A stretch of 64,000 bases of DNA, taken from positions 96,001 to 160,000 of the IMG/VR virus record IMGVR_UViG_3300046003_007336; one strand, 5' to 3'. How positions within the stretch are numbered: position 1 is the stretch's first letter; each line of letters starts with the position of its first letter. A model generated the notes under the pieces. That model worked only from the letters and a program-made list of their open reading frames with translations, searched no databases and was not told where the DNA came from. Below are positions 1 to 64,000 of the stretch, in pieces. Source of the DNA: a virus. Position numbers and translations under genes: made by a program.

Positions 1-252
1 ACACAGGACCACAGTCTTCGTTGCTGGATTAGCAAGGTGGCCGGAGATGCTCAGGTCAACTCGCAATCCCATCGATCTTACTGGCATCCGAACCGGACCA
101 ACACTGAGTTCGTTGTCATCCACGACGAAGAGACTATCCCGGACCCGGTGCCCGATATGCCCCGTCCGTTGCCGCAGGGGGATTATTTCGTAAACATTCT
201 CAACCTCGGAAATACGCCAAACCGGTTCTCCTTTTTGTTGACGGAAAACTGA
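1..252 (+). CDS. Probable 3' end of a gene starting upstream of the window; hypothetical
   Basis: Frame is open from base 1 to TGA at 250-252, directly before the SD and start of the next gene. Confidence 0.4.
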   Translation, partial: TQDHSLRCWISKVAGDAQVNSQSHRSYWHPNRTNTEFVVIHDEETIPDPVPDMPRPLPQGDYFVNILNLGNTPNRFSFLLTEN

Positions 253-292
253 TTCCGATTTAGGATGCTGGCAACTTTGAGGAGATGCCTTC

Positions 293-2389
293 ATGCTTTA
301 TGGGTTCCAGGACGGCAACGACGTGTTCGTCGTAGCGGCAGCCGAGTCGGTCCAGTTCGAGGTCTTCAAGACCGGCGTGGCCGAAGACCTGGGCGCCACG
401 CTCGTGTCTGGCTTCGACATCATGATGAACCCCGACCGCTACAAGGGCTTCTCGTCGGCCCTCGTTTTCGAGTTCTCCAGCCCTGAAGCCGCGCAGGCCT
501 TGATCGACAAGATCGGCCTCAATGTGGTCTCGCGACCGCAGGCCGTCGATTTTCAGGCCAAGATGATCGCGCAGGAAGCGGTGGACCCGTTCGACCCGTC
601 GAACAAGCGCACCATCGAAGAAATCTACAACATCGAAGGCGAAGACGACACCTGGGATACCCGCACCGAGGACGAGAAAGCGCGCGCCGCGCTGCTGATC
701 AATCTCGACGCCATCCGGGCCAAACAGGACGCCGGGGAACTCACCACTGAATCCTTCGCCATGCGCGAGGGCAAGAACGGTCTGGCCAACGTCACCGCCA
801 TCGACGCCCACTTCGACGACGACGGCAATCTCGTCATCGACGGCGTCACGGCCGAGAAGGGTCTCATCCAGCACGCCGAAGACGAGTTCAGCCTCGACGG
901 CGCCGAGGGTGCCGACACCGCGAACGCGCCGCGTCCGTGGCTGCCCGACTATGACGCCTCGCGGTTCATCAATGACGTCTCGAACCCCGACGCCTTCAAG
1001 GGCATCGAAGCCACCGAAATGGTGTTCGCGGTTTCGGGCGGCGACCCCTACGGGACGGGCGTGCAGACCGCCTACGTGCGAATGGCGCCGAAGGCGTTCT
1101 TCGACGCCAACTCGACCCTCTACGAAAACTCCCTGTGGCCGATGGTCCGCCACCTGATCGCCCGCGATTCGGTCGAGCACGACGAGAACACGTTCGGTCA
1201 CCCCAACATGACCATCGAAGAGGCGCGCGCCATCTATACGGCGCGTGGCTTCGTCGAAGATCAGGCTTTCACCGATCACCTCAACGCGGAGATCGACAAG
1301 CGCGCCGAGAAGGCCAAGGGCAAGGGCAAGACGCCCAAGAACGAAGGCCGCTTCGCCGACGTCTCGACCCCGGCTGACGCGTCGCTGGCGCGTGACGTCA
1401 AGTTCGGCCAGGGCCCGGAGTTCACCGACGAGGCCGAAGCCGCAGCCGCCGCCTCGGCCGCCGAGGAAGAGGACGCCTACTCGGGCCCCGTCGAGTTCAC
1501 CCTCGAAGACGATGCCGACGTCACCTTCCTGTCCCGCTATCTCAAGGCCATCAACGAAGACTCCGACGCCATCATCGCCAAGCTGGCGGCCGGGAACGGC
1601 AAGGTGTTCGAGATCGACGACCACCGCGTGGCCGCCCTGCTGGCGATCTCGTTCCGTCGTCGCGGCATCGGCTTCAAGGCGCAGTGCGACGGCGAGGATT
1701 ACGAGGTCGATGATCATTCGACCCAGTATATCCAGAAGGGCCCCATCGCGATCTTCTACAAGGTCGAACTTCCGTGGGCCCGCCTCGACGAGGTCTACGA
1801 CGCCATCACGGCGGCTGGTCTGGAATACCAGAAGGTCGTCATGGCGTCCGGCGAGAGCATGGACGGCGCGTGGGTGGCCTGTCCGGTCCAACGCGTGGCC
1901 GAACGGGTCGAGGCCGCCATCGTGGCCGCGTGTCCGACGCAGGACACCGACATCTACACGATCAACCCGTCTGGCGAACGCCTCGTTCCCAAGGGCGCGA
2001 ACGCCGTCGTGACCACGGGTGCCAACGAGCGCGAGATCGGACCCCGTCCGTGGAACGCCGATGCTCACAAACTTCCCGGCCTGACCGAGGAGGAGATCGT
2101 CGAGAACGACCGGAACCTGAAGGGCGATGAGTTCCTCTTCACCGGGCACGACGAGACCCGTGGCTGCACCATCTATGTGACGCCCCGGACCTTCTTCGAC
2201 GACAACGGCGAAATGTGGGACGGCGAACTCCCGGACGCCGCCAAGCGTCACCTCCCCCGCGACTTCAAGGAGGTCGAGGGCCAGCCCGGCGCCTATACGT
2301 CCAGCATGCGCAAATATCAGCAAGTCGTCGCCGAACTGAGCAAGCGTGGCATGGTGGAATCGATGAAGCTGCGGATGCACCTCAACTAA
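293..2389 (+). CDS. Large acidic hypothetical protein (698 aa) with an internally duplicated ~90-aa domain
   Basis: GAGGAG SD 8 nt before ATG; strong C/G third-position bias; two similar segments, each ending in HLN. Confidence 0.9.
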   Translation: MLYGFQDGNDVFVVAAAESVQFEVFKTGVAEDLGATLVSGFDIMMNPDRYKGFSSALVFEFSSPEAAQALIDKIGLNVVSRPQAVDFQAKMIAQEAVDPFDPSNKRTIEEIYNIEGEDDTWDTRTEDEKARAALLINLDAIRAKQDAGELTTESFAMREGKNGLANVTAIDAHFDDDGNLVIDGVTAEKGLIQHAEDEFSLDGAEGADTANAPRPWLPDYDASRFINDVSNPDAFKGIEATEMVFAVSGGDPYGTGVQTAYVRMAPKAFFDANSTLYENSLWPMVRHLIARDSVEHDENTFGHPNMTIEEARAIYTARGFVEDQAFTDHLNAEIDKRAEKAKGKGKTPKNEGRFADVSTPADASLARDVKFGQGPEFTDEAEAAAAASAAEEEDAYSGPVEFTLEDDADVTFLSRYLKAINEDSDAIIAKLAAGNGKVFEIDDHRVAALLAISFRRRGIGFKAQCDGEDYEVDDHSTQYIQKGPIAIFYKVELPWARLDEVYDAITAAGLEYQKVVMASGESMDGAWVACPVQRVAERVEAAIVAACPTQDTDIYTINPSGERLVPKGANAVVTTGANEREIGPRPWNADAHKLPGLTEEEIVENDRNLKGDEFLFTGHDETRGCTIYVTPRTFFDDNGEMWDGELPDAAKRHLPRDFKEVEGQPGAYTSSMRKYQQVVAELSKRGMVESMKLRMHLN

Positions 2390-2390
2390 C

Positions 2391-3005
2391 GTGGCCGCAG
2401 CCCCCTCCGTCGATCTCGCGATCAAATCGAAGATCATCCGGCTCCCCGATGGCGGCCGAGACACGTCCACGACCATCCTCCGCGTGGTGGGCGGCGACGT
2501 CATGTATCTGCAAGGCGTCTACCATCCCGATCAGCTATGGCTGAACGGTCTGGGTCCGATTATTCACCACGTCGAAGATCAACCGGTGAAGGTCGGGCCC
2601 ATGCCCTCCGACGAAACCGCCCGGCGTCTGAAGAACCGTCTGGAATCCAAATGGGCCAGCTTGGAACCCGAGGCCAGACACCTCTACATTCCAGAGAAGG
2701 GCGTCGAACAAATTGTTCTGCCCTTCCCTGACCGCCGCGCCATCACGGTCAAGGTCTGGGAGCGTCTGGCGCGGGCCAACTGGCCCTGCTTCGACAAGGA
2801 CCCAACGACTCGTCAGCCCTATCGGGTGACCTGGATTCGCGAAGAAACCATGGGGAACGCCGAGAAGGAACTCATGGACCATCTCGTCGAGCGATGCACG
2901 GCGCGCTACTATGTGAAGCGGCACGGCTCCAGGAATACCCCCGCCAAGTTCGTCATCCATTTCGAAAACTATCGGGACTTCGTTGAGATCAAGCTCCTGG
3001 CTTAG
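2391..3005 (+). CDS. Hypothetical protein, C-terminal F-x4-D motif family
   Basis: GTG start 1 nt after upstream stop; ends FENYRDFVEIKLLA. Confidence 0.75.
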   Translation: MAAAPSVDLAIKSKIIRLPDGGRDTSTTILRVVGGDVMYLQGVYHPDQLWLNGLGPIIHHVEDQPVKVGPMPSDETARRLKNRLESKWASLEPEARHLYIPEKGVEQIVLPFPDRRAITVKVWERLARANWPCFDKDPTTRQPYRVTWIREETMGNAEKELMDHLVERCTARYYVKRHGSRNTPAKFVIHFENYRDFVEIKLLA

Positions 3006-3063
3006 TCACCCGAAACGTCAATTCAATTGGACGTCATTATGTCGGGTAGCGTATCGTGATCTC

Positions 3064-3564
3064 ATGACAATCATCCTTCCCGTCGTCGTCTTTCTCCTCA
3101 TCGCCATGGTGGCGGTGAACATCCGCCTTCACATGCGGAACCGCGAACTCCGGCATAAGCTGGTCGCGTCCAAATCCCTCCTGACAGGATGCTTGGAAAA
3201 AGTGGCGAGCCGCGAGCTAGTCGCTGATGGCCTCATGGTCGCCATCCGGGACGCTAACCCCGACCGGGAGTTCAACACTCTGGCGCGGCGGATGATCAAG
3301 CTCATGGAAGAAATGGGCGAGGCCAGCGAAGCCTACTTGAACATGACCAACGGGACGAACTCGAAGAAGAAAACCTGGGACGATCTCCGGGAAGAACTCG
3401 TCGATGTCGTCATCGTCGCCGTCGATATGCTCCTGACGCCGTTCCCCGGCCAGCAGGAGATGACCAACGCCGAACTCGAAGACGAGATCATGGAAATCCT
3501 TGGACGCAAGCTCCGCAAATGGCTTGCCTACATGCCCGCCCTCGTCGTCGGAGATGACGCCTAG
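3064..3564 (+). CDS. MazG-like NTP pyrophosphohydrolase with N-terminal membrane anchor
   Basis: EEMGEASEA...LREELVDV acidic MazG signature; hydrophobic IILPVVVFLLIAMVAV at N-terminus; ATG 3064 preferred over ORF-track start. Confidence 0.7.
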   Translation: MTIILPVVVFLLIAMVAVNIRLHMRNRELRHKLVASKSLLTGCLEKVASRELVADGLMVAIRDANPDREFNTLARRMIKLMEEMGEASEAYLNMTNGTNSKKKTWDDLREELVDVVIVAVDMLLTPFPGQQEMTNAELEDEIMEILGRKLRKWLAYMPALVVGDDA

Positions 3565-4049
3565 GGAGTAGCCGCTATCCTGATCTGATCATAGACGGGA
3601 TGGTGGCGGCCCCGCATGGACATCTGGCCGACTTCCGGCCCACCGATCACGAAGCCACGCGTCGTGGGACGTAGGCGGGGTTCTGAGACCTTGTCGGGAT
3701 AGTGCTGGAGGGTAACAGGCGTCTCGAAGAAGACCGACGTGGCGTAGAAGTGTTTGGAGCCGGTCTCGACCGATATCAGCGTCTGGTAGGCCTCCAGGCC
3801 GTCTGTGAGCCATTTCCAGCCTGTTGATTTGCGGATGAGGTTCACGCGGACGATACGGCCAACCCTCCCTGGCTCCACGACCGTCGTACAAACGCGAAAG
3901 ATTGCCCGAGCGGGCAGGATGCCGAGTTCGGCACTGACGAAGGTCTGGCCGGTCACGTTGACCCCGCCCATGACATATCGACCACCCAGAATGCGCTCAT
4001 CCTCTGGGAGGCGGGCCATGGGGATTACGGCGACGGATTGGTATTCCAT
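3561..4049 (-). CDS. Hypothetical protein
   Basis: ORF fills the gap between neighbours; hairpin CCTGAGCC/GGCTCGGG just upstream. Confidence 0.55.
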   Translation of the reverse strand: MEYQSVAVIPMARLPEDERILGGRYVMGGVNVTGQTFVSAELGILPARAIFRVCTTVVEPGRVGRIVRVNLIRKSTGWKWLTDGLEAYQTLISVETGSKHFYATSVFFETPVTLQHYPDKVSEPRLRPTTRGFVIGGPEVGQMSMRGRHHPVYDQIRIAATP

Positions 4050-4081
4050 ACCTGAGCCTAGAGGGCTCGGGGTCTGAAAGT

Positions 4082-4558
4082 CTATTTTTTCGTAGACGGC
4101 TTTTTCGATTCTTCGAACCGGGCTCGCTTGATCGCCCCGGTGTTGACGAAGTGGCGAATCTGGTCATCGCCCTTCAGGGAGTTCCAGGTGATCGCGGTGA
4201 GGTCTTCGTCGATGAGGTCCATGCGGATGCGATTGATGCCATGGAAATCCTCGTAGGCGATGCGGACGGCCCGGCGCATCATCGTGGGGTCCTGGCAGGA
4301 TAGATACATGGTGGTTTTCTGGTCCTCAAAGCCACCACGGACGTAGCCTTGGTCGAAGGCGAGCTTGTAGTTCCGCTCGTAGTCATACCCGCGAACGATC
4401 TTGTCTTGCGGGATGTTCATCATGTCCGCGTTGTCTTCCAGGAAATCGCAGTGATCTTCGTGGAAGAGGTAGAACTGATTGTTGTTGGTATCGAACCAGA
4501 ATTTGTTTCCGCTGCCGTGCACGGCTTCCATGAGGAAGGTAATGTAGGGGCTGTCCAT
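4082..4558 (-). CDS. Late hypothetical protein, possible head-internal protein
   Basis: TAAATA 4 nt before ATG 4558; N-terminus MDSPYITFLMEA. Confidence 0.7.
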   Translation of the reverse strand: MDSPYITFLMEAVHGSGNKFWFDTNNNQFYLFHEDHCDFLEDNADMMNIPQDKIVRGYDYERNYKLAFDQGYVRGGFEDQKTTMYLSCQDPTMMRRAVRIAYEDFHGINRIRMDLIDEDLTAITWNSLKGDDQIRHFVNTGAIKRARFEESKKPSTKK

Positions 4559-4562
4559 CCGA

Positions 4563-4568
4563 TATTTA
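4563..4568 (-). promoter_or_regulatory. Late promoter core TAAATA (leaderless type)
   Basis: TAAATA-tcgg-ATG. Confidence 0.7.
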
Positions 4569-4604
4569 TGTTGAATGCAGATTGGAGTTGCGGTATCGCA
4601 AGAC

Positions 4605-4958
4605 ATGTTGATGCTTTCAGAACTCGGCCATCACACCCCGTCCTCTTTTGAACCCGTTCGAGAGGGCAAGCGCAACGGCACCATCAAGGGCGTCCGCGCC
4701 CCCGGCACACCATTTGTGATCAGTTGGTCCGATGGTGAGATCGAAGCCCTCGCAGCCGACGACCCCCGTACCGCACAAATCGCTTACTGCCCGGATATGA
4801 ACTCCGGCCAGGAATGGGTCATCCGCACCTACGCTGAGCACAAATCGTCCGGCGAGCGGCTCATGATGTTGGCGATGAAGATTGCCAGCTTGGGGCAAGA
4901 CTCAGAGATCGCCAAAGTGTTTGAGGAATCGATTTCGTACCAGAAAAGAATGAAATGA
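4605..4958 (+). CDS. Hypothetical protein
   Basis: ORF between divergent gene and promoter; start 4605 or 4611. Confidence 0.55.
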   Translation: MLMLSELGHHTPSSFEPVREGKRNGTIKGVRAPGTPFVISWSDGEIEALAADDPRTAQIAYCPDMNSGQEWVIRTYAEHKSSGERLMMLAMKIASLGQDSEIAKVFEESISYQKRMK

Positions 4959-4989
4959 TCGATTTCGTACCAGAAAAGAATGAAATGAT
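4928..4989. repeat. Perfect 30-bp tandem duplication
   Basis: atcgatttcgtaccagaaaagaatgaaatg occurs twice, head to tail. Confidence 0.95.
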
Positions 4990-4992
4990 TGC

Positions 4993-5020
4993 TTGACAAC
5001 GGTGGGTTTTCGCCTATTAT
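4993..5020 (+). promoter_or_regulatory. Host sigma70-type early promoter
   Basis: TTGACA-N16-TATTAT upstream of GGAGG SD and ATG 5047. Confidence 0.8.
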
Positions 5021-5046
5021 TTGACAAGTGATCTGGAGGACGACCC

Positions 5047-6210
5047 ATGCAAATCAGTGATTTCCCGATTCTGACCGCCGCCTGCGCCACCGGGCGTTCG
5101 CGTTCGGGCGGCCCGGCCCGCGTCCTGACCAATCTGGAAACCGCCATCGCCTTCCTCAACGCTGGCGTCGCCGCTGGCGAGATCGCCAACCAGAACTTCA
5201 TCTCCGCCAAGGATTCGGTGAACCGCGCTCTCGAAAGTGCGTGGGAATCGATTCGCGACTTCGACGTCATGTCGTCGCATCGCCGCCGTCAGGCCGGAAC
5301 CCGTATGCCGGAGAAGACCGAAGCTTTCTTCGACGCCTTCATGTACCCGCAGGCCCACACCGCCGCTGGCGCGCTGAAGCGTCTGGACAAGGTGCCCGCC
5401 GACCCGGCCGTCGATTCGCTCCGCCCCCTGCTGGTCGAAATCCAGCCCCTGTGCGCCGCCATCCAGTCCCTGAAGAACAAGGTCGTCAAGCGTCAGCCCC
5501 GCACCGAGGAAGAGCGTCAGGCCGCCATCTACGTGCCGCCCGTCGCCACCACGAAGGCCGCCGCTCTGGCGCAGTCCATTCTCGAAGAGATCGCTCAGGA
5601 CGCCTTCGAACGTCTCGTGGCTCAGTTCACCGACTACAATCTGAAGACCCTGGCCGACTACCGTCTGGGCCAGGAAGCCGCTCTGGCTGACCCGAGCCTG
5701 ATGCGTGTCGAAAAATACGACCGCACGCCCAGCTACAGCATCGCATGGCACTTCACCGACAAGTCGGAATACAAGCGCGGCGTCAACATGGCTCGCGTCC
5801 AAGTCCTGAACCGCTACGTCACCGACCGCAACCCGATCACCTTCGTCGCCGACATCGAAACCAAGCTGCGCGAAGACGCCGTCAAGGACGCCGACCATAT
5901 CCGCAAGGTCTTCGTGGTCAAGAACCTGAAGAAGATCGTCGCCATTCTGGACGCCAAGGGCGATGACAACTTCCTCGGCGCCGAGAAGATCAGCTACGAG
6001 ATCAGCCTCGCCGGTCTGGAAGGCAACATCCGCTTCACCTTCAAGGACGGCTCGCGCTTCGACGTGAAGAACTCGGTCGTGTTCGTTCAGAACTCCTACG
6101 GGACGCAGTTCAACCGCTTCCCGCTGACCTTCCACAACGTCGTGATGCCGAACGGCCAGCCGATGAAGTCGCCCTCCGAGAAGCGCATGAACGAGGTGTT
6201 CGCCGCGTGA
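5047..6210 (+). CDS. Early hypothetical protein (387 aa)
   Basis: Promoter, SD and strong codon bias. Confidence 0.9.
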   Translation: MQISDFPILTAACATGRSRSGGPARVLTNLETAIAFLNAGVAAGEIANQNFISAKDSVNRALESAWESIRDFDVMSSHRRRQAGTRMPEKTEAFFDAFMYPQAHTAAGALKRLDKVPADPAVDSLRPLLVEIQPLCAAIQSLKNKVVKRQPRTEEERQAAIYVPPVATTKAAALAQSILEEIAQDAFERLVAQFTDYNLKTLADYRLGQEAALADPSLMRVEKYDRTPSYSIAWHFTDKSEYKRGVNMARVQVLNRYVTDRNPITFVADIETKLREDAVKDADHIRKVFVVKNLKKIVAILDAKGDDNFLGAEKISYEISLAGLEGNIRFTFKDGSRFDVKNSVVFVQNSYGTQFNRFPLTFHNVVMPNGQPMKSPSEKRMNEVFAA

Positions 6211-6506
6211 CAGACCTCCACCCCTGTTATGACCCCGATAATGGAGAGCCAGAGGTCTTCGATTCTCTGGTTTTCCAGTTCGAGGACGATGGCGGCAACC
6301 TGTGGGAACTCGCCGACCTGATAAAACAGGGCTGGCATCAATACTATGTGAGCGACTATACGGAAGAGATGATGGAATATCTCCGCGACATCAAATCCGA
6401 AGGAGCCCGCTGCTATGTCACTGGTGGGCTCGATGATCGCCGTGCCTTTGTGTTGGTTCGGGACAGCTTGCATGCGGCCACCATCGCGTTGAGGTGGGCG
6501 TCATGA
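6207..6506 (+). CDS. Hypothetical protein
   Basis: GTGA overlap with upstream stop. Confidence 0.75.
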   Translation: MTDLHPCYDPDNGEPEVFDSLVFQFEDDGGNLWELADLIKQGWHQYYVSDYTEEMMEYLRDIKSEGARCYVTGGLDDRRAFVLVRDSLHAATIALRWAS

Positions 6507-6898
6507 TCTCGTCTGGCGGCATGCCACCAGGATTCGGCAAGAAATCCGCGATGGAATGGAGATCGTCTTACGATTCCAACGAAGACGTTGCGGAATGGCT
6601 CACCGCCATGAAGGATAAGCTGAAAAACGCCCACGACGCACTCAAGCAGACCCGCGACGACCTTGAAACGGAGCGCGCGCTGACGATTCGTATGCTTTCG
6701 ATCATGCGCAAGGTCGAAGAGGAAGGCTGGTTCCTGGTGACCGCCAAAGGCAAGGCCGCCAGCGAACTGAGCGTTTTCCTTGGAGGGCTCGTTAACGGAA
6801 CCTTCAAGACGGCACAGATGGACGGCTACGACGCTTGCACGATGGGAGCATTCAAGCATCAGAAAGACGCGGCGGCTTTCGCCCTGCTGTTCAAGTAG
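6503..6898 (+). CDS. Hypothetical protein, F-x4-D motif family
   Basis: ATGA overlap; ends FKHQKDAAAFALLFK. Confidence 0.75.
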   Translation: MISSGGMPPGFGKKSAMEWRSSYDSNEDVAEWLTAMKDKLKNAHDALKQTRDDLETERALTIRMLSIMRKVEEEGWFLVTAKGKAASELSVFLGGLVNGTFKTAQMDGYDACTMGAFKHQKDAAAFALLFK

Positions 6899-7325
6899 CC
6901 GGGAAGATCGCGTCGAGCTTTTGCTCCCACGCGCCGGGGAAGCCACGCACCATCGTCTTGCCGTTCGCCCCCATGGTGGCGAGAAGTTTCAAGCACTCCA
7001 TGCCCTGGTCGAGACGCAGAACGTCGTCGGGCATGATGGGCGGCGCGAAGTGGATGATGCCGTTGCGATAGCTGCCGCCCCAACCCAGCCATCCTCTGAT
7101 GTGGCTGTCGAAGGCATGGTTGGAGCCAGTGGCGGCGTAATATTCCGCAGCATGAGAGCCCGCACCGCTGCCGCCGTCCACGCTGCCGATGACGAATTTC
7201 TTCGTCCGGGGAGAGAACATGAAGCGACGGTTCGATACTTCAGGCAGGGAGAACCGGCGTTGAACGCTGGCCTCGTCTGGCAAGCTGGTCTCAACCAGGG
7301 GCTTGCAGAATTCGAGAACGATCAT
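6891..7325 (-). CDS. Late hypothetical protein
   Basis: ATG 7325 overlaps stop of the upstream late gene (ATGA). Confidence 0.7.
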   Translation of the reverse strand: MIVLEFCKPLVETSLPDEASVQRRFSLPEVSNRRFMFSPRTKKFVIGSVDGGSGAGSHAAEYYAATGSNHAFDSHIRGWLGWGGSYRNGIIHFAPPIMPDDVLRLDQGMECLKLLATMGANGKTMVRGFPGAWEQKLDAIFPAT

Positions 7326-7867
7326 ACAAATGAATCCTCTCGGGCTTTCTTGATCTCGGCAGCGATTTTGCCGGACTGGAAGGGGAGGACTTTCATCACG
7401 CGCCGGAGATGCTTGCAGCAGACGCCTTGCAGGTTGGGATTTCGAATGGTCGGGAAGCGGTCCTCGGGGATGATGGCGGCCTCCTTCTGAGTCAGGAGAT
7501 ATTGATAGCCCCAGAACTTGTAGGACGGGCACGGGCAGTGGAGGCGCAGGTTGCCTGACCAGATCAGAAGACGAGCAGAATCCACGGGGTTGTAGGTGAT
7601 GTCGCCGACGACATCGTCCCATTCCGAGAACTGCACGTAGGTCTCCCAGCCGTTGTATTTGTTCGGCACGAAAAACTTGAAAATGTTTTGCTCTCGCTCG
7701 ACGTACTTGACGTGCTTGATTAGCGGGGCCCAGTCGCGGTGCGGGAGATTGTGGACGATCTCACCCGGCACGTTGTTGTTCGTGATATCGCGGATGAGGG
7801 ACTTGTAGGTCTCCTCGTCGAGCTTGATCGGAACGTCATCGTGGAAATAAGGGTGAAGGCGATGCAT
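7322..7867 (-). CDS. SWIM-type zinc-finger protein, late
   Basis: LHCPCPSY...VCCKHL matches CxC-x(n)-CxH; TAAATA 4 nt before ATG 7867. Confidence 0.7.
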   Translation of the reverse strand: MHRLHPYFHDDVPIKLDEETYKSLIRDITNNNVPGEIVHNLPHRDWAPLIKHVKYVEREQNIFKFFVPNKYNGWETYVQFSEWDDVVGDITYNPVDSARLLIWSGNLRLHCPCPSYKFWGYQYLLTQKEAAIIPEDRFPTIRNPNLQGVCCKHLRRVMKVLPFQSGKIAAEIKKAREDSFV

Positions 7868-7871
7868 GACG

Positions 7872-7877
7872 TATTTA
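7872..7877 (-). promoter_or_regulatory. Late promoter core TAAATA (leaderless type)
   Basis: TAAATA-cgtc-ATG. Confidence 0.7.
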
Positions 7878-8363
7878 GCGGCCGACGACGCGCCAGGACC
7901 CACCAGAGAACATGATTTCGATCAGGGCGTATTCGCCATCAATAATGTATTCGGCGACCCCGTCGATGAGATCGGCACTGACAAGATGGATGGGGGTCAA
8001 GGCCGCATTGCTGCTTTCGTCCTTGATCACGATAACCTTGCCATCTTCGCCTTCGGGAAGATTCAGGACCGTCTGTTCGTCGAGTCCGTTCGGCGCCGTG
8101 ATGAAAACGACGTGGGCCCCACCCGCAATCGTGCTCTCTGAGCCGCCTGGAAGGCTCTGGGAGACCCTTCTCTTGTTTATGGGGTGCCAGTCCCCATTCG
8201 ATTTCAAGAACAGTGACGGGGGCTCTGCGCGGCAAACATAGAGGTCTCCTTCTCCCCATTGCCCCGACGTCGGAATCGTGTCGCCATGGCGAATGGACGG
8301 TCCCTTCTTCCCAATGGAGAAGTAGTCCTTGACCGTCCCTGTGATGCCGTAGTGAACCGTCAC
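7875..8363 (-). CDS. Putative virion structural protein, paralogue of 8360-9091
   Basis: Beta-rich; shares IGKxGPxIRxGD and TLPxG..IxIKDE motifs with its neighbour. Confidence 0.75.
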   Translation of the reverse strand: MTVHYGITGTVKDYFSIGKKGPSIRHGDTIPTSGQWGEGDLYVCRAEPPSLFLKSNGDWHPINKRRVSQSLPGGSESTIAGGAHVVFITAPNGLDEQTVLNLPEGEDGKVIVIKDESSNAALTPIHLVSADLIDGVAEYIIDGEYALIEIMFSGGSWRVVGR

Positions 8364-9091
8364 TTCGTAATCCTGACCCTATAGGCGTATCCGTCCGGGA
8401 TGGGGTCGTCGGCGGAGAGGACGATAGACGTCGCGTTCGGACGCGAGACCGCGATCTCGACGTCGCGGAAATCACCAAAGTTCTCTCGAACCTCGACCAT
8501 GACGTCGCGGGTATCGAACGGATGGTTGACGGTGAACTGGGTGGCGACGTCATTCCCCGTGATGGTAGCCCAGAAAGGAACAGGCATGAGGTCTCCTTCG
8601 GTCCTTCTGGTGACATACCAGTTGCCATCACGGAAGGAGAGCGTGACGGAACCGTAGTTGGAGGCGAGGCTGAGGCCGATTTCGTTCTCGATCAGGTCGC
8701 CGGATGCGGAGAGGATTTCGACCGGGTAGGTGGCCGCGCTGCCGAGTTCATCCTTGATCGTGATCTCCATGGCGTTCACGCCTGTGGGGAGCGTAATGGT
8801 GCTGGGCGACCCGGAGCCGGAAATTATGGCCACGTAGGTGGTCTCTGGCTCTATGGCGTCATCTACCCCTCTCGCGATCTCTTGTCGCGCGTAGGGCCCG
8901 TCGCTGAGAAGGGATATCCAGGAACCGTCTTTGAAAAAGATATCCGAGGTCGCCGCCTTGACCAGGAAGAGATCGCCGTCGCCGCCTATGAGGTTTGATG
9001 GGGCCTCGTCGCCCTGCCGGATGGTGGGACCGCCCTTTCCGATTTTGAAACGGTCGGCCAAAGTCCCGGAGATGTTGCTCTTAATATCCAT
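8360..9091 (-). CDS. Putative virion structural (fibre-associated) protein
   Basis: TAAATA 5 nt before ATG 9091; beta-rich. Confidence 0.75.
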   Translation of the reverse strand: MDIKSNISGTLADRFKIGKGGPTIRQGDEAPSNLIGGDGDLFLVKAATSDIFFKDGSWISLLSDGPYARQEIARGVDDAIEPETTYVAIISGSGSPSTITLPTGVNAMEITIKDELGSAATYPVEILSASGDLIENEIGLSLASNYGSVTLSFRDGNWYVTRRTEGDLMPVPFWATITGNDVATQFTVNHPFDTRDVMVEVRENFGDFRDVEIAVSRPNATSIVLSADDPIPDGYAYRVRITK

Positions 9092-9096
9092 GATCG

Positions 9097-9102
9097 TATT
9101 TA
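9097..9102 (-). promoter_or_regulatory. Late promoter core TAAATA (leaderless type)
   Basis: TAAATA-cgatc-ATG; a divergent TAAATA at 9120-9125 serves 9160-9708. Confidence 0.7.
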
Positions 9103-9159
9103 CCCAAGCCACATACGACTAAATACTAAAAACCATCTTTTCGAAGTGAGATCACATTC

Positions 9160-9708
9160 ATGCAACGTTATGCAATACTAGATTCTACGAACAATGTCAT
9201 GTCAGTGACTGTTTGGGACGGTAACTCTGTGTGGCAAACGCCCGTGGGAACGTCTGCGTTGATGATTCCAGAAAACTCACCCGTTAATGTGGGATGGAGA
9301 TACATCCCCACCTCGAACTCTTTTCTTCGGCCAGGACCCACCGACCCTTCCATGAGCATCCGCCGCATGGAAAAAATCGACTTCATGCGTCTGTTCACCA
9401 CCATGGAGATGGTCCGATACAAGATGCTCCGTATGGCCATCGACAACCTCACCCCGGCCGATTACACCGCTGCCATGCAGGGTGATCAGCAGAAAATGAT
9501 GCTCGTGCAGGCCGACGTCATGTTTGACCGCTTCGATCTCGCGTCCAGTCTGGAAATGGACCACGCGGAAACCATCATGGGCGTTCAGATGATGGCCATG
9601 GCTGGTATTTTTGGAAACGTTGCGTCTGGAGAAGTCACACAAGAGTACGTCGATCAACGCGTCGAACGCATCCTGGCCGGATTGGGCTCGGAAGAAATTC
9701 CGGCTTAA
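9160..9708 (+). CDS. Putative tail fibre assembly-like protein
   Basis: N-terminus RYAILD..NNV...VWDG...GW.Y resembles tail fibre assembly proteins; late promoter upstream. Confidence 0.55.
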   Translation: MQRYAILDSTNNVMSVTVWDGNSVWQTPVGTSALMIPENSPVNVGWRYIPTSNSFLRPGPTDPSMSIRRMEKIDFMRLFTTMEMVRYKMLRMAIDNLTPADYTAAMQGDQQKMMLVQADVMFDRFDLASSLEMDHAETIMGVQMMAMAGIFGNVASGEVTQEYVDQRVERILAGLGSEEIPA

Positions 9709-10328
9709 GGTGCCTCGTCGGGCCAATCCACGGCAGCCAGTATGGTCAGGGTGTCCAAAACCGTATTTGAACTAGAGGCATTCTTTATAGATATAGTTGC
9801 TCCACCGCCACCCGACCCGGCCGAAATTCCAGACCCCGCTACGTCCGCACTGATTGTGAGAGTATCGTTATTGGACACTGAAATGCTCATAGAACGAGAA
9901 ATTGCGGTCGAACTTCCGTTAGTGCTTCTCGTCCAAGTAATAGACCCCGCTTCGACCGCGTTTACTAAAGCGTAAACCGTCAAGGTTGTTGCCCCGTTTG
10001 TCGTGTTGACGTTGGCGTCGGTAGTGTCGATGGTGAGACTGATCGCGGTAGTGATACCAGTTATGGTCACAGTATTGCTGTCTTGAACCGCATACGTCGT
10101 TCCCGATACACTAACGTTGTTGATATTAAATGCCGTGGGGATGTAATCGGCCGCAGTTGTGCTATAGAACTGGCTCAACGAAATAGCCCCCGTGGTCGGA
10201 ACTCCGGTGTTGTTGGAAGTCGTATAAGACCCACCACGATAGTATTCAGAAAGCGAAATTGGGTTCGAGCCCCCAAACTCAGTTTGTAGGTTACTGAAAC
10301 TGATCGGCCCGGAACCCGTGATGGCCAT
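9705..10328 (-). CDS. Tail fibre-associated protein
   Basis: MAITGSGPISFSNLQTEFGG...ISLSQFY N-terminus, a type commonly found downstream of tail fibre genes. Confidence 0.7.
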   Translation of the reverse strand: MAITGSGPISFSNLQTEFGGSNPISLSEYYRGGSYTTSNNTGVPTTGAISLSQFYSTTAADYIPTAFNINNVSVSGTTYAVQDSNTVTITGITTAISLTIDTTDANVNTTNGATTLTVYALVNAVEAGSITWTRSTNGSSTAISRSMSISVSNNDTLTISADVAGSGISAGSGGGGATISIKNASSSNTVLDTLTILAAVDWPDEAP

Positions 10329-10669
10329 TAGAGACCAAACGCCTTGTTGAGGTTAACGGGTTTCTGCTGCATCTGGTATGCGGCTTCCATGCGGCTTTTT
10401 ACGCCGAGGGCTTGCTGCTCCAAGATGAGGTTGAAGGCTTCTTTATCGACCTTGCCGTTTTTGACCGGGACGTTGACGTTCTTGACGGCGTGTGGGTTCG
10501 GGTCATTATCGACCTCGCGCGTTTTCTTTACAGGCTCTTCGCCATCTTCGACGGTCTCCTCGTACTCCTCGGTGGTGATGAACTCGCCTGTGTAGTAGGG
10601 GTTCAAGAACTGCACCTGTACGGTGAGGCTTGCAGAATCTGCGCTGAGAATTTTGTGTTCAAGTTCCAT
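10328..10669 (-). CDS. Tail fibre-associated small protein
   Basis: TAAATA 5 nt before ATG; directly downstream of the fibre gene. Confidence 0.7.
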   Translation of the reverse strand: MELEHKILSADSASLTVQVQFLNPYYTGEFITTEEYEETVEDGEEPVKKTREVDNDPNPHAVKNVNVPVKNGKVDKEAFNLILEQQALGVKSRMEAAYQMQQKPVNLNKAFGL

Positions 10670-10677
10670 GTAGTTAT

Positions 10678-13600
10678 TTAGACTTTCTGTTCTAGCATCC
10701 CCAGGATGCGGTCGAGTTTGCTTTCCAGGTCAGCGATTTTGGCTTCCAGAGCAGCGTTCTTGGTCGTTAGTTCTTTGATGCCCGCTACCGCGAGGGGGAC
10801 GAGACGTTCGTATTTGACCGTCAGATACTTATCGTTGAACGGCGCGGGGCGAACCGCGTCGGGCATGATTTTCTGAATTTCCTGAGCGAGGAAACCGTGT
10901 TCATCTTCGTACTGGTAGGGGGTGAACCCGAGTTCATCGACTAGCTCTTTTCTCCAATCGAACACGTAACCACCGATCTGAGAAATCTTGCCCAGCGGGT
11001 CTTCGATCTCTCGGACGTTTTCTTTCAGGCGAGCATCCGAGGAATACGCCGTGATGTCGCCAGCCGCCGCCAGCGTGCCGCCCGAGGTCATGGTCAGAAT
11101 TGAAACGTCTAGATAGTTCCGCCACGCATAGTTGTCGGGGGAAGAGAAGAACGTGGTCGAGCCGGAAGAGAAATTGAAACGGTTGTAGCCATCGGTGGAT
11201 TTTTGCCACGCGCCGACCGGAATTCCGCCATTGAACCATAGAGGTTGCTGCGTTGTTCCATCGTACCACGTGAGATTGGTCGCGTTGACGTACAGGCCGA
11301 TGTTGGACGACCCACCACCATAAATCCTGGTAGCGGAACCGGTGCCACCCGCGTTTCCGTAGCCGATATACATGCCATCAGTAACAGCACCGGACGAGTT
11401 GCGGACGACACGTTGGTTCATGAAACCACTGCCATCGCGAACCGGGACAGTGCTTGCGGTATCGCTAGTGGTGCTGGAACTGTAGCCATCCAGGAGATCG
11501 GCGTCCAGACCTGAGCCCGCGCCGTCGTTTGTTGAATTCCAGATGGTCGCAACACCCCACATAAGAACGCCAGAGGCATTCATATGCAGGCGATTTACGT
11601 CTCGGCCAGACCAGTGGAACGCAATAGACGGGTCGTATGAACCAGAAGATTGGGCCACGCCAACCAGACCGACTTCTCGGATTTGCAAGCCAAAGTTGGT
11701 CCAGTCGTTGCCCGGAACGTCACTGCTAATGATCTGTGGTTTCGTGAACGTCGAGGCGGTGCCGAGCAGAGCAAACGATGTGGCGTGGTAACCATCCAGG
11801 AGGTCAGCGTCGAGGGTTGAACCCGAGCCGTCGTTACCGGCATGCCACGCCGTGTTGGCGTTGATGCGGACGGTGCCAGTGCCAGTAGTGGTGAGGTTGA
11901 TGTTTGAGTTTGTAACTTCGTTTGCTAGCGTTATGGTGCTACCGCTGTGTTGGATATATCCATTACGGCTGCTGTTTGCAGTATTATACCAGCTATAGTA
12001 AGCTGCATCGTTTGCGATACGGACACCTTCGCCACCGCCCAGCGCAACGGTCACACGAGACGAGAACGTCTTGCCCGCCATCGTTGTCGGCAGATAAGAA
12101 TCGCTCAGCGTACCGGCGTTGATATTCGTTGCGGAACGGTAGTAGGTTCCTTCCTGACCATCCAGGAGGTCGGCATCCAAGCCCGTGCCCGTGCCGTCAT
12201 TGCTGGAGTTCCAGTGATAGGCGGCAGCCCGAGTGACGTTGACCGTATCGAACGCAGTGGCGAAGGAAATTGCCCAGCCGCCATCCCATCCGCTAGTATA
12301 CCCGCTGTACCCCATGTTGAATTCGGTGATGAAGACTTGCGGATAGGCCCAGACTTGACCAACTTCGCCAATCCAGATACAGTTCTTCGTACCGTCATTG
12401 CCGAACCGGACGCTCTTCTTGACGGTCCCAGAATCCGTATATTGCTCAGCGGAGACGTTCGCCCAGGTTGCGCTGTAGGGATAGCCGGAGATGACGAACG
12501 TCTCGGCGGTTCCGGTTGAATAGTTGTAGACTTCAACCCGCATCCGCAACATTGCGTTCGAGTGCAAGTTGGGAAGCCTGATCTTGATCGCGCCGGTGAC
12601 AGAAGAAGTACCAGTTGTATATGCACCCCCACCTGGGCTAACGTATCGGCTTGAGTAGGTCGCCCCGGCCGGAATGCCATAATCAGCCAATCCGTTTGTG
12701 GATTTGATGATGTTGCTAGCGACAATCTCCCCGTTACCACGAACGGTGAGAAGAGCCGCCGATGACGAGTTTCTCAAAAGCATCGAGTAGTCGGATGAGT
12801 TTGTTCCGGCGTCAACCAAAACACCATAGCTCTGGCTTGATGTGGTTCCGCCTTTCACTACGGCAGCCCAATCAGCCGTTCCGGCAGTCTGAACCACTGT
12901 GAGTTTTGCAGAAGTAACGCCAGCCATTTGTGAAGCCGTATTGATAAGCACGGCGCCAGCAGCATCAACTCGCATTCGTTCCGTCATCGTAATGGCGGTG
13001 TCAACCGTCACTGCTTGAGCACTAGCGGTGAAGAAACGAATATCCCCAGCGACGTCGATGATCGACCTACCAAGCGTTCCGCTATACGAGGATACAAATC
13101 CTGTGGATGATGTAGATGTCTTAACGCCATATCCTAGTTGCAGACCGATGGACGAATACCCGACACCAACCAGAGCAACGCTTTCTGTGGCAGACTGCCT
13201 CTGCCCCATCATTACATAGCCGTTGCCACTACCCGCCAGGATTTGGGTGCCCGAAGTATTGACATACTGTTGGCCGGTGAACGTGTTGCCCCCCGTGGTG
13301 GCGTAGTAGGAACCCTGCTGACCGTCCAGGAGATCGGCGTCGAGCCCGGAGCCCGAACCATCGTTACCGGCATGCCAGATCGTGGACGAGTTGATGCGCA
13401 ATGCCCCACCGCCAGTCGTGTATAGCTCGATGTTTCCGGCCGACCGCTCATTGTAGATGTGGAAATGCGGAGAAGACGAGCCGCCATATCCGACGTATCC
13501 GCTTCTCGTAGATTGAGCGGCAGCATCGGAATAGTATGCCAGCCACGTCCCCGTAGCTGACCCGCTCTTCAACAACAAACCTTGAGCGGAGTTGGCCGCC

Positions 13601-16600
13601 GCCATGGTGGTGGTGCCGATGGTATCGCCGGATTTCAGAGCGAACGCCGACGCGTGGTTACCGTCCAGGAGATCGGCGTCGAGGCCGGAGCCCGAGCCAT
13701 CGTTGCCATTGTCCCATACAATTCTCCACGCCTGCCAAGAGTTCGAGTTTTTTCCTCGAAGGGCGATTTGACCAGTGCGGTAGTCGCCGAATATTTGGTG
13801 CTGCCATGTGCTGTCGTAAACCTGACTGTAGAGCGCACCATCGGTTTGGCCGAGAAGCGACATGCTACCGACATAGCTGATACCGTTCTTTGCCAGAGTG
13901 TCGGCAGCGACGCCGCCACCGGAGTTGGTATTGGAGAAATCACCGGCATGGACGACCTTGTTACCATTGACCTGGAGGGCAGTAGAGAGGTCGAAGTTGG
14001 CCGTCGTGGCTTGAACACCCGACCGAGAAATTATCAATGCGCTCTGGGACGAAGCCCAGGCATCATTGATGAGTAGAAGATGAAGTTGATCTCCGTTTTG
14101 GGCAAGGGCGGAATATCTATTGTTGGCCGTCCCATCAGAATCATACATCGAGTAATACGGGTAGGCTGAGTTTGACGCCACTCCACCCGTAAACGTGACG
14201 TTTCCTGAAATCGTGCCGCCCGCTGTCGGAGAGAAAGCGTCCGTGATTCCGTAACCGGCCAGCGTCGTCGGGTTGGTTCCCGCAGTCACAATACCCTGTG
14301 CGTTGACGGTCACGCTCCGATAGGTCGAGGCAGTGACGCCAGACGTCGGGAGGTCACCGTTCGCAATAGCAGAAGCCGACCACGTGTCCGTGCCGGTGCG
14401 ACGGACGAAGCCGGTCGTGGCGAGACCTTCGACCGCAGCGAGATCATTCGCGAGAACGAGAGTCGGGTTGCCCGACACACCATCGCCGTTCGAGACGGTG
14501 ATGCCCGCAGCGGGCGCGGTCAGCGTCCGTGAAGCATAGGTGCTCGCACCCGTGCGATGAATGGCCCCATTGGTCGCAAGGTTGTGCAGTGCCAGAGCCT
14601 GACCGGTGAGTTGGAAATCGATTCCCGACTTCGTGATGCCGGTCGAGGCCGTGAATGTGGCCGAGCCACTGAACTGCACCCAGGTGACTGCGGTGGTTTC
14701 GAGCGTTCCTCCGGCATTGACCGTACAGGTCCAGCCCGTGTCTCCTTGGGTCGTTCCTTCTTCGACAAACACATATGCGGATACGAGTTCAGCCCAGGTG
14801 CTCGCGTCAACAGCACGAGCCCAAGCTCCAGCGGCGCAAACATAGATGCCGTTCTGAAGAGTAGATGTTTGGTTCTTGACCAGAACACGATCATTCGCGA
14901 TGACGGCGACGCCATCGATTGTTTGCGTGCCCGACAGAGTGATGTTTGCCGTCGTGGCGACGTGGACGGCGGCCTTCGCGGATAGTCCTTGAATGGAGTT
15001 ATCGACGTATTGCTTGGTCGCGGCCTGGAGGGCACTGGACGGGTCGGACGCCAGGGTGACGCTTCCAGTAAAGGTTACAGCACCAGCGGAAGAAATCGTC
15101 ATCCGACGAGTGAGATTTGTATCAAATCCCAATGCAGCGGAAACGGCGGTTCGAACGACAAATTCCGAGTTTGTGTTGTCGTAGTAAATCGTTGATCTGG
15201 ATGAGTTGTTATTGTAGAAATCAAGGGAGGTATACTGCTCACCTCCGTTATCGACACGAATCGAGTTTGCGTTGCTTCCCTTCACATGGAACTTAGCACC
15301 AGGGGTCGCAATATTAACGCCAACATCACCAGCGTAAGTGATGCTCATTCGGGCATCGGCCAGCGTCGCGGCGGTGTTGTCAGCACCACCGTTGTTGAGG
15401 ATGTGAATCGTACCACGAGCCGCACCATCGCCGATTTGAGCTTGAACGATGGCACTCTTCTGGAATGCGCGGCTGGCCTCGGTGTAGCCGAGGCCGATAC
15501 CGGCAAAGTTCCCCGCCGTGATGTTGAGACCCTGGCTGCCGAACACGGCGAATTGCCCCGTCGTCAAATGGGTGTGCAGTTTAGCCACGGGGGCCGTCGT
15601 GCCAATGCCAACGCTGCCATCGGTCTTGACCCGGACCTTTTCTGACCCGTTAGCCCACAGAGCCAGATCGCTTGATGCTTGGCCGCCAATGAGAGCTAGG
15701 TTGGTATCCCAGGATATGATGCCGTTATTCGCCGATGCACCCCAACGCTGAACGCCGTCTCCAGTGATGGTGATACGGCTGTTCAGGTTTACAGTTGTGT
15801 CACTGCCGGTGCCGCCGTCCACGATGTGGAGCTTGGCTGACGGAGAGACGCCTATGCCGACGTTACCTCCAAAGAAGTTCCTTGCCGCCGTGTCCTCTTG
15901 ATAGAGCCCATACGCTAGGTTGGTCTGCGTACCACCCGTGACATCACCGATGTAAACGCCATAGGTATTCGTGATGATACCAGAGTTGAAAAGCAGGTCT
16001 ACTTTCGCTCCGTAAGCGTTGGTTATTACGCCCGCCGCGTTCAAGTTTTGTATCTCGAACTTCCCAGCGATAGCATTTGTGTTGGTCCCAGCCGTCGTAT
16101 GATAGACAAGGAACCGACCGCCATGCATATTGCTGACCGTCTTAGTGGTCGTTGCGCCGCCCTGGGCCGCGAAATACCCTCCTGTAAAGGTTCCGGTGTA
16201 GTTGAACGCACTGCCGTTCGGGGCAGCTACGAACGAGCCGCCGATAGCTGACTGCGAATTATTTGCCGTGAGTACGACGTTTCGCTGGAAATTCCCTCCG
16301 ACTACCGTGGCGGTAGGGTCAGTAGCGTTGGCGTTTGCCGTGAGAAGAATGTTCGCGTCTACCGCTGTTCCGCCGATGGCGACGTTCCCTGCGAGTTGGG
16401 TAGTCCCGGCGTTCCAAAGCCCGTACCGGTTGGTTATGGTCGTGTTGGTTCCGGCGGTTGCGGAACCTGCGATGTAAACGGTAGCTGCGTTTGTGACCGT
16501 TATGGCGTTTGTTGACGCGAGCGTCGTAGTCCCGAAAGAGTGCCCGGCGCGAGTCGCCACCGTTCCTGCCGCCGCTGTTGTGGTGTCGGTGTAGGTGCTG

Positions 16601-17763
16601 GCGTCTACCGCGAGGCCTAGTCCGGTAGTTGTCCAAGCGGCTGCGGACCTCGCTCCCGAGATGTTGAGCAAGGCTAGAGGCGTGGCTGTACCGATGCCGA
16701 CGTTACCGGTGTCCGTGAACCTAGCGACTTCGACGTTGTTCTTGACGGAGACGATTACATCAGCAGTGCGAGAAATATCGCCATCACCGGCTCGAAGATT
16801 GAGGTCTGAGCCGCCGATTGAATTGAAGTAGATCGAATAGCCCACACTTGACGAGTCGCCGATCTGAAGGGCAGCATACGGGAGGTTGACCGTTGACGCC
16901 GTGCTGGTCGGCAAGCTAAAGAGCGTGGTGGTATTGCTCATGAAGCGGAGACCACGGCCAGATGCAGCTTTCAGGACGCTAAAGCCCGAGCCGTCCGCGT
17001 GGGGCATTGTCACATAACCAAGCGTGTCAACGCCGAAGACTTGTTCTCGACCTACGTTTACCGCAAATTTCTGAGCGGGAGTTCCCCCGATACCGACGTC
17101 TCCGGTTGCGGTGATGCGCATGCGCTCCGCGCCGGTTCCGCTCGAAGAGGTTCGGAACGACAGCGCAGTGGAGCCACCGTTGGACCGCGCCGACATCGTG
17201 AAATCGCCACCAGAGGAGTCCATGGACAGAACGCCAGCGATGGTGGCTGGCTCGGCATAGGTTCCGCCAGTCGTGAATAGCACGTTGCCAGTGAAGGTCG
17301 GCGCCGCAGATGCTGATTTTGCGTCCAGTGCAGTCTGAAGTCCGGTAACGGTAGAGATGGCCTGAACGCCAGTGTGGTTGACCCGAGCCAGCAGAGTGGC
17401 GTCGGAGGAGTTGGCGGTCGCGCCGGTTGCGATGCCATTGAGCTTGGTCTTGTCAGCAGCCGAGAGGAAACCATCAACCGACGTGGTTGCCGCAGCGTGG
17501 ACGTGTGACGAGACCGAATACGACCCCGCCGCCTGTTTGCCGTCCAGCGCGGCCTGAAGACCAGTGACCGTTGATATCGCTTGCTCGCCAGTGTGGTTGG
17601 CGCGAGCCAGAAGAGTGGCGTTAGACGAGTTGGCGGTCGCGCCAGCCGCAATACCGTCGAGCTTCGTTTTGTCGGCCGCCGAAAGGAAACCGTCAGTCGA
17701 AGTGGTGGCGACGACCAGGGTGCTGGTTAGGCCAGTGACGTCGGTAATATTGATCTTCTGCAT
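10678..17763 (-). CDS. Long tail fibre (2361 aa) with C-terminal intramolecular chaperone (peptidase S74-type)
   Basis: GNVGIGT repeats, five NDGxGSxLDADLLDG linkers, C-terminal SSDARLKEN...GFLAQE...V.YERLVPLAVAGIKEL coiled coil. Confidence 0.9.
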   Translation of the reverse strand: MQKINITDVTGLTSTLVVATTSTDGFLSAADKTKLDGIAAGATANSSNATLLARANHTGEQAISTVTGLQAALDGKQAAGSYSVSSHVHAAATTSVDGFLSAADKTKLNGIATGATANSSDATLLARVNHTGVQAISTVTGLQTALDAKSASAAPTFTGNVLFTTGGTYAEPATIAGVLSMDSSGGDFTMSARSNGGSTALSFRTSSSGTGAERMRITATGDVGIGGTPAQKFAVNVGREQVFGVDTLGYVTMPHADGSGFSVLKAASGRGLRFMSNTTTLFSLPTSTASTVNLPYAALQIGDSSSVGYSIYFNSIGGSDLNLRAGDGDISRTADVIVSVKNNVEVARFTDTGNVGIGTATPLALLNISGARSAAAWTTTGLGLAVDASTYTDTTTAAAGTVATRAGHSFGTTTLASTNAITVTNAATVYIAGSATAGTNTTITNRYGLWNAGTTQLAGNVAIGGTAVDANILLTANANATDPTATVVGGNFQRNVVLTANNSQSAIGGSFVAAPNGSAFNYTGTFTGGYFAAQGGATTTKTVSNMHGGRFLVYHTTAGTNTNAIAGKFEIQNLNAAGVITNAYGAKVDLLFNSGIITNTYGVYIGDVTGGTQTNLAYGLYQEDTAARNFFGGNVGIGVSPSAKLHIVDGGTGSDTTVNLNSRITITGDGVQRWGASANNGIISWDTNLALIGGQASSDLALWANGSEKVRVKTDGSVGIGTTAPVAKLHTHLTTGQFAVFGSQGLNITAGNFAGIGLGYTEASRAFQKSAIVQAQIGDGAARGTIHILNNGGADNTAATLADARMSITYAGDVGVNIATPGAKFHVKGSNANSIRVDNGGEQYTSLDFYNNNSSRSTIYYDNTNSEFVVRTAVSAALGFDTNLTRRMTISSAGAVTFTGSVTLASDPSSALQAATKQYVDNSIQGLSAKAAVHVATTANITLSGTQTIDGVAVIANDRVLVKNQTSTLQNGIYVCAAGAWARAVDASTWAELVSAYVFVEEGTTQGDTGWTCTVNAGGTLETTAVTWVQFSGSATFTASTGITKSGIDFQLTGQALALHNLATNGAIHRTGASTYASRTLTAPAAGITVSNGDGVSGNPTLVLANDLAAVEGLATTGFVRRTGTDTWSASAIANGDLPTSGVTASTYRSVTVNAQGIVTAGTNPTTLAGYGITDAFSPTAGGTISGNVTFTGGVASNSAYPYYSMYDSDGTANNRYSALAQNGDQLHLLLINDAWASSQSALIISRSGVQATTANFDLSTALQVNGNKVVHAGDFSNTNSGGGVAADTLAKNGISYVGSMSLLGQTDGALYSQVYDSTWQHQIFGDYRTGQIALRGKNSNSWQAWRIVWDNGNDGSGSGLDADLLDGNHASAFALKSGDTIGTTTMAAANSAQGLLLKSGSATGTWLAYYSDAAAQSTRSGYVGYGGSSSPHFHIYNERSAGNIELYTTGGGALRINSSTIWHAGNDGSGSGLDADLLDGQQGSYYATTGGNTFTGQQYVNTSGTQILAGSGNGYVMMGQRQSATESVALVGVGYSSIGLQLGYGVKTSTSSTGFVSSYSGTLGRSIIDVAGDIRFFTASAQAVTVDTAITMTERMRVDAAGAVLINTASQMAGVTSAKLTVVQTAGTADWAAVVKGGTTSSQSYGVLVDAGTNSSDYSMLLRNSSSAALLTVRGNGEIVASNIIKSTNGLADYGIPAGATYSSRYVSPGGGAYTTGTSSVTGAIKIRLPNLHSNAMLRMRVEVYNYSTGTAETFVISGYPYSATWANVSAEQYTDSGTVKKSVRFGNDGTKNCIWIGEVGQVWAYPQVFITEFNMGYSGYTSGWDGGWAISFATAFDTVNVTRAAAYHWNSSNDGTGTGLDADLLDGQEGTYYRSATNINAGTLSDSYLPTTMAGKTFSSRVTVALGGGEGVRIANDAAYYSWYNTANSSRNGYIQHSGSTITLANEVTNSNINLTTTGTGTVRINANTAWHAGNDGSGSTLDADLLDGYHATSFALLGTASTFTKPQIISSDVPGNDWTNFGLQIREVGLVGVAQSSGSYDPSIAFHWSGRDVNRLHMNASGVLMWGVATIWNSTNDGAGSGLDADLLDGYSSSTTSDTASTVPVRDGSGFMNQRVVRNSSGAVTDGMYIGYGNAGGTGSATRIYGGGSSNIGLYVNATNLTWYDGTTQQPLWFNGGIPVGAWQKSTDGYNRFNFSSGSTTFFSSPDNYAWRNYLDVSILTMTSGGTLAAAGDITAYSSDARLKENVREIEDPLGKISQIGGYVFDWRKELVDELGFTPYQYEDEHGFLAQEIQKIMPDAVRPAPFNDKYLTVKYERLVPLAVAGIKELTTKNAALEAKIADLESKLDRILGMLEQKV
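17340..17700 (-). repeat. Duplicated ~57-aa module at the fibre N-terminus
   Basis: DGFLSAADKTKL(D/N)GIA.GATANSS.ATLLAR.NHTG.QAISTVTGLQ.ALD occurs twice; boundaries approximate. Confidence 0.85.
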
Positions 17764-17768
17764 AGGAC

Positions 17769-17774
17769 TATTTA
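17769..17774 (-). promoter_or_regulatory. Late promoter core TAAATA (leaderless type)
   Basis: TAAATA-gtcct-ATG 17763. Confidence 0.7.
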
Positions 17775-17792
17775 TGGCGCGAGGCCAAGGAG

Positions 17793-20700
17793 TTAGTCGC
17801 GGAGCAAGAAGGCAATATCAGCGAGCGTCGAATCTACGCTGACTGGTGCATGGATGGTGATTAGGTCACCGGCAGCAACGCTCGTGCTGGAATACGCCAC
17901 GGTCCCCGTCGTTCCTGCTGCTGAGAACGTGATAGTTCCGACCTGTGAATTGTTTTTCTTGATCACAAACACGGTAGAGGCAGTTGCCGCAACCAGAGAG
18001 CGGGCCGACGAGTTGGCCGCCGAGAACGTGAACGTGTAGGGGGCGATTTGACCATCCACGACCTGGGACGTGGTCGGCTTGCCGGAATGGAACGACGACA
18101 GCAGGACGTCTTCGATCAAGGCGTAGTTGCCCAGAAGACGAGCCGAGACGACGTCTCCGTTGAGCGGCGTGGTCACCATGGTGAGGTTTTCGCCCGACAC
18201 CGTGTAGTCAGTCGTGGGTCGCTGAACGATGCCGTTCACGGTTACGATGATGAGGTCGGCTGTGGTTCCGGTGGCATCGAGATCGAAGACGCTTACGATG
18301 CCATCTGCGGTGAATGTTTTGGTGAATGGGGTCCCGAGACCAACATCGACGTTACCAGCACCATCGGGTGCCAGCCCGTTGATGGTCTGGATACGGAGAC
18401 CGAGTTCGGTCGTGAGGCTTGAGACATCCGAGATGCCAATCGATAGAGCGGTCTTGAGCGAACCAGCCGAGATGGCGCCCTGGAGACCAGCGACGCTAAC
18501 GACCTGATCGGTGTTGTCGATTTTTTCCCAGACCGTGCCATTGCTGACAATCCAGTCGCCGATCTTCCAATCCGTGATGCCATCCTTGGCAGTCGAACCA
18601 GCGGTACTGACGACGTAATAGTTGCCTTTGTTTCCTGTCGCCGCTGCGGGGATTGTCGGAGAATCGGTGGTGGCATTCCACGTGCCCTGATAGCGCATTG
18701 CACCCAGAACCGTATCGGGCAGATAGGCGGTCGAAATTTTTGCATCGCCACCGAGCGGCGCGTAGCCGTTGGCCTGACCTTTTTCTGACGAAAGCTGTGC
18801 ATCCGAGATGTTGTATCCGGCCAGCGTTGTGGGCTTGCCGGTGATGGAAGCGAAGGACGGCGTGATCGTGACTGTACCAGCGGCGGTAATCTGCCCCTTG
18901 GCGTTGACGGTGAAGGTCGGAGCAGCGGTAGCGGACCCGAAAGAACCCACGTTCGAGTTGACAGTGGCCAGGGTCGTGGCGCCGCTGCCAGCAGACGTCG
19001 TGATGTCACCAGACAGCGCGGGCAGTCGAGCGGTCGAAAGCGTTCCGGTGGCGTTGGTGAGATCGAGGTAGTAGGCACCATGCTGGCCATCCAGGAGATC
19101 GGCATCGAGCGTTGAGCCCGTTCCGTCGTTGCCTGCGTGCCACATCGTGTTCACGCCTACGAACGGAACTACCGCAAACGTGACCTGTCCGGTCGCCCGC
19201 GAAATCGACATCGTGTTGAATGTTTGAGTCCCGGCGTCATTGTAGGCGAGTAGGTTGAAGGTGGAACCGGCCGACGAGCCACTTTCTGCTCCGGCATCAA
19301 CTGTCATGTTCCATCGGCGAGTTCCGCTGGTCTGCCATTCGATGGCGCGATGCTGACCAGCAGGCGCGGTCAGATTGAGGACGGCTCGACCCGAGGTAGA
19401 GATCGTCAGCGCATCCGTGAGGGTGCCGCCAGACAGCGGAAGGGCATCAGTGATGCCGTATCCCGTCAGCGTGGTGGGCTTGCTCGTGATCGAAGACCAC
19501 GCAGGCGTGATGGTCGTCGCCGAGGCAGCAGTGATGAGACCCTTGGCGTTGACGGTGAAGGTGGCGGTCTGAGTGGCAGAGCCAAACGAGCCCACATTGG
19601 AGTTCACGGTCGCGAGGGTGATGGCCGTCGCGCCAGCGACAGTAGACGCATCACCGCTGAAGGCGGGCATGCGAGCAGCCGCAACGGTGCCGGTCAGGTT
19701 TGCGGCAGCGAGATAATAGGGCCCATCCTGGCCATCTAGGAGGTCAGCATCGAGACCGGAGGTCGCGCCGTCCACGGTGATGAGTTTGGCGAGCACGTCG
19801 GCAGCCGTGTAGGTCGATACCGAGACCGCGTCTGTGATGCCGTATCCCGATAGAGTGGTGGGCTTGCTCGTGATGGAAGACCACGCCGGGGTGATCGTGA
19901 CCGAGCCCGCTGCGGTGATGAGACCCTTGGCATTGACGGTGAAGGTCGAAGCAGCGGTAGCGGAGCCGAACGAACCAGTGTTGGCGTTCACTGTCGCGAG
20001 AGTGGTTGCGACTGTTCCGACCGTAGTCGTGATGTCGCCAGTCAGGGCGGGTAGACGGGCCGCCGCCAGGGTTCCGGTGACGTTGGTTAGATCGAGATAG
20101 TAGGTCCCGTTTTGGTTATCGAGAAGATCGGCATTTAGGCCAGAGCCGGGACCATCATTATTGGCGTGCCAAAGGCCCGCACCACCCACCGTTGGCGTAT
20201 TGGCGAAGTTTACGATCTCCGCGTTGCTGATATCCATCACGATGCTCTGCGTCGCGAATGTCACCGGGTTAGCGGTGTTGTGGCGGATATAGAACGAGCC
20301 ACTGTTGAGGTTTATCGTCCAACCACCAATGGGAGCAGTTTGGTCATTCTCGATAAACTTGATTCCAGGAACCACACCAGTGATGGTCTGAATTTCAGTG
20401 AAAATGTTGGCTACGCCCAAACCCGCCGAGTCGGTTATGCCGTATCCAGACAGCGTGGTGGGTTTGCTCGTGATCGATGACCACGCCGGAGTGATCGTGA
20501 CTGTGCCAGCGGCAGTGATGAGTCCTTTGGCATTGACCGTGAAAGTAGGCGCGGCAGTAGCGGAGCCGAAGGAACCCACATTGGAGTTGACGGTCGCGAG
20601 AGTGGTGGCCGCGCTTCCTGCGGACGTCGTGATGTCGCCAGTCAGGGCAGGCAGGCGGGCAGCCGCAAGGTTCCCGGTCAAGTTCCCGGCGTCGTTGAAG

Positions 20701-22469
20701 GCCGGGTTGTCCAACTGAGTGGCCCGGATGATCGACGCAGTTTCGGCCGAGTAGAAAATCACCGTCACGGCGTTCGGTGCCGTGTTGATCACCGGGGCAA
20801 CGGTGAAGACCCAGTTGGCTCCGAAGGTCAGAGCGCGACCACCAGTGACATCCTGCTTGTAGATCACGACACCCGAACGTCCGGTGATGACGTTGGTCGG
20901 GTTGGCGAGAAGACGGGTGTTGCCGATTCCCGAGGTAGCGGTCAGAATCCAGTTGACGCCAGACTGCATGTCGATGGTGACGGTGGCGCCATCGGTGAGG
21001 GTGACTGGCTGATCTTGGGCCGCCAGACCAGAGGGCGAAACCACCGTGGTGGTGCTGGAGCCAGCGCGGACGACAGAGTTGGCAGCCACCGGGAGTTGGG
21101 CGATTGGAACGAGACCAGACGCCAGAGAGGCGTAGCCGTTGGTCGCTCCCTTGTTTGCTGCGTTCTCGGGCGTGAACCCCAGCGCGGCTGTGATATCACC
21201 GTTGACGAAGTTGAGCGCGGTCTTGAGGCCCGAATCCGTGATGACGCCGGTCAGTCCAGCGACGCTGATCACGGCGTCGGTGTTGTCAATCTTGTTCCAG
21301 GTTGTGCCGTTGCTGATCAGCCAATCACCGCTCAGCCAATCGGTGATTCCACTGATCGAGGTGGAGCCGCCCGTGGCGACGATGTAGTATTCGCCCTTGT
21401 TGGTCGAGGACGCAGCCGGAATGGTCGGAGTATTGGTATTCGCGTTCCAGGTCCCCATGTATCGCAGGGCACCGAGGACGACGTCCGGGAGATAGGTGGT
21501 GGCGATCTTGGAGTCGGCGCCGAGTGGGGCGTAGCCGTTGGCTTGACCCTTCTCGGAGATGGGTTGGGCATCGGTAATTCCGTAGCCGACCAGCGTCGTG
21601 GGCTTTGATGTAATCGAGTTCCACGCGGGGGTGATGGTTGCCGACCCAGCCGAGGTGATCAATCCCTTGGCGTTGACGGTGAAGATCGGAGCGGCAGTGG
21701 CGGAGCCAAAGGAACCCACGTTGGTGTTCACCGTCGTGAGCGTGAGAGTGGCGGAACCAGTTGAAGAAGAGATGTCGCCAGTCAGGGCAGGCAGGCGAGC
21801 AGCCGCCAGCGTTCCGGTCAGGTTTGCGGCACTGAGATAGTAGGCTGCACTCTGCCCATCCAGGAGATCAGCATCGAGACCAGAGCCCGTACCGTCTACG
21901 GTGAGGAGCTTGGACAGAACATCCGCCGCAGTATAGGACGAGGCCGTGACTGCATCCGTGATGCCATAGCCGGAAAGCGTCGTGGGCGTGCTCGTAATAG
22001 AAGACCACGCGGGGGTGATGGTTACCGAACCAGCGGCGGTGATCAACCCTTTGGCGTTAACGGTGAAGGTCGGCGCGGCAGTGGCGGAACCAAACGAACC
22101 CACATTGGAGTTCACCGTCGCGAGCGTGGTTGACGCTGAACCAACGGTAGTCGTGATGTCTCCGATCAAGGCCGGAAGACGTCCTGCCGCCAGGGTTCCG
22201 ACTAGGTTACCGGCATTGAGGAAGTAGGTGCTGTCCAGTCCATCCAAGAGTGTAGCATCAGCAGCCGTCCCCGTTTCACCGAGGCCGCCGCCGTAGGGCG
22301 CACCCCACCCGGTATCGACGTGCTTGGGTCCGTAGAACTCACCGTTAGTTTTGTTGACGTATATTTCGCCGGGGAAACCCAGGCCGGAAGAGGGCGCCCC
22401 AGTGCCGACACGTATGCCATACGACACGCCGTTCTTGGTAAGTCCTGAAAGATGTGGAATCGCGCTCAT
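17793..22469 (-). CDS. Second repetitive tail fibre / virion fibre protein (~1558 aa)
   Basis: Six ~85-aa repeats, two SEKGQANGYAPLG modules, DADLLDG linkers; TAAATA at 22489-22494 favours ATG 22469. Confidence 0.85.
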   Translation of the reverse strand: MSAIPHLSGLTKNGVSYGIRVGTGAPSSGLGFPGEIYVNKTNGEFYGPKHVDTGWGAPYGGGLGETGTAADATLLDGLDSTYFLNAGNLVGTLAAGRLPALIGDITTTVGSASTTLATVNSNVGSFGSATAAPTFTVNAKGLITAAGSVTITPAWSSITSTPTTLSGYGITDAVTASSYTAADVLSKLLTVDGTGSGLDADLLDGQSAAYYLSAANLTGTLAAARLPALTGDISSSTGSATLTLTTVNTNVGSFGSATAAPIFTVNAKGLITSAGSATITPAWNSITSKPTTLVGYGITDAQPISEKGQANGYAPLGADSKIATTYLPDVVLGALRYMGTWNANTNTPTIPAASSTNKGEYYIVATGGSTSISGITDWLSGDWLISNGTTWNKIDNTDAVISVAGLTGVITDSGLKTALNFVNGDITAALGFTPENAANKGATNGYASLASGLVPIAQLPVAANSVVRAGSSTTTVVSPSGLAAQDQPVTLTDGATVTIDMQSGVNWILTATSGIGNTRLLANPTNVITGRSGVVIYKQDVTGGRALTFGANWVFTVAPVINTAPNAVTVIFYSAETASIIRATQLDNPAFNDAGNLTGNLAAARLPALTGDITTSAGSAATTLATVNSNVGSFGSATAAPTFTVNAKGLITAAGTVTITPAWSSITSKPTTLSGYGITDSAGLGVANIFTEIQTITGVVPGIKFIENDQTAPIGGWTINLNSGSFYIRHNTANPVTFATQSIVMDISNAEIVNFANTPTVGGAGLWHANNDGPGSGLNADLLDNQNGTYYLDLTNVTGTLAAARLPALTGDITTTVGTVATTLATVNANTGSFGSATAASTFTVNAKGLITAAGSVTITPAWSSITSKPTTLSGYGITDAVSVSTYTAADVLAKLITVDGATSGLDADLLDGQDGPYYLAAANLTGTVAAARMPAFSGDASTVAGATAITLATVNSNVGSFGSATQTATFTVNAKGLITAASATTITPAWSSITSKPTTLTGYGITDALPLSGGTLTDALTISTSGRAVLNLTAPAGQHRAIEWQTSGTRRWNMTVDAGAESGSSAGSTFNLLAYNDAGTQTFNTMSISRATGQVTFAVVPFVGVNTMWHAGNDGTGSTLDADLLDGQHGAYYLDLTNATGTLSTARLPALSGDITTSAGSGATTLATVNSNVGSFGSATAAPTFTVNAKGQITAAGTVTITPSFASITGKPTTLAGYNISDAQLSSEKGQANGYAPLGGDAKISTAYLPDTVLGAMRYQGTWNATTDSPTIPAAATGNKGNYYVVSTAGSTAKDGITDWKIGDWIVSNGTVWEKIDNTDQVVSVAGLQGAISAGSLKTALSIGISDVSSLTTELGLRIQTINGLAPDGAGNVDVGLGTPFTKTFTADGIVSVFDLDATGTTADLIIVTVNGIVQRPTTDYTVSGENLTMVTTPLNGDVVSARLLGNYALIEDVLLSSFHSGKPTTSQVVDGQIAPYTFTFSAANSSARSLVAATASTVFVIKKNNSQVGTITFSAAGTTGTVAYSSTSVAAGDLITIHAPVSVDSTLADIAFLLRD

Positions 22470-22520
22470 GGGGCCCCTTGCTATGGGGTATTTATTCAAA
22501 GCCCGGATATGCTTTTTTAC

Positions 22521-22548
22521 TTGACAAGATTTCCAGAAGAGCTACTTT
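22521..22548 (+). promoter_or_regulatory. Host sigma70-type early promoter
   Basis: TTGACA-N14-GCTACTTT upstream of AGGAG SD. Confidence 0.75.
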
Positions 22549-22572
22549 GCAGTTCAGGAACAGGAGACGACG

Positions 22573-23994
22573 ATGCTTTCGCAGATGACCACCCCGACCA
22601 TCGAAAACGAAATCGCCACGGGCGACCGCACGATCTTCAACATCCCGGAAGCCAACCTGCCCCGCTTCGAGAAGGAAATCGCCTCGCTGAGCAAGCGGTC
22701 GGTTCGCCTGACCGGCTCGCCGATCAAGCCCCACGTTTTCGGTTTCAACATGGTCGAGCGCGCCGATGGCACCGCCACCAAGGTCTATGAAGTCTACCTG
22801 ATGGCCGATGCGCCGAAGGTCTCGGGCTTCACCTTCGTGGCCCGCATCGACCACACCAATGAGACCGGCAACATCATCCGTTCGGTTCCCAACACGGGCG
22901 CCATGGTCCCGGACTACTACCGCACCGCCCAGCCGAACTGCGATCATTGCGGCCACAAGCGGATGCGCCGCGACACCTTCCTGGTTCGCGAAGACGCGAC
23001 CGGTGAGTTCAAGCAAATCGGCTCCACCTGCCTGACCGATTTCTTCGAAGGCCAGGACCCGGCCAAGATCGCCCGTCTGGCCGAGTACCTCGGCTATGCC
23101 CGCGAAATCGGCGACGCCCTCGAAGGCAACGGCGAAGCCTCGCTGAACGACCGCCGCTGGATTTCCCTTGAGGCGTTCCTCCAGAATGCTGCCGCCATGG
23201 TTCGCGTCCTCGGCTGGGTGTCGGGCAAGGCCGCCTATAACGACCCGAGCCTGACTGCGACCAAGATCAGCACCATGCAGAACATGTTCACCACCGGCTA
23301 CCGCGAGCCCATCACGGCGGCCGATGAAGCCACCGCCGAGGCCGCTCTGGCTTGGGCCCGTTCGCTGGGCGAGAAGGCCGACCCGAGCGAGTTCGAACAC
23401 AACGTCGCCGTCGTCGCCAACGCGACCTATATGGAAGCCCGGTCGGAAGGCATCGCCGCCGCCATCGTGGGCTGCTACCTGCGTGAGCAGCAGAAGTCCC
23501 GCACGGCCAAGGGCCCGATTCAGGTCGGCAGCCTCGAAGGTCTGGTCGCCCTGTTCGACCGTGCCGCCGCCTCGAAGGTGAAGGGCCCCGGCATCACCCA
23601 ACGGAAGGTGAAGATTCGCCTGCAACTGCCGGACAAGAAGCGCATCGTGCTCGACATGGCTGGCCCGACCGCCAAGGCCCCCGGCACCCTGAACGTCACG
23701 GACGGTCGCCCCTTCGGCGAAAACATCTGGTATGGCCGCGTGACCCGCGACGGCGCCTTCTCGGCCTCCCCCCGTGCGGCCGACGCCGATGTGGTTTCGA
23801 TCACCGTCCTGCTGGCCGCGATGGCTGCTGACCCGGCCGCCACCGCCGCCGCCTACGGTCACGCCACGGGCAACTGCTGCTTCTGCTCCATCGCCCTGAC
23901 CGACAAGCGGTCGGTGGACGTCGGCTACGGCCCCCACTGCGCCGACCGCATGGGTCTGCCGTGGGGAAACAAGCGCATCGCGGAGAGCGTCTGA
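22573..23994 (+). CDS. Early protein with zinc-binding motifs; C-terminal DUF6011-like finger
   Basis: CDHC internally; AYGHATGNCCFCSIALTDKRSVDVGYGPHCA at C-terminus. Confidence 0.8.
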   Translation: MLSQMTTPTIENEIATGDRTIFNIPEANLPRFEKEIASLSKRSVRLTGSPIKPHVFGFNMVERADGTATKVYEVYLMADAPKVSGFTFVARIDHTNETGNIIRSVPNTGAMVPDYYRTAQPNCDHCGHKRMRRDTFLVREDATGEFKQIGSTCLTDFFEGQDPAKIARLAEYLGYAREIGDALEGNGEASLNDRRWISLEAFLQNAAAMVRVLGWVSGKAAYNDPSLTATKISTMQNMFTTGYREPITAADEATAEAALAWARSLGEKADPSEFEHNVAVVANATYMEARSEGIAAAIVGCYLREQQKSRTAKGPIQVGSLEGLVALFDRAAASKVKGPGITQRKVKIRLQLPDKKRIVLDMAGPTAKAPGTLNVTDGRPFGENIWYGRVTRDGAFSASPRAADADVVSITVLLAAMAADPAATAAAYGHATGNCCFCSIALTDKRSVDVGYGPHCADRMGLPWGNKRIAESV

Positions 23995-24353
23995 TGGATT
24001 CGGTTTACTTCAACACGGACGGCGTCGTCCTGACCCGCAAGCCGGTGGACACACTCGACTTCCGCCAGGGCTCGTGGGGGCACGTTCTGCATTCCTCGAC
24101 CTTCCGTGAAGTCGAAGGCCCCAAGAACCTGATCGGCCGTCTGAGCGACCGGGTCCGCAAGGTGCGTCGGTACAGCTTCATCGTCCACAGCGGCCATCAT
24201 CCCCGAGCGGGCCAGCGCGTAATCTGGAAGAGCGCGGCGGGCGACATCGAAGGCGTTCTGTATGATTTCGAATGCTTCGCCAATCCGCGCGACCAGTTCA
24301 AACTGTTCGTCGAGGTGACTGGGCCTCTGCCGACCCTCGCCGTCGTCTCCTGA
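23994..24353 (+). CDS. Hypothetical protein
   Basis: TGATG overlap with upstream gene. Confidence 0.75.
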   Translation: MDSVYFNTDGVVLTRKPVDTLDFRQGSWGHVLHSSTFREVEGPKNLIGRLSDRVRKVRRYSFIVHSGHHPRAGQRVIWKSAAGDIEGVLYDFECFANPRDQFKLFVEVTGPLPTLAVVS

Positions 24354-24396
24354 TTTTTTCGTAGACGATTTCGTCCAATTACTCTAGGGTCATCTG

Positions 24397-25170
24397 ATGC
24401 GTATCATCACCCCCGCTCCGCATTTCCGTGACTACTACGACGGCGGCATGGCCTACGGCCAGGACACGTCGGCCACGTATGTCCGTGCTCAGCGGTTCGA
24501 GATCGCCGATTTCCGCGTGCAGGGTGAGCACGAAGCTCTCGTGAAGCACGTCCATCACGACGCCGCCGCCTACGTGAAGCAAGAGCATCGACGTGATCGC
24601 GCCACCACGTCGTGGTGGCAAAGCGGCGGCAGCGAGCGGGCCCAGCAGGGCATGCTGTTCTTCTGTGGACGCGCGTACCCGTTCTTGCAGGCGACCCGCT
24701 GGGTGTCGAAGAAAACCGCGACCGGATACGTGTCGCAAGACCCGGTCTACATGACTTCCTTCGACCAGAAGGGGTTCGACCCCTACTGCGACAACGAGAA
24801 CTCCATGCGGGCCCCGCCTTTCCGTCAGTGGCTGGATGAGAACCAGTCCAAAGCTGACGCGACGATCAACCTGCATTTCAATTCCCCCATCGTCGCCTAC
24901 TGCCTGCACGACGTCGGCTCCTCCAGCATCTCGCCGGACAGGAAGTCCTGCTTCGTCGTGAACCCCAGCTTGCAAGGGCTGGGCTTCCAGCACGTCATCG
25001 ACCCCTTCACGGCGTTCCAGGATATCTCGATGTTCGTCACGGGCGTCTTGGGCCAGAACCTCGACCCGCCCGCCGCCATGTCGGACAAGGAGAAGATCGG
25101 TTCGCACGGCCTGCACCCCACGCACGCCTTCCGCACGGTCTCGCCGGGCAAGAAGAAGAAAAAGAACTGA
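24397..25170 (+). CDS. Hypothetical protein
   Basis: Codon bias; operon context. Confidence 0.8.
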   Translation: MRIITPAPHFRDYYDGGMAYGQDTSATYVRAQRFEIADFRVQGEHEALVKHVHHDAAAYVKQEHRRDRATTSWWQSGGSERAQQGMLFFCGRAYPFLQATRWVSKKTATGYVSQDPVYMTSFDQKGFDPYCDNENSMRAPPFRQWLDENQSKADATINLHFNSPIVAYCLHDVGSSSISPDRKSCFVVNPSLQGLGFQHVIDPFTAFQDISMFVTGVLGQNLDPPAAMSDKEKIGSHGLHPTHAFRTVSPGKKKKKN

Positions 25171-25655
25171 TGGCCTTCGAATCCTTTACCGTGGGCATCG
25201 ATCACCGCATGAACGACGAACAGAAAAAAAAGAGCCAGCCATACAAGAACGGCTTTGCTTCCGGGAAGCGGTTGAGCGTGCACACCGTGGGTGCTCCGAT
25301 AGAGTTCGACGTTGGCTTCAACGACGGACGCCATGAGGCTGTACGGGACTGCGGCTATTCCATCGAATGTCTCAACCATCCGGCGCCGAGGTTCTCCACG
25401 CTGCTCCTGTGTGCGTTCAACGGCACCCGCATCGAATCCGTGCCCCCGGCGTGGTTCTTTCATCCCAACCCCTCGGTGGGTCTGGCGTGGTTGCGGGTCA
25501 AAGGCGCCATCGACGCCGCCTATCCGGCAATCGCGTCGTGGCAGGATGTCTACATGGCCTACGTGCCCCGCCATGGTCGCCCCGAGGGCGCGCAGGAGAG
25601 CACCATCAAGGCGTGGACACGGGTGGCCGAAGCCGGTCACGCGCTTCTGTCGTGA
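25170..25655 (+). CDS. Hypothetical protein
   Basis: TGATG overlap. Confidence 0.7.
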   Translation: MAFESFTVGIDHRMNDEQKKKSQPYKNGFASGKRLSVHTVGAPIEFDVGFNDGRHEAVRDCGYSIECLNHPAPRFSTLLLCAFNGTRIESVPPAWFFHPNPSVGLAWLRVKGAIDAAYPAIASWQDVYMAYVPRHGRPEGAQESTIKAWTRVAEAGHALLS

Positions 25656-26023
25656 CCAAGCATCTCGGCGAACGGGCCTCGTTCTTCACCAACCTGGAAG
25701 GTATCGGTTTCGTTGGGTTCGAGAGAATCAGCACCGTTGAACTCATGGAAACGGACGCCGCCGACATAGAGACCATCCTGAGGGATTACGGTCTCGTCCA
25801 CATCTCGTCATGGCCTCGCGTCAATTGGGAGCAGTTCCGGGATGTCTTGGATGCCATGATCGACGAGGGCTGGCATGTCGGCAAGTTCACCTATGCGTTC
25901 GTCTGGGACACCCGCGTGGACCCCAGCCATGGCGGCGTCCCCACGACCCTATGGGCGTTCGAGAACCTATCGACTGCCACGAGAATGTCTTTGAATTTTG
26001 ACTCCAGGACGGTAGCTCAGTAG
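25652..26023 (+). CDS. Hypothetical protein (weak F-x4-D family member)
   Basis: GTGA overlap; ends FENLSTATRMSLNF. Confidence 0.65.
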   Translation: MTKHLGERASFFTNLEGIGFVGFERISTVELMETDAADIETILRDYGLVHISSWPRVNWEQFRDVLDAMIDEGWHVGKFTYAFVWDTRVDPSHGGVPTTLWAFENLSTATRMSLNFDSRTVAQ

Positions 26024-26052
26024 TATCGGGTTTCCCTTTACTCAGTGAGTTC

Positions 26053-26400
26053 ATGTCAATCAAGATCACAGAGGCCTTCGTGCCTCACCCGGACAAAGTC
26101 TTCGTCACCGATATTGAATCCGGTCCTCTGAAAACCCAGAGCGGCCTCATCATCCCCGACGACAACATGCAGAACCGTGGCATCCGCCCGCGTTGGGCCC
26201 AGGTCTACGCCATCGGCGCAAACATCACCGACGTCGCGGTCGGGGAATGGATTTTCCTCGAACACGGGCGATGGGGGTTCGGTATCGACCTCGAACTCCC
26301 GACCGGAGACGTCGTCCGCGTCTGGCACGCAGACTTCCCCAACGGTTCCATGATGGCTTCGACCGAGGACCCGCGCGCGAACCAAAAAACCGTTCTGTGA
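26053..26400 (+). CDS. groES: GroES-like co-chaperonin
   Basis: PHPDKVFV...KTQSGLIIPD...AQVYAIG...VAVGEWI Cpn10 pattern. Confidence 0.85.
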   Translation: MSIKITEAFVPHPDKVFVTDIESGPLKTQSGLIIPDDNMQNRGIRPRWAQVYAIGANITDVAVGEWIFLEHGRWGFGIDLELPTGDVVRVWHADFPNGSMMASTEDPRANQKTVL

Positions 26401-26459
26401 TTTCGACAGACGGATTTGGTTTTGCTATACGGGATGGATACTTTGAGGATATTGGGTAG

Positions 26460-27392
26460 ATGAGCTTGAAACTATGGGTGGACGAATACCGCCCACAGAC
26501 GCTGGACCAGTATGTCTGGCGCGACCCCGAGCAGCGGGCTCAGGTCGAGAAGTGGCTTTCGGATGGGGCTCTTCCCCACCTCCTCCTTTCGGGCGTGCAG
26601 GGGACAGGGAAGACCTCCCTCATCCTTCTGATGCTCCGGCTGCTCGGAATCCCAGACGCCGATATTCTGATGATCAACGCCAGCCGTGACCGGCTCGTGG
26701 ACGACATTCAGGAGAAGATCGTCAATTTCGTCTCGACGTGGGCCTTCAACGACAGCGGCATCAAGTACGTCATCCTCGACGAGGCCGACAAGCTCTCGCC
26801 GATGGCGCAGGGCCTGCTCCGGGGTGAGATCGAACGCTTCTCGGACGTGTGTCGATTCGCCCTCACCTGCAATGCGGTCAACAAGATCACCGACCCGATC
26901 AAGTCTCGCTGCCAGGGCTTCCACTTTCTCACGCTGGACCGCGATGATTTCACGGCCCGCGCCGGAGAAATTCTCGTCAAGGAAGGCATCGAGTTTGATG
27001 TCGAGACTCTGGTCTCGCATGTCGATGCCACCTACCCGGATATGCGGAAGTGCATCGGGATGCTGCAACAGCACAGCACGACCGGCACCCTCATCGCGTT
27101 CGCGGTCGCGGACATGGAGGGGGCGCAGGATTACCTCATCGACGTCATCGCCATGATTATGGGCGGCGATCTTCTTGGCGCCCGCAAACGTCTGGTCGCG
27201 GAGGCTCCACCGGAGGACTACCCAGACATCTACCGCTATTTCTATCGCAACCTCGAAATCTGGTCCGATACTCGTCAGGGTCAGGATGAAGCCATCCTGA
27301 TCATCCGCCGCGCTCTGGTCAACCACCCGAACGTTGCCGACATCGAGATCAATCTTGCGGCCTGCATGGTCGAGCTTTCGAGGCTGCGTTGA
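26460..27392 (+). CDS. gp44: Sliding-clamp loader AAA+ subunit (RFC / T4 gp44-like)
   Basis: LWVDEYRPQTLD, Walker A GVQGTGKTS, Walker B ILDEAD, SRC motif. Confidence 0.92.
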   Translation: MSLKLWVDEYRPQTLDQYVWRDPEQRAQVEKWLSDGALPHLLLSGVQGTGKTSLILLMLRLLGIPDADILMINASRDRLVDDIQEKIVNFVSTWAFNDSGIKYVILDEADKLSPMAQGLLRGEIERFSDVCRFALTCNAVNKITDPIKSRCQGFHFLTLDRDDFTARAGEILVKEGIEFDVETLVSHVDATYPDMRKCIGMLQQHSTTGTLIAFAVADMEGAQDYLIDVIAMIMGGDLLGARKRLVAEAPPEDYPDIYRYFYRNLEIWSDTRQGQDEAILIIRRALVNHPNVADIEINLAACMVELSRLR

Positions 27393-27604
27393 AATCAGTA
27401 GTCGAAAACACCAACCACATCACTGCCGTGCGGAAGGCCACTCGGGTGTTCTATATCAACACCGGAAACATGCCTTCGGCTAAAGCCCGCGCTCATCTTG
27501 AGCAAGTCAAACAAGACATCATGGCTACTGCTGATACTGTATTCCACGAAAACTTCTTTATAGCAACGGGCGACGAATCCAGTGTAGAAGTATTCTACCC
27601 CTGA
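27389..27604 (+). CDS. Stand-alone portal clip-domain-like mini-protein A
   Basis: RVFYINTGNMPSAKARAHLEQVKQDI vs the portal in this window RVFYIDVGNMPPVKARAHIEQVKNEI (19/26 identical); TTGA overlap with clamp loader stop. Confidence 0.8.
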   Translation: MKSVVENTNHITAVRKATRVFYINTGNMPSAKARAHLEQVKQDIMATADTVFHENFFIATGDESSVEVFYP

Positions 27605-27612
27605 GGAACAAC

Positions 27613-27828
27613 ATGCTTAGCGACTACTCCCCAAATGGAATGTTCGTCCAGCCGCCGAAGAGAACTCGCATCTTCTACGTCGGCATCGGCGAAAACAACT
27701 CAACCACGTCGGCAAGAGCGAAGAAGCTCGTTGAGGAGTTCAAGCGGGAAACAAATCCCGACAGCACTCACTACGAGAACATCTTCCTCGCGTCGCCGAA
27801 CAACCACCACCACGTCCATATTTTTTAA
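27613..27828 (+). CDS. Portal clip-domain-like mini-protein B (diverged paralogue)
   Basis: GAGGA SD; RTRIFYVGIG...ARAKKLVEEFKRE...HYENIFLA parallels mini-protein A. Confidence 0.7.
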   Translation: MLSDYSPNGMFVQPPKRTRIFYVGIGENNSTTSARAKKLVEEFKRETNPDSTHYENIFLASPNNHHHVHIF

Positions 27829-27836
27829 GGATATTC

Positions 27837-28253
27837 ATGACTGCCGAAACGAAGAAGACTTTCGGGGACCGCTACCTGCGCAACCGTCCCTTCCTGGTCA
27901 TCTCGACCATCGCCCGCCCCGCCAAGGGCATCCGCACCTACAAGCAGGGCTGGGCTGACACCTCATCCAACTGGGCCACGTTCGAACAGCCGCAGATCGT
28001 TGATCGGGTCTCGAACAAACACCTCACCGAAGCCAGCGTCATCATCGACATCCTGAATCGCGCAGTGGTCAAGAACCGCCACAGCGACGGGAACGACGAC
28101 AAGCTGGCCGTCGAGCACTTCCTGACCAAATACACCGAACTCGTCACCGAGGGTCTGGTCCAGTTCGCGCGCAACTCCGGCCTCGTCAACGAAGCCACCG
28201 TGGCCGCCGCCGCTGCTGAAGCGGATGCGGAGGAAGCTGCGGCTGCCGAGTGA
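27837..28253 (+). CDS. Hypothetical protein
   Basis: AAGGA SD; codon bias. Confidence 0.85.
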   Translation: MTAETKKTFGDRYLRNRPFLVISTIARPAKGIRTYKQGWADTSSNWATFEQPQIVDRVSNKHLTEASVIIDILNRAVVKNRHSDGNDDKLAVEHFLTKYTELVTEGLVQFARNSGLVNEATVAAAAAEADAEEAAAAE

Positions 28254-28825
28254 CCAACAAGATCATCCTCACGGACGTCGATGAGACCATTCTGAATTTC
28301 ACCGGCCCCTTCGAGGCATGGCTTGCAGAGCAGGGCTACACCGTCAACGGAACCCTGCGGGACACCTACGGCATCCACCACCTGATCGGCATCCACGACC
28401 TCGACGAGATCACCAGGATTGTGGGCGAGTTCCACGATGCAGGAGAGACCTTCGCAGCCTTGGAGCCGGAACCACACGCTCTTGAAGCCATGACGGAACT
28501 CTATCTGGACGGCTTCAGGTTCGTCGCCATCACGGCGGTTGACGATACGCCCAACATCAAGGCGAGGCGTATCGAAAACCTCAACCGGGCGTTCGGGTTC
28601 GACTTCGAAGATTGTATCTGTGTCGGTCAGATGCAGCCCAAGACGGAGGCGTTGAAGAAATTCTCGCCGACCGTCTGGGTCGAGGACAACCCCCACCACG
28701 CCTACGAGGGCAGCCGGTTGGGTCACCGCACATTCCTGATCAACCACGCCTTCAACGAATATTTCAAAGATGATCTCGTCACGCGGGTCCAGGACTGGCG
28801 CGAGATCAGAAAGGCTATCCTGTGA
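28250..28825 (+). CDS. HAD-superfamily 5'(3')-nucleotidase-like phosphatase
   Basis: Motif I IILTDVDETIL; motif IV VWVEDNP. Confidence 0.8.
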   Translation: MTNKIILTDVDETILNFTGPFEAWLAEQGYTVNGTLRDTYGIHHLIGIHDLDEITRIVGEFHDAGETFAALEPEPHALEAMTELYLDGFRFVAITAVDDTPNIKARRIENLNRAFGFDFEDCICVGQMQPKTEALKKFSPTVWVEDNPHHAYEGSRLGHRTFLINHAFNEYFKDDLVTRVQDWREIRKAIL

Positions 28826-28941
28826 ACTTCATCGCTGAACATGGCGACATACTGATTGGCATCGGCGTCGGTGCCGCCGCCGCTCTGGTGGGCGGAGTCG
28901 TCTTCCTCCTGTGGCTTTTCAAGGACTTTCGAATCAGATGA
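28822..28941 (+). CDS. 39-aa single-pass membrane peptide (below ORF-track cut-off)
   Basis: GTGA and ATGA overlaps on both sides; MNFIAEHGDILIGIGVGAAAALVGGVVFLLWLFKDFRIR. Confidence 0.6.
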   Translation: MNFIAEHGDILIGIGVGAAAALVGGVVFLLWLFKDFRIR

Positions 28942-29489
28942 TCTCTGGTTCCTTGCCGCCGCTAGCCGGACACGCAACCGCGACCTCGCGGCTTGGGCCA
29001 TACACATACTCCGTTCGCGGGCGTGACGCCCACGGTCACGAGGTCACACTTGGTTCGTTCACTGACAACGAAAAAGCGATTAGTTTCAAAGTCAAACAAA
29101 TCCTCAACCGTGGCACCTTGGGTTCCTACATAACGCCAAACAAAGCCCTTGCTTTCAACAAAGCGCACGTGGTCATTCAAACGGTCCATCGTTTTCAGAG
29201 ATTCCTGAAGGATGACGAGTTGAAAACTATCGGCTCTATTGTTCTCCCGAATATCGATGCTCGATATCCGACTGCGAAAGGATATGCGGACGCTGAGCTT
29301 ATCGGCCAGTTGGAGTGGGAGTATGTCGATTACAATCTAGTTGCCATAAAGCGTCCAAATAAATGGTATTGCACCATGGAAGTTGTGGCCGAACTGAATA
29401 AACTTACCCCACACAATGGTCACATTATTTGGGAGACCAACTTCGGCGATTTGGAAGCCGACGTATCAAAGGAGATGCTTGCTTGCTGA
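28938..29489 (+). CDS. Hypothetical protein, lower GC than its neighbours
   Basis: ATGA overlap; AT-richer codons. Confidence 0.65.
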   Translation: MISGSLPPLAGHATATSRLGPYTYSVRGRDAHGHEVTLGSFTDNEKAISFKVKQILNRGTLGSYITPNKALAFNKAHVVIQTVHRFQRFLKDDELKTIGSIVLPNIDARYPTAKGYADAELIGQLEWEYVDYNLVAIKRPNKWYCTMEVVAELNKLTPHNGHIIWETNFGDLEADVSKEMLAC

Positions 29490-30019
29490 TAAACCTTTAT
29501 GGCCCGCCCGGCTGCGGGAAATCTACGACCAGAGCGGGGGTGTTCTATCACCTCAAGCAGGCCGGAGTGAACTGCGAAGAGGTCACTGAATTTGCCAAGA
29601 AATTAGTCTGGGAGCATCGGGGCAAGACCCTCGAATGCCAGCCGTATGTCTTCGGCAAGCAGCTTCGTGACATCGAAGTCCTGAAGGGTCAGGTCGCGGC
29701 AATCATCACGGACTCGCCATTGCTGCTCAGCAAGTTCTACGGTGAGAAATACTGCGGTGATCGCTACCCGGCGTCGTTCTACGACTACGTGGTCGATCAA
29801 GCTCGCCTTCACGGTGGGATGAACATCCTGCTCCGTCGAGTGAAGCCCTACAATCCCAAGGGCCGCAACCAGACCGCTGATGAATCCGACGCCTTTGGTG
29901 CCGATCTGAAAGCGATGCTGGATGGTCTTGGCGTCGATTACATCGAACTCGACGGCGACAAGGAAGCGGCCGAGAAAATCGCTACGATGGCCCTGGCCCA
30001 GATGTCTGAGCAACGTTGA
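29483..30019 (+). CDS. P-loop nucleotide kinase-like ATPase (AAA_28 / NadR-like)
   Basis: LINLYGPPGCGKST Walker A, ITDSPLL; TTG start 8 nt after AAGGAG. Confidence 0.8.
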   Translation: MLINLYGPPGCGKSTTRAGVFYHLKQAGVNCEEVTEFAKKLVWEHRGKTLECQPYVFGKQLRDIEVLKGQVAAIITDSPLLLSKFYGEKYCGDRYPASFYDYVVDQARLHGGMNILLRRVKPYNPKGRNQTADESDAFGADLKAMLDGLGVDYIELDGDKEAAEKIATMALAQMSEQR

Positions 30020-30518
30020 CGCAGAGTTCGATGAACTCATCAACGCCGAGAGATTGTTTGGCGTAGTTGACGTGGTAATGGACCCACCAAACATTGTCGA
30101 TTTCGTAAGGCAAGGTTGGGTCTTTCCTATCCAACGATGCCGTCGCTCGGTTGGCACTCTGGAATGCAATCTCCACTCCACTTAGAGCGCATTTTCTCTC
30201 TTGTTTGAGGTATAGGTCCCAAAGGTCTTCGATAGTCACGTGGAAAGCAATGTTCCTGACACGAGCCCCGTTTCGAAAACCGTTGAATCGGGTCAAAGAA
30301 AGCTCGCCGCAACCACGCCAACCACAGTGTTCCGCCATCTTCCTTCCTCGGTAAGCGGGCGCGAGGCGAGGAAGTCCGTAATGATCTAGGTAGTTGCTTA
30401 CGGTCTTGTTGTTGCATCCAATCTCCTTCGAGATGTCAAGGGGAGACCTTTGCTTCTCGATGTGCTCTCTGATCAAGTATTCCTTCGTCAGTATGCTATC
30501 AAATTTTGCGATTCTCAT
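29982..30518 (-). mobile_element. Free-standing HNH-type homing endonuclease
   Basis: CALSG...SLDRKD...Y...NVWWVH..VNYAK His-Me finger; opposite strand to operon; lower GC; TAAATA at 30545-30550. Confidence 0.75.
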
Positions 30519-30563
30519 GATTCCCAAGTATATTTCGTTTGAACTATTTATCCTGGAAATAAT

Positions 30564-31112
30564 ATGCCAATAGGACACCTCACCGTAATCTGCGGCCCCA
30601 TGTACGGCGGCAAGACCACCGAACTCCTCAAGCGAGTCCTGTGGTCCCGCAATGGGCTCGGGCGCCACGTCCTCGTGGTCAAGCCAGCCTTCGATAATCG
30701 CTACTCGATGACGAAGATTGTCTCCCATGACGGTCTGTCGGTGGATGCGATGTCGATCAAGACTTGGCGAGACCACGTTGATGGCGGCCGACCCGAACTC
30801 GTATGCTTCGATGAGGTTCAGTTCTTCACCGACCCGCATTTCGACTGCGACATCATTGACGTAGTCAGAGGTCTTCTCGGAGAAGGCGTGGACGTTGTCG
30901 CGAACGGTCTGGACATGACCGCAGACGGTGACCCGTTCCCGATCACTGCTACCTTGATGGCCCTGGCCGACGAGGTCGTGAAGGTGAAATCGAACTGTTC
31001 GATCTGCGGAACGGCTGCCACGAAGACGTTGAAGATCGCGGGCTCTGGTGCCCAAATCGAACTCGGAAGCGTCGGCATGTATGAGCCTCGGTGCAATTCC
31101 CACTGGGAGTAA
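30564..31112 (+). CDS. tdk: Thymidine kinase
   Basis: CGPMYGGKTTEL, FDEVQFF, NGLDM, C-terminal CSICG...YEPRC zinc motif. Confidence 0.95.
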   Translation: MPIGHLTVICGPMYGGKTTELLKRVLWSRNGLGRHVLVVKPAFDNRYSMTKIVSHDGLSVDAMSIKTWRDHVDGGRPELVCFDEVQFFTDPHFDCDIIDVVRGLLGEGVDVVANGLDMTADGDPFPITATLMALADEVVKVKSNCSICGTAATKTLKIAGSGAQIELGSVGMYEPRCNSHWE

Positions 31113-31151
31113 TTGGTTGCCAAAATATCCCTTCCGCTATATTGGTCAGGG

Positions 31152-31478
31152 ATGAAGAAGAAGCCATATCGGGCCAAGAAAGCGAAGGCACTCGGTCTTC
31201 ACTGCGTCACCATCTATTGCGGTGACAACCCGGCTCGTGGTCGAATCCAAAATGATGTCGCCATGCTTCTCAAGCACGATGCCAGCGACGCCGAGTACAT
31301 GTTCTCCTACAAGGTCAACCATGGTCTCCTACAGGTGGCCGTTCCGACCATGGGGCAGGCCCTTGCGGTCAGGATGCTGGGCGGCGAGTTCGTCGTCGAG
31401 ACCCCCTTCTTCTATCAAAGCCACCCGAGCACGAACGGGCGCGGGCGGAACGTCACCTTTACCCTGGTGGCCGATTGA
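31152..31478 (+). CDS. Hypothetical protein
   Basis: ORF in operon; start uncertain. Confidence 0.65.
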   Translation: MKKKPYRAKKAKALGLHCVTIYCGDNPARGRIQNDVAMLLKHDASDAEYMFSYKVNHGLLQVAVPTMGQALAVRMLGGEFVVETPFFYQSHPSTNGRGRNVTFTLVAD

Positions 31479-31807
31479 TGATCATCTACACGACCAACAC
31501 GGCCTACTATCGGGAAATTCCAGCCGGATATGGCTTCCTCCTGTGCAGTCAGGGGGTTTTTTCCATTCTGCCTTACGGGCACTCCCGCAACGCCGTTTAC
31601 AATCTCAGAGAGGCCTTCATCGACCGGCCAGACTTTCGAGGATGGGGGGCGTTCGCCCGAGGCGTTAAAAGAACGTCTCGGCGATGGATTGCTCTGATGT
31701 CCACAAGAGAGGAAGCCGAGAGCATCGCCGATGCCCTCAAGGGTGTTCGCCACGGCTCGAAGAAATTCCACACCATCCTGCATCTGATGGCGGACGAGGT
31801 CCGATGA
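31478..31807 (+). CDS. Hypothetical protein
   Basis: TGATG overlap. Confidence 0.65.
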   Translation: MIIYTTNTAYYREIPAGYGFLLCSQGVFSILPYGHSRNAVYNLREAFIDRPDFRGWGAFARGVKRTSRRWIALMSTREEAESIADALKGVRHGSKKFHTILHLMADEVR

Positions 31808-32181
31808 TTCGCGCCGTCCACGACCACTCATCGAACCGGAAGCTTCCCGGCAGCAATACGTTCATCATTCATGGCATGCAGATCATGCAGGTGAACAGCT
31901 ACGTCTTCAATGGAACACCACACGCCTCGATGCCCTTCGATCTTTCTAACGGGCGACTTCGAGTTGTTGATATCGGCGACGATGGGGAACCGGTGACGGT
32001 CAGAGCATTCCCGGCCGTAAAAGAAGTCGATTTCTGGGAGTTCGTCTGCGACACCTTTGAGGAGGCACAAACTGTCGTCGCGCACATTCTGCCCCTTCGT
32101 GAGAAATACGACGAGGAGGTCGCCGAGGCGAAGCGCAAACTCGATGCCTCCTGCTATCTGATCGCCGACGTCATCGAATAA
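31804..32181 (+). CDS. Hypothetical protein
   Basis: ATGA overlap. Confidence 0.65.
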   Translation: MIRAVHDHSSNRKLPGSNTFIIHGMQIMQVNSYVFNGTPHASMPFDLSNGRLRVVDIGDDGEPVTVRAFPAVKEVDFWEFVCDTFEEAQTVVAHILPLREKYDEEVAEAKRKLDASCYLIADVIE

Positions 32182-32210
32182 TTGACTGCGGCGGCCAGCC
32201 GGGCTATTTT
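32182..32210 (+). promoter_or_regulatory. Host sigma70-type promoter
   Basis: TTGACT-N17-TATTTT with GC preceding the -10. Confidence 0.6.
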
Positions 32211-32239
32211 GGCTTACCATTTAATCCAAAGACCCCCAG

Positions 32240-33124
32240 ATGTTGATCGACCGCCTTGTCCAAGCAGGGGTGGCAACGCCCCCGCGTTGGATGCCCGCGA
32301 ACACCCACTATCTCACGATGATGGGCTCGGTGGCCTATGGGGTTTCGGGCGACACGTCGGACGTGGACGTCTACGGCTTCTGCATGCCGCCAAAGGAGAT
32401 GGTCTTCCCGCACATGCAAGGGGTCATCTCTGGCTTCGGCTCGGCTCCCGAAACCTTCCAGCAATACCAGCAGCACCATATGCCGCTGGACAAGGCTGAA
32501 TACGACGTCGTCGTCTACAGCATCGTGAAATATTTCCATCTCCTGATGGAGAATAACCCGAACATCATCGACAGCCTCTTCACTCCGCAACGGTGCATCC
32601 TGCACATGACCGAGGTGGCCCGGTTGGTTCGTGATAATCGGCGCCTATTCTTGCACAAGGGCTGCTACCCGAAGTTCAAGGGCTACGCGTATTCGCAGAT
32701 CATGAAGATCAAGGCGAAGAAGCAGTCCGAGAACGCCAAGCGGGCTGCGTCGATGGAAGAGCACGGCTACGACGTCAAGGCCGCCTACCATGTGGTCCGC
32801 CTCGCGCTGGAGTGCGAGCAAATCCTCGAAGAGGGCAACCTCGACCTGGAGCGCAACCGGGCCCAACTCAAGGCGATTCGTCGCGGCGAGTGGACCTTCG
32901 AGCATCTCGAACAGTGGTTCTCCGACAAGGAAATCCACCTCGAAAACGTGCACGCGGCATCCAAGCTGCCTGCCGTTCCCGACGAGGCGGCTATCCGGGA
33001 CCTTCTGATGAAGTGTCTGGAACTCCACTATGGCAAGCTCGAACAGGCAGCCGTCGTTCGTCAAACTGACATGGCGCGCGTCCTGGCTGAGATGCAGGCG
33101 GTCATTGATAGGCACCAAACCTGA
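32240..33124 (+). CDS. DNA polymerase beta-superfamily nucleotidyltransferase (RlaP / PF10127-like)
   Basis: GSVAYG...SDVDVYG catalytic motif; NPNIIDSLF; KAAYHVVRL. Confidence 0.85.
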   Translation: MLIDRLVQAGVATPPRWMPANTHYLTMMGSVAYGVSGDTSDVDVYGFCMPPKEMVFPHMQGVISGFGSAPETFQQYQQHHMPLDKAEYDVVVYSIVKYFHLLMENNPNIIDSLFTPQRCILHMTEVARLVRDNRRLFLHKGCYPKFKGYAYSQIMKIKAKKQSENAKRAASMEEHGYDVKAAYHVVRLALECEQILEEGNLDLERNRAQLKAIRRGEWTFEHLEQWFSDKEIHLENVHAASKLPAVPDEAAIRDLLMKCLELHYGKLEQAAVVRQTDMARVLAEMQAVIDRHQT

Positions 33125-33510
33125 TGGCCAAGAAGCATCTCCGCATGAGCTACATGGGCGAAGAGAACGCCAAGGCTCTCAACTATCTCCTGTGCTGGCC
33201 GACCAAGATCGGGCCCATGCCGGGTGACTTGACGGTGGCCGAAGTGGTCGAGAGGATGAAAGAAGATGGGTTCCCGTTCAGCTTCGTGCTGGACGGGGAC
33301 CTACCTCGCGACTCACAGTGCCTGCTGGCGTTCTCATCCACTATCAAAGAAGAGACTGATCTCGGGGAATGGACAGCCCTCATCCACACCGAAGAAGCCA
33401 CACCCAACTACGTCTCGAAGATGCTCATCTTTGCCCGCGACGACAAAACCTTCATGCGTCTTGTATTTCTGAACGGGATAACTATTGACCGCGCCGCGAC
33501 CGGGGGCTAA
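33124..33510 (+). CDS. Hypothetical protein
   Basis: TGATG overlap. Confidence 0.7.
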   Translation: MAKKHLRMSYMGEENAKALNYLLCWPTKIGPMPGDLTVAEVVERMKEDGFPFSFVLDGDLPRDSQCLLAFSSTIKEETDLGEWTALIHTEEATPNYVSKMLIFARDDKTFMRLVFLNGITIDRAATGG

Positions 33511-33519
33511 GGTCATCAA

Positions 33520-33900
33520 ATGTCCATGATGACCAAAACCCGCGTTGAGCACCAGGACTACGGAGCCGAGTCAGGCTACAAGTCTCTGACCGACAAAGCC
33601 ATCAAGGAACTCGCGCTGGCGGTTCGCGCCGGGTCTGTGTTCGGAACCTGGAACTTCCGAGAGTCGGAAAAGAACATGATCGGGACGGTCTTCATGGCCT
33701 TCATGCTCATGAACTCCATCCAGAAAAAGATTCTGGTCCGGGACGGCATCTTCCACCTCTACGAATTCATGGACAAAGCCGGTCCTCGGTCGATCAACGG
33801 CTATCCGATTTTCTACTCGTTTCACATGCTGGACCGCGACGACGCCAAGCGGCTCGAAACGGCACTGGATGCCCTCGAATCCTTCATGGGAGAACCCTGA
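33520..33900 (+). CDS. Hypothetical protein
   Basis: Codon bias; operon context. Confidence 0.75.
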   Translation: MSMMTKTRVEHQDYGAESGYKSLTDKAIKELALAVRAGSVFGTWNFRESEKNMIGTVFMAFMLMNSIQKKILVRDGIFHLYEFMDKAGPRSINGYPIFYSFHMLDRDDAKRLETALDALESFMGEP

Positions 33901-34160
33901 TGCCCGGCCATTTCATCGACAAATCCAAATGGGACGACGTCAAGCCGCCGTTCTCCTTCGTGCGGGTCGATAACCCCGAGTTCCGTGACACCCATCGGGA
34001 GATGATGAAGAAGTGGCTGGTCGCCCGGTGCGGCGGCTGGATTTACTTCGACGACGTCGATACGTTCGTGTTCGAGCGGCCCGGCGACGCAATGATGTTC
34101 CGCATCTGGGTGGAGTCCGAGCCCTTCCAGTCCGATGGGTCGATTGATGACCCAGCCTAA
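33900..34160 (+). CDS. Hypothetical protein, F-x4-D motif family
   Basis: FERPGDAMMFRIW. Confidence 0.8.
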   Translation: MPGHFIDKSKWDDVKPPFSFVRVDNPEFRDTHREMMKKWLVARCGGWIYFDDVDTFVFERPGDAMMFRIWVESEPFQSDGSIDDPA

Positions 34161-34329
34161 CCCGAAGGTCGTCGAATCCCTCGCGACTCTCTGCGCCTTC
34201 ATCGGATGGGCTGAGGAAGATGACGCCGTTTATGGTGGCCGCAAGGCTGACGAAGCCATGAAGGCGTTGTCTATCGTCACCGGCATTCCGACGTCAAAAA
34301 TTCGAGAGGTTGCGGGCGTAGATCGGTGA
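34147..34329 (+). CDS. Hypothetical protein
   Basis: Part of overlapping small-gene chain. Confidence 0.6.
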   Translation: MTQPNPKVVESLATLCAFIGWAEEDDAVYGGRKADEAMKALSIVTGIPTSKIREVAGVDR

Positions 34330-34532
34330 ACACATACAATGCCTACGAGCGGCGCGAGACGCTCACCCAGACCCAACTCGAAAATCTCGAAGCCGCCCTG
34401 CTCGATGAGATTCGACGCTACCAGCGCACGCTGGACAACTATCCCCTCGACCGACTGGAGAAATACGGCAAGCCCTACATGGCGGTGCTGCTCGGACGGC
34501 TGGAGGATGTCCAACTCCTGCGGAGACGGTGA
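34326..34532 (+). CDS. Hypothetical protein
   Basis: GTGA overlap. Confidence 0.65.
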   Translation: MNTYNAYERRETLTQTQLENLEAALLDEIRRYQRTLDNYPLDRLEKYGKPYMAVLLGRLEDVQLLRRR

Positions 34533-34720
34533 TGAGCATCCTGGTCCCGTGTGCGGCCCTCTTCGCGTTGTCGGGTTTTTTCTTCTGGATGGCCCGCACG
34601 ACCTCTCGTAAGCACCGCAAGCGACCGACCCGCCATGAAGCCCTCACGGGCGCCACGATGGGCTCCAAGGAGACCAAGGACGGCATTGTTGTCCTCATGG
34701 GCAAACGGGAGCCAGAGTGA
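34529..34720 (+). CDS. Small membrane-anchored protein
   Basis: GTGA overlap; hydrophobic N-terminus, basic tail. Confidence 0.6.
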   Translation: MMSILVPCAALFALSGFFFWMARTTSRKHRKRPTRHEALTGATMGSKETKDGIVVLMGKREPE

Positions 34721-35004
34721 TGTCGTTCATGAGGCGACGGGCCAACATGGACTTCATGCACGGCCCCCAGGTTGATTGGGATGTGGGCGGCACGTTTGTG
34801 TTGCTCGAAGACGCCGGGGATGACCCCAAAAAGGTCGCGCTCGCGGTGCGGGCTCACCATGCCCAGCACGACAATCTGATGTCCATGATGGATGCCGTGT
34901 GGCTGATCAACAAAGCACCCGTCTATGTCGCGGGAGGGCTCGATCTCCGAGAGGCCGATCTCCTCAGGGGCCTGCTGGGAAGTCTCGGCGCCACCGTGTC
35001 GTGA
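34717..35004 (+). CDS. Hypothetical protein
   Basis: GTGA overlap. Confidence 0.65.
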   Translation: MMSFMRRRANMDFMHGPQVDWDVGGTFVLLEDAGDDPKKVALAVRAHHAQHDNLMSMMDAVWLINKAPVYVAGGLDLREADLLRGLLGSLGATVS

Positions 35005-35195
35005 TCTACAAGACGTGCTCGATCTGCGGTCTCTACGATTGCGCGGAGCCCCTATGCGGCGACCCAGACAACGGAACCTGCGGTGCCCCGGACTGCCCGG
35101 AGTATTATCGAAACGCTCGCGTGGGATGCAAGGATTGCCGACCGGTCAAGAAACCGTTTAGTGTCGAATCCCGTACTCGACCGTATCCCACTTGA
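35001..35195 (+). CDS. Small cysteine-rich protein
   Basis: GTGA overlap; CSIC, CAEPLC, CGAPDC, CKDC. Confidence 0.55.
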   Translation: MIYKTCSICGLYDCAEPLCGDPDNGTCGAPDCPEYYRNARVGCKDCRPVKKPFSVESRTRPYPT

Positions 35196-35547
35196 GTTCG
35201 ACAAGGTCCATCTCGGGGTTCATGACCAGCATCTTGATGCAGTTGGGCCCCAGGTTGCCTCGGAGTGATCGAATGGCATCCTGCATGCTCGCAGGGCGAC
35301 GGCCACGGTTCTGAGAAGTTGCGCAAGCCCGGATGCGGGATGCCATGGCTTCGGCTGCGGTCTTGAGCCCATGGGGCTTGGCCCGCACGCGCATCCAGCC
35401 CTCGTTGCCGTCCAGATAGAAACGAATGACCGCTGTCCCCGCTTCGGTGTTGAACGTGGCGGTGACTGACTTGAGTTCGCGAACGCCGCGAAGGACCATG
35501 TCGATGTCGGACAGGGACGGGCGAGGGGTGAGTTCGTGAGCGCGCAT
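35158..35547 (-). CDS. Late hypothetical protein, possible head-internal protein
   Basis: TAAATA (35552-35557) 4 nt before ATG; N-terminus MRAHEL. Confidence 0.75.
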   Translation of the reverse strand: MRAHELTPRPSLSDIDMVLRGVRELKSVTATFNTEAGTAVIRFYLDGNEGWMRVRAKPHGLKTAAEAMASRIRACATSQNRGRRPASMQDAIRSLRGNLGPNCIKMLVMNPEMDLVELKWDTVEYGIRH

Positions 35548-35554
35548 GCCGTAT

Positions 35555-35803
35555 TTAGGCGGGCTTGCCGTTTACCGTCGCCTCGTAGGCGTAGAGGGTC
35601 TGGCCGGTCTCGGCCTCGTAGAGGTCGAACAGGGCGTTCATATTGGTCCGATCTTCGACCGGCACCGGGTCGGCAAGGCCGTCCTGGCTGTTCAGCACCG
35701 ATACCATGTCGTTCAGGGCAGCATCGGCCTTCTCGCCATTCCGAATACGGACCTGGAGAGACTTCACGATGGCGAGCCGTTCGTGGGCGGTGAAGGTCTT
35801 CAT
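35555..35803 (-). CDS. Hypothetical protein
   Basis: ATGA overlap. Confidence 0.75.
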   Translation of the reverse strand: MKTFTAHERLAIVKSLQVRIRNGEKADAALNDMVSVLNSQDGLADPVPVEDRTNMNALFDLYEAETGQTLYAYEATVNGKPA

Positions 35804-36324
35804 TGATCGGGCTCGCAGACGGTGGGGGACAGGGTGATGTCCTCGCGGACAGCGAAGCTCCGGCCCTTGGCGGGGCGACCATGCATGACGACATCCGGGG
35901 CGGCGCCGACGCGAACCACGTAGTTGACGTAGTTGAGATTATCGACGAAGCCCACGGCGGCGAAACGCGAGATGGCGGCGGCGCGCAGGAGCGGCTCGGT
36001 GGTTTCGATCTCAGCGGCGGGGAAATCACGGGTCACCCGGCGACCGTTGCGGGCCTTGTAGGTGACGTGGAAATGGTGGGTTTTCTGCGGCAGGACGTTC
36101 TCGCCCAGCCATTCCTGAATGTGCGAGATGGCGGCGTCGTTGAAGCCTTCCATCTTCAGGGCGTTGTCGAGAAAGCGGTTCAGACGACCGTTGTCCAGAT
36201 AGATGGGCGGAACGTCGCGCAGGCTGATCAGGATGCTGTTGGCCTTGTGCTCTTTCAGGAAACCGGTGCCGAACGAGTTGGCATAGTTGGTGAAATCCTG
36301 GACGGTCGCTGCGCAGATATTCAT
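35800..36324 (-). CDS. Early hypothetical protein
   Basis: AGGAG SD before ATG 36324; TTGACA at 36370-36375. Confidence 0.8.
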   Translation of the reverse strand: MNICAATVQDFTNYANSFGTGFLKEHKANSILISLRDVPPIYLDNGRLNRFLDNALKMEGFNDAAISHIQEWLGENVLPQKTHHFHVTYKARNGRRVTRDFPAAEIETTEPLLRAAAISRFAAVGFVDNLNYVNYVVRVGAAPDVVMHGRPAKGRSFAVREDITLSPTVCEPDQ

Positions 36325-36391
36325 GGCTCTCTCCTCTTGAGCCCCCTTTGTGCACCCGCGTGGGATATTTGTCAAGCAAATACTCGCAACC

Positions 36392-36397
36392 TAAATA
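36392..36397 (+). promoter_or_regulatory. Late promoter core TAAATA (leaderless type) for the endolysin
   Basis: TAAATA-tgcg-ATG 36402. Confidence 0.75.
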
Positions 36398-36401
36398 TGC
36401 G

Positions 36402-37280
36402 ATGGCACAAGAACACATTGACCTCCAGCGCAAACTCAAGGCTCTGGGATATAACCCCGGCGCCATTGACGGTGACCTCGGCCCCAAGTCGCTCCGCGCT
36501 ATCGCGCTGTTCCGCTCTGACTTCAACATCGCAGAAGGCGAATCTGCGGTCCTGACTGGCCTCGCCGACGCCGCAGCCGGTCGTCTCGGGATGTCTCCCC
36601 TGGCCCGCATCACTCCTGATCGTCTCCGCGAGCTTGCTCCGAATGCCAACGTCGCTGTCTTGGCTCCGATCTTGGACCGAGAGTGCTCGACGCACCGCAT
36701 CCTGACCCCTCGTCGTGTTCGCCAGTTCCTGGCTCAACTCGTCCACGAGAGTGGCGGCCTGACCAAGTTCGAAGAGAACCTCCGCTATCGCGACCCGGCT
36801 CGTCTTGATGAAATCTTTTCGGCCGTCCGTGGTATCGCTGATGCCCGCGCTCTGATCGCCAAGGGCCCGCAGGCCATCGCAAACCGCGTCTACGCAAACC
36901 GTGGCGGCAACGGTAACGAAGCCTCCGGCGACGGCTGGCGGTATCGCGGCATGGGCCCCATCCAAATCACCGGCAAGGATAACTGCCGCGCCGCCTCGGC
37001 GTGGACCGGCGTGGACCTCGTCCGCAACCCCGAACTCCTCCTCACCCCCGCCATTGGTATTCGTGCCGCGTGTGGCTTCTGGGTGGCGAACAAAATCAAC
37101 GAGATGGTTGACGAAGACGCAAACGAAGGAGCTATCGGAAACATCACCCAGCATCTGCGTCTGAATGAGGAAGACGATGTCCGTCAGGCCACGCGCGCAG
37201 TCAACGGCCCGGCCTCTGAAGGTCTGGCAGAGCGGCGCCTTGTTCTCGAACGCGCCGGTCAAATCTGGAGACGCCCGTGA
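36402..37280 (+). CDS. Endolysin: peptidoglycan-binding domain plus GH19 chitinase-like muramidase
   Basis: LQRKLKALGY...DGDLGPKS..AI..F PG-binding motif; FLAQLVHESG, GDGWRYRGMGPIQITGKDN GH19 motifs. Confidence 0.9.
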   Translation: MAQEHIDLQRKLKALGYNPGAIDGDLGPKSLRAIALFRSDFNIAEGESAVLTGLADAAAGRLGMSPLARITPDRLRELAPNANVAVLAPILDRECSTHRILTPRRVRQFLAQLVHESGGLTKFEENLRYRDPARLDEIFSAVRGIADARALIAKGPQAIANRVYANRGGNGNEASGDGWRYRGMGPIQITGKDNCRAASAWTGVDLVRNPELLLTPAIGIRAACGFWVANKINEMVDEDANEGAIGNITQHLRLNEEDDVRQATRAVNGPASEGLAERRLVLERAGQIWRRP

Positions 37281-37813
37281 GACGCTACATAGATATCCTG
37301 ATGGAGGCCTCCTTCTCGCATGACGAGATCGAAGACATCCATCACAAAGCCCTGAAGGATACTGGTTTCTGGGGTTCACAAGGCGCGGGTTGCATCATCT
37401 TGGCACGCTCGACTGACCGTATTCTCCTCTGCCATCGTTCCAAGGACGTAGAGCAACCCCACACGTGGGGAAACTGGGGCGGAGCCATAGACCCAGGCGA
37501 GACCCCAGAGGAGGCCGTCCAGCGCGAAGCCTATGAGGAAAGCGGACACCCCGGACCTTTCGAGGCCATTCCCCTGTTCGTCTTCGAGTCGGGTTCGTTC
37601 CGCTACAGCAACTTCCTCGTGGTCGTCGATGATGAGTTCACTCCCACCCCGCCTTCTCGGCAGAACTGGGAAACGCAGGGGCACCAGTGGTGCGAATGGG
37701 GGCAGTGGCCTCAGCCGCTGCACTTCGGCCTCGTGAGCCTCTTCAATGACCCAGCCAGTGTCGCTGCAATTCAGAAAGAGATCGCGGAAAACCGCGCAGC
37801 GAGGGGCGAATGA
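37277..37813 (+). CDS. NUDIX hydrolase
   Basis: GGAIDPGETPEEAVQREAYEESG Nudix box. Confidence 0.9.
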   Translation: MRRYIDILMEASFSHDEIEDIHHKALKDTGFWGSQGAGCIILARSTDRILLCHRSKDVEQPHTWGNWGGAIDPGETPEEAVQREAYEESGHPGPFEAIPLFVFESGSFRYSNFLVVVDDEFTPTPPSRQNWETQGHQWCEWGQWPQPLHFGLVSLFNDPASVAAIQKEIAENRAARGE

Positions 37814-38388
37814 GGTTCCGTGAACTCTTTGAGAGCATCCTGGCCCAGCCGCCGTCTAGCGACGCCATGTATGCCTTCTATGACGCGCAGGAGCGGGAAC
37901 TCGCCAAGATGGTGGCCGAGTTCCGTTCTGGAGGTGCAGCCCGCCAGGACTGGCCTCTCGTCCCAGCCGCGCGCCTGATCAAGATTTGGAAAGATCATGC
38001 CCGAATGGGCATCGTCCGGGATACGAAGGGCATGCAGGAGATCGCAACCCGTTTCTACTTCAACATCGTCCGCTTGCTCAACAACACCGAGGTGGCCGAG
38101 CATGGCACGAAGTCCAAGGAAGAGGTTCTCCAAGATCACATGGAAGACCCGGAGGAAATGGAAGCCTTCGTCGAGTGGGCAACCGACACCGATCACGGTT
38201 GGAGGATTTCAGACTACGGCTTTCCCCGCCTGACGGAACTCGCGTTTCGTCTCAACGACGCTTACGACGCAGAGGAAAAGCTCCTCGTCTGCGACGCTAT
38301 TTTGAACGTCGTCCACCAGCGTTCCGACATGGCCTCGTGGTTCGTCGAGGGTGGGACCCGAACTCTAGACGCTATTTCTTCGGAGTAG
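37810..38388 (+). CDS. Late hypothetical protein, possible head-internal protein
   Basis: ATGA overlap; N-terminus MRFRELFES. Confidence 0.8.
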   Translation: MRFRELFESILAQPPSSDAMYAFYDAQERELAKMVAEFRSGGAARQDWPLVPAARLIKIWKDHARMGIVRDTKGMQEIATRFYFNIVRLLNNTEVAEHGTKSKEEVLQDHMEDPEEMEAFVEWATDTDHGWRISDYGFPRLTELAFRLNDAYDAEEKLLVCDAILNVVHQRSDMASWFVEGGTRTLDAISSE

Positions 38389-38695
38389 GGCGGATGCCCC
38401 ACGGCTGAGTTTTCGGCTTCACGACCGAGTGGAGTACCGCCATGGTCTCCCGCATCGTGTTCGCCGACAGGCTGTTGACCACGCTGATGATCGCGTCGTG
38501 CAGGAGAATAGGCACGCCGTCGAGGGACCAGCGGGCGATGAGAGAGTGGAACTTCCGCGTCGTCGTGGTCACCTCGTCGTTCAGATCAGTCTCCGTGAGG
38601 ACGACGGTGGTGAACCCGAAACGCCCGACCGTGATTGCGATCTTGGTCACTTCGCCGGTCGGCTTCGTCATCGTGATGGTTGCGGTCTCGGGCAT
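38372..38695 (-). CDS. Hypothetical protein
   Basis: GGAG SD before ATG 38695; TTGACA at 38744-38749. Confidence 0.7.
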   Translation of the reverse strand: MPETATITMTKPTGEVTKIAITVGRFGFTTVVLTETDLNDEVTTTTRKFHSLIARWSLDGVPILLHDAIISVVNSLSANTMRETMAVLHSVVKPKTQPWGIRPTPKK

Positions 38696-38885
38696 GCGCG
38701 ATCTCCAAAATGGTTCAGACCAGCATTGCACATTTGGATTGCGTGTCAAGAAAAGACTGCGACGAGGACCCTATTTAGTCTCGCAACTTTCTTCGAAAGT
38801 CTCCACACATCTCCAAAAAACGGACTCCTAAATACAAGGTGCGGCACACACGACCTAACCTTTCCTCTTACTAGGAGACCTAACA

Positions 38886-39668
38886 GTGGCACGACAAATG
38901 AAGCGCGCTAACGCCAAACGCGCTGACAAGCCTAACCCCCGCGAAGACCGCAACCAGTCCTATGGCCGCCAAGGTCAGCAACAGCGCGAAACCCGCGATG
39001 ACAGTGCTGAATCGATGCGCCCCAAAAAGCGGGTTGAACTCCTCCCACGCAGCGTTGCTCAAGAGGATTACTGTGACGCTCTCCTCGACCCCGACAAGCA
39101 CGTCGTGTTCGCCATGGGCCCCGCAGGTTGCGGAAAAACCCTTCTCGCCACCCAGTATGCCGTCAAGGGTCTCCTCGACGGTAGCTTCGATAAAATCGTC
39201 ATCACTCGTCCGGCCGTCTCGGTCGATGAGCAGCACGGCTTCCTGCCAGGCGGCCTCGTAGAGAAAATGCAGCCGTGGATGATGCCCATCCTGGACGTCT
39301 TCAAAGAACACTTCTCGCCCGCCCAGGTCGCGAAGATGATTCAGAACGAAGTCATCGAGATCGCACCGCTAGCCTTCATGCGTGGTCGGACGTTCAAGAA
39401 CTCCATCATCATCGCCGACGAAATGCAGAACTCAACGACGAGCCAGACCAAAATGGTCCTGACCCGTATCGGCGAGAACTCGAAAATCCTCATCACGGGC
39501 GACCTCAAGCAACACGACCGGGGCTTCGACACCAACGGTCTCAAGGATTTCGTTGAACGCCTTGAGAAGCGCGTCAGCCCATCGATTTCGGTCATCCGCT
39601 TCGGGAACTCAGACGTGGAACGTCACCCCGTCATCGAAGACATTCTCGCCATCTACGGCGACGATTGA
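38886..39668 (+). CDS. phoH: PhoH-like ATPase
   Basis: GPAGCGKT, HGFLPG, PLAFMRGRTF, DEMQN, TRIGENSK; AGGAG SD; TAAATA at 38829-38834. Confidence 0.95.
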   Translation: MARQMKRANAKRADKPNPREDRNQSYGRQGQQQRETRDDSAESMRPKKRVELLPRSVAQEDYCDALLDPDKHVVFAMGPAGCGKTLLATQYAVKGLLDGSFDKIVITRPAVSVDEQHGFLPGGLVEKMQPWMMPILDVFKEHFSPAQVAKMIQNEVIEIAPLAFMRGRTFKNSIIIADEMQNSTTSQTKMVLTRIGENSKILITGDLKQHDRGFDTNGLKDFVERLEKRVSPSISVIRFGNSDVERHPVIEDILAIYGDD

Positions 39669-39691
39669 TCTGCACTGCTTTGCCGCATAGA

Positions 39692-39718
39692 GAGGGCGCC
39701 CTTCGGGGCGCCTTTTTT
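39692..39718 (+). terminator. Intrinsic terminator
   Basis: GGCGCCC-TTCG-GGGCGCC followed by a T-run. Confidence 0.9.
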
Positions 39719-40043
39719 ATAGGACGTCGATGACGTCCCCATCCGCGTCCAGATAGGTGATCGTGTAGCGGGGGTCCGACGTGGACATGCAAGACAGACA
39801 GCAAGCCACTATCTCAACGGTGCCTACGGGGTCCTGGGAGGGGTCCCTGACGGCCTGAATGGTGGTTTGGCATGTCGGGCACCGAACCGTCAACATACAG
39901 TCGCAGCGGGCCGCCCTAGGGGCTCCACAACGCAGGCAGCGGACGTTCTGGTCTATCAGATGATCTATCGGAGTCACGAAATCCTCCAGAATTAAATCAA
40001 GGGCGAGCGGATAGTCAGTCCACTCGCCCTTAGACCTTACCAT
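39717..40043 (-). CDS. Putative zinc-ribbon protein
   Basis: CLRC, CPTC and CLSC motifs; start uncertain. Confidence 0.5.
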   Translation of the reverse strand: MVRSKGEWTDYPLALDLILEDFVTPIDHLIDQNVRCLRCGAPRAARCDCMLTVRCPTCQTTIQAVRDPSQDPVGTVEIVACCLSCMSTSDPRYTITYLDADGDVIDVL

Positions 40044-40380
40044 CCCGCAAAGGATGATTCGGAGGCCTAGATAGGAGGCCTTGAAGTTTTTCGCTTCGGC
40101 GCACCCGTCCGAAGACAGATGTAATGCTTGGTGTCTGAGACGGTCTTCTAACCGCTAGCTGAGTATGGTTCAGCCATTTCCTCCACCACTGAACGCAGGG
40201 GACTCGGACTACATCCAGATCGTCTTGCGACGATCTCGAAGGTTCAATGTGCCGTTCCTCTTGCGAGGGGGCTTGGCTTCCCTTCCTTGAGCCCGAAGCT
40301 CTGGGTTGGGGTGGGTGGCTGCGCGGCCACCGCCTGAACAACTCCTTTCTAGCCAGACCCGATCAGGGGTGCAACTGGAT
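40041..40380. other. Hairpin-dense non-coding tract (candidate structured RNA or replication origin)
   Basis: About ten short inverted repeats in 340 bp; two have GCAA loops when read on the minus strand. Confidence 0.5.
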
Positions 40381-40387
40381 TTTTCGG

Positions 40388-40428
40388 TTATCCACAGGCT
40401 ACGAGTTATCCACAGTTTCTGTGGGCAA
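40388..40428. promoter_or_regulatory. DnaA-box cluster
   Basis: TTATCCACA at 40388-40396 and 40406-40414; inverted 7/9 match TTGCCCACA at 40420-40428. Confidence 0.6.
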
Positions 40429-40998
40429 ATATGCCCACTCTGGGAAACGAAGTTTGAAAGCGATCAGGTCTCCCTGCTTCTCGAAGAAGAGGGTGTGCTG
40501 GGCCGTGACCGCTCCCTTGAAATGCTCGTAGAAACCCCACAGGCCGCCCAGCGGGTTCGTCCGCGTGAACTCGCGATAGATGGTATTGTGATCGACCGTC
40601 GAGAGGTCACGGACCTCGACGCCATAAAAGATTTTCCCCGCTGCCAGCATCTCCTGGTAGCGATCTTCGTTGAGGTAGTTGGTGTTGATCTCGCCTGCGG
40701 GCTGCCAGAATCGGTTGTCCCCCGTGCGGATGCGGGTGTCGCGGCACATCTGGATGACGCGCTTGGCCTGCTTGTAGTCTCCCAATTTGATGTGACGGCG
40801 CACGCTATCCAGCCACTGAAAGCGGATGTGTCGAAGATGGAGGTCGCCGTTCAGGCCGTCCTGGTCTTTACGGTAGTTCTCTTTCTCCGTCCGCATGTGA
40901 TTGAGGTCGCGGTTGCAGCGGTCCCGAATTAGCGCAAGGCCGCGCCGCCCGCGCTCGCGCTTCCCAGCCCGCCATTCTGCTGCGGAGATGAACCTCAT
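40399..40998 (-). CDS. Hypothetical protein, F-x4-D motif family
   Basis: ATGA overlap; FEKQGDLIAFKLRF. Confidence 0.75.
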   Translation of the reverse strand: MRFISAAEWRAGKRERGRRGLALIRDRCNRDLNHMRTEKENYRKDQDGLNGDLHLRHIRFQWLDSVRRHIKLGDYKQAKRVIQMCRDTRIRTGDNRFWQPAGEINTNYLNEDRYQEMLAAGKIFYGVEVRDLSTVDHNTIYREFTRTNPLGGLWGFYEHFKGAVTAQHTLFFEKQGDLIAFKLRFPEWAYLPTETVDNS

Positions 40999-41663
40999 TG
41001 GATATCGTCAATCGGCGGCGTGCGCCACTCTGTCTGGAGCCACCGTTGGTCGGCCCGGCTCTTTTCGTCGAAGTGGTCACTCCCCGCTGTCTCCTCAAAG
41101 GTGAACTCTGAACCGAGTTCGATGTGCTTGAGACGAACGTTAGACCAGCGATAGTAAAAGAGGTCGCGATCATCGAGCCTGAATACGAATGGCCGGATAT
41201 ACTGTTCGGAGATCGAGTATTGACGCTTCTCACCAATAGATGGTGTCACGGTGCCGCGCCAGATGTCGTATATCCGTTTGCCATCCTCGGTAAAGACGGG
41301 GCGGAGGGCGGAGAGGAAATGCCCGGCGATGCGGCCACGAGGAAGTCGGTAGACGCTCTGGGTGGTCTTGGCGTATTCGAACAGCCCCTTGGTCGTTCGG
41401 GACACCACGACGTGTTGTTTTGGAAGAGTGATTGAAAGGGGGATACGGATTTCGTCGCGGTTCCACCGCTCGGCGGCTTCCCGGCCAGTCAGTTCGTTCC
41501 GGTTCTCGGCCACAAGTGGTCCATCGCAGCAATTCGGCCGCGAGCACGAGACCCGCATGTTTATTCTGCTATAACTGTTGCCGGGTGCGAACGCCGAAGC
41601 CAGTCCCGGATAATTGCCGCACCACGGGCAGGCGTTCATCACTGGCTTGATCTTCGGATACAT
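40995..41663 (-). CDS. Hypothetical protein with N-terminal Lar-like zinc ribbon
   Basis: CPWCG...VSCSRPNC...AERWN; promoter immediately upstream. Confidence 0.7.
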   Translation of the reverse strand: MYPKIKPVMNACPWCGNYPGLASAFAPGNSYSRINMRVSCSRPNCCDGPLVAENRNELTGREAAERWNRDEIRIPLSITLPKQHVVVSRTTKGLFEYAKTTQSVYRLPRGRIAGHFLSALRPVFTEDGKRIYDIWRGTVTPSIGEKRQYSISEQYIRPFVFRLDDRDLFYYRWSNVRLKHIELGSEFTFEETAGSDHFDEKSRADQRWLQTEWRTPPIDDIQ

Positions 41664-41669
41664 CTTCCG

Positions 41670-41697
41670 GGTCTACCACACCGAATATACATGTCAA
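41670..41697 (-). promoter_or_regulatory. Host sigma70-type promoter, probably leaderless
   Basis: TTGACA-N16-TAGACC, then 6 nt to ATG 41663. Confidence 0.6.
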
Positions 41698-41731
41698 GCA
41701 AAAGAAAAGGGCCGCCCTTTCGAGCGGCCCC
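41698..41731 (-). terminator. Intrinsic terminator after the major capsid gene
   Basis: GGGCCGC/GCGGCCC stem followed by TTTTCTTTT on the minus strand. Confidence 0.85.
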
Positions 41732-41756
41732 CTCTTACCATCAGTAAGAACTGGTC

Positions 41757-42968
41757 TTAGATGAAGGTCAGGTTGGCGGTGTTGATACCGACCAGACCCA
41801 GGTAGTCAGCAGCGTTACCCAGCGAGTTCGCCGTGTTGGTCAGTTCGACGTAGCCGTAGCGCGTCATGAACGAAACAACCGGTTCCATCGTGTTGGGGTC
41901 GATGACGACGCCCGACGAGGTCAGCGGCACGTAGGGGCAGTAGAACGCGGCGGCGTCCATTTCGTTGCCCTTGTAGCCGACCAGAACCGGGGTTCCGTCC
42001 GAAGCGTACTGGTCAACGTAAACGCGCATCGTGTTGTTCAGGGTGCCGACGAACTTGGTGTTGGTCGGAGCCTCGAACACGCCTTCCGTGGTGCGGGCGA
42101 ACGCCGAAGTGGTCGCCGACTGGAGGACGGTCAGAGCGGTCGGGGAAACGACAACCCAGTTACCGGCGCCACGACGGGTGCGGGCGGCGATCAGGTTGGC
42201 CTGACGGTTGATCAGGATGGCCAGAGCAGCGTGAACGTCACCAACGAAGGTCGGGGTGCCGGTCTTGGCGTTCTGGTCGAACGTCGCGGTCGGAGCACCC
42301 GGCAGGGCGCGCAGCGAGACGAGGATTTCCTGGTCGATCTCGGCGGTGATTTCCTGAGCGAGGGCGCCCATGATTTCAGCCTCGATGTCAATGCCCTGCT
42401 GAGCTTGGGCGTCCTGGGCAGCTTCGAAGGTCCAGCGAGCCGCGAGCTTGCGGGTCTTGGCTTCAACAACTTCCTTCAGGATTTGGATGGAGATACGGTT
42501 ACCCGCACGACCTTCCAGAGCAGCCGTCACAGCAGCCTTCGGGTTGGCGACGTTCTCGTTACCCGAGTAGTAGCGGGCGATGTCGAACGGCGACAGAGCT
42601 TCCGAACCAGCGGTCACGCCCGAGCCGTTCGTGGGAACGGTGTCGGCATAGCGAACGCGCAGGGTGTGGATTTGGGCAACCGGACCCGTCATCGGCTGGA
42701 CGCCGATGATTTCGTTGGCGATGACGGTCGGCATGACGCGGCGGATAACCGGCAGGATGACCTTGTTCAGCGTGGCAACGTTGGCGGCCGAGGTGGCGCC
42801 CGAGGTAGCGGTTTCCATCAGAGCACGGCGGGTGTTATCCAGCACGGTCTCCATGATCTTCTTCTTGTTCGCGTTGAGCGAACCGTCGAAGTTGTGGGTC
42901 AGGTCGTTGCCTTCGCAAAGAGCTTGCTTGGTCGCCTGCCACTGGGATTCAAAAAGGTTCTTAGACAT
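41757..42968 (-). CDS. gp23: Major capsid protein (T4 gp23-like)
   Basis: RRVMPTVIANEIIGVQPMTGP, TRKLAARWTFE, EIDQEI, FYCPYVPL, MTRYG. Confidence 0.97.
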   Translation of the reverse strand: MSKNLFESQWQATKQALCEGNDLTHNFDGSLNANKKKIMETVLDNTRRALMETATSGATSAANVATLNKVILPVIRRVMPTVIANEIIGVQPMTGPVAQIHTLRVRYADTVPTNGSGVTAGSEALSPFDIARYYSGNENVANPKAAVTAALEGRAGNRISIQILKEVVEAKTRKLAARWTFEAAQDAQAQQGIDIEAEIMGALAQEITAEIDQEILVSLRALPGAPTATFDQNAKTGTPTFVGDVHAALAILINRQANLIAARTRRGAGNWVVVSPTALTVLQSATTSAFARTTEGVFEAPTNTKFVGTLNNTMRVYVDQYASDGTPVLVGYKGNEMDAAAFYCPYVPLTSSGVVIDPNTMEPVVSFMTRYGYVELTNTANSLGNAADYLGLVGINTANLTFI

Positions 42969-42989
42969 AGTATAAAATCTCCTAAGGGA

Positions 42990-44234
42990 TTAGTTTTTCT
43001 GAATACCGGCAAGACGGACGACTTGCGCGATATTGGCTTCGATTTCCGGGTCGGTTGCTTGAATGCTTTCGACCAACCGGTTGTTACGTTGGTCACCAGT
43101 GACCACCGCAGCAGGTTGCGCCTTGGTCTCAGAGAGAACCCTGGCAGTCTGCGATTGCATCTTCCGAGCGGGCGCCGATTCGGCGACAACAGGGAGGAGG
43201 CGTTCAAAAGACTTGCGGAGTTGCGCCGTGGGGGTGCTATCCAGCATGCCTTCCATCACAGCCCGCTTTTCGCCACGTAGTGGAGCGAGAAGTTCGGACA
43301 TGATCTTCGCACGTTCCGAGCGGTCTTCGGCCAGACGTGCCTTGCGGACGGCGGCTTCAGAGGCCTTCTCGGCTTCCATGAGACGAGCCTTCGAGGTTTC
43401 GAGTTCGGCCTTTTGGGACTCCAGAATGTTCTGGAGCTTCTTGGCTTCGGTCGAATCGGCGAAGTAGCTGGACATGAACTCGGAGATGAAGGACTCGAAA
43501 ATCTTGCGTCCGAAGTGATTCTGACGGTTGCGTTCGAGGTCTTCGTGGATTTGTCCCATTTCGCGAGTGAGTTGCTCGCTGACGTGACGGTCCAGTTTCC
43601 GGGCGGATTCTTTGATGAATCGCTCCTGAGTTTCCTTCAGGCGACGACGGTTCTCGGTGACCAGCTTGATGCGGGTTTCAACCAGGGCCTTACGGTCGAG
43701 GTCGAATTCTTCAAGCTCACGGCCAAGTTGCTTGACCACGAACTCGTCGATTTTCTTGACGTGCGTGTTGTGTGCTTCCGAAAGCTTGGTCTTGAGGACG
43801 TTGACTTCGTTTGCAGCGGCGACGCGCGCCTCGGCTAGGCTCTTGCGCTCAGCGCGAAGGGCCTTGACTTCTTCTGCCAGTTGAGTGGCAATGAAAGTAT
43901 TTGCGCTCGTGAGTTGTTCATTGATGCGCTTGCGGTAGGTCGAGCGACCTTCAGCCAGGGCAGTTTTGACCGACTCGTGAGCTTCACGCAGCTTGTCCAG
44001 TTCAGCGGACTTCTGCGACTCGTAGGACTTGATTACGTCAGTGATGGCGCAATCCATAGCCTCTACAAGATGGTTCTTGTCGTGTTCGTAGCGTTGAGCC
44101 AGTTCAGAACGAACCGATTCTTCAACCTCTGCGCGGACCTCAGAAACCTTTGCATCAAAGGCTTCTTGCAGCGTCGCGAGAAGTTCCGCAGGGAGCACGT
44201 CCGAACCAAGAATGTCGGTTAGGGTTTTATCCAT
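42990..44234 (-). CDS. gp22: Prohead core scaffolding protein (gp22-like)
   Basis: Long Glu/Leu/Lys-rich coiled coil between protease and capsid genes; TAAATA at 44303-44308. Confidence 0.85.
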   Translation of the reverse strand: MDKTLTDILGSDVLPAELLATLQEAFDAKVSEVRAEVEESVRSELAQRYEHDKNHLVEAMDCAITDVIKSYESQKSAELDKLREAHESVKTALAEGRSTYRKRINEQLTSANTFIATQLAEEVKALRAERKSLAEARVAAANEVNVLKTKLSEAHNTHVKKIDEFVVKQLGRELEEFDLDRKALVETRIKLVTENRRRLKETQERFIKESARKLDRHVSEQLTREMGQIHEDLERNRQNHFGRKIFESFISEFMSSYFADSTEAKKLQNILESQKAELETSKARLMEAEKASEAAVRKARLAEDRSERAKIMSELLAPLRGEKRAVMEGMLDSTPTAQLRKSFERLLPVVAESAPARKMQSQTARVLSETKAQPAAVVTGDQRNNRLVESIQATDPEIEANIAQVVRLAGIQKN

Positions 44235-44365
44235 TGGATTCGAATCTCCTCAGGTGAAATATTTCTCGGGAGGAGAGCATATCGGCCACTCTTCTCTATC
44301 CATATTTACTTACGGGTGATTCAAACCTCTGATTTACTGTCAAAAAACGTGTTTTTCTTTGCCAG

Positions 44366-44399
44366 AAAAGCAAAACCCCTCGGAGAATACTCCGAGGGG
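44366..44399 (-). terminator. Intrinsic terminator after the prohead protease
   Basis: CCCCTCGGA/TCCGAGGGG stem then TTTTGCTTTT. Confidence 0.8.
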
Positions 44400-44426
44400 C
44401 AAGCTATACTCTTTCGAGTGCAGTCT

Positions 44427-45047
44427 TTAGAGCTTTTGAACCCAGTTCAGAAGCTCCTTGTGGAGGTGCTTCTGGGCCTTGGGGTCATCCATAACGGCCT
44501 CAGCAAGTGAGGAAATCATGTTTCCACGGCGGCCCTGCATGGCCTCGTAGACGGCCTTCGGATAAGCATCCGGGGCCGAGGGCTTCGCAACGATATCAAC
44601 GGTGACGATCTCGAAATCTGAGACACGCCCTGAGTCATCAACATCACCTGAACCACGGCTTGAAACGCCGAGCTTGACGCCCGATTCCAAGAGGGTCTTG
44701 ATGATGTTGCCCATCGGCGTCGGCAGAATCTTGAGGCTGCCGTGACCGACGTTGTTCTCCATCCACATCTTGGTGATCATGTGTGAAACACGGTCGATGT
44801 TGATGGTGAGCTTATCAGGGTGATCACACTCGCCGAGAACACTGTCTCCGCGAGAGATGATCGAGTTTACGTCGTCTACTGCCTTTTCGATTTCTCGAAC
44901 CGGGTAAACGCGACCGTTAAGGTTGCGGACGCCGCCCTGGATGAACACACCCTTGAGGGTGAGGCTCTTTCCTTTGCCTTCGCCTTCGTCTTTTGCTTCG
45001 ACGATGACGCCTGCTTGATCAAAGTTTAGTCTTTCTACTAGCAGCAT
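44427..45047 (-). CDS. gp21: Prohead maturation protease (gp21-like)
   Basis: NLNGRVYP, LGECDHP, VSHMI, LGVSSRGSG, VDIVAKPS. Confidence 0.95.
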   Translation of the reverse strand: MLLVERLNFDQAGVIVEAKDEGEGKGKSLTLKGVFIQGGVRNLNGRVYPVREIEKAVDDVNSIISRGDSVLGECDHPDKLTINIDRVSHMITKMWMENNVGHGSLKILPTPMGNIIKTLLESGVKLGVSSRGSGDVDDSGRVSDFEIVTVDIVAKPSAPDAYPKAVYEAMQGRRGNMISSLAEAVMDDPKAQKHLHKELLNWVQKL

Positions 45048-45070
45048 GAGCAGCGTCCTCCCTTACTTGA

Positions 45071-46024
45071 TTACTTCTTGAGACCCGACAGCGGCGAACG
45101 GGTGTTCGGCTTGGAGGTCTTGCCACCAACGCCAACTTCCGAGCCTTCTTTGCTGTTCTTCGGAGCAGCAACCGACGAGAGTGCCGAGTTGGCAGTCTTG
45201 ACGTTGTTGCGACGCTTCTTCAGGTCTTTGACGCCCGGAGCGGTTTCGCGCTCAAAACCAACGTGGTTGGTGGACTTCAGACGAACCGGCTCACCGCCTT
45301 GACGGGCAGCGATGGACTTCTGCGGCAGGGTGGACTTGCCCTGTTGAGCGAAGGTCTTGCCAGCAGCGATTTCCTTGCCATCGGTGGACAGATCGATGTT
45401 GATCTTTTCCAGTTCCGAAACGACCGACTCAGCCAGATCGTCGAAACCTTCTTCGATTTCGTCTTCTGCACCGGCTTCCGGGCCCATGTCGTCTTCGAGG
45501 CCAACGGCAGCAGCAGCGTCGTCAGCTTCCGGCTCCGAACCTTCGGCGTCGAAGCCGAACTGGTCGCCTTCGTCAGCACCGTCGTCGAGACCGCCATCTT
45601 GGCCGAGCATCTCTTCGAACTTGTCGGCCAGACCTTCGAGAGACGCCAGGAGGTCTTCCATGCGCTCTTCGACGTCTTGCGCCGGGGCTTCTTCGCCGCC
45701 CATTTCAGCGGGTTCTTCAACGTCGAAGTTGCCGCCCATGCCATTGGCATCGTCAGCTTCGCCTTCTTCGGCTTCGGCGCCGAACGGGTTGGCATCGGCT
45801 TCTTCGCCTTCACCATCCGTCAGTTCGGACATGTCGGCTTCAGAGAAGTATTCCTCTTCGACGACTTCTTGATCGAAGCCTTCGGCCGAGGGGTCTTCGC
45901 CATTGCGCATCGATTCGTGAATCTGACGGGCACGGGCGACGATGAACTGATGCATCAGTTCTTGAGCTTGTTCTGCGTCACCGTTGAGGTGATGAATCAC
46001 AGCTTGTTCGAGGATAGAGCGCAT
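45071..46024 (-). CDS. Highly acidic prohead core-like protein
   Basis: Asp/Glu-rich; in the head operon; TAAATA at 46069-46074. Confidence 0.75.
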   Translation of the reverse strand: MRSILEQAVIHHLNGDAEQAQELMHQFIVARARQIHESMRNGEDPSAEGFDQEVVEEEYFSEADMSELTDGEGEEADANPFGAEAEEGEADDANGMGGNFDVEEPAEMGGEEAPAQDVEERMEDLLASLEGLADKFEEMLGQDGGLDDGADEGDQFGFDAEGSEPEADDAAAAVGLEDDMGPEAGAEDEIEEGFDDLAESVVSELEKINIDLSTDGKEIAAGKTFAQQGKSTLPQKSIAARQGGEPVRLKSTNHVGFERETAPGVKDLKKRRNNVKTANSALSSVAAPKNSKEGSEVGVGGKTSKPNTRSPLSGLKK

Positions 46025-46121
46025 TTTTTTCTCCCAAAAAGGTTGCTAGACGCATTAGCGTCCTGCTTTATTTAGTTTTGAGAGAAACCGGCGTCAGAAT
46101 AGGCTGCGAAAAGGCCGGTTT

Positions 46122-46367
46122 TTAGAACATACCGCCGCCCATGCCACCGCCATCGGCTGGTGCGCCGTACATGATCGCCAGAAGGTCTTCGCGTTTCATG
46201 TTCTCTAGCGTGCGCAGGGCGCGCATTTTCTTCAGCCTGTTGAGATGACGCAGCGTCAATACGGGTTTGCGGGTGTCGCTAAGCTCGCGTTTATTCAGCT
46301 TGTCTGCGGCGGGGTCGTAATACCCCGTCGAGACGTCTTGTGGGTCATTGAACTCGTTGAGCTTCAT
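46122..46367 (-). CDS. Small head-operon protein
   Basis: GGAG SD; TAAATA at 46390-46395; N-terminus MKLNEF. Confidence 0.8.
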   Translation of the reverse strand: MKLNEFNDPQDVSTGYYDPAADKLNKRELSDTRKPVLTLRHLNRLKKMRALRTLENMKREDLLAIMYGAPADGGGMGGGMF

Positions 46368-46392
46368 GAATGTCTCCAGGCCTCTGGCTTAT

Positions 46393-48189
46393 TTAGCCGA
46401 GCGGACCAGCGGGAGCCCCACCAGGAGGCGGAGCACCCGGTGCGCCACCATCGGCTGGCGGTGCACCCTCCATCTCGCCACCTTCCATATCCGGCTCGTC
46501 CATCGGCATGTCGTCCATACCCATGTCGCCCATCGGACGGATACCAACCGAAGACAGGTCCGCATCGTTCTCGCTTTCGGCCGGGCTGGAACCCGTCGCG
46601 CGCTTGAGCTTGGCGGCGTTTTCCTGTTTCCACAGCGTCTCGTTTTCGAGGATTTCTTCTTCCGTGAGGTTGAGGAACCGCTTGAGCTTGAAACGCTCAG
46701 AGAGAATCTTGATGCCAGCGACTTGGCTATAGACGGCGGCTTGCGCCTGATCGACTTCGATCTGACGATACTTGGTGAAGTTCTGCGGCGGGTTGAAGCG
46801 AATCTCGTAGAGGTTCGAATCGATCACCATCTCACCTGACTCTGCCAGGAACTTTTTGAACTCGAAATCGAAGACGGGGGCCAGCAGGGTCTGGAGACGC
46901 ATGCAGTATTTGTTGAAGCGGTATTCCTGAATCATCGCGGCGCCGAGCTTGCCGTCGTTGTAGGCACCCTGGCCGCTCTCGTCGTCGCCGAGCGGGAGGT
47001 ATGATTGCGGGATGCGGAGACCACGGGCCAGCTTCTTGGTGAACGCGGTCATGTCGCCGATCTCACCGAGGTTGTCTCCGCCCGGCAGGGTTTCGACCTT
47101 GGAGCCCCGGCCTTCAGCGGACTGTGCGAAGTAGAAATCCTCGTTGATCGACAGGGGATTGTAGGCCGCGTCGATCATGGAGTTGCCGCCGCCGCTGTGG
47201 TTGGGGATACGACGCTGGTGGATTTCGTTCTTCACCTGCTCGATGTGAGCACGAGCCTTGACGGGTGGCATGTTGCCGACGTCGATGTAGAAGACGCGGC
47301 GTTCTGGCGCGCGCTGGACGCGATAGATGATGACCGAGTCCTCAAGGAGTTCCTTCTGCTTGAAGGTCTTGAAAACCGGCTCCAGAACCGACTGACCGAA
47401 CGGCCAGTTGATGTCCATGCCGACGCTGAGGCTGAGGTGAACGACGTGATCTGCGTCGATGGCGAACAGTTCGTTCGACGGGTTGTTGTTCTGGCGCATC
47501 TGGCGCGGGTCACGCCCAGCACCAGCCATACCGAACGCACCGGAACCACCGCCCGACGACGGGCGAGCCGTGGTGATCGCGGCGCCGCCGTTGGCAGAGC
47601 GATACTGGCTCATGTCGGCCTTGGAGGCAGCGAACTTCGCTCCGTTGTTGTAGTCGAAACCACGGATGAAATACTCAATGGGCTTCTTGCCGTCTTCTTC
47701 ATCGACGCGGACCATCTCGACCGAGTAGTGATCGAGCCAGAGCCATTCAAAGGTCTCTGGGTCACGAAGGAAGAACGCATCGCCGTTCTTGATGCAGTTG
47801 CGGAACGTATACCAGAGACGTTTGCGGAACTCGTTCGTCTTGACCCACTTCGCCATGTTGGATTTGAGGATTTTGATCTCAGTCTCGGTGGCGGAATCGT
47901 CCAGATAGTGGATTTCGAACGGCTCGTCGTTCTGCTCCTCAGACTGGGTGCAGAAATCAGCGATAGTGTCGAGAGCCGCGTTGATGTCGGAGTCGCGGTC
48001 CATGTCGTCATACTGGTAATAACGCTGGATGCGGTTCGGGTGACCAGCGTAGACTTCCGGGAGGTAGCTCGAATAGTTTGAGCTTGTACCAGTGGGCTCC
48101 GACATCCTGTCGTAGAAACCCATCGCCTGGGACGCGCCGTTGTTATCTTGTGTCGGTTGAGCTACCGAGAAATACTTACGCCAACTCAT
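46393..48189 (-). CDS. gp20: Portal vertex protein (T4 gp20-like)
   Basis: LLEDSVIIYRVQRAPERRVFYIDVGNMP, EDFYF...GSKVETLPGG, LARGLRIP; start 48189 or 48201; TAAATA at 48245-48250. Confidence 0.95.
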   Translation of the reverse strand: MSWRKYFSVAQPTQDNNGASQAMGFYDRMSEPTGTSSNYSSYLPEVYAGHPNRIQRYYQYDDMDRDSDINAALDTIADFCTQSEEQNDEPFEIHYLDDSATETEIKILKSNMAKWVKTNEFRKRLWYTFRNCIKNGDAFFLRDPETFEWLWLDHYSVEMVRVDEEDGKKPIEYFIRGFDYNNGAKFAASKADMSQYRSANGGAAITTARPSSGGGSGAFGMAGAGRDPRQMRQNNNPSNELFAIDADHVVHLSLSVGMDINWPFGQSVLEPVFKTFKQKELLEDSVIIYRVQRAPERRVFYIDVGNMPPVKARAHIEQVKNEIHQRRIPNHSGGGNSMIDAAYNPLSINEDFYFAQSAEGRGSKVETLPGGDNLGEIGDMTAFTKKLARGLRIPQSYLPLGDDESGQGAYNDGKLGAAMIQEYRFNKYCMRLQTLLAPVFDFEFKKFLAESGEMVIDSNLYEIRFNPPQNFTKYRQIEVDQAQAAVYSQVAGIKILSERFKLKRFLNLTEEEILENETLWKQENAAKLKRATGSSPAESENDADLSSVGIRPMGDMGMDDMPMDEPDMEGGEMEGAPPADGGAPGAPPPGGAPAGPLG

Positions 48190-48263
48190 ATGTCGTCTCA
48201 CTTTTAAGTCAAGGGGCAGTATAGCAGAGCCCGCATTGTGAGACTATTTAGTATAGACAGAAC

Positions 48264-51101
48264 TTAGGAATCTTTGATCTGGGTTAGGAGGACGTTTGTT
48301 CTCCGGGCAGCAGCCCGCTGTTCTTGCTGAATACCAAGCATGGCCTCGAACATTCCCTTCATATCCTTCTGGGTTTTGTTCAGTTGCTCGAACAATCCGG
48401 TGTTGGCGCGGTTGGCGTTTGTCTGTGCAGCCAGGGTTTCGTTGATGGTTCCCAGGCGGCCTTCGGTAGCCCTCGCAGCGTCTGGCGCGGTGGCGGGGCG
48501 GGCTCTGCCGAAGTTTCGGGCCAGCATGCCACCCAAGGCTGCTGGCATAGTCATGGGATTCAAGAGGGGGGCGGCGCGGGCCAATGGCCGTGCAGCATTA
48601 CCCGCCATGCGACCGAGGCCACCAACGAACCTGTCCGTGCGGTCGCGGCCAATCAGATCACGGCCCAGGATGGCCCCATCCATGAGGAGAGAGCCGATGG
48701 TTCCGATAACCGGAACGGTTCCCATAGCCGACGAGAGGCCTTCCATTCCGGCGCCGACACCGTCGCCCTCGGCGAGACGCATAGCAGCCAGACCGGCACC
48801 AACGCCGAGACCGACGCCGGGGATTTTCTTACCCAGGATGCCGCCAACGCGTCCTGCAACACGAGCACCGATGCGAGCCGCACCGCGCATACCAGCACGA
48901 CCACCCACACGACGAGCAACGCCACCGGCAACCCGCGCGACGCGAGACCCAGCAGATGCATGGGTTGCGACAGATGCGGCCGGGCGGGAGGCTCCACGAA
49001 CGCCGCCTGCGACGCTGCCAGCAACGTCAGTAGCCGCTCCGGCGATATCACCCATGAACATGCTTCCCATCAGGGCGGCACCGCCAACGGCTCCCGCGAG
49101 ACGACCGCGACCACCACCCATGAGGCGACCGGCCACACCGGCTGCACCGCGTCCACGACCCATGTGGCGGCCACCATCGGAAACGTCACGCACACGGCTG
49201 CCGAAGCTGCCACGGGCCGCTCCACCACCACCACGACCACCGCCACCACCGCCTCGTCCACCACGTCCACGACGGCCCCGGCCACGACCGAAGCCGCCGC
49301 CCATGCCACCATTGACGATCACGTTTGCGGCGTTGATGTTGACGTTGCTTCCCATCATGTGACGGAAAATGCCACCGATGACCTTCGGGCCCAGCCAGAG
49401 CAAAAGACCGGCACCGACGAGGGCGATCTTTTTGGCCGTGTCACCGAAGGTGTTGCCGATGAAATCCAGACCAGACGTGAAGGCATTGACGACGTGCCCG
49501 ATAGGGGCCGCGATCATGGTCAAGTAGCTGATAAGGGTCAGGATGCCCTTACCGAAATCTGCCGCGATATCGATGCCCGTCTGGAGAGTTTTGGCGAACC
49601 GCTCAACGTCTTCGGGTTTGAGATTGGCGAAGTAGTTGCCGATCTTTTCACCGAGCATCTTCGCAGCCATTTCGAAGTTCTTGAACGACTCGGAATCGAA
49701 CATGTAGGCCATGTTCTCATCGAGCTTCTCAAGGCTGCCGAACAGTCCCTCCAGAACGCTTCCGGCGAGCCGCTTGAAGATGTTACCAAGGGCCAGAAGA
49801 CCGTTGGTCAGGCCCTTGTTGGCCTCCTGCTGCTGAGCCAGTTGACGGAACTCGGCCGCCGACATGTCCTTCATCGCAGCATCCATGTTGATGATCTGCT
49901 CAGCGTGAGTGTTTCCGGCCAGAACTTGTAGGCGGAGAGATTCGCGGTTCGCGTCAACTTCGCGCTTGAATTTCTGCATGAAGGCGAACGAGAGGTCTTG
50001 GCCCTCAGTCGCCGACGACGCGTTGTCCATCGCGGAAATCCAGTCCTGCTGGGCCGAGATCATCTGTGGGAGGCCGCCCTGCGCGAACATCTCGGTGCCC
50101 TGGTTGAACAGGGCCGACTGATGACCGAGAGCGTTGGACATGAAGTTGGCCAGCAACTGGCCGGACTCGCCGGGGATAGCTGCCATGGCCGAGACGGCGC
50201 CGTTGGCGGCAGCCGAGAAGTTTTCCATGGAAGCCTCGGTCATTCCGCCCATGCGGGCCGTAATGGCGGCTTGAGACATGGCCTCCATGGTGGCCTTGAG
50301 GATTTCCTCACGGCCCTTACCGAATGCCTTGGAGAGATCACCCACGCCTTTGGCGAGCGCGATTGAGTTGGCCTGAGAGCGCGTCGAGTTGGCGGCTTCC
50401 ATGTTGCCGAAGTGACGCTGCTGTTCGAGGTATGACATCGTCACCTCGTTGAGGCCCTCAATGGTGTAGCCGTACATGCCGAATTTCTCGGTTGACTGGC
50501 GAACACCCTTGGCGAGTCGCATAACGTCCTTCTGTCCGAAGGCCGCGATGGTCTTGCCATTTTTCTTGATCAGGTCGGCGAAATCAGACAGCGGGAGACC
50601 AGCGGCAGCGGCAGACCGCGCCATGGTGAACAGGCTTCCGTTGAAGGTCTGACCGACCTCGGCTGTATCCCGGTAGGTGCGGATGAGGTTTGTCGCGCCG
50701 CCGATCATGCCGCCGATGACGCCACCCATGCCGAAGTATCCAGCGAACTTGGACAGTGACCGACCGGCCTCGTCTGAGTTCTGACCCAGGACGCCAACGC
50801 CCTTGGCTGCGCCCGACAGGGAACGACGCATGATGCCCCGTTCGTTCTCATCGAGCTTGTGGGATTTGCGGCTCTGGCCTTCGCGACGCTTCAGATCACC
50901 GTCGAGCTTCACCCTGGCCTTGGCACGATTGTCTTCTTCGCGATCACGGGCGCGGTCCTTTGCGCTCGTGCCAGAACCGGAAGACTTGGAGTTGCGATTC
51001 TTCTGATCGGCGAGCGAGCGCGTGACCCTATCGAGAGAACCAGTGTTCTTCCGAAGTTCATTCATGAACTGCTCAAACTGTTCGGAAGAAATATCGCTCA
51101 T
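48264..51101 (-). CDS. Tape-measure-like tail protein (945 aa) with an RGG-rich segment
   Basis: Ala/Gly-rich helical composition, hydrophobic stretch; divergent from the gp26-like gene; TAAATA at 51130-51135. Confidence 0.7.
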   Translation of the reverse strand: MSDISSEQFEQFMNELRKNTGSLDRVTRSLADQKNRNSKSSGSGTSAKDRARDREEDNRAKARVKLDGDLKRREGQSRKSHKLDENERGIMRRSLSGAAKGVGVLGQNSDEAGRSLSKFAGYFGMGGVIGGMIGGATNLIRTYRDTAEVGQTFNGSLFTMARSAAAAGLPLSDFADLIKKNGKTIAAFGQKDVMRLAKGVRQSTEKFGMYGYTIEGLNEVTMSYLEQQRHFGNMEAANSTRSQANSIALAKGVGDLSKAFGKGREEILKATMEAMSQAAITARMGGMTEASMENFSAAANGAVSAMAAIPGESGQLLANFMSNALGHQSALFNQGTEMFAQGGLPQMISAQQDWISAMDNASSATEGQDLSFAFMQKFKREVDANRESLRLQVLAGNTHAEQIINMDAAMKDMSAAEFRQLAQQQEANKGLTNGLLALGNIFKRLAGSVLEGLFGSLEKLDENMAYMFDSESFKNFEMAAKMLGEKIGNYFANLKPEDVERFAKTLQTGIDIAADFGKGILTLISYLTMIAAPIGHVVNAFTSGLDFIGNTFGDTAKKIALVGAGLLLWLGPKVIGGIFRHMMGSNVNINAANVIVNGGMGGGFGRGRGRRGRGGRGGGGGGRGGGGAARGSFGSRVRDVSDGGRHMGRGRGAAGVAGRLMGGGRGRLAGAVGGAALMGSMFMGDIAGAATDVAGSVAGGVRGASRPAASVATHASAGSRVARVAGGVARRVGGRAGMRGAARIGARVAGRVGGILGKKIPGVGLGVGAGLAAMRLAEGDGVGAGMEGLSSAMGTVPVIGTIGSLLMDGAILGRDLIGRDRTDRFVGGLGRMAGNAARPLARAAPLLNPMTMPAALGGMLARNFGRARPATAPDAARATEGRLGTINETLAAQTNANRANTGLFEQLNKTQKDMKGMFEAMLGIQQEQRAAARRTNVLLTQIKDS

Positions 51102-51201
51102 AATGCCCGCATCTGCTAGTATTCATTGATATTTATGTGTTCGATTATGTGGGCAGTTTATGCGTCCATAAATACGGACATAAGTCATTCCAAAGGAACT
51201 C

Positions 51202-52077
51202 ATGACCAACATTGTTGACGGCCCCGAGACCGAAGTTGCGATCAACCCACTCACCAAGTATTTCCGCGTTCCGGGTCTCGACGTGACTCTGCCGACTCAG
51301 GGTATGTTCTTCCCCGCTGGCACGGCGTCTCTCCAGGAAGGCGGCACCGCCTCCATTCTGCCGATGCGGGCAGCGGACGAACTCCTACTCAAGCATCCCG
51401 ACATGCTGCTGAGCGGCAAGGCCATTGAGGAACTCATCCGTAGCTGCGTTCCGGCCATTCACGACCCCATGCTGGTAAGCACGCCGGACCTCGATGTCCT
51501 CCTGCTCGCTATTCGTGCAGCGACCTACGGGGACGAGATGGAGGTGCAGGCCGACTGCCCGAACTGTGGCGCCGAGAACCTCTTCGGAGCCAACCTGCCG
51601 ATGATCTTGCAGAACGCCAAGGTGATCACGGAGGAGGACATCCAGGTTCGCCTGTCAGACGATCTGGTCGTCTATGTCCGGCCCTACAACTTCAAAGACG
51701 CCACCCGGCTGTCGATCATGACCTTCAACGAGACCCGCAAGGTTCAGAATATCGAGAACACCGACGAGGAGCCCGACGCCAAGGTCAAGCAGATGAACAC
51801 CAGCATGGAATCGCTGACCAAGCTGTCGGTGGAAATCATGTCCGACTGCGTGGTGAAAATCATGACCCCGGATGGCGAGGTCACCGACCGCAACCATATT
51901 CGTGGCTTCGTGGTCAACACGACCAGGAACTGGACGTCTAAAATCGACGAAAAGCTTCAGGAACTCAACGAGAAGGGCATCGACAAGTCTGTCAAGGCAA
52001 CGTGCTCGTCTTGTAAGCACGAATGGGACACCAGCATCGAGTTTGACCCGGCAAGTTTTTTCGATTCCGGCTCCTGA
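51202..52077 (+). CDS. gp26: Baseplate hub / tail assembly chaperone (T4 gp26-like)
   Basis: VTLPTQG.FFP, MRAADELLL, LLLAIRAATYG, CPNCG, CSSC..E...FDPASFF; TAAATA at 51169-51174. Confidence 0.8.
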   Translation: MTNIVDGPETEVAINPLTKYFRVPGLDVTLPTQGMFFPAGTASLQEGGTASILPMRAADELLLKHPDMLLSGKAIEELIRSCVPAIHDPMLVSTPDLDVLLLAIRAATYGDEMEVQADCPNCGAENLFGANLPMILQNAKVITEEDIQVRLSDDLVVYVRPYNFKDATRLSIMTFNETRKVQNIENTDEEPDAKVKQMNTSMESLTKLSVEIMSDCVVKIMTPDGEVTDRNHIRGFVVNTTRNWTSKIDEKLQELNEKGIDKSVKATCSSCKHEWDTSIEFDPASFFDSGS

Positions 52078-52295
52078 GGGCCACGACCTACGAAGGGGTA
52101 CAGGCTCTGATCAACCAGTACCGGTATGAGCAGAGAGAACTCAGGCAGCACATCATTTCCATCCTGTGGCACATGCGGGGTGGGATTTCCCGCGAAGAAG
52201 CGTGGAGCCTTGCCCCGGTTGAGCGCGCTGATATAATGAAGTTCATCGAAGAACGAATGAAGATCGTCGAGAAAACAAAGCTACCCATGATATGA
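52056..52295 (+). CDS. gp51: -1 frameshift extension of the gp26-like chaperone (gp51-like C-terminus)
   Basis: Slippery T TTT TTC at 52056-52062; -1 frame open to 52295 with no early ATG; WHMRGGISREEAWSL...ER..I..FIEE resembles T4 gp51 C-terminus. Confidence 0.65.
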   Translation, partial: FFRFRLLRATTYEGVQALINQYRYEQRELRQHIISILWHMRGGISREEAWSLAPVERADIMKFIEERMKIVEKTKLPMI

Positions 52296-52774
52296 CGAAA
52301 CGTATATCCGACAGCGAAATCTACGTCTCAGTCCCAGTTCCGAAGTCGATGGTTTCGGAGATGGGGGACCTCATGGCCGAGTTCTATCCAGGCCTACGCA
52401 TCAACGAAGTCAGCACCACTATGCTGGCTTTGCTCTTGCTCTCAAGGGGAGACAACGTTGAGTGGATGCGTGGCATGGTGGATGAAATCAACCTGCCAAA
52501 CTACGAAATCGCCGCCCGAGAACATCCCGTGGAAGTAGAGGGCAACACGACCGCCAATCTGGGTAAAATTCTATGGTGCGCTCAGAACGCATCTGCGGGA
52601 TGGAGCTATCGGTTCGTTAGAAAACGTCGGAGGAATGCCGAACTCGTCACGGTCGGCCATGTTGAGTTCAGCTTCACCGAGCCCCTCGACGTATCGAAGT
52701 TTTTCTTCAGCTTCACGGACGCAAAGCCTATCGACTCTTCTGAATCTCTTCGATGTGGATACCAGCAAGGTTGA
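52292..52774 (+). CDS. Hypothetical protein, F-x4-D motif family
   Basis: ATGA overlap with the extension; FTEPLDVSKFFFSF. Confidence 0.7.
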   Translation: MTKRISDSEIYVSVPVPKSMVSEMGDLMAEFYPGLRINEVSTTMLALLLLSRGDNVEWMRGMVDEINLPNYEIAAREHPVEVEGNTTANLGKILWCAQNASAGWSYRFVRKRRRNAELVTVGHVEFSFTEPLDVSKFFFSFTDAKPIDSSESLRCGYQQG

Positions 52775-53117
52775 GATGACGCCGGACGTGCGTGCATCGC
52801 CATCCTGGCTTATTGTTGGCCAACGTCCGATATAGCTCAAGGACCGACTGCAAGCTGGCGTCCTTGCATCGCCACGTTCCGTTAGCCTGATTGACCACCA
52901 GATTGGAATCGCCGAGGAACTCGACGTCCGGGTAGCCGCACTCATCGGCGAGTGTGGCAGCCATCAGAAGGGCCAGCCACTCCGCCTTGTTGTTCGTGCC
53001 GTGGTCGAGGCGATAGTGAACCACTTTCTTGGCGATGCCGGGTTGGTCTGGCACGAACACGCATGCCTCCATGGAGCCGGGGTTGGGCTGGCAGCCGCCG
53101 TCGAAGTAGATTTTCAT
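52728..53117 (-). CDS. rnhA: Ribonuclease HI-like protein
   Basis: IYFDGGCQPNPG, TNNKAEW.AL, GDSNLVVNQ, HVRRHLN. Confidence 0.88.
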   Translation of the reverse strand: MKIYFDGGCQPNPGSMEACVFVPDQPGIAKKVVHYRLDHGTNNKAEWLALLMAATLADECGYPDVEFLGDSNLVVNQANGTWRCKDASLQSVLELYRTLANNKPGWRCTHVRRHLNLAGIHIEEIQKSR

Positions 53118-53353
53118 CAGAAGTTTTGGAGTTCCTGACCGCGCTTGGTCTTGATAAAATACTGATGACACTTCGCAGTGGTGTGCATCTTGGTGACGGA
53201 GACGCCGGGCCTCACCTCGGTGGTGACCAGATACCGGTCTCCTACAATGCAGCCGTTGGCGAAATAGTCAACCGCCGACAGGCTGGCCACGCATATCGCG
53301 ACCACGAATCCGACTGCCACCAATGTGGCAATCCGGTCGTCTTTGTTCTTCAT
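53117..53353 (-). CDS. Small membrane-anchored or exported protein
   Basis: Hydrophobic N-terminal segment; TGATG overlap. Confidence 0.65.
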   Translation of the reverse strand: MKNKDDRIATLVAVGFVVAICVASLSAVDYFANGCIVGDRYLVTTEVRPGVSVTKMHTTAKCHQYFIKTKRGQELQNF

Positions 53354-53607
53354 GGCCGGGCCATTTTTCTGACCGCCCGAGCCTGCGCTTTCGCGGCCTC
53401 GCGCATGTAATCCCGAGCCAGCTTCGGGGCCTTTTCCTTCACATATGTGGATGGCGTGTGGCGGCCGGGGTCATCCTTGAGGAGACGCTTCTTGTAGAAA
53501 CCACCGCGACCATACTTGACCGCCTGCTGGACGTCCGCAGGAGCAACCCCACGAACGCCAGCTTCGATTTTCTTGACCTCGCCACCACGAGCCAGGAACT
53601 CCGCCAT
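53350..53607 (-). CDS. Small basic hypothetical protein
   Basis: MAEFLARGGEVKKI; ATGA overlap. Confidence 0.7.
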   Translation of the reverse strand: MAEFLARGGEVKKIEAGVRGVAPADVQQAVKYGRGGFYKKRLLKDDPGRHTPSTYVKEKAPKLARDYMREAAKAQARAVRKMARP

Positions 53608-53615
53608 GTAGTCGG

Positions 53616-54401
53616 TCAACGGCGCGCACCCCGGATGTTGTTGACGCCCGTGGCGTCCCGGTTTCGAGCACCCCGCAATCCCGGAGGCGCACGGTCGCCC
53701 TGCCGGAGCGGCGGGTCGGTCAGGCGCAACAGGTAGTCGGCTTTTTCCTGATAGCGGAACTCGACGCCCCATTTGTTCCGGTCATTGCTTTCGCCCTCGC
53801 GAATGATGCAGACATTCCACTTCGCGTCAGTGGGCAGAACCCCATGCAGCTTGATCGGCACGGCGTTGTAGGCCGAGCGCACCGCCTTGCCGTCATCGAC
53901 CACGACTGCTCGGTTGACGAGTTGGACGTGACGCTTCACCCGCCCATCGTGGGGCTGAATGAGGGTGATGGGCCCAGAGGTCTTTTTCATCATGTCCTCG
54001 GCTTGCGAGCGATGCGTCCGAACCATCTCGACCACGAGGGCACGACGGGTCGCCGGATGCAGGGAGACGGTGTTACCGACTGCGCCCAGCAGCAGCTTCG
54101 TGCGCTCGTCGAGGCTCGACCGTCCGTTCTCATCAAAGAGATAGGCGCGATAGGGCTCCAGGGTCTTCGGAAGGTTGTCCGAGGTCAGCGACGAGATCGA
54201 GACGCCCAGCGCGGCCATTTCACCCAGAAGGGCTTCATTGATGGTGGCGAAGATTTCCGGCGACGTGCGGAGCCACGGGGCGAACCCGGCCAGAACACCG
54301 TTGTAGTAAGAAATCTCGTTGCGGATGAAAGAGCGCAGCCGGGGCTTGTCGTCCGGGGCAACCTCTGCTTCAAAAGTCCATCGTGATGGCATATGCGCCA
54401 T
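53616..54401 (-). CDS. Hypothetical protein, possibly TnpB-like WED/REC-only
   Basis: GGAG SD; pattern similarity only (see findings). Confidence 0.8.
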   Translation of the reverse strand: MAHMPSRWTFEAEVAPDDKPRLRSFIRNEISYYNGVLAGFAPWLRTSPEIFATINEALLGEMAALGVSISSLTSDNLPKTLEPYRAYLFDENGRSSLDERTKLLLGAVGNTVSLHPATRRALVVEMVRTHRSQAEDMMKKTSGPITLIQPHDGRVKRHVQLVNRAVVVDDGKAVRSAYNAVPIKLHGVLPTDAKWNVCIIREGESNDRNKWGVEFRYQEKADYLLRLTDPPLRQGDRAPPGLRGARNRDATGVNNIRGARR

Positions 54402-54459
54402 AGTGTTTCTCCAAATATGAGAGCATCATATCCAGCGAGACCTCCGAAAAGCAAAATGT

Positions 54460-54864
54460 TTAGGGGTTGGGCTTCAGGGTGTTGGCCTGAATGCGGGCCG
54501 ATATCCATTTGTTGAACGACAGGGGGTCCAATAGGGCATGTGAGACCATGATCTCGTAGGTTTCCCAGTAGGACATCTCGGATTTGGAAGCACAAATCCG
54601 CAGAACCGTTCGGGTGAAATCGTCGGGGTTCAGGGTGACCAGGGCTTTGAGTTCATCCGAGGAGCCGTAGTATTTGGGCCAGTCGGATGCCTTCTGGGAA
54701 ATCCGGCGCCGTTTCTTGCCCTTTAGGGGTGGCTTGGCCACGCGGTTCCAGAAAATCTTCTTGCCGATATAATACATCCCGGTAGAGATTTGCTCAATGC
54801 GATAGATGAAACCAACCGCATCTTCAGGGGCCTGCGTAAACTCTTGGCCATCATACATCCACAT
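54460..54864 (-). CDS. GIY-YIG-family nuclease, late
   Basis: GFIYRI...YYIGKK...YYGSS...E; TAAATA (54870-54875) 5 nt before ATG. Confidence 0.85.
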   Translation of the reverse strand: MWMYDGQEFTQAPEDAVGFIYRIEQISTGMYYIGKKIFWNRVAKPPLKGKKRRRISQKASDWPKYYGSSDELKALVTLNPDDFTRTVLRICASKSEMSYWETYEIMVSHALLDPLSFNKWISARIQANTLKPNP

Positions 54865-54914
54865 ACCCCTATTTACAGTTTACAGCACCGGCCCTCGTGT
54901 TGTAGTGTGCTGGC

Positions 54915-55265
54915 ATGCGCTTGAAGAGAGGCGAGGTCGCCAAGAAGCGGCGTGTTCGCACCCGGAGGACAAAAAGAACGGCACCGAGCATCCGCTCGAT
55001 GATTCGTCCTGCCCGCTACGCTGGGTTCGATTTCATGGTGCAGTTGAAGCCGGTGTCTCGTTGGGACTTCGAGATCATCGACCGTAATCCCCTCTTGGAA
55101 ACCATCCGGGCGGCTGGCCTATCGCGCTTCAAGATCGTCAAGACCGATGGGTATGCGGATGCCTTCATTCGCATCTACGTGGCCAATATAGCTGCCGTCC
55201 TGGCTATCAAGATGATCGCGGGCGACGAAGTTTGGAAGATATTCCGTCTCGTCGATAAGAAGTAA
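54915..55265 (+). CDS. Hypothetical protein
   Basis: ORF fills the gap; basic N-terminus. Confidence 0.65.
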   Translation: MRLKRGEVAKKRRVRTRRTKRTAPSIRSMIRPARYAGFDFMVQLKPVSRWDFEIIDRNPLLETIRAAGLSRFKIVKTDGYADAFIRIYVANIAAVLAIKMIAGDEVWKIFRLVDKK

Positions 55266-55302
55266 TTTGGTTCCCGGATAGGGGTTCTAATATACTTCAT
55301 GT

Positions 55303-55818
55303 ATGAACGAAGATGACCCCAAGCTTGACGAGTTCCTCAGCCTTCTGAATACCGCCGTTTCTGTTGAAGAACTAGAAAAAATCGAAGAAGATGAAGAAGA
55401 AGAACTCGACACATCTCTGAGTTTTGTTACTTCATCCAATACCCTTTGGGTGAACGGCAACGTCGGTATTGGCGCAAGCGTGGGTCATTCCACGTTGAGC
55501 TTCACCGGAGGAGCTACATTTTCAAGCGGCAACGCGTTCTCGACTTCGCATGCCGAATATCTACGAGGCGAGGAAATCGAAGGTCAGTTCGTCGTCGAGG
55601 TTAAATCTGAACTTCCGGTGGTGATCAAGACCCAGAACGGAGAGATCAACCTCGACAAGCTGGCGGCAATGATGACTCGTATGGACGAGGTCTTCTGTGT
55701 GGTCGAGAAAATGAACGCCGACGACCCAAACTTTCCCGCACTCCAGACGGCATATCGGCACTTCCGGGTCGTCGAAGCTATCGCCCGCAGCACGCCTCCG
55801 CCCGAAGATGGCGAGTGA
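55303..55818 (+). CDS. Hypothetical acidic protein
   Basis: Contains a NGNVGIG motif; overlaps the next gene. Confidence 0.7.
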   Translation: MNEDDPKLDEFLSLLNTAVSVEELEKIEEDEEEELDTSLSFVTSSNTLWVNGNVGIGASVGHSTLSFTGGATFSSGNAFSTSHAEYLRGEEIEGQFVVEVKSELPVVIKTQNGEINLDKLAAMMTRMDEVFCVVEKMNADDPNFPALQTAYRHFRVVEAIARSTPPPEDGE

Positions 55819-56131
55819 GTGGTTCAACACCGCCTACATGGCGGTGAGATCGGGTCATCGACCCCTATATGACGTTGTGAGACGCCCGCAGTGGCATAAC
55901 CTGACAGTCGAGGGAGCACTGGCGGTCTTGCTGGACAAACGATTCAGCGTGCCCCTCAAATATCATATCGACGATGCCTATATGGCCTCGGAAGAATTCC
56001 TCAACCTTCTCGACGAGACCAACACCGACCTGGGGCCATGGGTGTCGTTTCGCCACAACGAATCCGTCTACATGGTTTTCTCAAGCGCGGCAGACGCGGC
56101 GGTGTTTCGCCTGATGTGGTCCGCCTACTAG
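55808..56131 (+). CDS. Hypothetical protein, F-x4-D motif family
   Basis: FSSAADAAVFRLMW. Confidence 0.75.
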   Translation: MASEWFNTAYMAVRSGHRPLYDVVRRPQWHNLTVEGALAVLLDKRFSVPLKYHIDDAYMASEEFLNLLDETNTDLGPWVSFRHNESVYMVFSSAADAAVFRLMWSAY

Positions 56132-57042
56132 AACCGACCCAAGGCGTCGATGGCGAGCGGGATGTCTCCCCAGATCGCGGCGGCCTTGTCGCCATAGAAA
56201 TAGTCCGGCTGCCCGGAATCGCGCTTTTTCTGAAGAGCACGAAGGTTGTTGTGCATGGTGTTCTTGAGACTGTGGAAGCCGAACATGAACTCCTCCAGAC
56301 CCTGCACGTCTCCAGCGGCCTTGAGTTCCTTGATGCGCGGCACCGCATTGCGGACGTCTTCCATCTTGAAGTCGCCCATGATGAGGAAGCCCAAACTGGA
56401 AAATGTTTTGATCACATTCAGCGACGCCATGAAGGCCGCGTTGACGGCCGATTTCTTCTCGGGATTGTCGCGGGCCATGCGGAGGGCCGTAGCGGCTTCC
56501 TTGTAGGACGCCAGGATGGCCTTGCCGATGGGGGCGAGTTGTCCGGGCTCGACAGTGATCTTGCCGCCAGACTCGACGAAGTCCCGCATCGATATTGCGG
56601 TGCGGGGCGTCATCCGGGCGCCTTCCAGGACACCGTTCTTGCCCCCGTAGGCGAGCCACTTCGCGATCACGTTCAAGTAATCGGGCACCTCATCCATGGA
56701 GTTGATGTAGTTGCCGCCATAGAAAATCGGGATGAAGTCTCTGACGACGATGCCGGGGTTCTTGCGGGCCAACCCATGCAGGGTGTCGAAGCCCATGTGG
56801 TGCTCATCGGAGCGCGCGATGGGGATGATGTGGTTCGACGTCTTCGAGATCATCGTGTAGCCGACCTCACCCATAGTTCCCGGCTTTGCGTCGCCATCCC
56901 CCATGGAGTTGCCATCGTAGACGTAGACGCGCCACCGCTCGACGTCCGCGAGGCTATCGGTGATCTGATATTTCTTCGGGTCCAGCGCAGGGTGGAGTTG
57001 GAACGGCTGGATGGATTCGACGAGGGTGATCAGATTGCGCAT
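56128..57042 (-). CDS. Late hypothetical protein, possible head-internal protein
   Basis: TAAATA (57047-57052) 4 nt before ATG 57042; N-terminus MRNLITLVES. Confidence 0.85.
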   Translation of the reverse strand: MRNLITLVESIQPFQLHPALDPKKYQITDSLADVERWRVYVYDGNSMGDGDAKPGTMGEVGYTMISKTSNHIIPIARSDEHHMGFDTLHGLARKNPGIVVRDFIPIFYGGNYINSMDEVPDYLNVIAKWLAYGGKNGVLEGARMTPRTAISMRDFVESGGKITVEPGQLAPIGKAILASYKEAATALRMARDNPEKKSAVNAAFMASLNVIKTFSSLGFLIMGDFKMEDVRNAVPRIKELKAAGDVQGLEEFMFGFHSLKNTMHNNLRALQKKRDSGQPDYFYGDKAAAIWGDIPLAIDALGRF

Positions 57043-57065
57043 CGGATATTTAGCCCTCAAATTCT

Positions 57066-57467
57066 CTAAGCATCACGGACCTCGGGGAATCGGAGACGGA
57101 ACTCCACCCCGGCACGAGCTTTCTCGAAAGCGACCAGGATTTTTCCTTGCCTCGGGCACAGGATGACTGTCCAGCGACCGAGTTCCAGATCGTCTGCAAT
57201 GATTTCGAGAATGGCCTGAACGACCATCTCAACATCGTCATCGCGATACTCAATGAAGGCTTCGAGTTCGAACACGACCTTGATGGCCTTGACGACTCGT
57301 TCGGGCGTGGCCGCGAACACGCTGCCACAATAGTCGAGATAGCCAGTGGCGGTAAGTTCCGCCCGCCGTTGATTGGCAACCCCCCACCGGCCCTGTAGGA
57401 GGCCGTGCGGGAACTGCGGAACTTTTTCGCTGATTTCCGACGCGGTTTCGAGGGAACGGAGATGCAT
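57066..57467 (-). CDS. Hypothetical protein, F-x4-D motif family variant
   Basis: TGATG overlap; FEKARAGVEFRLRFPE. Confidence 0.65.
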   Translation of the reverse strand: MHLRSLETASEISEKVPQFPHGLLQGRWGVANQRRAELTATGYLDYCGSVFAATPERVVKAIKVVFELEAFIEYRDDDVEMVVQAILEIIADDLELGRWTVILCPRQGKILVAFEKARAGVEFRLRFPEVRDA

Positions 57468-57862
57468 CAAACAATCCCCGTGTGCGTCGGTCCCGAATAG
57501 AGGAGCATGAATTTGGCGATGTCTTCTTTGTTCGTGAAGCACACGCCCCAGGACATGCCGAGGCTGACGCCCCGCACGGAGGTCCACGGCCCGTCGAAGG
57601 GGTCGTCCTTCAGGTATTCGATGAGGTCTTCAACGGCACCGAGACATTCCAGGAGGCTGTCGATCAGGGCTGCATGCCGATATCCGCGTTTGGCCATGGC
57701 GACCATCTGGACGGCAGCTTGGTCGCCATTCAGATATTCGAAAATGCTGGCTGGCGGCGAATAGCCGGGGAGATGGGAGAACTGATAGACGCCGTTGGAC
57801 GAATATCCGCCAGTCATGACGAGATGGAGTTTGTCGATCTTGACGCCAGCGTTACTTTCCAT
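57467..57862 (-). CDS. Hypothetical protein, F-x4-D motif family
   Basis: FTNKEDIAKFMLLY. Confidence 0.7.
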   Translation of the reverse strand: MESNAGVKIDKLHLVMTGGYSSNGVYQFSHLPGYSPPASIFEYLNGDQAAVQMVAMAKRGYRHAALIDSLLECLGAVEDLIEYLKDDPFDGPWTSVRGVSLGMSWGVCFTNKEDIAKFMLLYSGPTHTGIV

Positions 57863-58232
57863 ACCAGCACCAGCGGGGCTCAATGGCGAGGAAGGCGTAG
57901 GGGTCATTGGCGACGTGCCCCCACGCCTCGTTGTAGGCCCGGAAGCCCTTCTCCTCGGTGATGTCGGAATCGTTGAAATCGTTTTCGGGGTACTCGATAT
58001 CCTGGAGCCAGGACAGGATGGAATCTGCCGCAGTCTCTGGGGTATCGAGTGGATAGGGGAAGGGCTCGGCGGTCTTGCTGTCGGTCCAGAACAAGATCAG
58101 CCGTGCAGGCTTGCCTTCGCGCTCCTCGACACGAAAATGCGTTGCGCGGCGGTGCTGGCCGAGCATAATCTGCATCACCGAGACGAGGTCTCGGCGACTA
58201 CGCGTCCCAATATCGATGGAGAAGTTGTCCAT
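57852..58232 (-). CDS. Hypothetical protein
   Basis: TGATG overlap. Confidence 0.75.
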   Translation of the reverse strand: MDNFSIDIGTRSRRDLVSVMQIMLGQHRRATHFRVEEREGKPARLILFWTDSKTAEPFPYPLDTPETAADSILSWLQDIEYPENDFNDSDITEEKGFRAYNEAWGHVANDPYAFLAIEPRWCWYGK

Positions 58233-58633
58233 CAGCGAACCCGCTTGGACGGCTGGCCGGGCAGAATCATGGCGCCGCCACTCGCGCGACAATCGTCGGC
58301 GAAGCTCAGACGGGCGTCACCGTCGATTTCCTCGACGACCGGGAAGGGACCCACGTTGGGTTCCTTGGCGGCCTTCTTGGTCGTCTCGTCGATCTGACGC
58401 ACGTAGTCGCCCACGGACTGCCCCTGAACGGTGCAGAACCATTGGACGGGCGGCTGGCCTTTCTGGGGCGGGGTGTTGTGGTTGTCGAACCAGTAGTCGA
58501 GGATGCGTTCGGCGTCCTCGCGGTCCTGCCAGCCGGTCGCGCGTTCGATCTTCACCCAACCCGCGCCGTCGTAGGCGTCCTTGGGACGATATCCATCATA
58601 GTAGAAGGCGCGGCCGAGGCGAATGACGAACAT
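58232..58633 (-). CDS. Hypothetical protein
   Basis: TGATG overlaps on both sides. Confidence 0.75.
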   Translation of the reverse strand: MFVIRLGRAFYYDGYRPKDAYDGAGWVKIERATGWQDREDAERILDYWFDNHNTPPQKGQPPVQWFCTVQGQSVGDYVRQIDETTKKAAKEPNVGPFPVVEEIDGDARLSFADDCRASGGAMILPGQPSKRVR

Positions 58634-59370
58634 CAGAGCACACCCTGGCTGACCACGACCATGCGGTCGATGCCGAAGGCGACCTCGAAGACCCGGTTGG
58701 GTTTCTGGCCGGGGATGTCAGGGAAGTCGGTGCGGATGGAGGTCGAGGCGACTTCCTTCCATTCCGGGGTGCCGGTCGTGGGCGACGTCCACAGGACTTC
58801 GATGTCGATGGTCTCCGTGGAATACGAGGGCAGGCGGTCGCTCGGAACCAGCCGGGTTTCCAGACCGGTCAGCTTGGCGACCACGGGCACGAGCGCATCA
58901 CGAACGGTCTGCGGGATGGGCGCCATGGTGTTCTCGCCGTAGATGCACTGGAACTCCAACTGGTAGAAGGAATTGAAGCGCAGCTTGGCCGCCGTCGCGC
59001 CGTCCGAGCGTTCCTGCCGGAAGCTCTGGCCCATGGTGTAGACGCAGAAAGGCGGCTTGGCGTTGGTGGACCGGAAGAGTTCGACCGCCATCAGGTAGGA
59101 GCCCATCGTGGTCTCAGCCCGCAGGGCGTAATCCTGGCCTGCGATCTGGTCACGGAGCACGAAGACGTCGTCGTCGGCGTAGGCTGCGGACATGAGGCTG
59201 CGCGGCATGAGGACCGGAGTGTCGGTCTCCTCGAAACGCCACATCTGGTTCATGTCCAGCAGGGTCTTCTGCACGCAGCCGACCAGCGAGGACTTGATGA
59301 TTTCGCGGAGGCGAATCTCGTGGTCACGCCATGAGCGAAGCGCGGTCGTATCGTAGGGGGCGGATGACAT
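58633..59370 (-). CDS. Glycyl-tRNA-synthetase-like class II catalytic core, truncated
   Basis: LRAETTMG, motif 2 GQSFRQE...FYQLE, LPSYS.ET.DIEV, EVAS...RTDF, motif 3 EVAFGIDR. Confidence 0.8.
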   Translation of the reverse strand: MSSAPYDTTALRSWRDHEIRLREIIKSSLVGCVQKTLLDMNQMWRFEETDTPVLMPRSLMSAAYADDDVFVLRDQIAGQDYALRAETTMGSYLMAVELFRSTNAKPPFCVYTMGQSFRQERSDGATAAKLRFNSFYQLEFQCIYGENTMAPIPQTVRDALVPVVAKLTGLETRLVPSDRLPSYSTETIDIEVLWTSPTTGTPEWKEVASTSIRTDFPDIPGQKPNRVFEVAFGIDRMVVVSQGVL

Positions 59371-59396
59371 GGTGGGCTCTCTCTAAAGGTCCCGCC

Positions 59397-59424
59397 ACCA
59401 TAGTGGGAATGATTATTTCGTCAA
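59397..59424 (-). promoter_or_regulatory. Host sigma70-type promoter
   Basis: TTGACG-N16-TATGGT upstream of the GlyRS-like gene. Confidence 0.65.
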
Positions 59425-59811
59425 TCAAAAAAAGTCTGTCTTGTCATCGCCGAAGCGAAGCTTAAACGCCATCATGTCACGCTCTCTGGAGAACTTGATC
59501 TCCACTCTACAGTATTGACTGGGAGGAAAAGTGGCCCAAAGGGATTTCTGCCTTGCGCAGTTAGCATTCATCCAGACCCGTCCGGTGCAGTTCCGGTTCG
59601 CGAACGCGATCATGCATTCACCATCTCGGTCGAACTGGTAATATTCCTGAACGAGAGGATAGGTGTCGAAATCATATTGGAGGATGAAACGGGGTTTCTC
59701 CAATAGAGACGATATTGCTCCCCGAAAGGTGAGGCAAATCTCGACGGCGTAGAGGATTTTGTCTCCTCTCTGCCCCGAACTATCCGCCCAGGTTCGCCGA
59801 ACGACCTTCAT
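59425..59811 (-). CDS. Hypothetical protein, F-x4-D motif family
   Basis: FSRERDMMAFKLRF. Confidence 0.7.
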   Translation of the reverse strand: MKVVRRTWADSSGQRGDKILYAVEICLTFRGAISSLLEKPRFILQYDFDTYPLVQEYYQFDRDGECMIAFANRNCTGRVWMNANCARQKSLWATFPPSQYCRVEIKFSRERDMMAFKLRFGDDKTDFF

Positions 59812-60119
59812 CGCGGCGCCGGGGTGGTCCAGTCATGGAAACGAATGGCGGCGCGGTAGAATCGCAGCCACGCCAGCACCTGCATGACAGGGTGGCCGAT
59901 GAGATTGTGGACTGCCCACGCGTGCTTGGGCCAGTTGAGGCGGCGTCCTTCCAAGGCGGAGGGCTTGAGGAGCATGACGGTCTCAATGGCATCGTTGCCC
60001 TCGGCGACGTGACGCGCCCCCGACTTGGTGACGATCTCCACGCGCGCGAGACCGGTCTCGGGGAGGATGACCTCCGCGATCTCGTCCGGTGCAAGCAGGT
60101 GGAGACCGGCCTTGATCAT
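59808..60119 (-). CDS. Hypothetical protein
   Basis: TGATG and ATGA overlaps. Confidence 0.7.
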   Translation of the reverse strand: MIKAGLHLLAPDEIAEVILPETGLARVEIVTKSGARHVAEGNDAIETVMLLKPSALEGRRLNWPKHAWAVHNLIGHPVMQVLAWLRFYRAAIRFHDWTTPAPR

Positions 60120-60367
60120 CAGAAAATCAGGTCGAGAATCGAACCGATAACAAACAGGATGAGGCCGAGCACGCCAAGTTTGGCCTGAAGATCGAACGGA
60201 TTGTTGGTGCCGGGCTTGAACGGGCGAAGCATTCCGTAGATGCCGAAACCAATGCTGGCCAGCAAGGCGAGCACGGCCAGGATGTTTGCCCCCAAGAGGA
60301 GGAGTGCTCCGGCAAAAACGATCAGGCCGAGCGAGATCATTTTTTCTTTGTTGGTTGCGATTTGCAT
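60119..60367 (-). CDS. Small multi-pass membrane protein (holin candidate)
   Basis: Up to three hydrophobic segments in 82 aa; coupled to a late gene. Confidence 0.65.
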   Translation of the reverse strand: MQIATNKEKMISLGLIVFAGALLLLGANILAVLALLASIGFGIYGMLRPFKPGTNNPFDLQAKLGVLGLILFVIGSILDLIF

Positions 60368-60582
60368 CAGTCGGGTTCTTCCAATTTGACGGTGACGGGT
60401 TCGAAGTTTTCCTGGCCGAGAGTTTCGAGCCAGTGCGTAACGGTGTCGGGAACCGACAACAAGACGGCTTTCTGGAACGGTTGATTGGGCCGCCCTCCCT
60501 TTCCCACGTAGGTTCCTGGGATGAGAGAACCATCGCGGCCTCTGCCTTTGCAACGTAGAACGACGAATTCTTGAGTGGCCAT
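60367..60582 (-). CDS. Late hypothetical protein
   Basis: TAAATA (60588-60593) 5 nt before ATG. Confidence 0.7.
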   Translation of the reverse strand: MATQEFVVLRCKGRGRDGSLIPGTYVGKGGRPNQPFQKAVLLSVPDTVTHWLETLGQENFEPVTVKLEEPD

Positions 60583-60664
60583 GCTGCTATTTAACTTACG
60601 GTAGCGGACGCAAGGGTCTCAAGGAAGATCAGGGCCTCTTCCCGCATGGCTTCGTGGTTGGTCG

Positions 60665-61984
60665 TCACGCGACCAGACCACCCGTCTTGGCCGACAGATC
60701 GAAGTGCGTTTCGATGAAGGCGATCACTTCCAGCGCGGGCGTCGAGCGCGAGAACACGATGTTGGGGCCGTGCTCATCCAGCATGACGGCCTTGATGCCC
60801 GGTGCGACCTTCTGGAGGCCCCGTGAGGTGGCTTGGCCGCATTGGTGGCTGCCGCACTCGTTAGGCCTCTGATCGACGTGTGAGAGGACTTCTGACGCAC
60901 CATCACGGGGTGGGCAGTGGAAATGCACGATGCACTCGGCCTCGGGGTGCTCGCGGAAGATCACCCGCTGAGACTGGCCGCCGACGCTGGGCTTGCCGCC
61001 GTGGGCGATCACTTTCTCGTCCCCGTATTCGACCAGGATGAGGCCTTCCTCGGGAAGCTTGTTGAAGTCGCGCTTGCGGCGCGATGTCAGGATGGAGCCG
61101 TCGTCGATCTTGGCGGCGAAGTGGCCCACCGTCGCGCCCCGGAAGGGCTTATAGGCGCCACGCACGATGCAGTGATTGACGACCTCGCGGAGGTTCTCGG
61201 GCACACGGGGGTCACCCCACGCCACAGGCGGACCATCGACGACGGTCGAGCGCGTGAAAGTGTTGGTCGAGCGCGAGAGCAGCATTTCGACCAAGCCGTC
61301 GAGGCACTCGTTTCGGTCATGCGTCTGGAAGTGACGCGATTCCTCGGGTGTCACGACCATGTTGAGGCGCGTCACCGTGTCGTTGGCCAGCACCAGATTG
61401 GCGGAGTTGGCCTTGAGGAGATGGAGCCCGGCCGCATACTGTTCGTCCGGCGTCGCCCCCGTCGTGGTCTTGAAGGCGACGAGGAAGATGTCCTTCCGCT
61501 CCTTGCGGATGCGCGAGATCAGCTTGTCGGCGGGGTCGAGGGCCATCCATCGACTGCCTTCACTGGTTTTCAGCCTCTCCTCATGGGAGCCAGAATTCGT
61601 CCTATCCCAAAGGTAGGTTGACGGCGGCTGTGCCGTCTTCATCACCACACCGTCGTAGTCGCACAGGGCGGCGTTCATGATAATGACGCGGGTCTCGGGG
61701 TCAGCGATCAGCCCATCCACGAGATCACTGACATCCTGGTTGGTGACCAGACTGCTCGTGTGATCGGCCATCTTGGTCAGATGTAGGGTGACCTCGCGCT
61801 CGGCCTGCTCTTCAAGCACGGTCGCGTAGGTGTTCGAAATCGCGCGACCTTCGCGCGCCGCTTCCACCATGGTGTTGATGATGACGCGTTCGAGATAACG
61901 GGCCGTTCCGCCGAATGCCGGAGCCGCCAGAGCGAGGTGGTTGCGAACGTGGGAGAAAGTCCCACCGCCGATGACGTGTATCAT
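60665..61984 (-). CDS. CoaB-like (phosphopantothenate-cysteine ligase fold) plus class II aldolase-like fusion
   Basis: IIMNAALCDY, FLVAFKTT, NLVLAND CoaB-type motifs; C-terminal KPSV...FREHPEAECIVHFH aldolase II/adducin-type motif. Confidence 0.7.
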   Translation of the reverse strand: MIHVIGGGTFSHVRNHLALAAPAFGGTARYLERVIINTMVEAAREGRAISNTYATVLEEQAEREVTLHLTKMADHTSSLVTNQDVSDLVDGLIADPETRVIIMNAALCDYDGVVMKTAQPPSTYLWDRTNSGSHEERLKTSEGSRWMALDPADKLISRIRKERKDIFLVAFKTTTGATPDEQYAAGLHLLKANSANLVLANDTVTRLNMVVTPEESRHFQTHDRNECLDGLVEMLLSRSTNTFTRSTVVDGPPVAWGDPRVPENLREVVNHCIVRGAYKPFRGATVGHFAAKIDDGSILTSRRKRDFNKLPEEGLILVEYGDEKVIAHGGKPSVGGQSQRVIFREHPEAECIVHFHCPPRDGASEVLSHVDQRPNECGSHQCGQATSRGLQKVAPGIKAVMLDEHGPNIVFSRSTPALEVIAFIETHFDLSAKTGGLVA

Positions 61985-62229
61985 TGCTCGGTCTCGATGA
62001 AAGGGGCGGGTTGGTCGTTTTTGTGGAGGATTTCGGCTTCGAGGTTGTCCTCGTGATAGCCCATGCCGGTTTTCTTCTCGGAGTCGATGCGGACATAGTG
62101 GCCCACAGGGACTTCGCCCTTCGCGGTGATCATCTTCGCGTCGGTGGGGTCACACGGGTTCGAGACCACGCAGACGCCGAGGTCGAGTTGATGTCGGACG
62201 AGAACCCGATCACCTTTGGCGAACTTCAT
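61981..62229 (-). CDS. Small SH3/KOW-like hypothetical protein
   Basis: MKFAKGDRVLVR...G.CVV. Confidence 0.7.
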   Translation of the reverse strand: MKFAKGDRVLVRHQLDLGVCVVSNPCDPTDAKMITAKGEVPVGHYVRIDSEKKTGMGYHEDNLEAEILHKNDQPAPFIETEQ

Positions 62230-62690
62230 TTTTCCTGCTCCTTCAAGGCGGCCTCAAGGGCGCGCTGAAGCACCTCGGGTGGAACAGCGAAACCATCCCG
62301 AGACAGTGACGCCATCATGGCCGCGACCGGAGCTTCGACGACCGGCTCAACGTAAATTTCCGCGTCAATGCTGAACGAGGCGCCCTTCACTGAGCAGGAA
62401 CCGTTCTCGATAGTGGCCGTGACATTGACGACGCTGCACGACCGAATGGACAGCGGGTTGCCCAACCGGTCCAGAATAGCGTTGATGTCATCCCGCAGAC
62501 AGAAAGGCCACGCGTGATCGCTCGTCGCCACGACGTCGCCGGTATGCTCACCGGGGACGACACCGACTTTGTTCTCGTCGGCGAACATGACGATCAAGTT
62601 CGAGTCGGCGGCCCACGTCCAGACAACGTAGTCCCAGCCGTTCTTGCGCGCCAGTTTCTCGACTGCCTTGAGGTTCGGGACTTCGGTCAT
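62226..62690 (-). CDS. Hypothetical protein
   Basis: Overlap chain. Confidence 0.7.
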   Translation of the reverse strand: MTEVPNLKAVEKLARKNGWDYVVWTWAADSNLIVMFADENKVGVVPGEHTGDVVATSDHAWPFCLRDDINAILDRLGNPLSIRSCSVVNVTATIENGSCSVKGASFSIDAEIYVEPVVEAPVAAMMASLSRDGFAVPPEVLQRALEAALKEQEK

Positions 62691-62977
62691 CAGTTCTCGA
62701 TCAGCCACGCGTCTTCCGTGCCCTGCGGGTTGGCCAGGAAGGAATCACAGTCTTCGGAGTTGGCGAACTCCGTCATTTCGGCCAGCCACCTCTTCTCGTT
62801 GAGGCCGGAGAAATATTTGGCGCAACTCGGGTCAACCTCGACCCTGATCTTGCCGTTGTGGACCGTACAGGCGAACATCACGCCTTCCAGCAGGGTGTCC
62901 CCTACGGAGTAGCCGTCCAGAAAGGCGACGTCGATCTCGGTCGGGGCGTCCTCGTCTCCCTTGACGAAAACCTTCAT
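62690..62977 (-). CDS. Hypothetical protein
   Basis: ATGA overlap. Confidence 0.75.
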   Translation of the reverse strand: MKVFVKGDEDAPTEIDVAFLDGYSVGDTLLEGVMFACTVHNGKIRVEVDPSCAKYFSGLNEKRWLAEMTEFANSEDCDSFLANPQGTEDAWLIEN

Positions 62978-63378
62978 GCGCTGGCCTCCAGCTTGTCCTC
63001 ACCGGCCTCCAGCTTGGCCCACTGAGCGGCCTCCACGGCTTCATATTCATCCTCGGTCAGGATGGAGGTCTCGCCGACCTCGAAGCCGAAGTCGCGGAAA
63101 ACCTGGGCCCATTTTTCGAACAGTTCGTCCTGTTTCTCGACGGTGACGTCCATTGAGCCGAAGCCGAGGATTTCGAACTGAGGATTGAAGGCGACTTCGT
63201 GGCGGCCATACTGGTCTTCCAAGGCCGCCCGGTGGATGAACTGGTCGGATTCCAGAGCGGCCTCAAAGGCGTCAAACTGCGCCTCGGTGCCATCGACTGA
63301 CAAGACGAAGATGCGATGAACATCGTTTTCTGCGTGGTCTGAGAAGGCGACGAACCCGAAGGTGAACAGTTTGCGCAT
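62974..63378 (-). CDS. Hypothetical acidic protein
   Basis: TGATG overlap. Confidence 0.75.
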   Translation of the reverse strand: MRKLFTFGFVAFSDHAENDVHRIFVLSVDGTEAQFDAFEAALESDQFIHRAALEDQYGRHEVAFNPQFEILGFGSMDVTVEKQDELFEKWAQVFRDFGFEVGETSILTEDEYEAVEAAQWAKLEAGEDKLEASA

Positions 63379-63821
63379 CAGCGGTTTCCTTTTGCGGACG
63401 ATTTGGCGAGCTTGTGTCCGGCGACGAAGCGGCGGCTCTCGGCCATGAGTTCCTGGTCGAGCGCGCTGGTCTTCGGGTTCGAATAGACGGTCTCGTTGTC
63501 CTTCAGCTTCTTCTTCAGGACGGCGAGTTCATCGCCCTTTTCGAGGATGACCCGAAGGCTGGCCACGAGGGCTTCACGGGTGACCGGGATGCCGGGCTCG
63601 GTCTGGTCGGGGTCCTCGTTATACATGCGCGTGAAGGCGATGCTGGACCCGCGCACGAGTTCACGGATGTCGCGGATGTCGTCCTCATAGGCGTTCAACC
63701 ACCGCTCCAGTTCGCGGTCGAGGTGGCCACCATCGCCCGAGGCCATGTCGGCGATGTTCAGCATCGCGGCAACCATGTTCTCTTCGCGAGTGAGGAAGAA
63801 ATATTTCACGAGTTTCTCCAA
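63378..63821 (-). CDS. Hypothetical protein
   Basis: First gene after a promoter; start uncertain. Confidence 0.75.
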   Translation of the reverse strand: MEKLVKYFFLTREENMVAAMLNIADMASGDGGHLDRELERWLNAYEDDIRDIRELVRGSSIAFTRMYNEDPDQTEPGIPVTREALVASLRVILEKGDELAVLKKKLKDNETVYSNPKTSALDQELMAESRRFVAGHKLAKSSAKGNR

Positions 63822-63836
63822 GGGATTTGGTTTACG

Positions 63837-63864
63837 AATATAACGGGCTTTGTCGTTCTGGCAA
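63837..63864 (-). promoter_or_regulatory. Host sigma70-type promoter
   Basis: TTGCCA-N16-TATATT. Confidence 0.6.
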
Positions 63865-64000
63865 GGGGTTTAGAACACGTCCGAAAATATAAGGCGAAAC
63901 TCTATCTCGGCCGCAGCAGTCTGCGCGGCGACGATGAGGGGCCATCGTGAATTCGTGACGGTGAGTTGGGGATGCTGCTCAGCAAAACGGGCGGCCTCGC

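What the first reader, a model, noticed from the sequence alone, without database searches (positions are those of the whole stretch)
27389..27828. Two tandem mini-proteins that copy the phage's own portal clip domain
Seen: ORF 27389-27604 contains RVFYINTGNMPSAKARAHLEQVKQDI (27443-27520). The portal gene 20 kb away encodes RVFYIDVGNMPPVKARAHIEQVKNEI (47221-47298, minus strand): 19 of 26 residues identical. The DNA differs mostly at synonymous positions, so the protein sequence appears to be under selection. The mini-protein then skips the portal's internal loop and resumes with FHENFFIATGDESSVEVF, echoing portal INEDFYFAQSAEGRGSKVETL. ORF 27613-27828 repeats the same strand-helix-strand layout in diverged form. 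Both look AT-richer than their flanks, are coupled behind the clamp loader and have no TAAATA late promoter, so they should be made before the real portal. Established: in T4 gp20 this segment belongs to the clip domain, which lies outside the capsid and docks the terminase; Avs4-type STAND defence proteins are triggered by phage portals. Inference: these are portal mimics acting as decoys for portal-sensing immunity, as inhibitors of terminase docking by co-infecting T4-like phages, or as timers of the phage's own packaging. I know of no description of such a system but could not search.
Basis: partly seen in the sequence, partly recalled or inferred. Interest (0 to 1): 0.9.

Follow-up and report, generated by a model that had tools for sequence, protein, structure and literature searches.

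The report
Stand-alone portal clip mini-proteins, tandem pair
A giant T4-like phage carries two small neighbouring genes, inserted into its clamp-loader operon, that encode free-standing copies of the portal "clip" (the exposed spot where the DNA-packaging motor and the neck dock); they are old, kept by selection and belong to an unnamed family, so they are probably soluble mimics of that docking site, but what they bind is untested.

Summary
ORF1 (27389-27604) matches the phage's own portal (BLASTP E=7e-13; Pfam Portal_T4 above cut-off). ORF2 (27613-27828) is a diverged paralog (E=2e-7 to ORF1). Both model confidently as strand-helix-strand-strand and span T4 gp20 clip residues ~279-351 without the internal loop.

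They are not decaying fragments. Synonymous sites against the portal are saturated while protein identity is kept (0 of 5000 neutral simulations reach it), and two diverged relatives keep orthologs.

They are not fresh copies of this phage's own portal either. They belong to a distinct mini-protein family (16 further clusters among 1.84 billion representatives), and an ORF1+own-portal clade is rejected (AU p=0.0002).

The genes are accessory. In 32 related phages none lies within 3 kb of the clamp loader, and ORF3 follows the clamp loader directly in at least 10.

Function is inferred. A free T4 gp20 peptide (288-311) binds terminase gp17 and blocks packaging, and the family keeps its N, M and K contact residues. 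A soluble competitor for a clip ligand is therefore the best reading (about 45%). An immune-sensor decoy remains possible (about 20%).

No published description was found. This scan has noted similar stand-alone clip genes before on other DNA (at least eight unchecked notes).

The parts
27389..27604 (+). ORF1, 71-aa stand-alone portal clip module (mini-clip). TTG start overlaps the clamp-loader stop.
   Evidence: BLASTP to own portal E=7e-13. Pfam Portal_T4 28.1 bits, above cut-off. AF2 pLDDT 85.7 with E17-24, H30-45, E53-60, E65-69. Orthologs in L008 and L020. Start codon supported by the ATG in the L008 ortholog.
27613..27828 (+). ORF2, 71-aa diverged paralog. It has a 3-residue insertion at the tip, lacks the N/M contact residues and ends in a His-rich last strand.
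   Evidence: BLASTP to ORF1 E=2e-7. Ortholog L008:815-1039 is 62% identical. GC3 0.75 in frame. AF2 pLDDT 87.6 with the same element order.
26460..27392 (+). Clamp-loader large subunit (RFC/gp44-like), the upstream gene to which ORF1 is coupled.
   Evidence: Pfam AAA, DNA_pol3_delta2 and Gp44_lid. NCBIfam RFC small subunit E=2e-47.
27837..28253 (+). ORF3, 138 aa, unknown family. It follows the clamp loader directly in at least 10 relatives, so the mini-clip genes were inserted between the two.
   Evidence: ORF3 homologs follow the clamp loader directly in at least 10 of 32 IMG/VR relatives. No Pfam, PHROG or NCBIfam hit.
28250..28825 (+). ORF4, 191 aa (phrog_420, unknown function), conserved next gene of the operon.
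   Evidence: PHROG hit E=1e-30. Homologs follow ORF3 in relatives.
25998..26026 (+). Sigma-70-like promoter candidate (TTGACT-17-TAGTAT) in front of the GroES-like gene, clamp loader, ORF1 and ORF2.
   Evidence: Consensus scan. TTGAC[AT] is enriched in upstream regions. This is a consensus match only.
46393..48201 (-). Portal protein (T4 gp20 family), the source fold of the mini-proteins.
   Evidence: Pfam Portal_T4 E=1.5e-97. 32% identical to T4 gp20.
47083..47310 (-). Clip domain of the portal (residues 298-373, equal to T4 gp20 279-351), the segment that the mini-proteins correspond to.
   Evidence: Alignments with T4 gp20 and the family. Clip boundaries from PMC4493910.
48245..48250 (-). 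TAAATA late-promoter-like motif upstream of the portal. It is absent from the ORF1/ORF2 operon.
   Evidence: Motif enrichment: 9 of 35 upstream regions against 0.49 expected.

Best explanation
ORF1 and ORF2 are expressed, selected members of an unnamed family of stand-alone portal clip domains.

Shown:
- Each is the minimal clip: strand b1, helix a6, strands b2 and b3, equal to T4 gp20 ~279-351. The a6-b2 loop is missing, and so are the stem, wing and crown.
- The family split from portals long ago and has been kept by purifying selection.
- In this lineage the genes were inserted as accessory genes between the clamp loader and ORF3, and were then duplicated.

Inferred:
- The protein shows the portal's docking surface (tip plus helix a6) in soluble form and competes with the real portal for a clip ligand.
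- That ligand is most likely the large terminase, or alternatively the gp13-type neck adaptor.
- The effect would be to delay or block DNA packaging or head completion, either to time the phage's own packaging or to disable co-infecting relatives.
- ORF2 has lost the tip contact residues. It may pair with ORF1 to rebuild the groove between two neighbouring clips; this was not tested.
For: Homology and fold:
- ORF1 to portal E=7e-13; Pfam hit above cut-off.
- The family profile hits T4 gp20 279-312 in the PDB, E=2e-5.
- AF2 models have pLDDT 85.7 and 87.6 with the clip's element order.
- The best matches in BFVD are T4-like portals (TM 0.57-0.64, prob 1.0).

Selection:
- pS 0.79-0.88 against pN 0.15-0.28 versus the portal.
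- 0 of 5000 neutral simulations reach the observed protein identity.
- Orthologs in L008 and L020 show pS 0.71-0.85 and pN 0.31-0.38, like neighbouring ORF3.

Family:
- 16 further representatives, mostly 55-120 aa and matched over nearly their full length.
- Shared motifs and indels. Minis separate from portals with 96/97 support.

Accessory status: no mini-clip lies within 3 kb of the clamp loader in any of 32 relatives.

Ligand precedent:
- gp20 peptide 288-311 binds gp17 and inhibits packaging. N291A-M292A and R295A-K296A abolish packaging (PMC4493910).
- The family keeps N, M and K at these positions.
- The neck adaptor arm inserts between two adjacent a6 helices (PMC12929587).

Expression signals: SD sequences, 4-nt overlap, sigma-70-like promoter, no late motif.
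Against: - No binding was tested. The complex predictor was unavailable, and the large terminase is not on this 198.5-kb fragment.
- ORF2 lacks the N/M tip residues.
- An early-made inhibitor of the phage's own late packaging motor would be costly.
- Similarity to the own portal is inconsistent. ORF1 ranks its own portal 1-2 of 104, but P0010 ranks its presumed own portal last.
- One family member has a late-type upstream motif.
- Clip-like elements fused to a QueD/PTPS enzyme (L063) and to a 748-aa protein (P0011) suggest a docking or tagging role, not inhibition.
- The genes sit next to nucleotide-metabolism genes in seven contexts. This reading does not explain that.
Confidence: 0.45

Rival explanations
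1. Immune decoy or blocker. The mini-clip is made early and occupies the portal-binding pocket of a host sensor (Avs4, Avs11 or another portal-sensing system) without activating it, so the real portal is not detected later.
For: - The genes are accessory, patchy and fairly fast-evolving (pN 0.31-0.38), as conflict genes tend to be.
- This window has a sigma-70-type operon with no late motif.
- In other phages the genes sit beside NADAR and NUDIX genes.
- Capsid-protein (Gp23) fragment genes occur near mini-clips in L007 and L014.
- Portals are known Avs triggers.
Against: - Avs sensors are reported to envelop extended surfaces of the whole target fold. The clip is about 12% of the portal.
- A fragment that binds the sensor might activate it instead of blocking it.
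- No host, and so no sensor, is known for this phage.
- Nothing was tested.
Confidence: 0.2
2. Docking tag or adaptor. The clip module is a portable address that brings itself or a fused partner to a clip-binding site such as the terminase, the neck or portal subunits. It would couple DNA-precursor or DNA-modification enzymes to packaging and would not inhibit.
For: - L063 is a QueD/PTPS enzyme with an N-terminal segment like portal residues 255-326 (E=5e-5).
- P0011 carries the module at the C-terminus of a 748-aa protein.
- The genes are repeatedly coupled to the 3' end of clamp loader, dCMP deaminase, dNMP kinase and MazG-like genes.
Against: - Most members are free-standing with nothing fused.
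- Adjacency may only reflect where small accessory genes accumulate.
- No interaction data exist.
Confidence: 0.15
3. Portal-assembly modulator. The mini-clip caps the strand edges of newly made portal subunits, because the clip sheet forms between subunits. This would prevent or time ring formation.
For: - The clip three-stranded sheet is the only main-chain inter-subunit contact in gp20 (PMC4493910).
- The mini-proteins keep all three strands.
- The ORF1 helix is closest to its own portal among 104 portals.
Against: - The AF2 monomer models are compact with high confidence, which suggests the sheet closes within one chain.
- Most relatives have no mini-clip at this locus, so it is unlikely to be a core assembly factor.
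- P0010 is unlike its presumed own portal.
Confidence: 0.1
4. Non-functional remnants of a partial portal duplication, for example debris from intein homing at the clip.
For: - Inteins sit at two sites flanking clip strand b2 in 14 of 15 long portal homologues.
- P0014 looks like a plain portal fragment that ends at one of these sites.
- T4 itself carries decayed partial duplicates (alt.-1 and alt.-2, annotation).
Against: - Both ORFs are intact with SD sequences and have orthologs in relatives whose synonymous sites are saturated.
- The neutral simulation is rejected.
- Family-specific motifs are conserved over 16 clusters.
- The fold predictions are confident.
Confidence: 0.03

Closest known systems
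Clip domain of T4-type portal gp20 (residues 279-358; Pfam PF07230; PDB 3JA7, 6UZC) and the synthetic gp20 288-311 peptide
   Same: They share ancestry and the same order of elements (b1, a6, b2, b3). The family starts at the clip boundary (residue 279) and keeps N291, M292 and K296 equivalents. The free peptide binds gp17 and inhibits packaging (PMC4493910), which is the activity proposed here.
   Different: The mini-proteins are natural, separately encoded proteins of 55-120 aa. They have no stem, wing or crown, and they lack the 15-18-residue a6-b2 loop and a 2-3-residue turn. They end right before the channel loop. They form their own clade apart from portals (96/97 support). ORF2 has lost the tip residues.
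PLE Gpi of Vibrio cholerae satellites (bioRxiv 10.1101/2024.04.22.590561)
   Same: It is a small protein encoded by a mobile element that binds the large terminase and blocks genome packaging.
   Different: Gpi belongs to a satellite and not to the phage itself. The paper reports no relation to portals. Binding is demonstrated for Gpi and only inferred here.
TerI (ORF65) of Listeria prophage phi10403S (bioRxiv 10.1101/2025.02.27.640495)
   Same: It is an 8-kDa phage-encoded protein that stops invading phages from packaging DNA by targeting the free terminase before it meets the portal. It is an inter-phage conflict gene.
   Different: TerI binds the small terminase subunit and is not portal-derived. 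It comes from a temperate phage, made under both lysogenic and lytic conditions.
MicroProteins (small single-domain paralogs that titrate partners of their multi-domain relatives; known from plants and animals, cited from my own knowledge)
   Same: The logic is the same: a short protein derived from one interaction domain of a larger protein acts by competition.
   Different: They come from another domain of life with other folds. No phage example built from a structural virion protein was found in the literature searched.

Membership tests
Portal_T4 (PF07230), T4-type portal proteins | Significant match to the family profile | tested here: met
   ORF1 scores 28.1 bits against a cut-off of 22.9, E=1.1e-6. 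ORF2 has no hit, and is linked only through ORF1 and the family profile.
Portal_T4 (PF07230), T4-type portal proteins | Full portal architecture (wing, stem, clip, crown; about 430 profile positions) able to form the dodecameric channel | tested here: not met
   Only profile positions 190-232 of 433 are covered. The proteins are 71 aa and span gp20 ~279-351 only. They are therefore portal-derived but are not portals.
Portal clip domain fold | Strand, helix a6, then two strands in this order, resembling the clip of portal structures | tested here: met
   AF2 element order. The best BFVD matches are portals, TM 0.57-0.64. Caveat: against solved chains there is no match (Foldseek none at E<=1e-3, VIA best Z 3.8). 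A possible reason is that the clip sheet in real portals spans two chains.
Unnamed mini-clip family (this work) | Mostly 55-120 aa (one member is the C-terminus of a 748-aa protein). xTRVFY strand, G-N/x-M/L tip with K-A, YEN(F/I)F strand, (R/K)(V/I)E(V/I)F at the C-terminus, no a6-b2 loop | tested here: met
   ORF1 meets all features. ORF2 meets all except the tip and the conserved Glu of the last strand, which is His. Profile search E=2.8e-36 and 2.8e-38 (both helped build the profile). Independent members score E=3e-13 to 2e-4.
Terminase-binding packaging inhibitors (Gpi, TerI, gp20 peptide) | Direct binding to a terminase subunit and inhibition of packaging | not testable with these tools
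   The complex predictor was unavailable. The large terminase is not on the contig. Only the conserved contact residues are known.
Anti-defence proteins against portal-sensing STAND sensors (Avs4, Avs11) | Binds the sensor or suppresses its activation by the portal | not tested
   No host or sensor sequence is at hand. Only indirect context is available.

The most novel reading that the evidence does not exclude
Giant T4-like phages hold a diversified toolkit of portal-derived docking modules. Some are free mini-clips, some are tandem pairs that rebuild the groove between two neighbouring clips, and some are clip elements fused to enzymes. In this reading they act as natural molecular mimics of the portal vertex. 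They would capture terminase or neck proteins of competing phages, or blind host sensors that recognise portals. They would arise repeatedly because the clip is an intein-homing hot-spot. This would be a new class of phage conflict gene built from the phage's own virion parts, alongside the capsid-protein fragments seen next to them in other phages.
Probability: 0.25. Interest if true: 0.8.

Novelty: new variant of a known kind. Interest (0 to 1): 0.66.

Why it matters
If these proteins bind terminase or neck proteins, they are nature's version of the synthetic gp20 peptide that blocks T4 packaging. That would be a genetically encoded, evolvable inhibitor or timer of the packaging motor, and a probe for the poorly resolved portal-terminase interface.

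If they bind host sensors instead, they would be the first trigger-mimic counter-defence against sensors that recognise portals.

Either way they show that single interaction domains of virion proteins can be released as independent genes and kept for long periods. They also give a short, soluble and easily expressed handle for direct tests (pull-down, packaging assay, sensor toxicity assay).

Tried and rejected
Nothing was folded.
The structural atlas library was not installed. The Atlas model of ORF3 is poor, with no usable hit.
- Word-indexed protein search: found only the query itself for both ORFs. The exhaustive HMMER search was needed.
- Pattern scans with the family alignment: IMG/VR and JGI contigs gave nothing. 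A single-protein clamp-loader scan also gave nothing.
- GenBank phages: only full-length portals were hit.
- Population dN/dS: not possible, because the other assemblies of this phage are 99.7-100% identical with no change in ORF1 or ORF2.
- Solved-structure fold searches: no portal match.
- P0014 as a 'Rosetta-stone' fusion of two mini-clips: rejected. Its second unit is a plain portal fragment with the loop retained, ending after b2.
- Co-variation of minis with their own portals: inconsistent, and only two pairs were available.
- Large terminase: sought with T4 gp17 and two Pfam families and not found on this 44%-complete record.
- ORF3 as a gp62-like clamp-loader small subunit: no library supports it, so it is left open.
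- Genome-wide fragment litter: rejected. ORF1-portal is the only such pair in 198.5 kb.

Full report
WHAT IS THERE

The window is bases 96001-160000 of a 198.5-kb IMG/VR viral contig that CheckV rates 44% complete. It carries T4-type core genes: portal, Gp23 capsid protein, RFC-like clamp loader and a GroES-like gene. Its portal has thousands of relatives, the closest 75-93% identical over the clip region, on contigs of up to 600 kb. The phage therefore belongs to a large clade of uncultured jumbo T4-like phages.

ORF1 (27389-27604) and ORF2 (27613-27828) are both 71 codons. ORF1 starts with TTG in a TTGA overlap with the clamp-loader stop, 5 nt after a GAGG. In the diverged relative L008 the ortholog has ATG at the identical place after the same upstream bases. 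ORF2 and the next gene, ORF3, each have their own Shine-Dalgarno sequence.

- ORF1 matches the phage's own portal with E=7e-13, 24/45 identical. It passes the Pfam Portal_T4 cut-off over profile positions 190-232.
- ORF2 does not match the portal directly. It matches ORF1 with E=2e-7.
- A profile of the family hits T4 gp20 residues 279-312 in the PDB. With the T4 sequence in hand, the mini-proteins span gp20 ~279-351.
- That span covers strand b1, helix a6 and strands b2 and b3. It lacks the 15-18-residue a6-b2 loop and stops where the channel loop begins. The published clip domain is residues 279-358, three strands plus a6 (PMC4493910).
- AlphaFold2 gives confident models with this order of elements: ORF1 pLDDT 85.7 and ORF2 pLDDT 87.6.
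- Against predicted viral structures, the best matches of the ORF1 model are T4-like portals (TM 0.57-0.64).
- Against solved chains nothing matches. A possible reason is that in real portals the clip sheet is built from two neighbouring chains, whereas the model is a compact monomer.

SELECTION, NOT DECAY

- Between ORF1 and the portal segment, third codon positions are 17/43 identical and second positions 34/43. pS is 0.79-0.88 (saturated) and pN is 0.15-0.28.
- In 5000 neutral simulations run to the same third-position divergence, the mean protein identity was 6.6/43. None reached the observed 24.
- ORF2 has the genome's coding signature (GC3 0.75, GC2 0.37). ORF1 has an unusual GC3 of 0.54.
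- L008 is a relative whose clamp loader is 64% identical. It keeps the order clamp loader, ORF1 ortholog (48%), ORF2 ortholog (62%), ORF3 ortholog (52%).
- L020/L021 keep a single mini-clip in the same slot.
- Ortholog pairs have saturated pS (0.71-0.85) and pN of 0.31-0.38, like neighbouring ORF3.

A FAMILY OF ITS OWN

- An exhaustive HMMER search of 1.84 billion cluster representatives found 16 further members at E<=1e-3. Most are 55-120 aa and matched over nearly their full length.
- They share motifs (xTRVFY, G-N-M..x-K-A, YEN(F/I)F, and (R/K)VEVF at the C-terminus) and indels that portals lack.
- In a maximum-likelihood tree of 20 minis and 28 portals including T4, minis and portals separate with 96/97 support. 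ORF1's nearest relative is another mini (P0004, 56%).
- Forcing ORF1 to group with its own portal is rejected (AU p=0.0002). A lineage-internal duplication giving ORF1 and ORF2 is not rejected (p=0.097).
- The title's 'copy of the phage's own portal' is therefore wrong in the strict sense. The split from portals is old.
- GenBank phages show only full-length portals. No paper describing such proteins was found.

ACCESSORY AND MOBILE WITHIN GENOMES

- In 32 IMG/VR relatives with clamp loaders 42-58% identical, no mini-clip lies within 3 kb. In at least 10 of them ORF3, then ORF4, follows the clamp loader directly. The genes were therefore inserted into a conserved operon in one sub-lineage.
- Elsewhere, family members sit at the 3' end of dCMP deaminase (two lineages), dNMP kinase, NADAR and MazG-like genes, often with a 4-nt overlap.
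- Complete 424-608-kb relatives hold further, more divergent clip-like ORFs:
  - a 65-aa full mini of another subtype (L062, E=2e-6 to the portal);
  - two b1-a6-only ORFs (L064, L065);
  - a QueD/PTPS enzyme with an N-terminal segment like portal residues 255-326 (L063, E=5e-5).
- P0011 carries the module at the end of a 748-aa protein.
- In this phage's 198.5 kb, ORF1, ORF2 and the portal are the only clip-bearing sequences.

TIMING

- The canonical TATAAATA is absent. (C/A)TAAATA is the most enriched upstream hexamer (9 of 35 regions against 0.49 expected) and precedes the portal and other structural genes.
- None lies on the + strand from 22.5 to 30.5 kb. There, TTGAC[AT] sigma-70-like boxes precede the gene at 22573 and the GroES-like gene at 26053.
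- Early or middle expression is thus plausible for this pair, but it is an inference from motifs only.
- One family member (P0003 in L009) has the late-type TAAATA-5 nt-ATG arrangement.

HOW IT MOST LIKELY WORKS

The clip is the docking site for terminase gp17 and later for the neck.

- Tip residues N291, M292, R295 and K296 contact gp17. N291A-M292A and R295A-K296A abolish packaging, and M292I blocks initiation of packaging. A free 24-residue peptide, gp20 288-311, binds gp17 and inhibits packaging (PMC4493910).
- The mini-proteins contain the homolog of exactly this peptide, and the family keeps N, M and K.
- The neck adaptor gp13 inserts its C-terminal arm between the a6 helices of two adjacent clips (PMC12929587). 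This gives a possible reason for a pair of modules.

My best reading (about 45%) is a soluble competitor for a clip ligand. The large terminase is the first candidate and the neck adaptor the second. The purpose would be to time the phage's own packaging or to disable co-infecting relatives.

Patchy distribution and fairly fast evolution fit a conflict gene better than a core assembly factor. The immune-decoy reading (about 20%) shares those arguments. It is weakened by the report that Avs sensors wrap whole folds. The enzyme fusions and the constant company of nucleotide-metabolism genes suggest a docking-tag role (about 15%). A portal-assembly cap (about 10%) and dead remnants (about 3%) are less likely.

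LIMITS

No interaction was tested. The terminase is not on the contig. P0014, which at first looked like a natural fusion of two modules, turned out to be a plainer portal fragment, so it gives no support for pairing.

EARLIER NOTES OF THIS SCAN

At least eight earlier notes on other genomes describe stand-alone portal-clip mini-genes in giant T4-like phages and read them similarly. They are unchecked AI notes and I read them after forming this view. They agree with it but are not independent evidence.

What this window adds:
- a conserved tandem pair with a tip-less second paralog;
- proof of insertion into the clamp-loader operon;
- the formal rejection of an own-portal origin;
- the intein hot-spot flanking clip strand b2.

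Noticed in passing
window 4568(-), 7877(-), 9102(-), 10680(-), 17774(-), 35557(-), 36392(+), 54875(-), 57052(-), 60593(-): 12 of 21 TAAATA motifs are followed by ATG or GTG only 3-5 nt downstream, and 10 of these open ORFs of 71-2361 aa. The fixed short spacing leaves no room for a Shine-Dalgarno sequence, which suggests leaderless late mRNAs. The same arrangement occurs in relatives L009, L019, L020 and L022.
   Followed up: partly
L007:3667-4776 (+) and L014:7529-7852 (-): [quoted passage not shown] They lie next to mini-clip or portal-fragment genes in two other phages. The L014 copy is 79% identical to this window's capsid protein over that stretch. From memory this region overlaps the Gol peptide that triggers the Lit protease; I did not check that.
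   Followed up: partly
portal homologues P0054-P0106 (relative to window portal residues 350 and 360; window ~47122-47152, minus strand): 14 of 15 long (>=700 aa) portal homologues carry inteins at one of two sites flanking clip strand b2. One is after ...AAYNPL and the other after ...EDYFFAQ. The first site coincides with the edge of the loop that the mini-proteins lack, and P0014 ends at the second. Homing at the clip may seed clip fragments.
   Followed up: partly
L063:1372-2118 (+), from a 524-kb complete relative: A QueD/PTPS enzyme (Pfam E=1.7e-15) has an N-terminal ~85 residues similar to portal residues 255-326 (stem helix, b1, a6). A Bax1-I family membrane protein follows it.
   Followed up: partly
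window 27613-27828 (ORF2 residues 63-69) and L008:815-1039: The last strand of ORF2 is a conserved histidine ladder (N-H-x-H-V-H-I-F). It replaces the family's conserved Arg/Lys and Glu. This could be a metal or pH site, or a changed partner.
   Followed up: no
window 10678-17763 (-) and 17793-22499 (-): Two giant adjacent ORFs (2361 and 1568 aa) share an 81% identical 27-residue stretch. The second carries a Phage_phiTE_241_C domain according to the Logan gene table.
   Followed up: no
window 27389-27604 versus neighbours: ORF1 has GC3 0.54, while ORF2 has 0.75 and neighbouring genes 0.77-0.82. ORF 28911-29489 is also low (0.54). The unusual codon use of ORF1 despite its age is unexplained.
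   Followed up: no
L013:301-2547 (P0011): A 748-aa protein combines a large unknown N-terminal region, an N4 gp49/Sf6 gp66 domain (PF13876) and a C-terminal mini-clip. A GcrA-like gene follows it.
   Followed up: no
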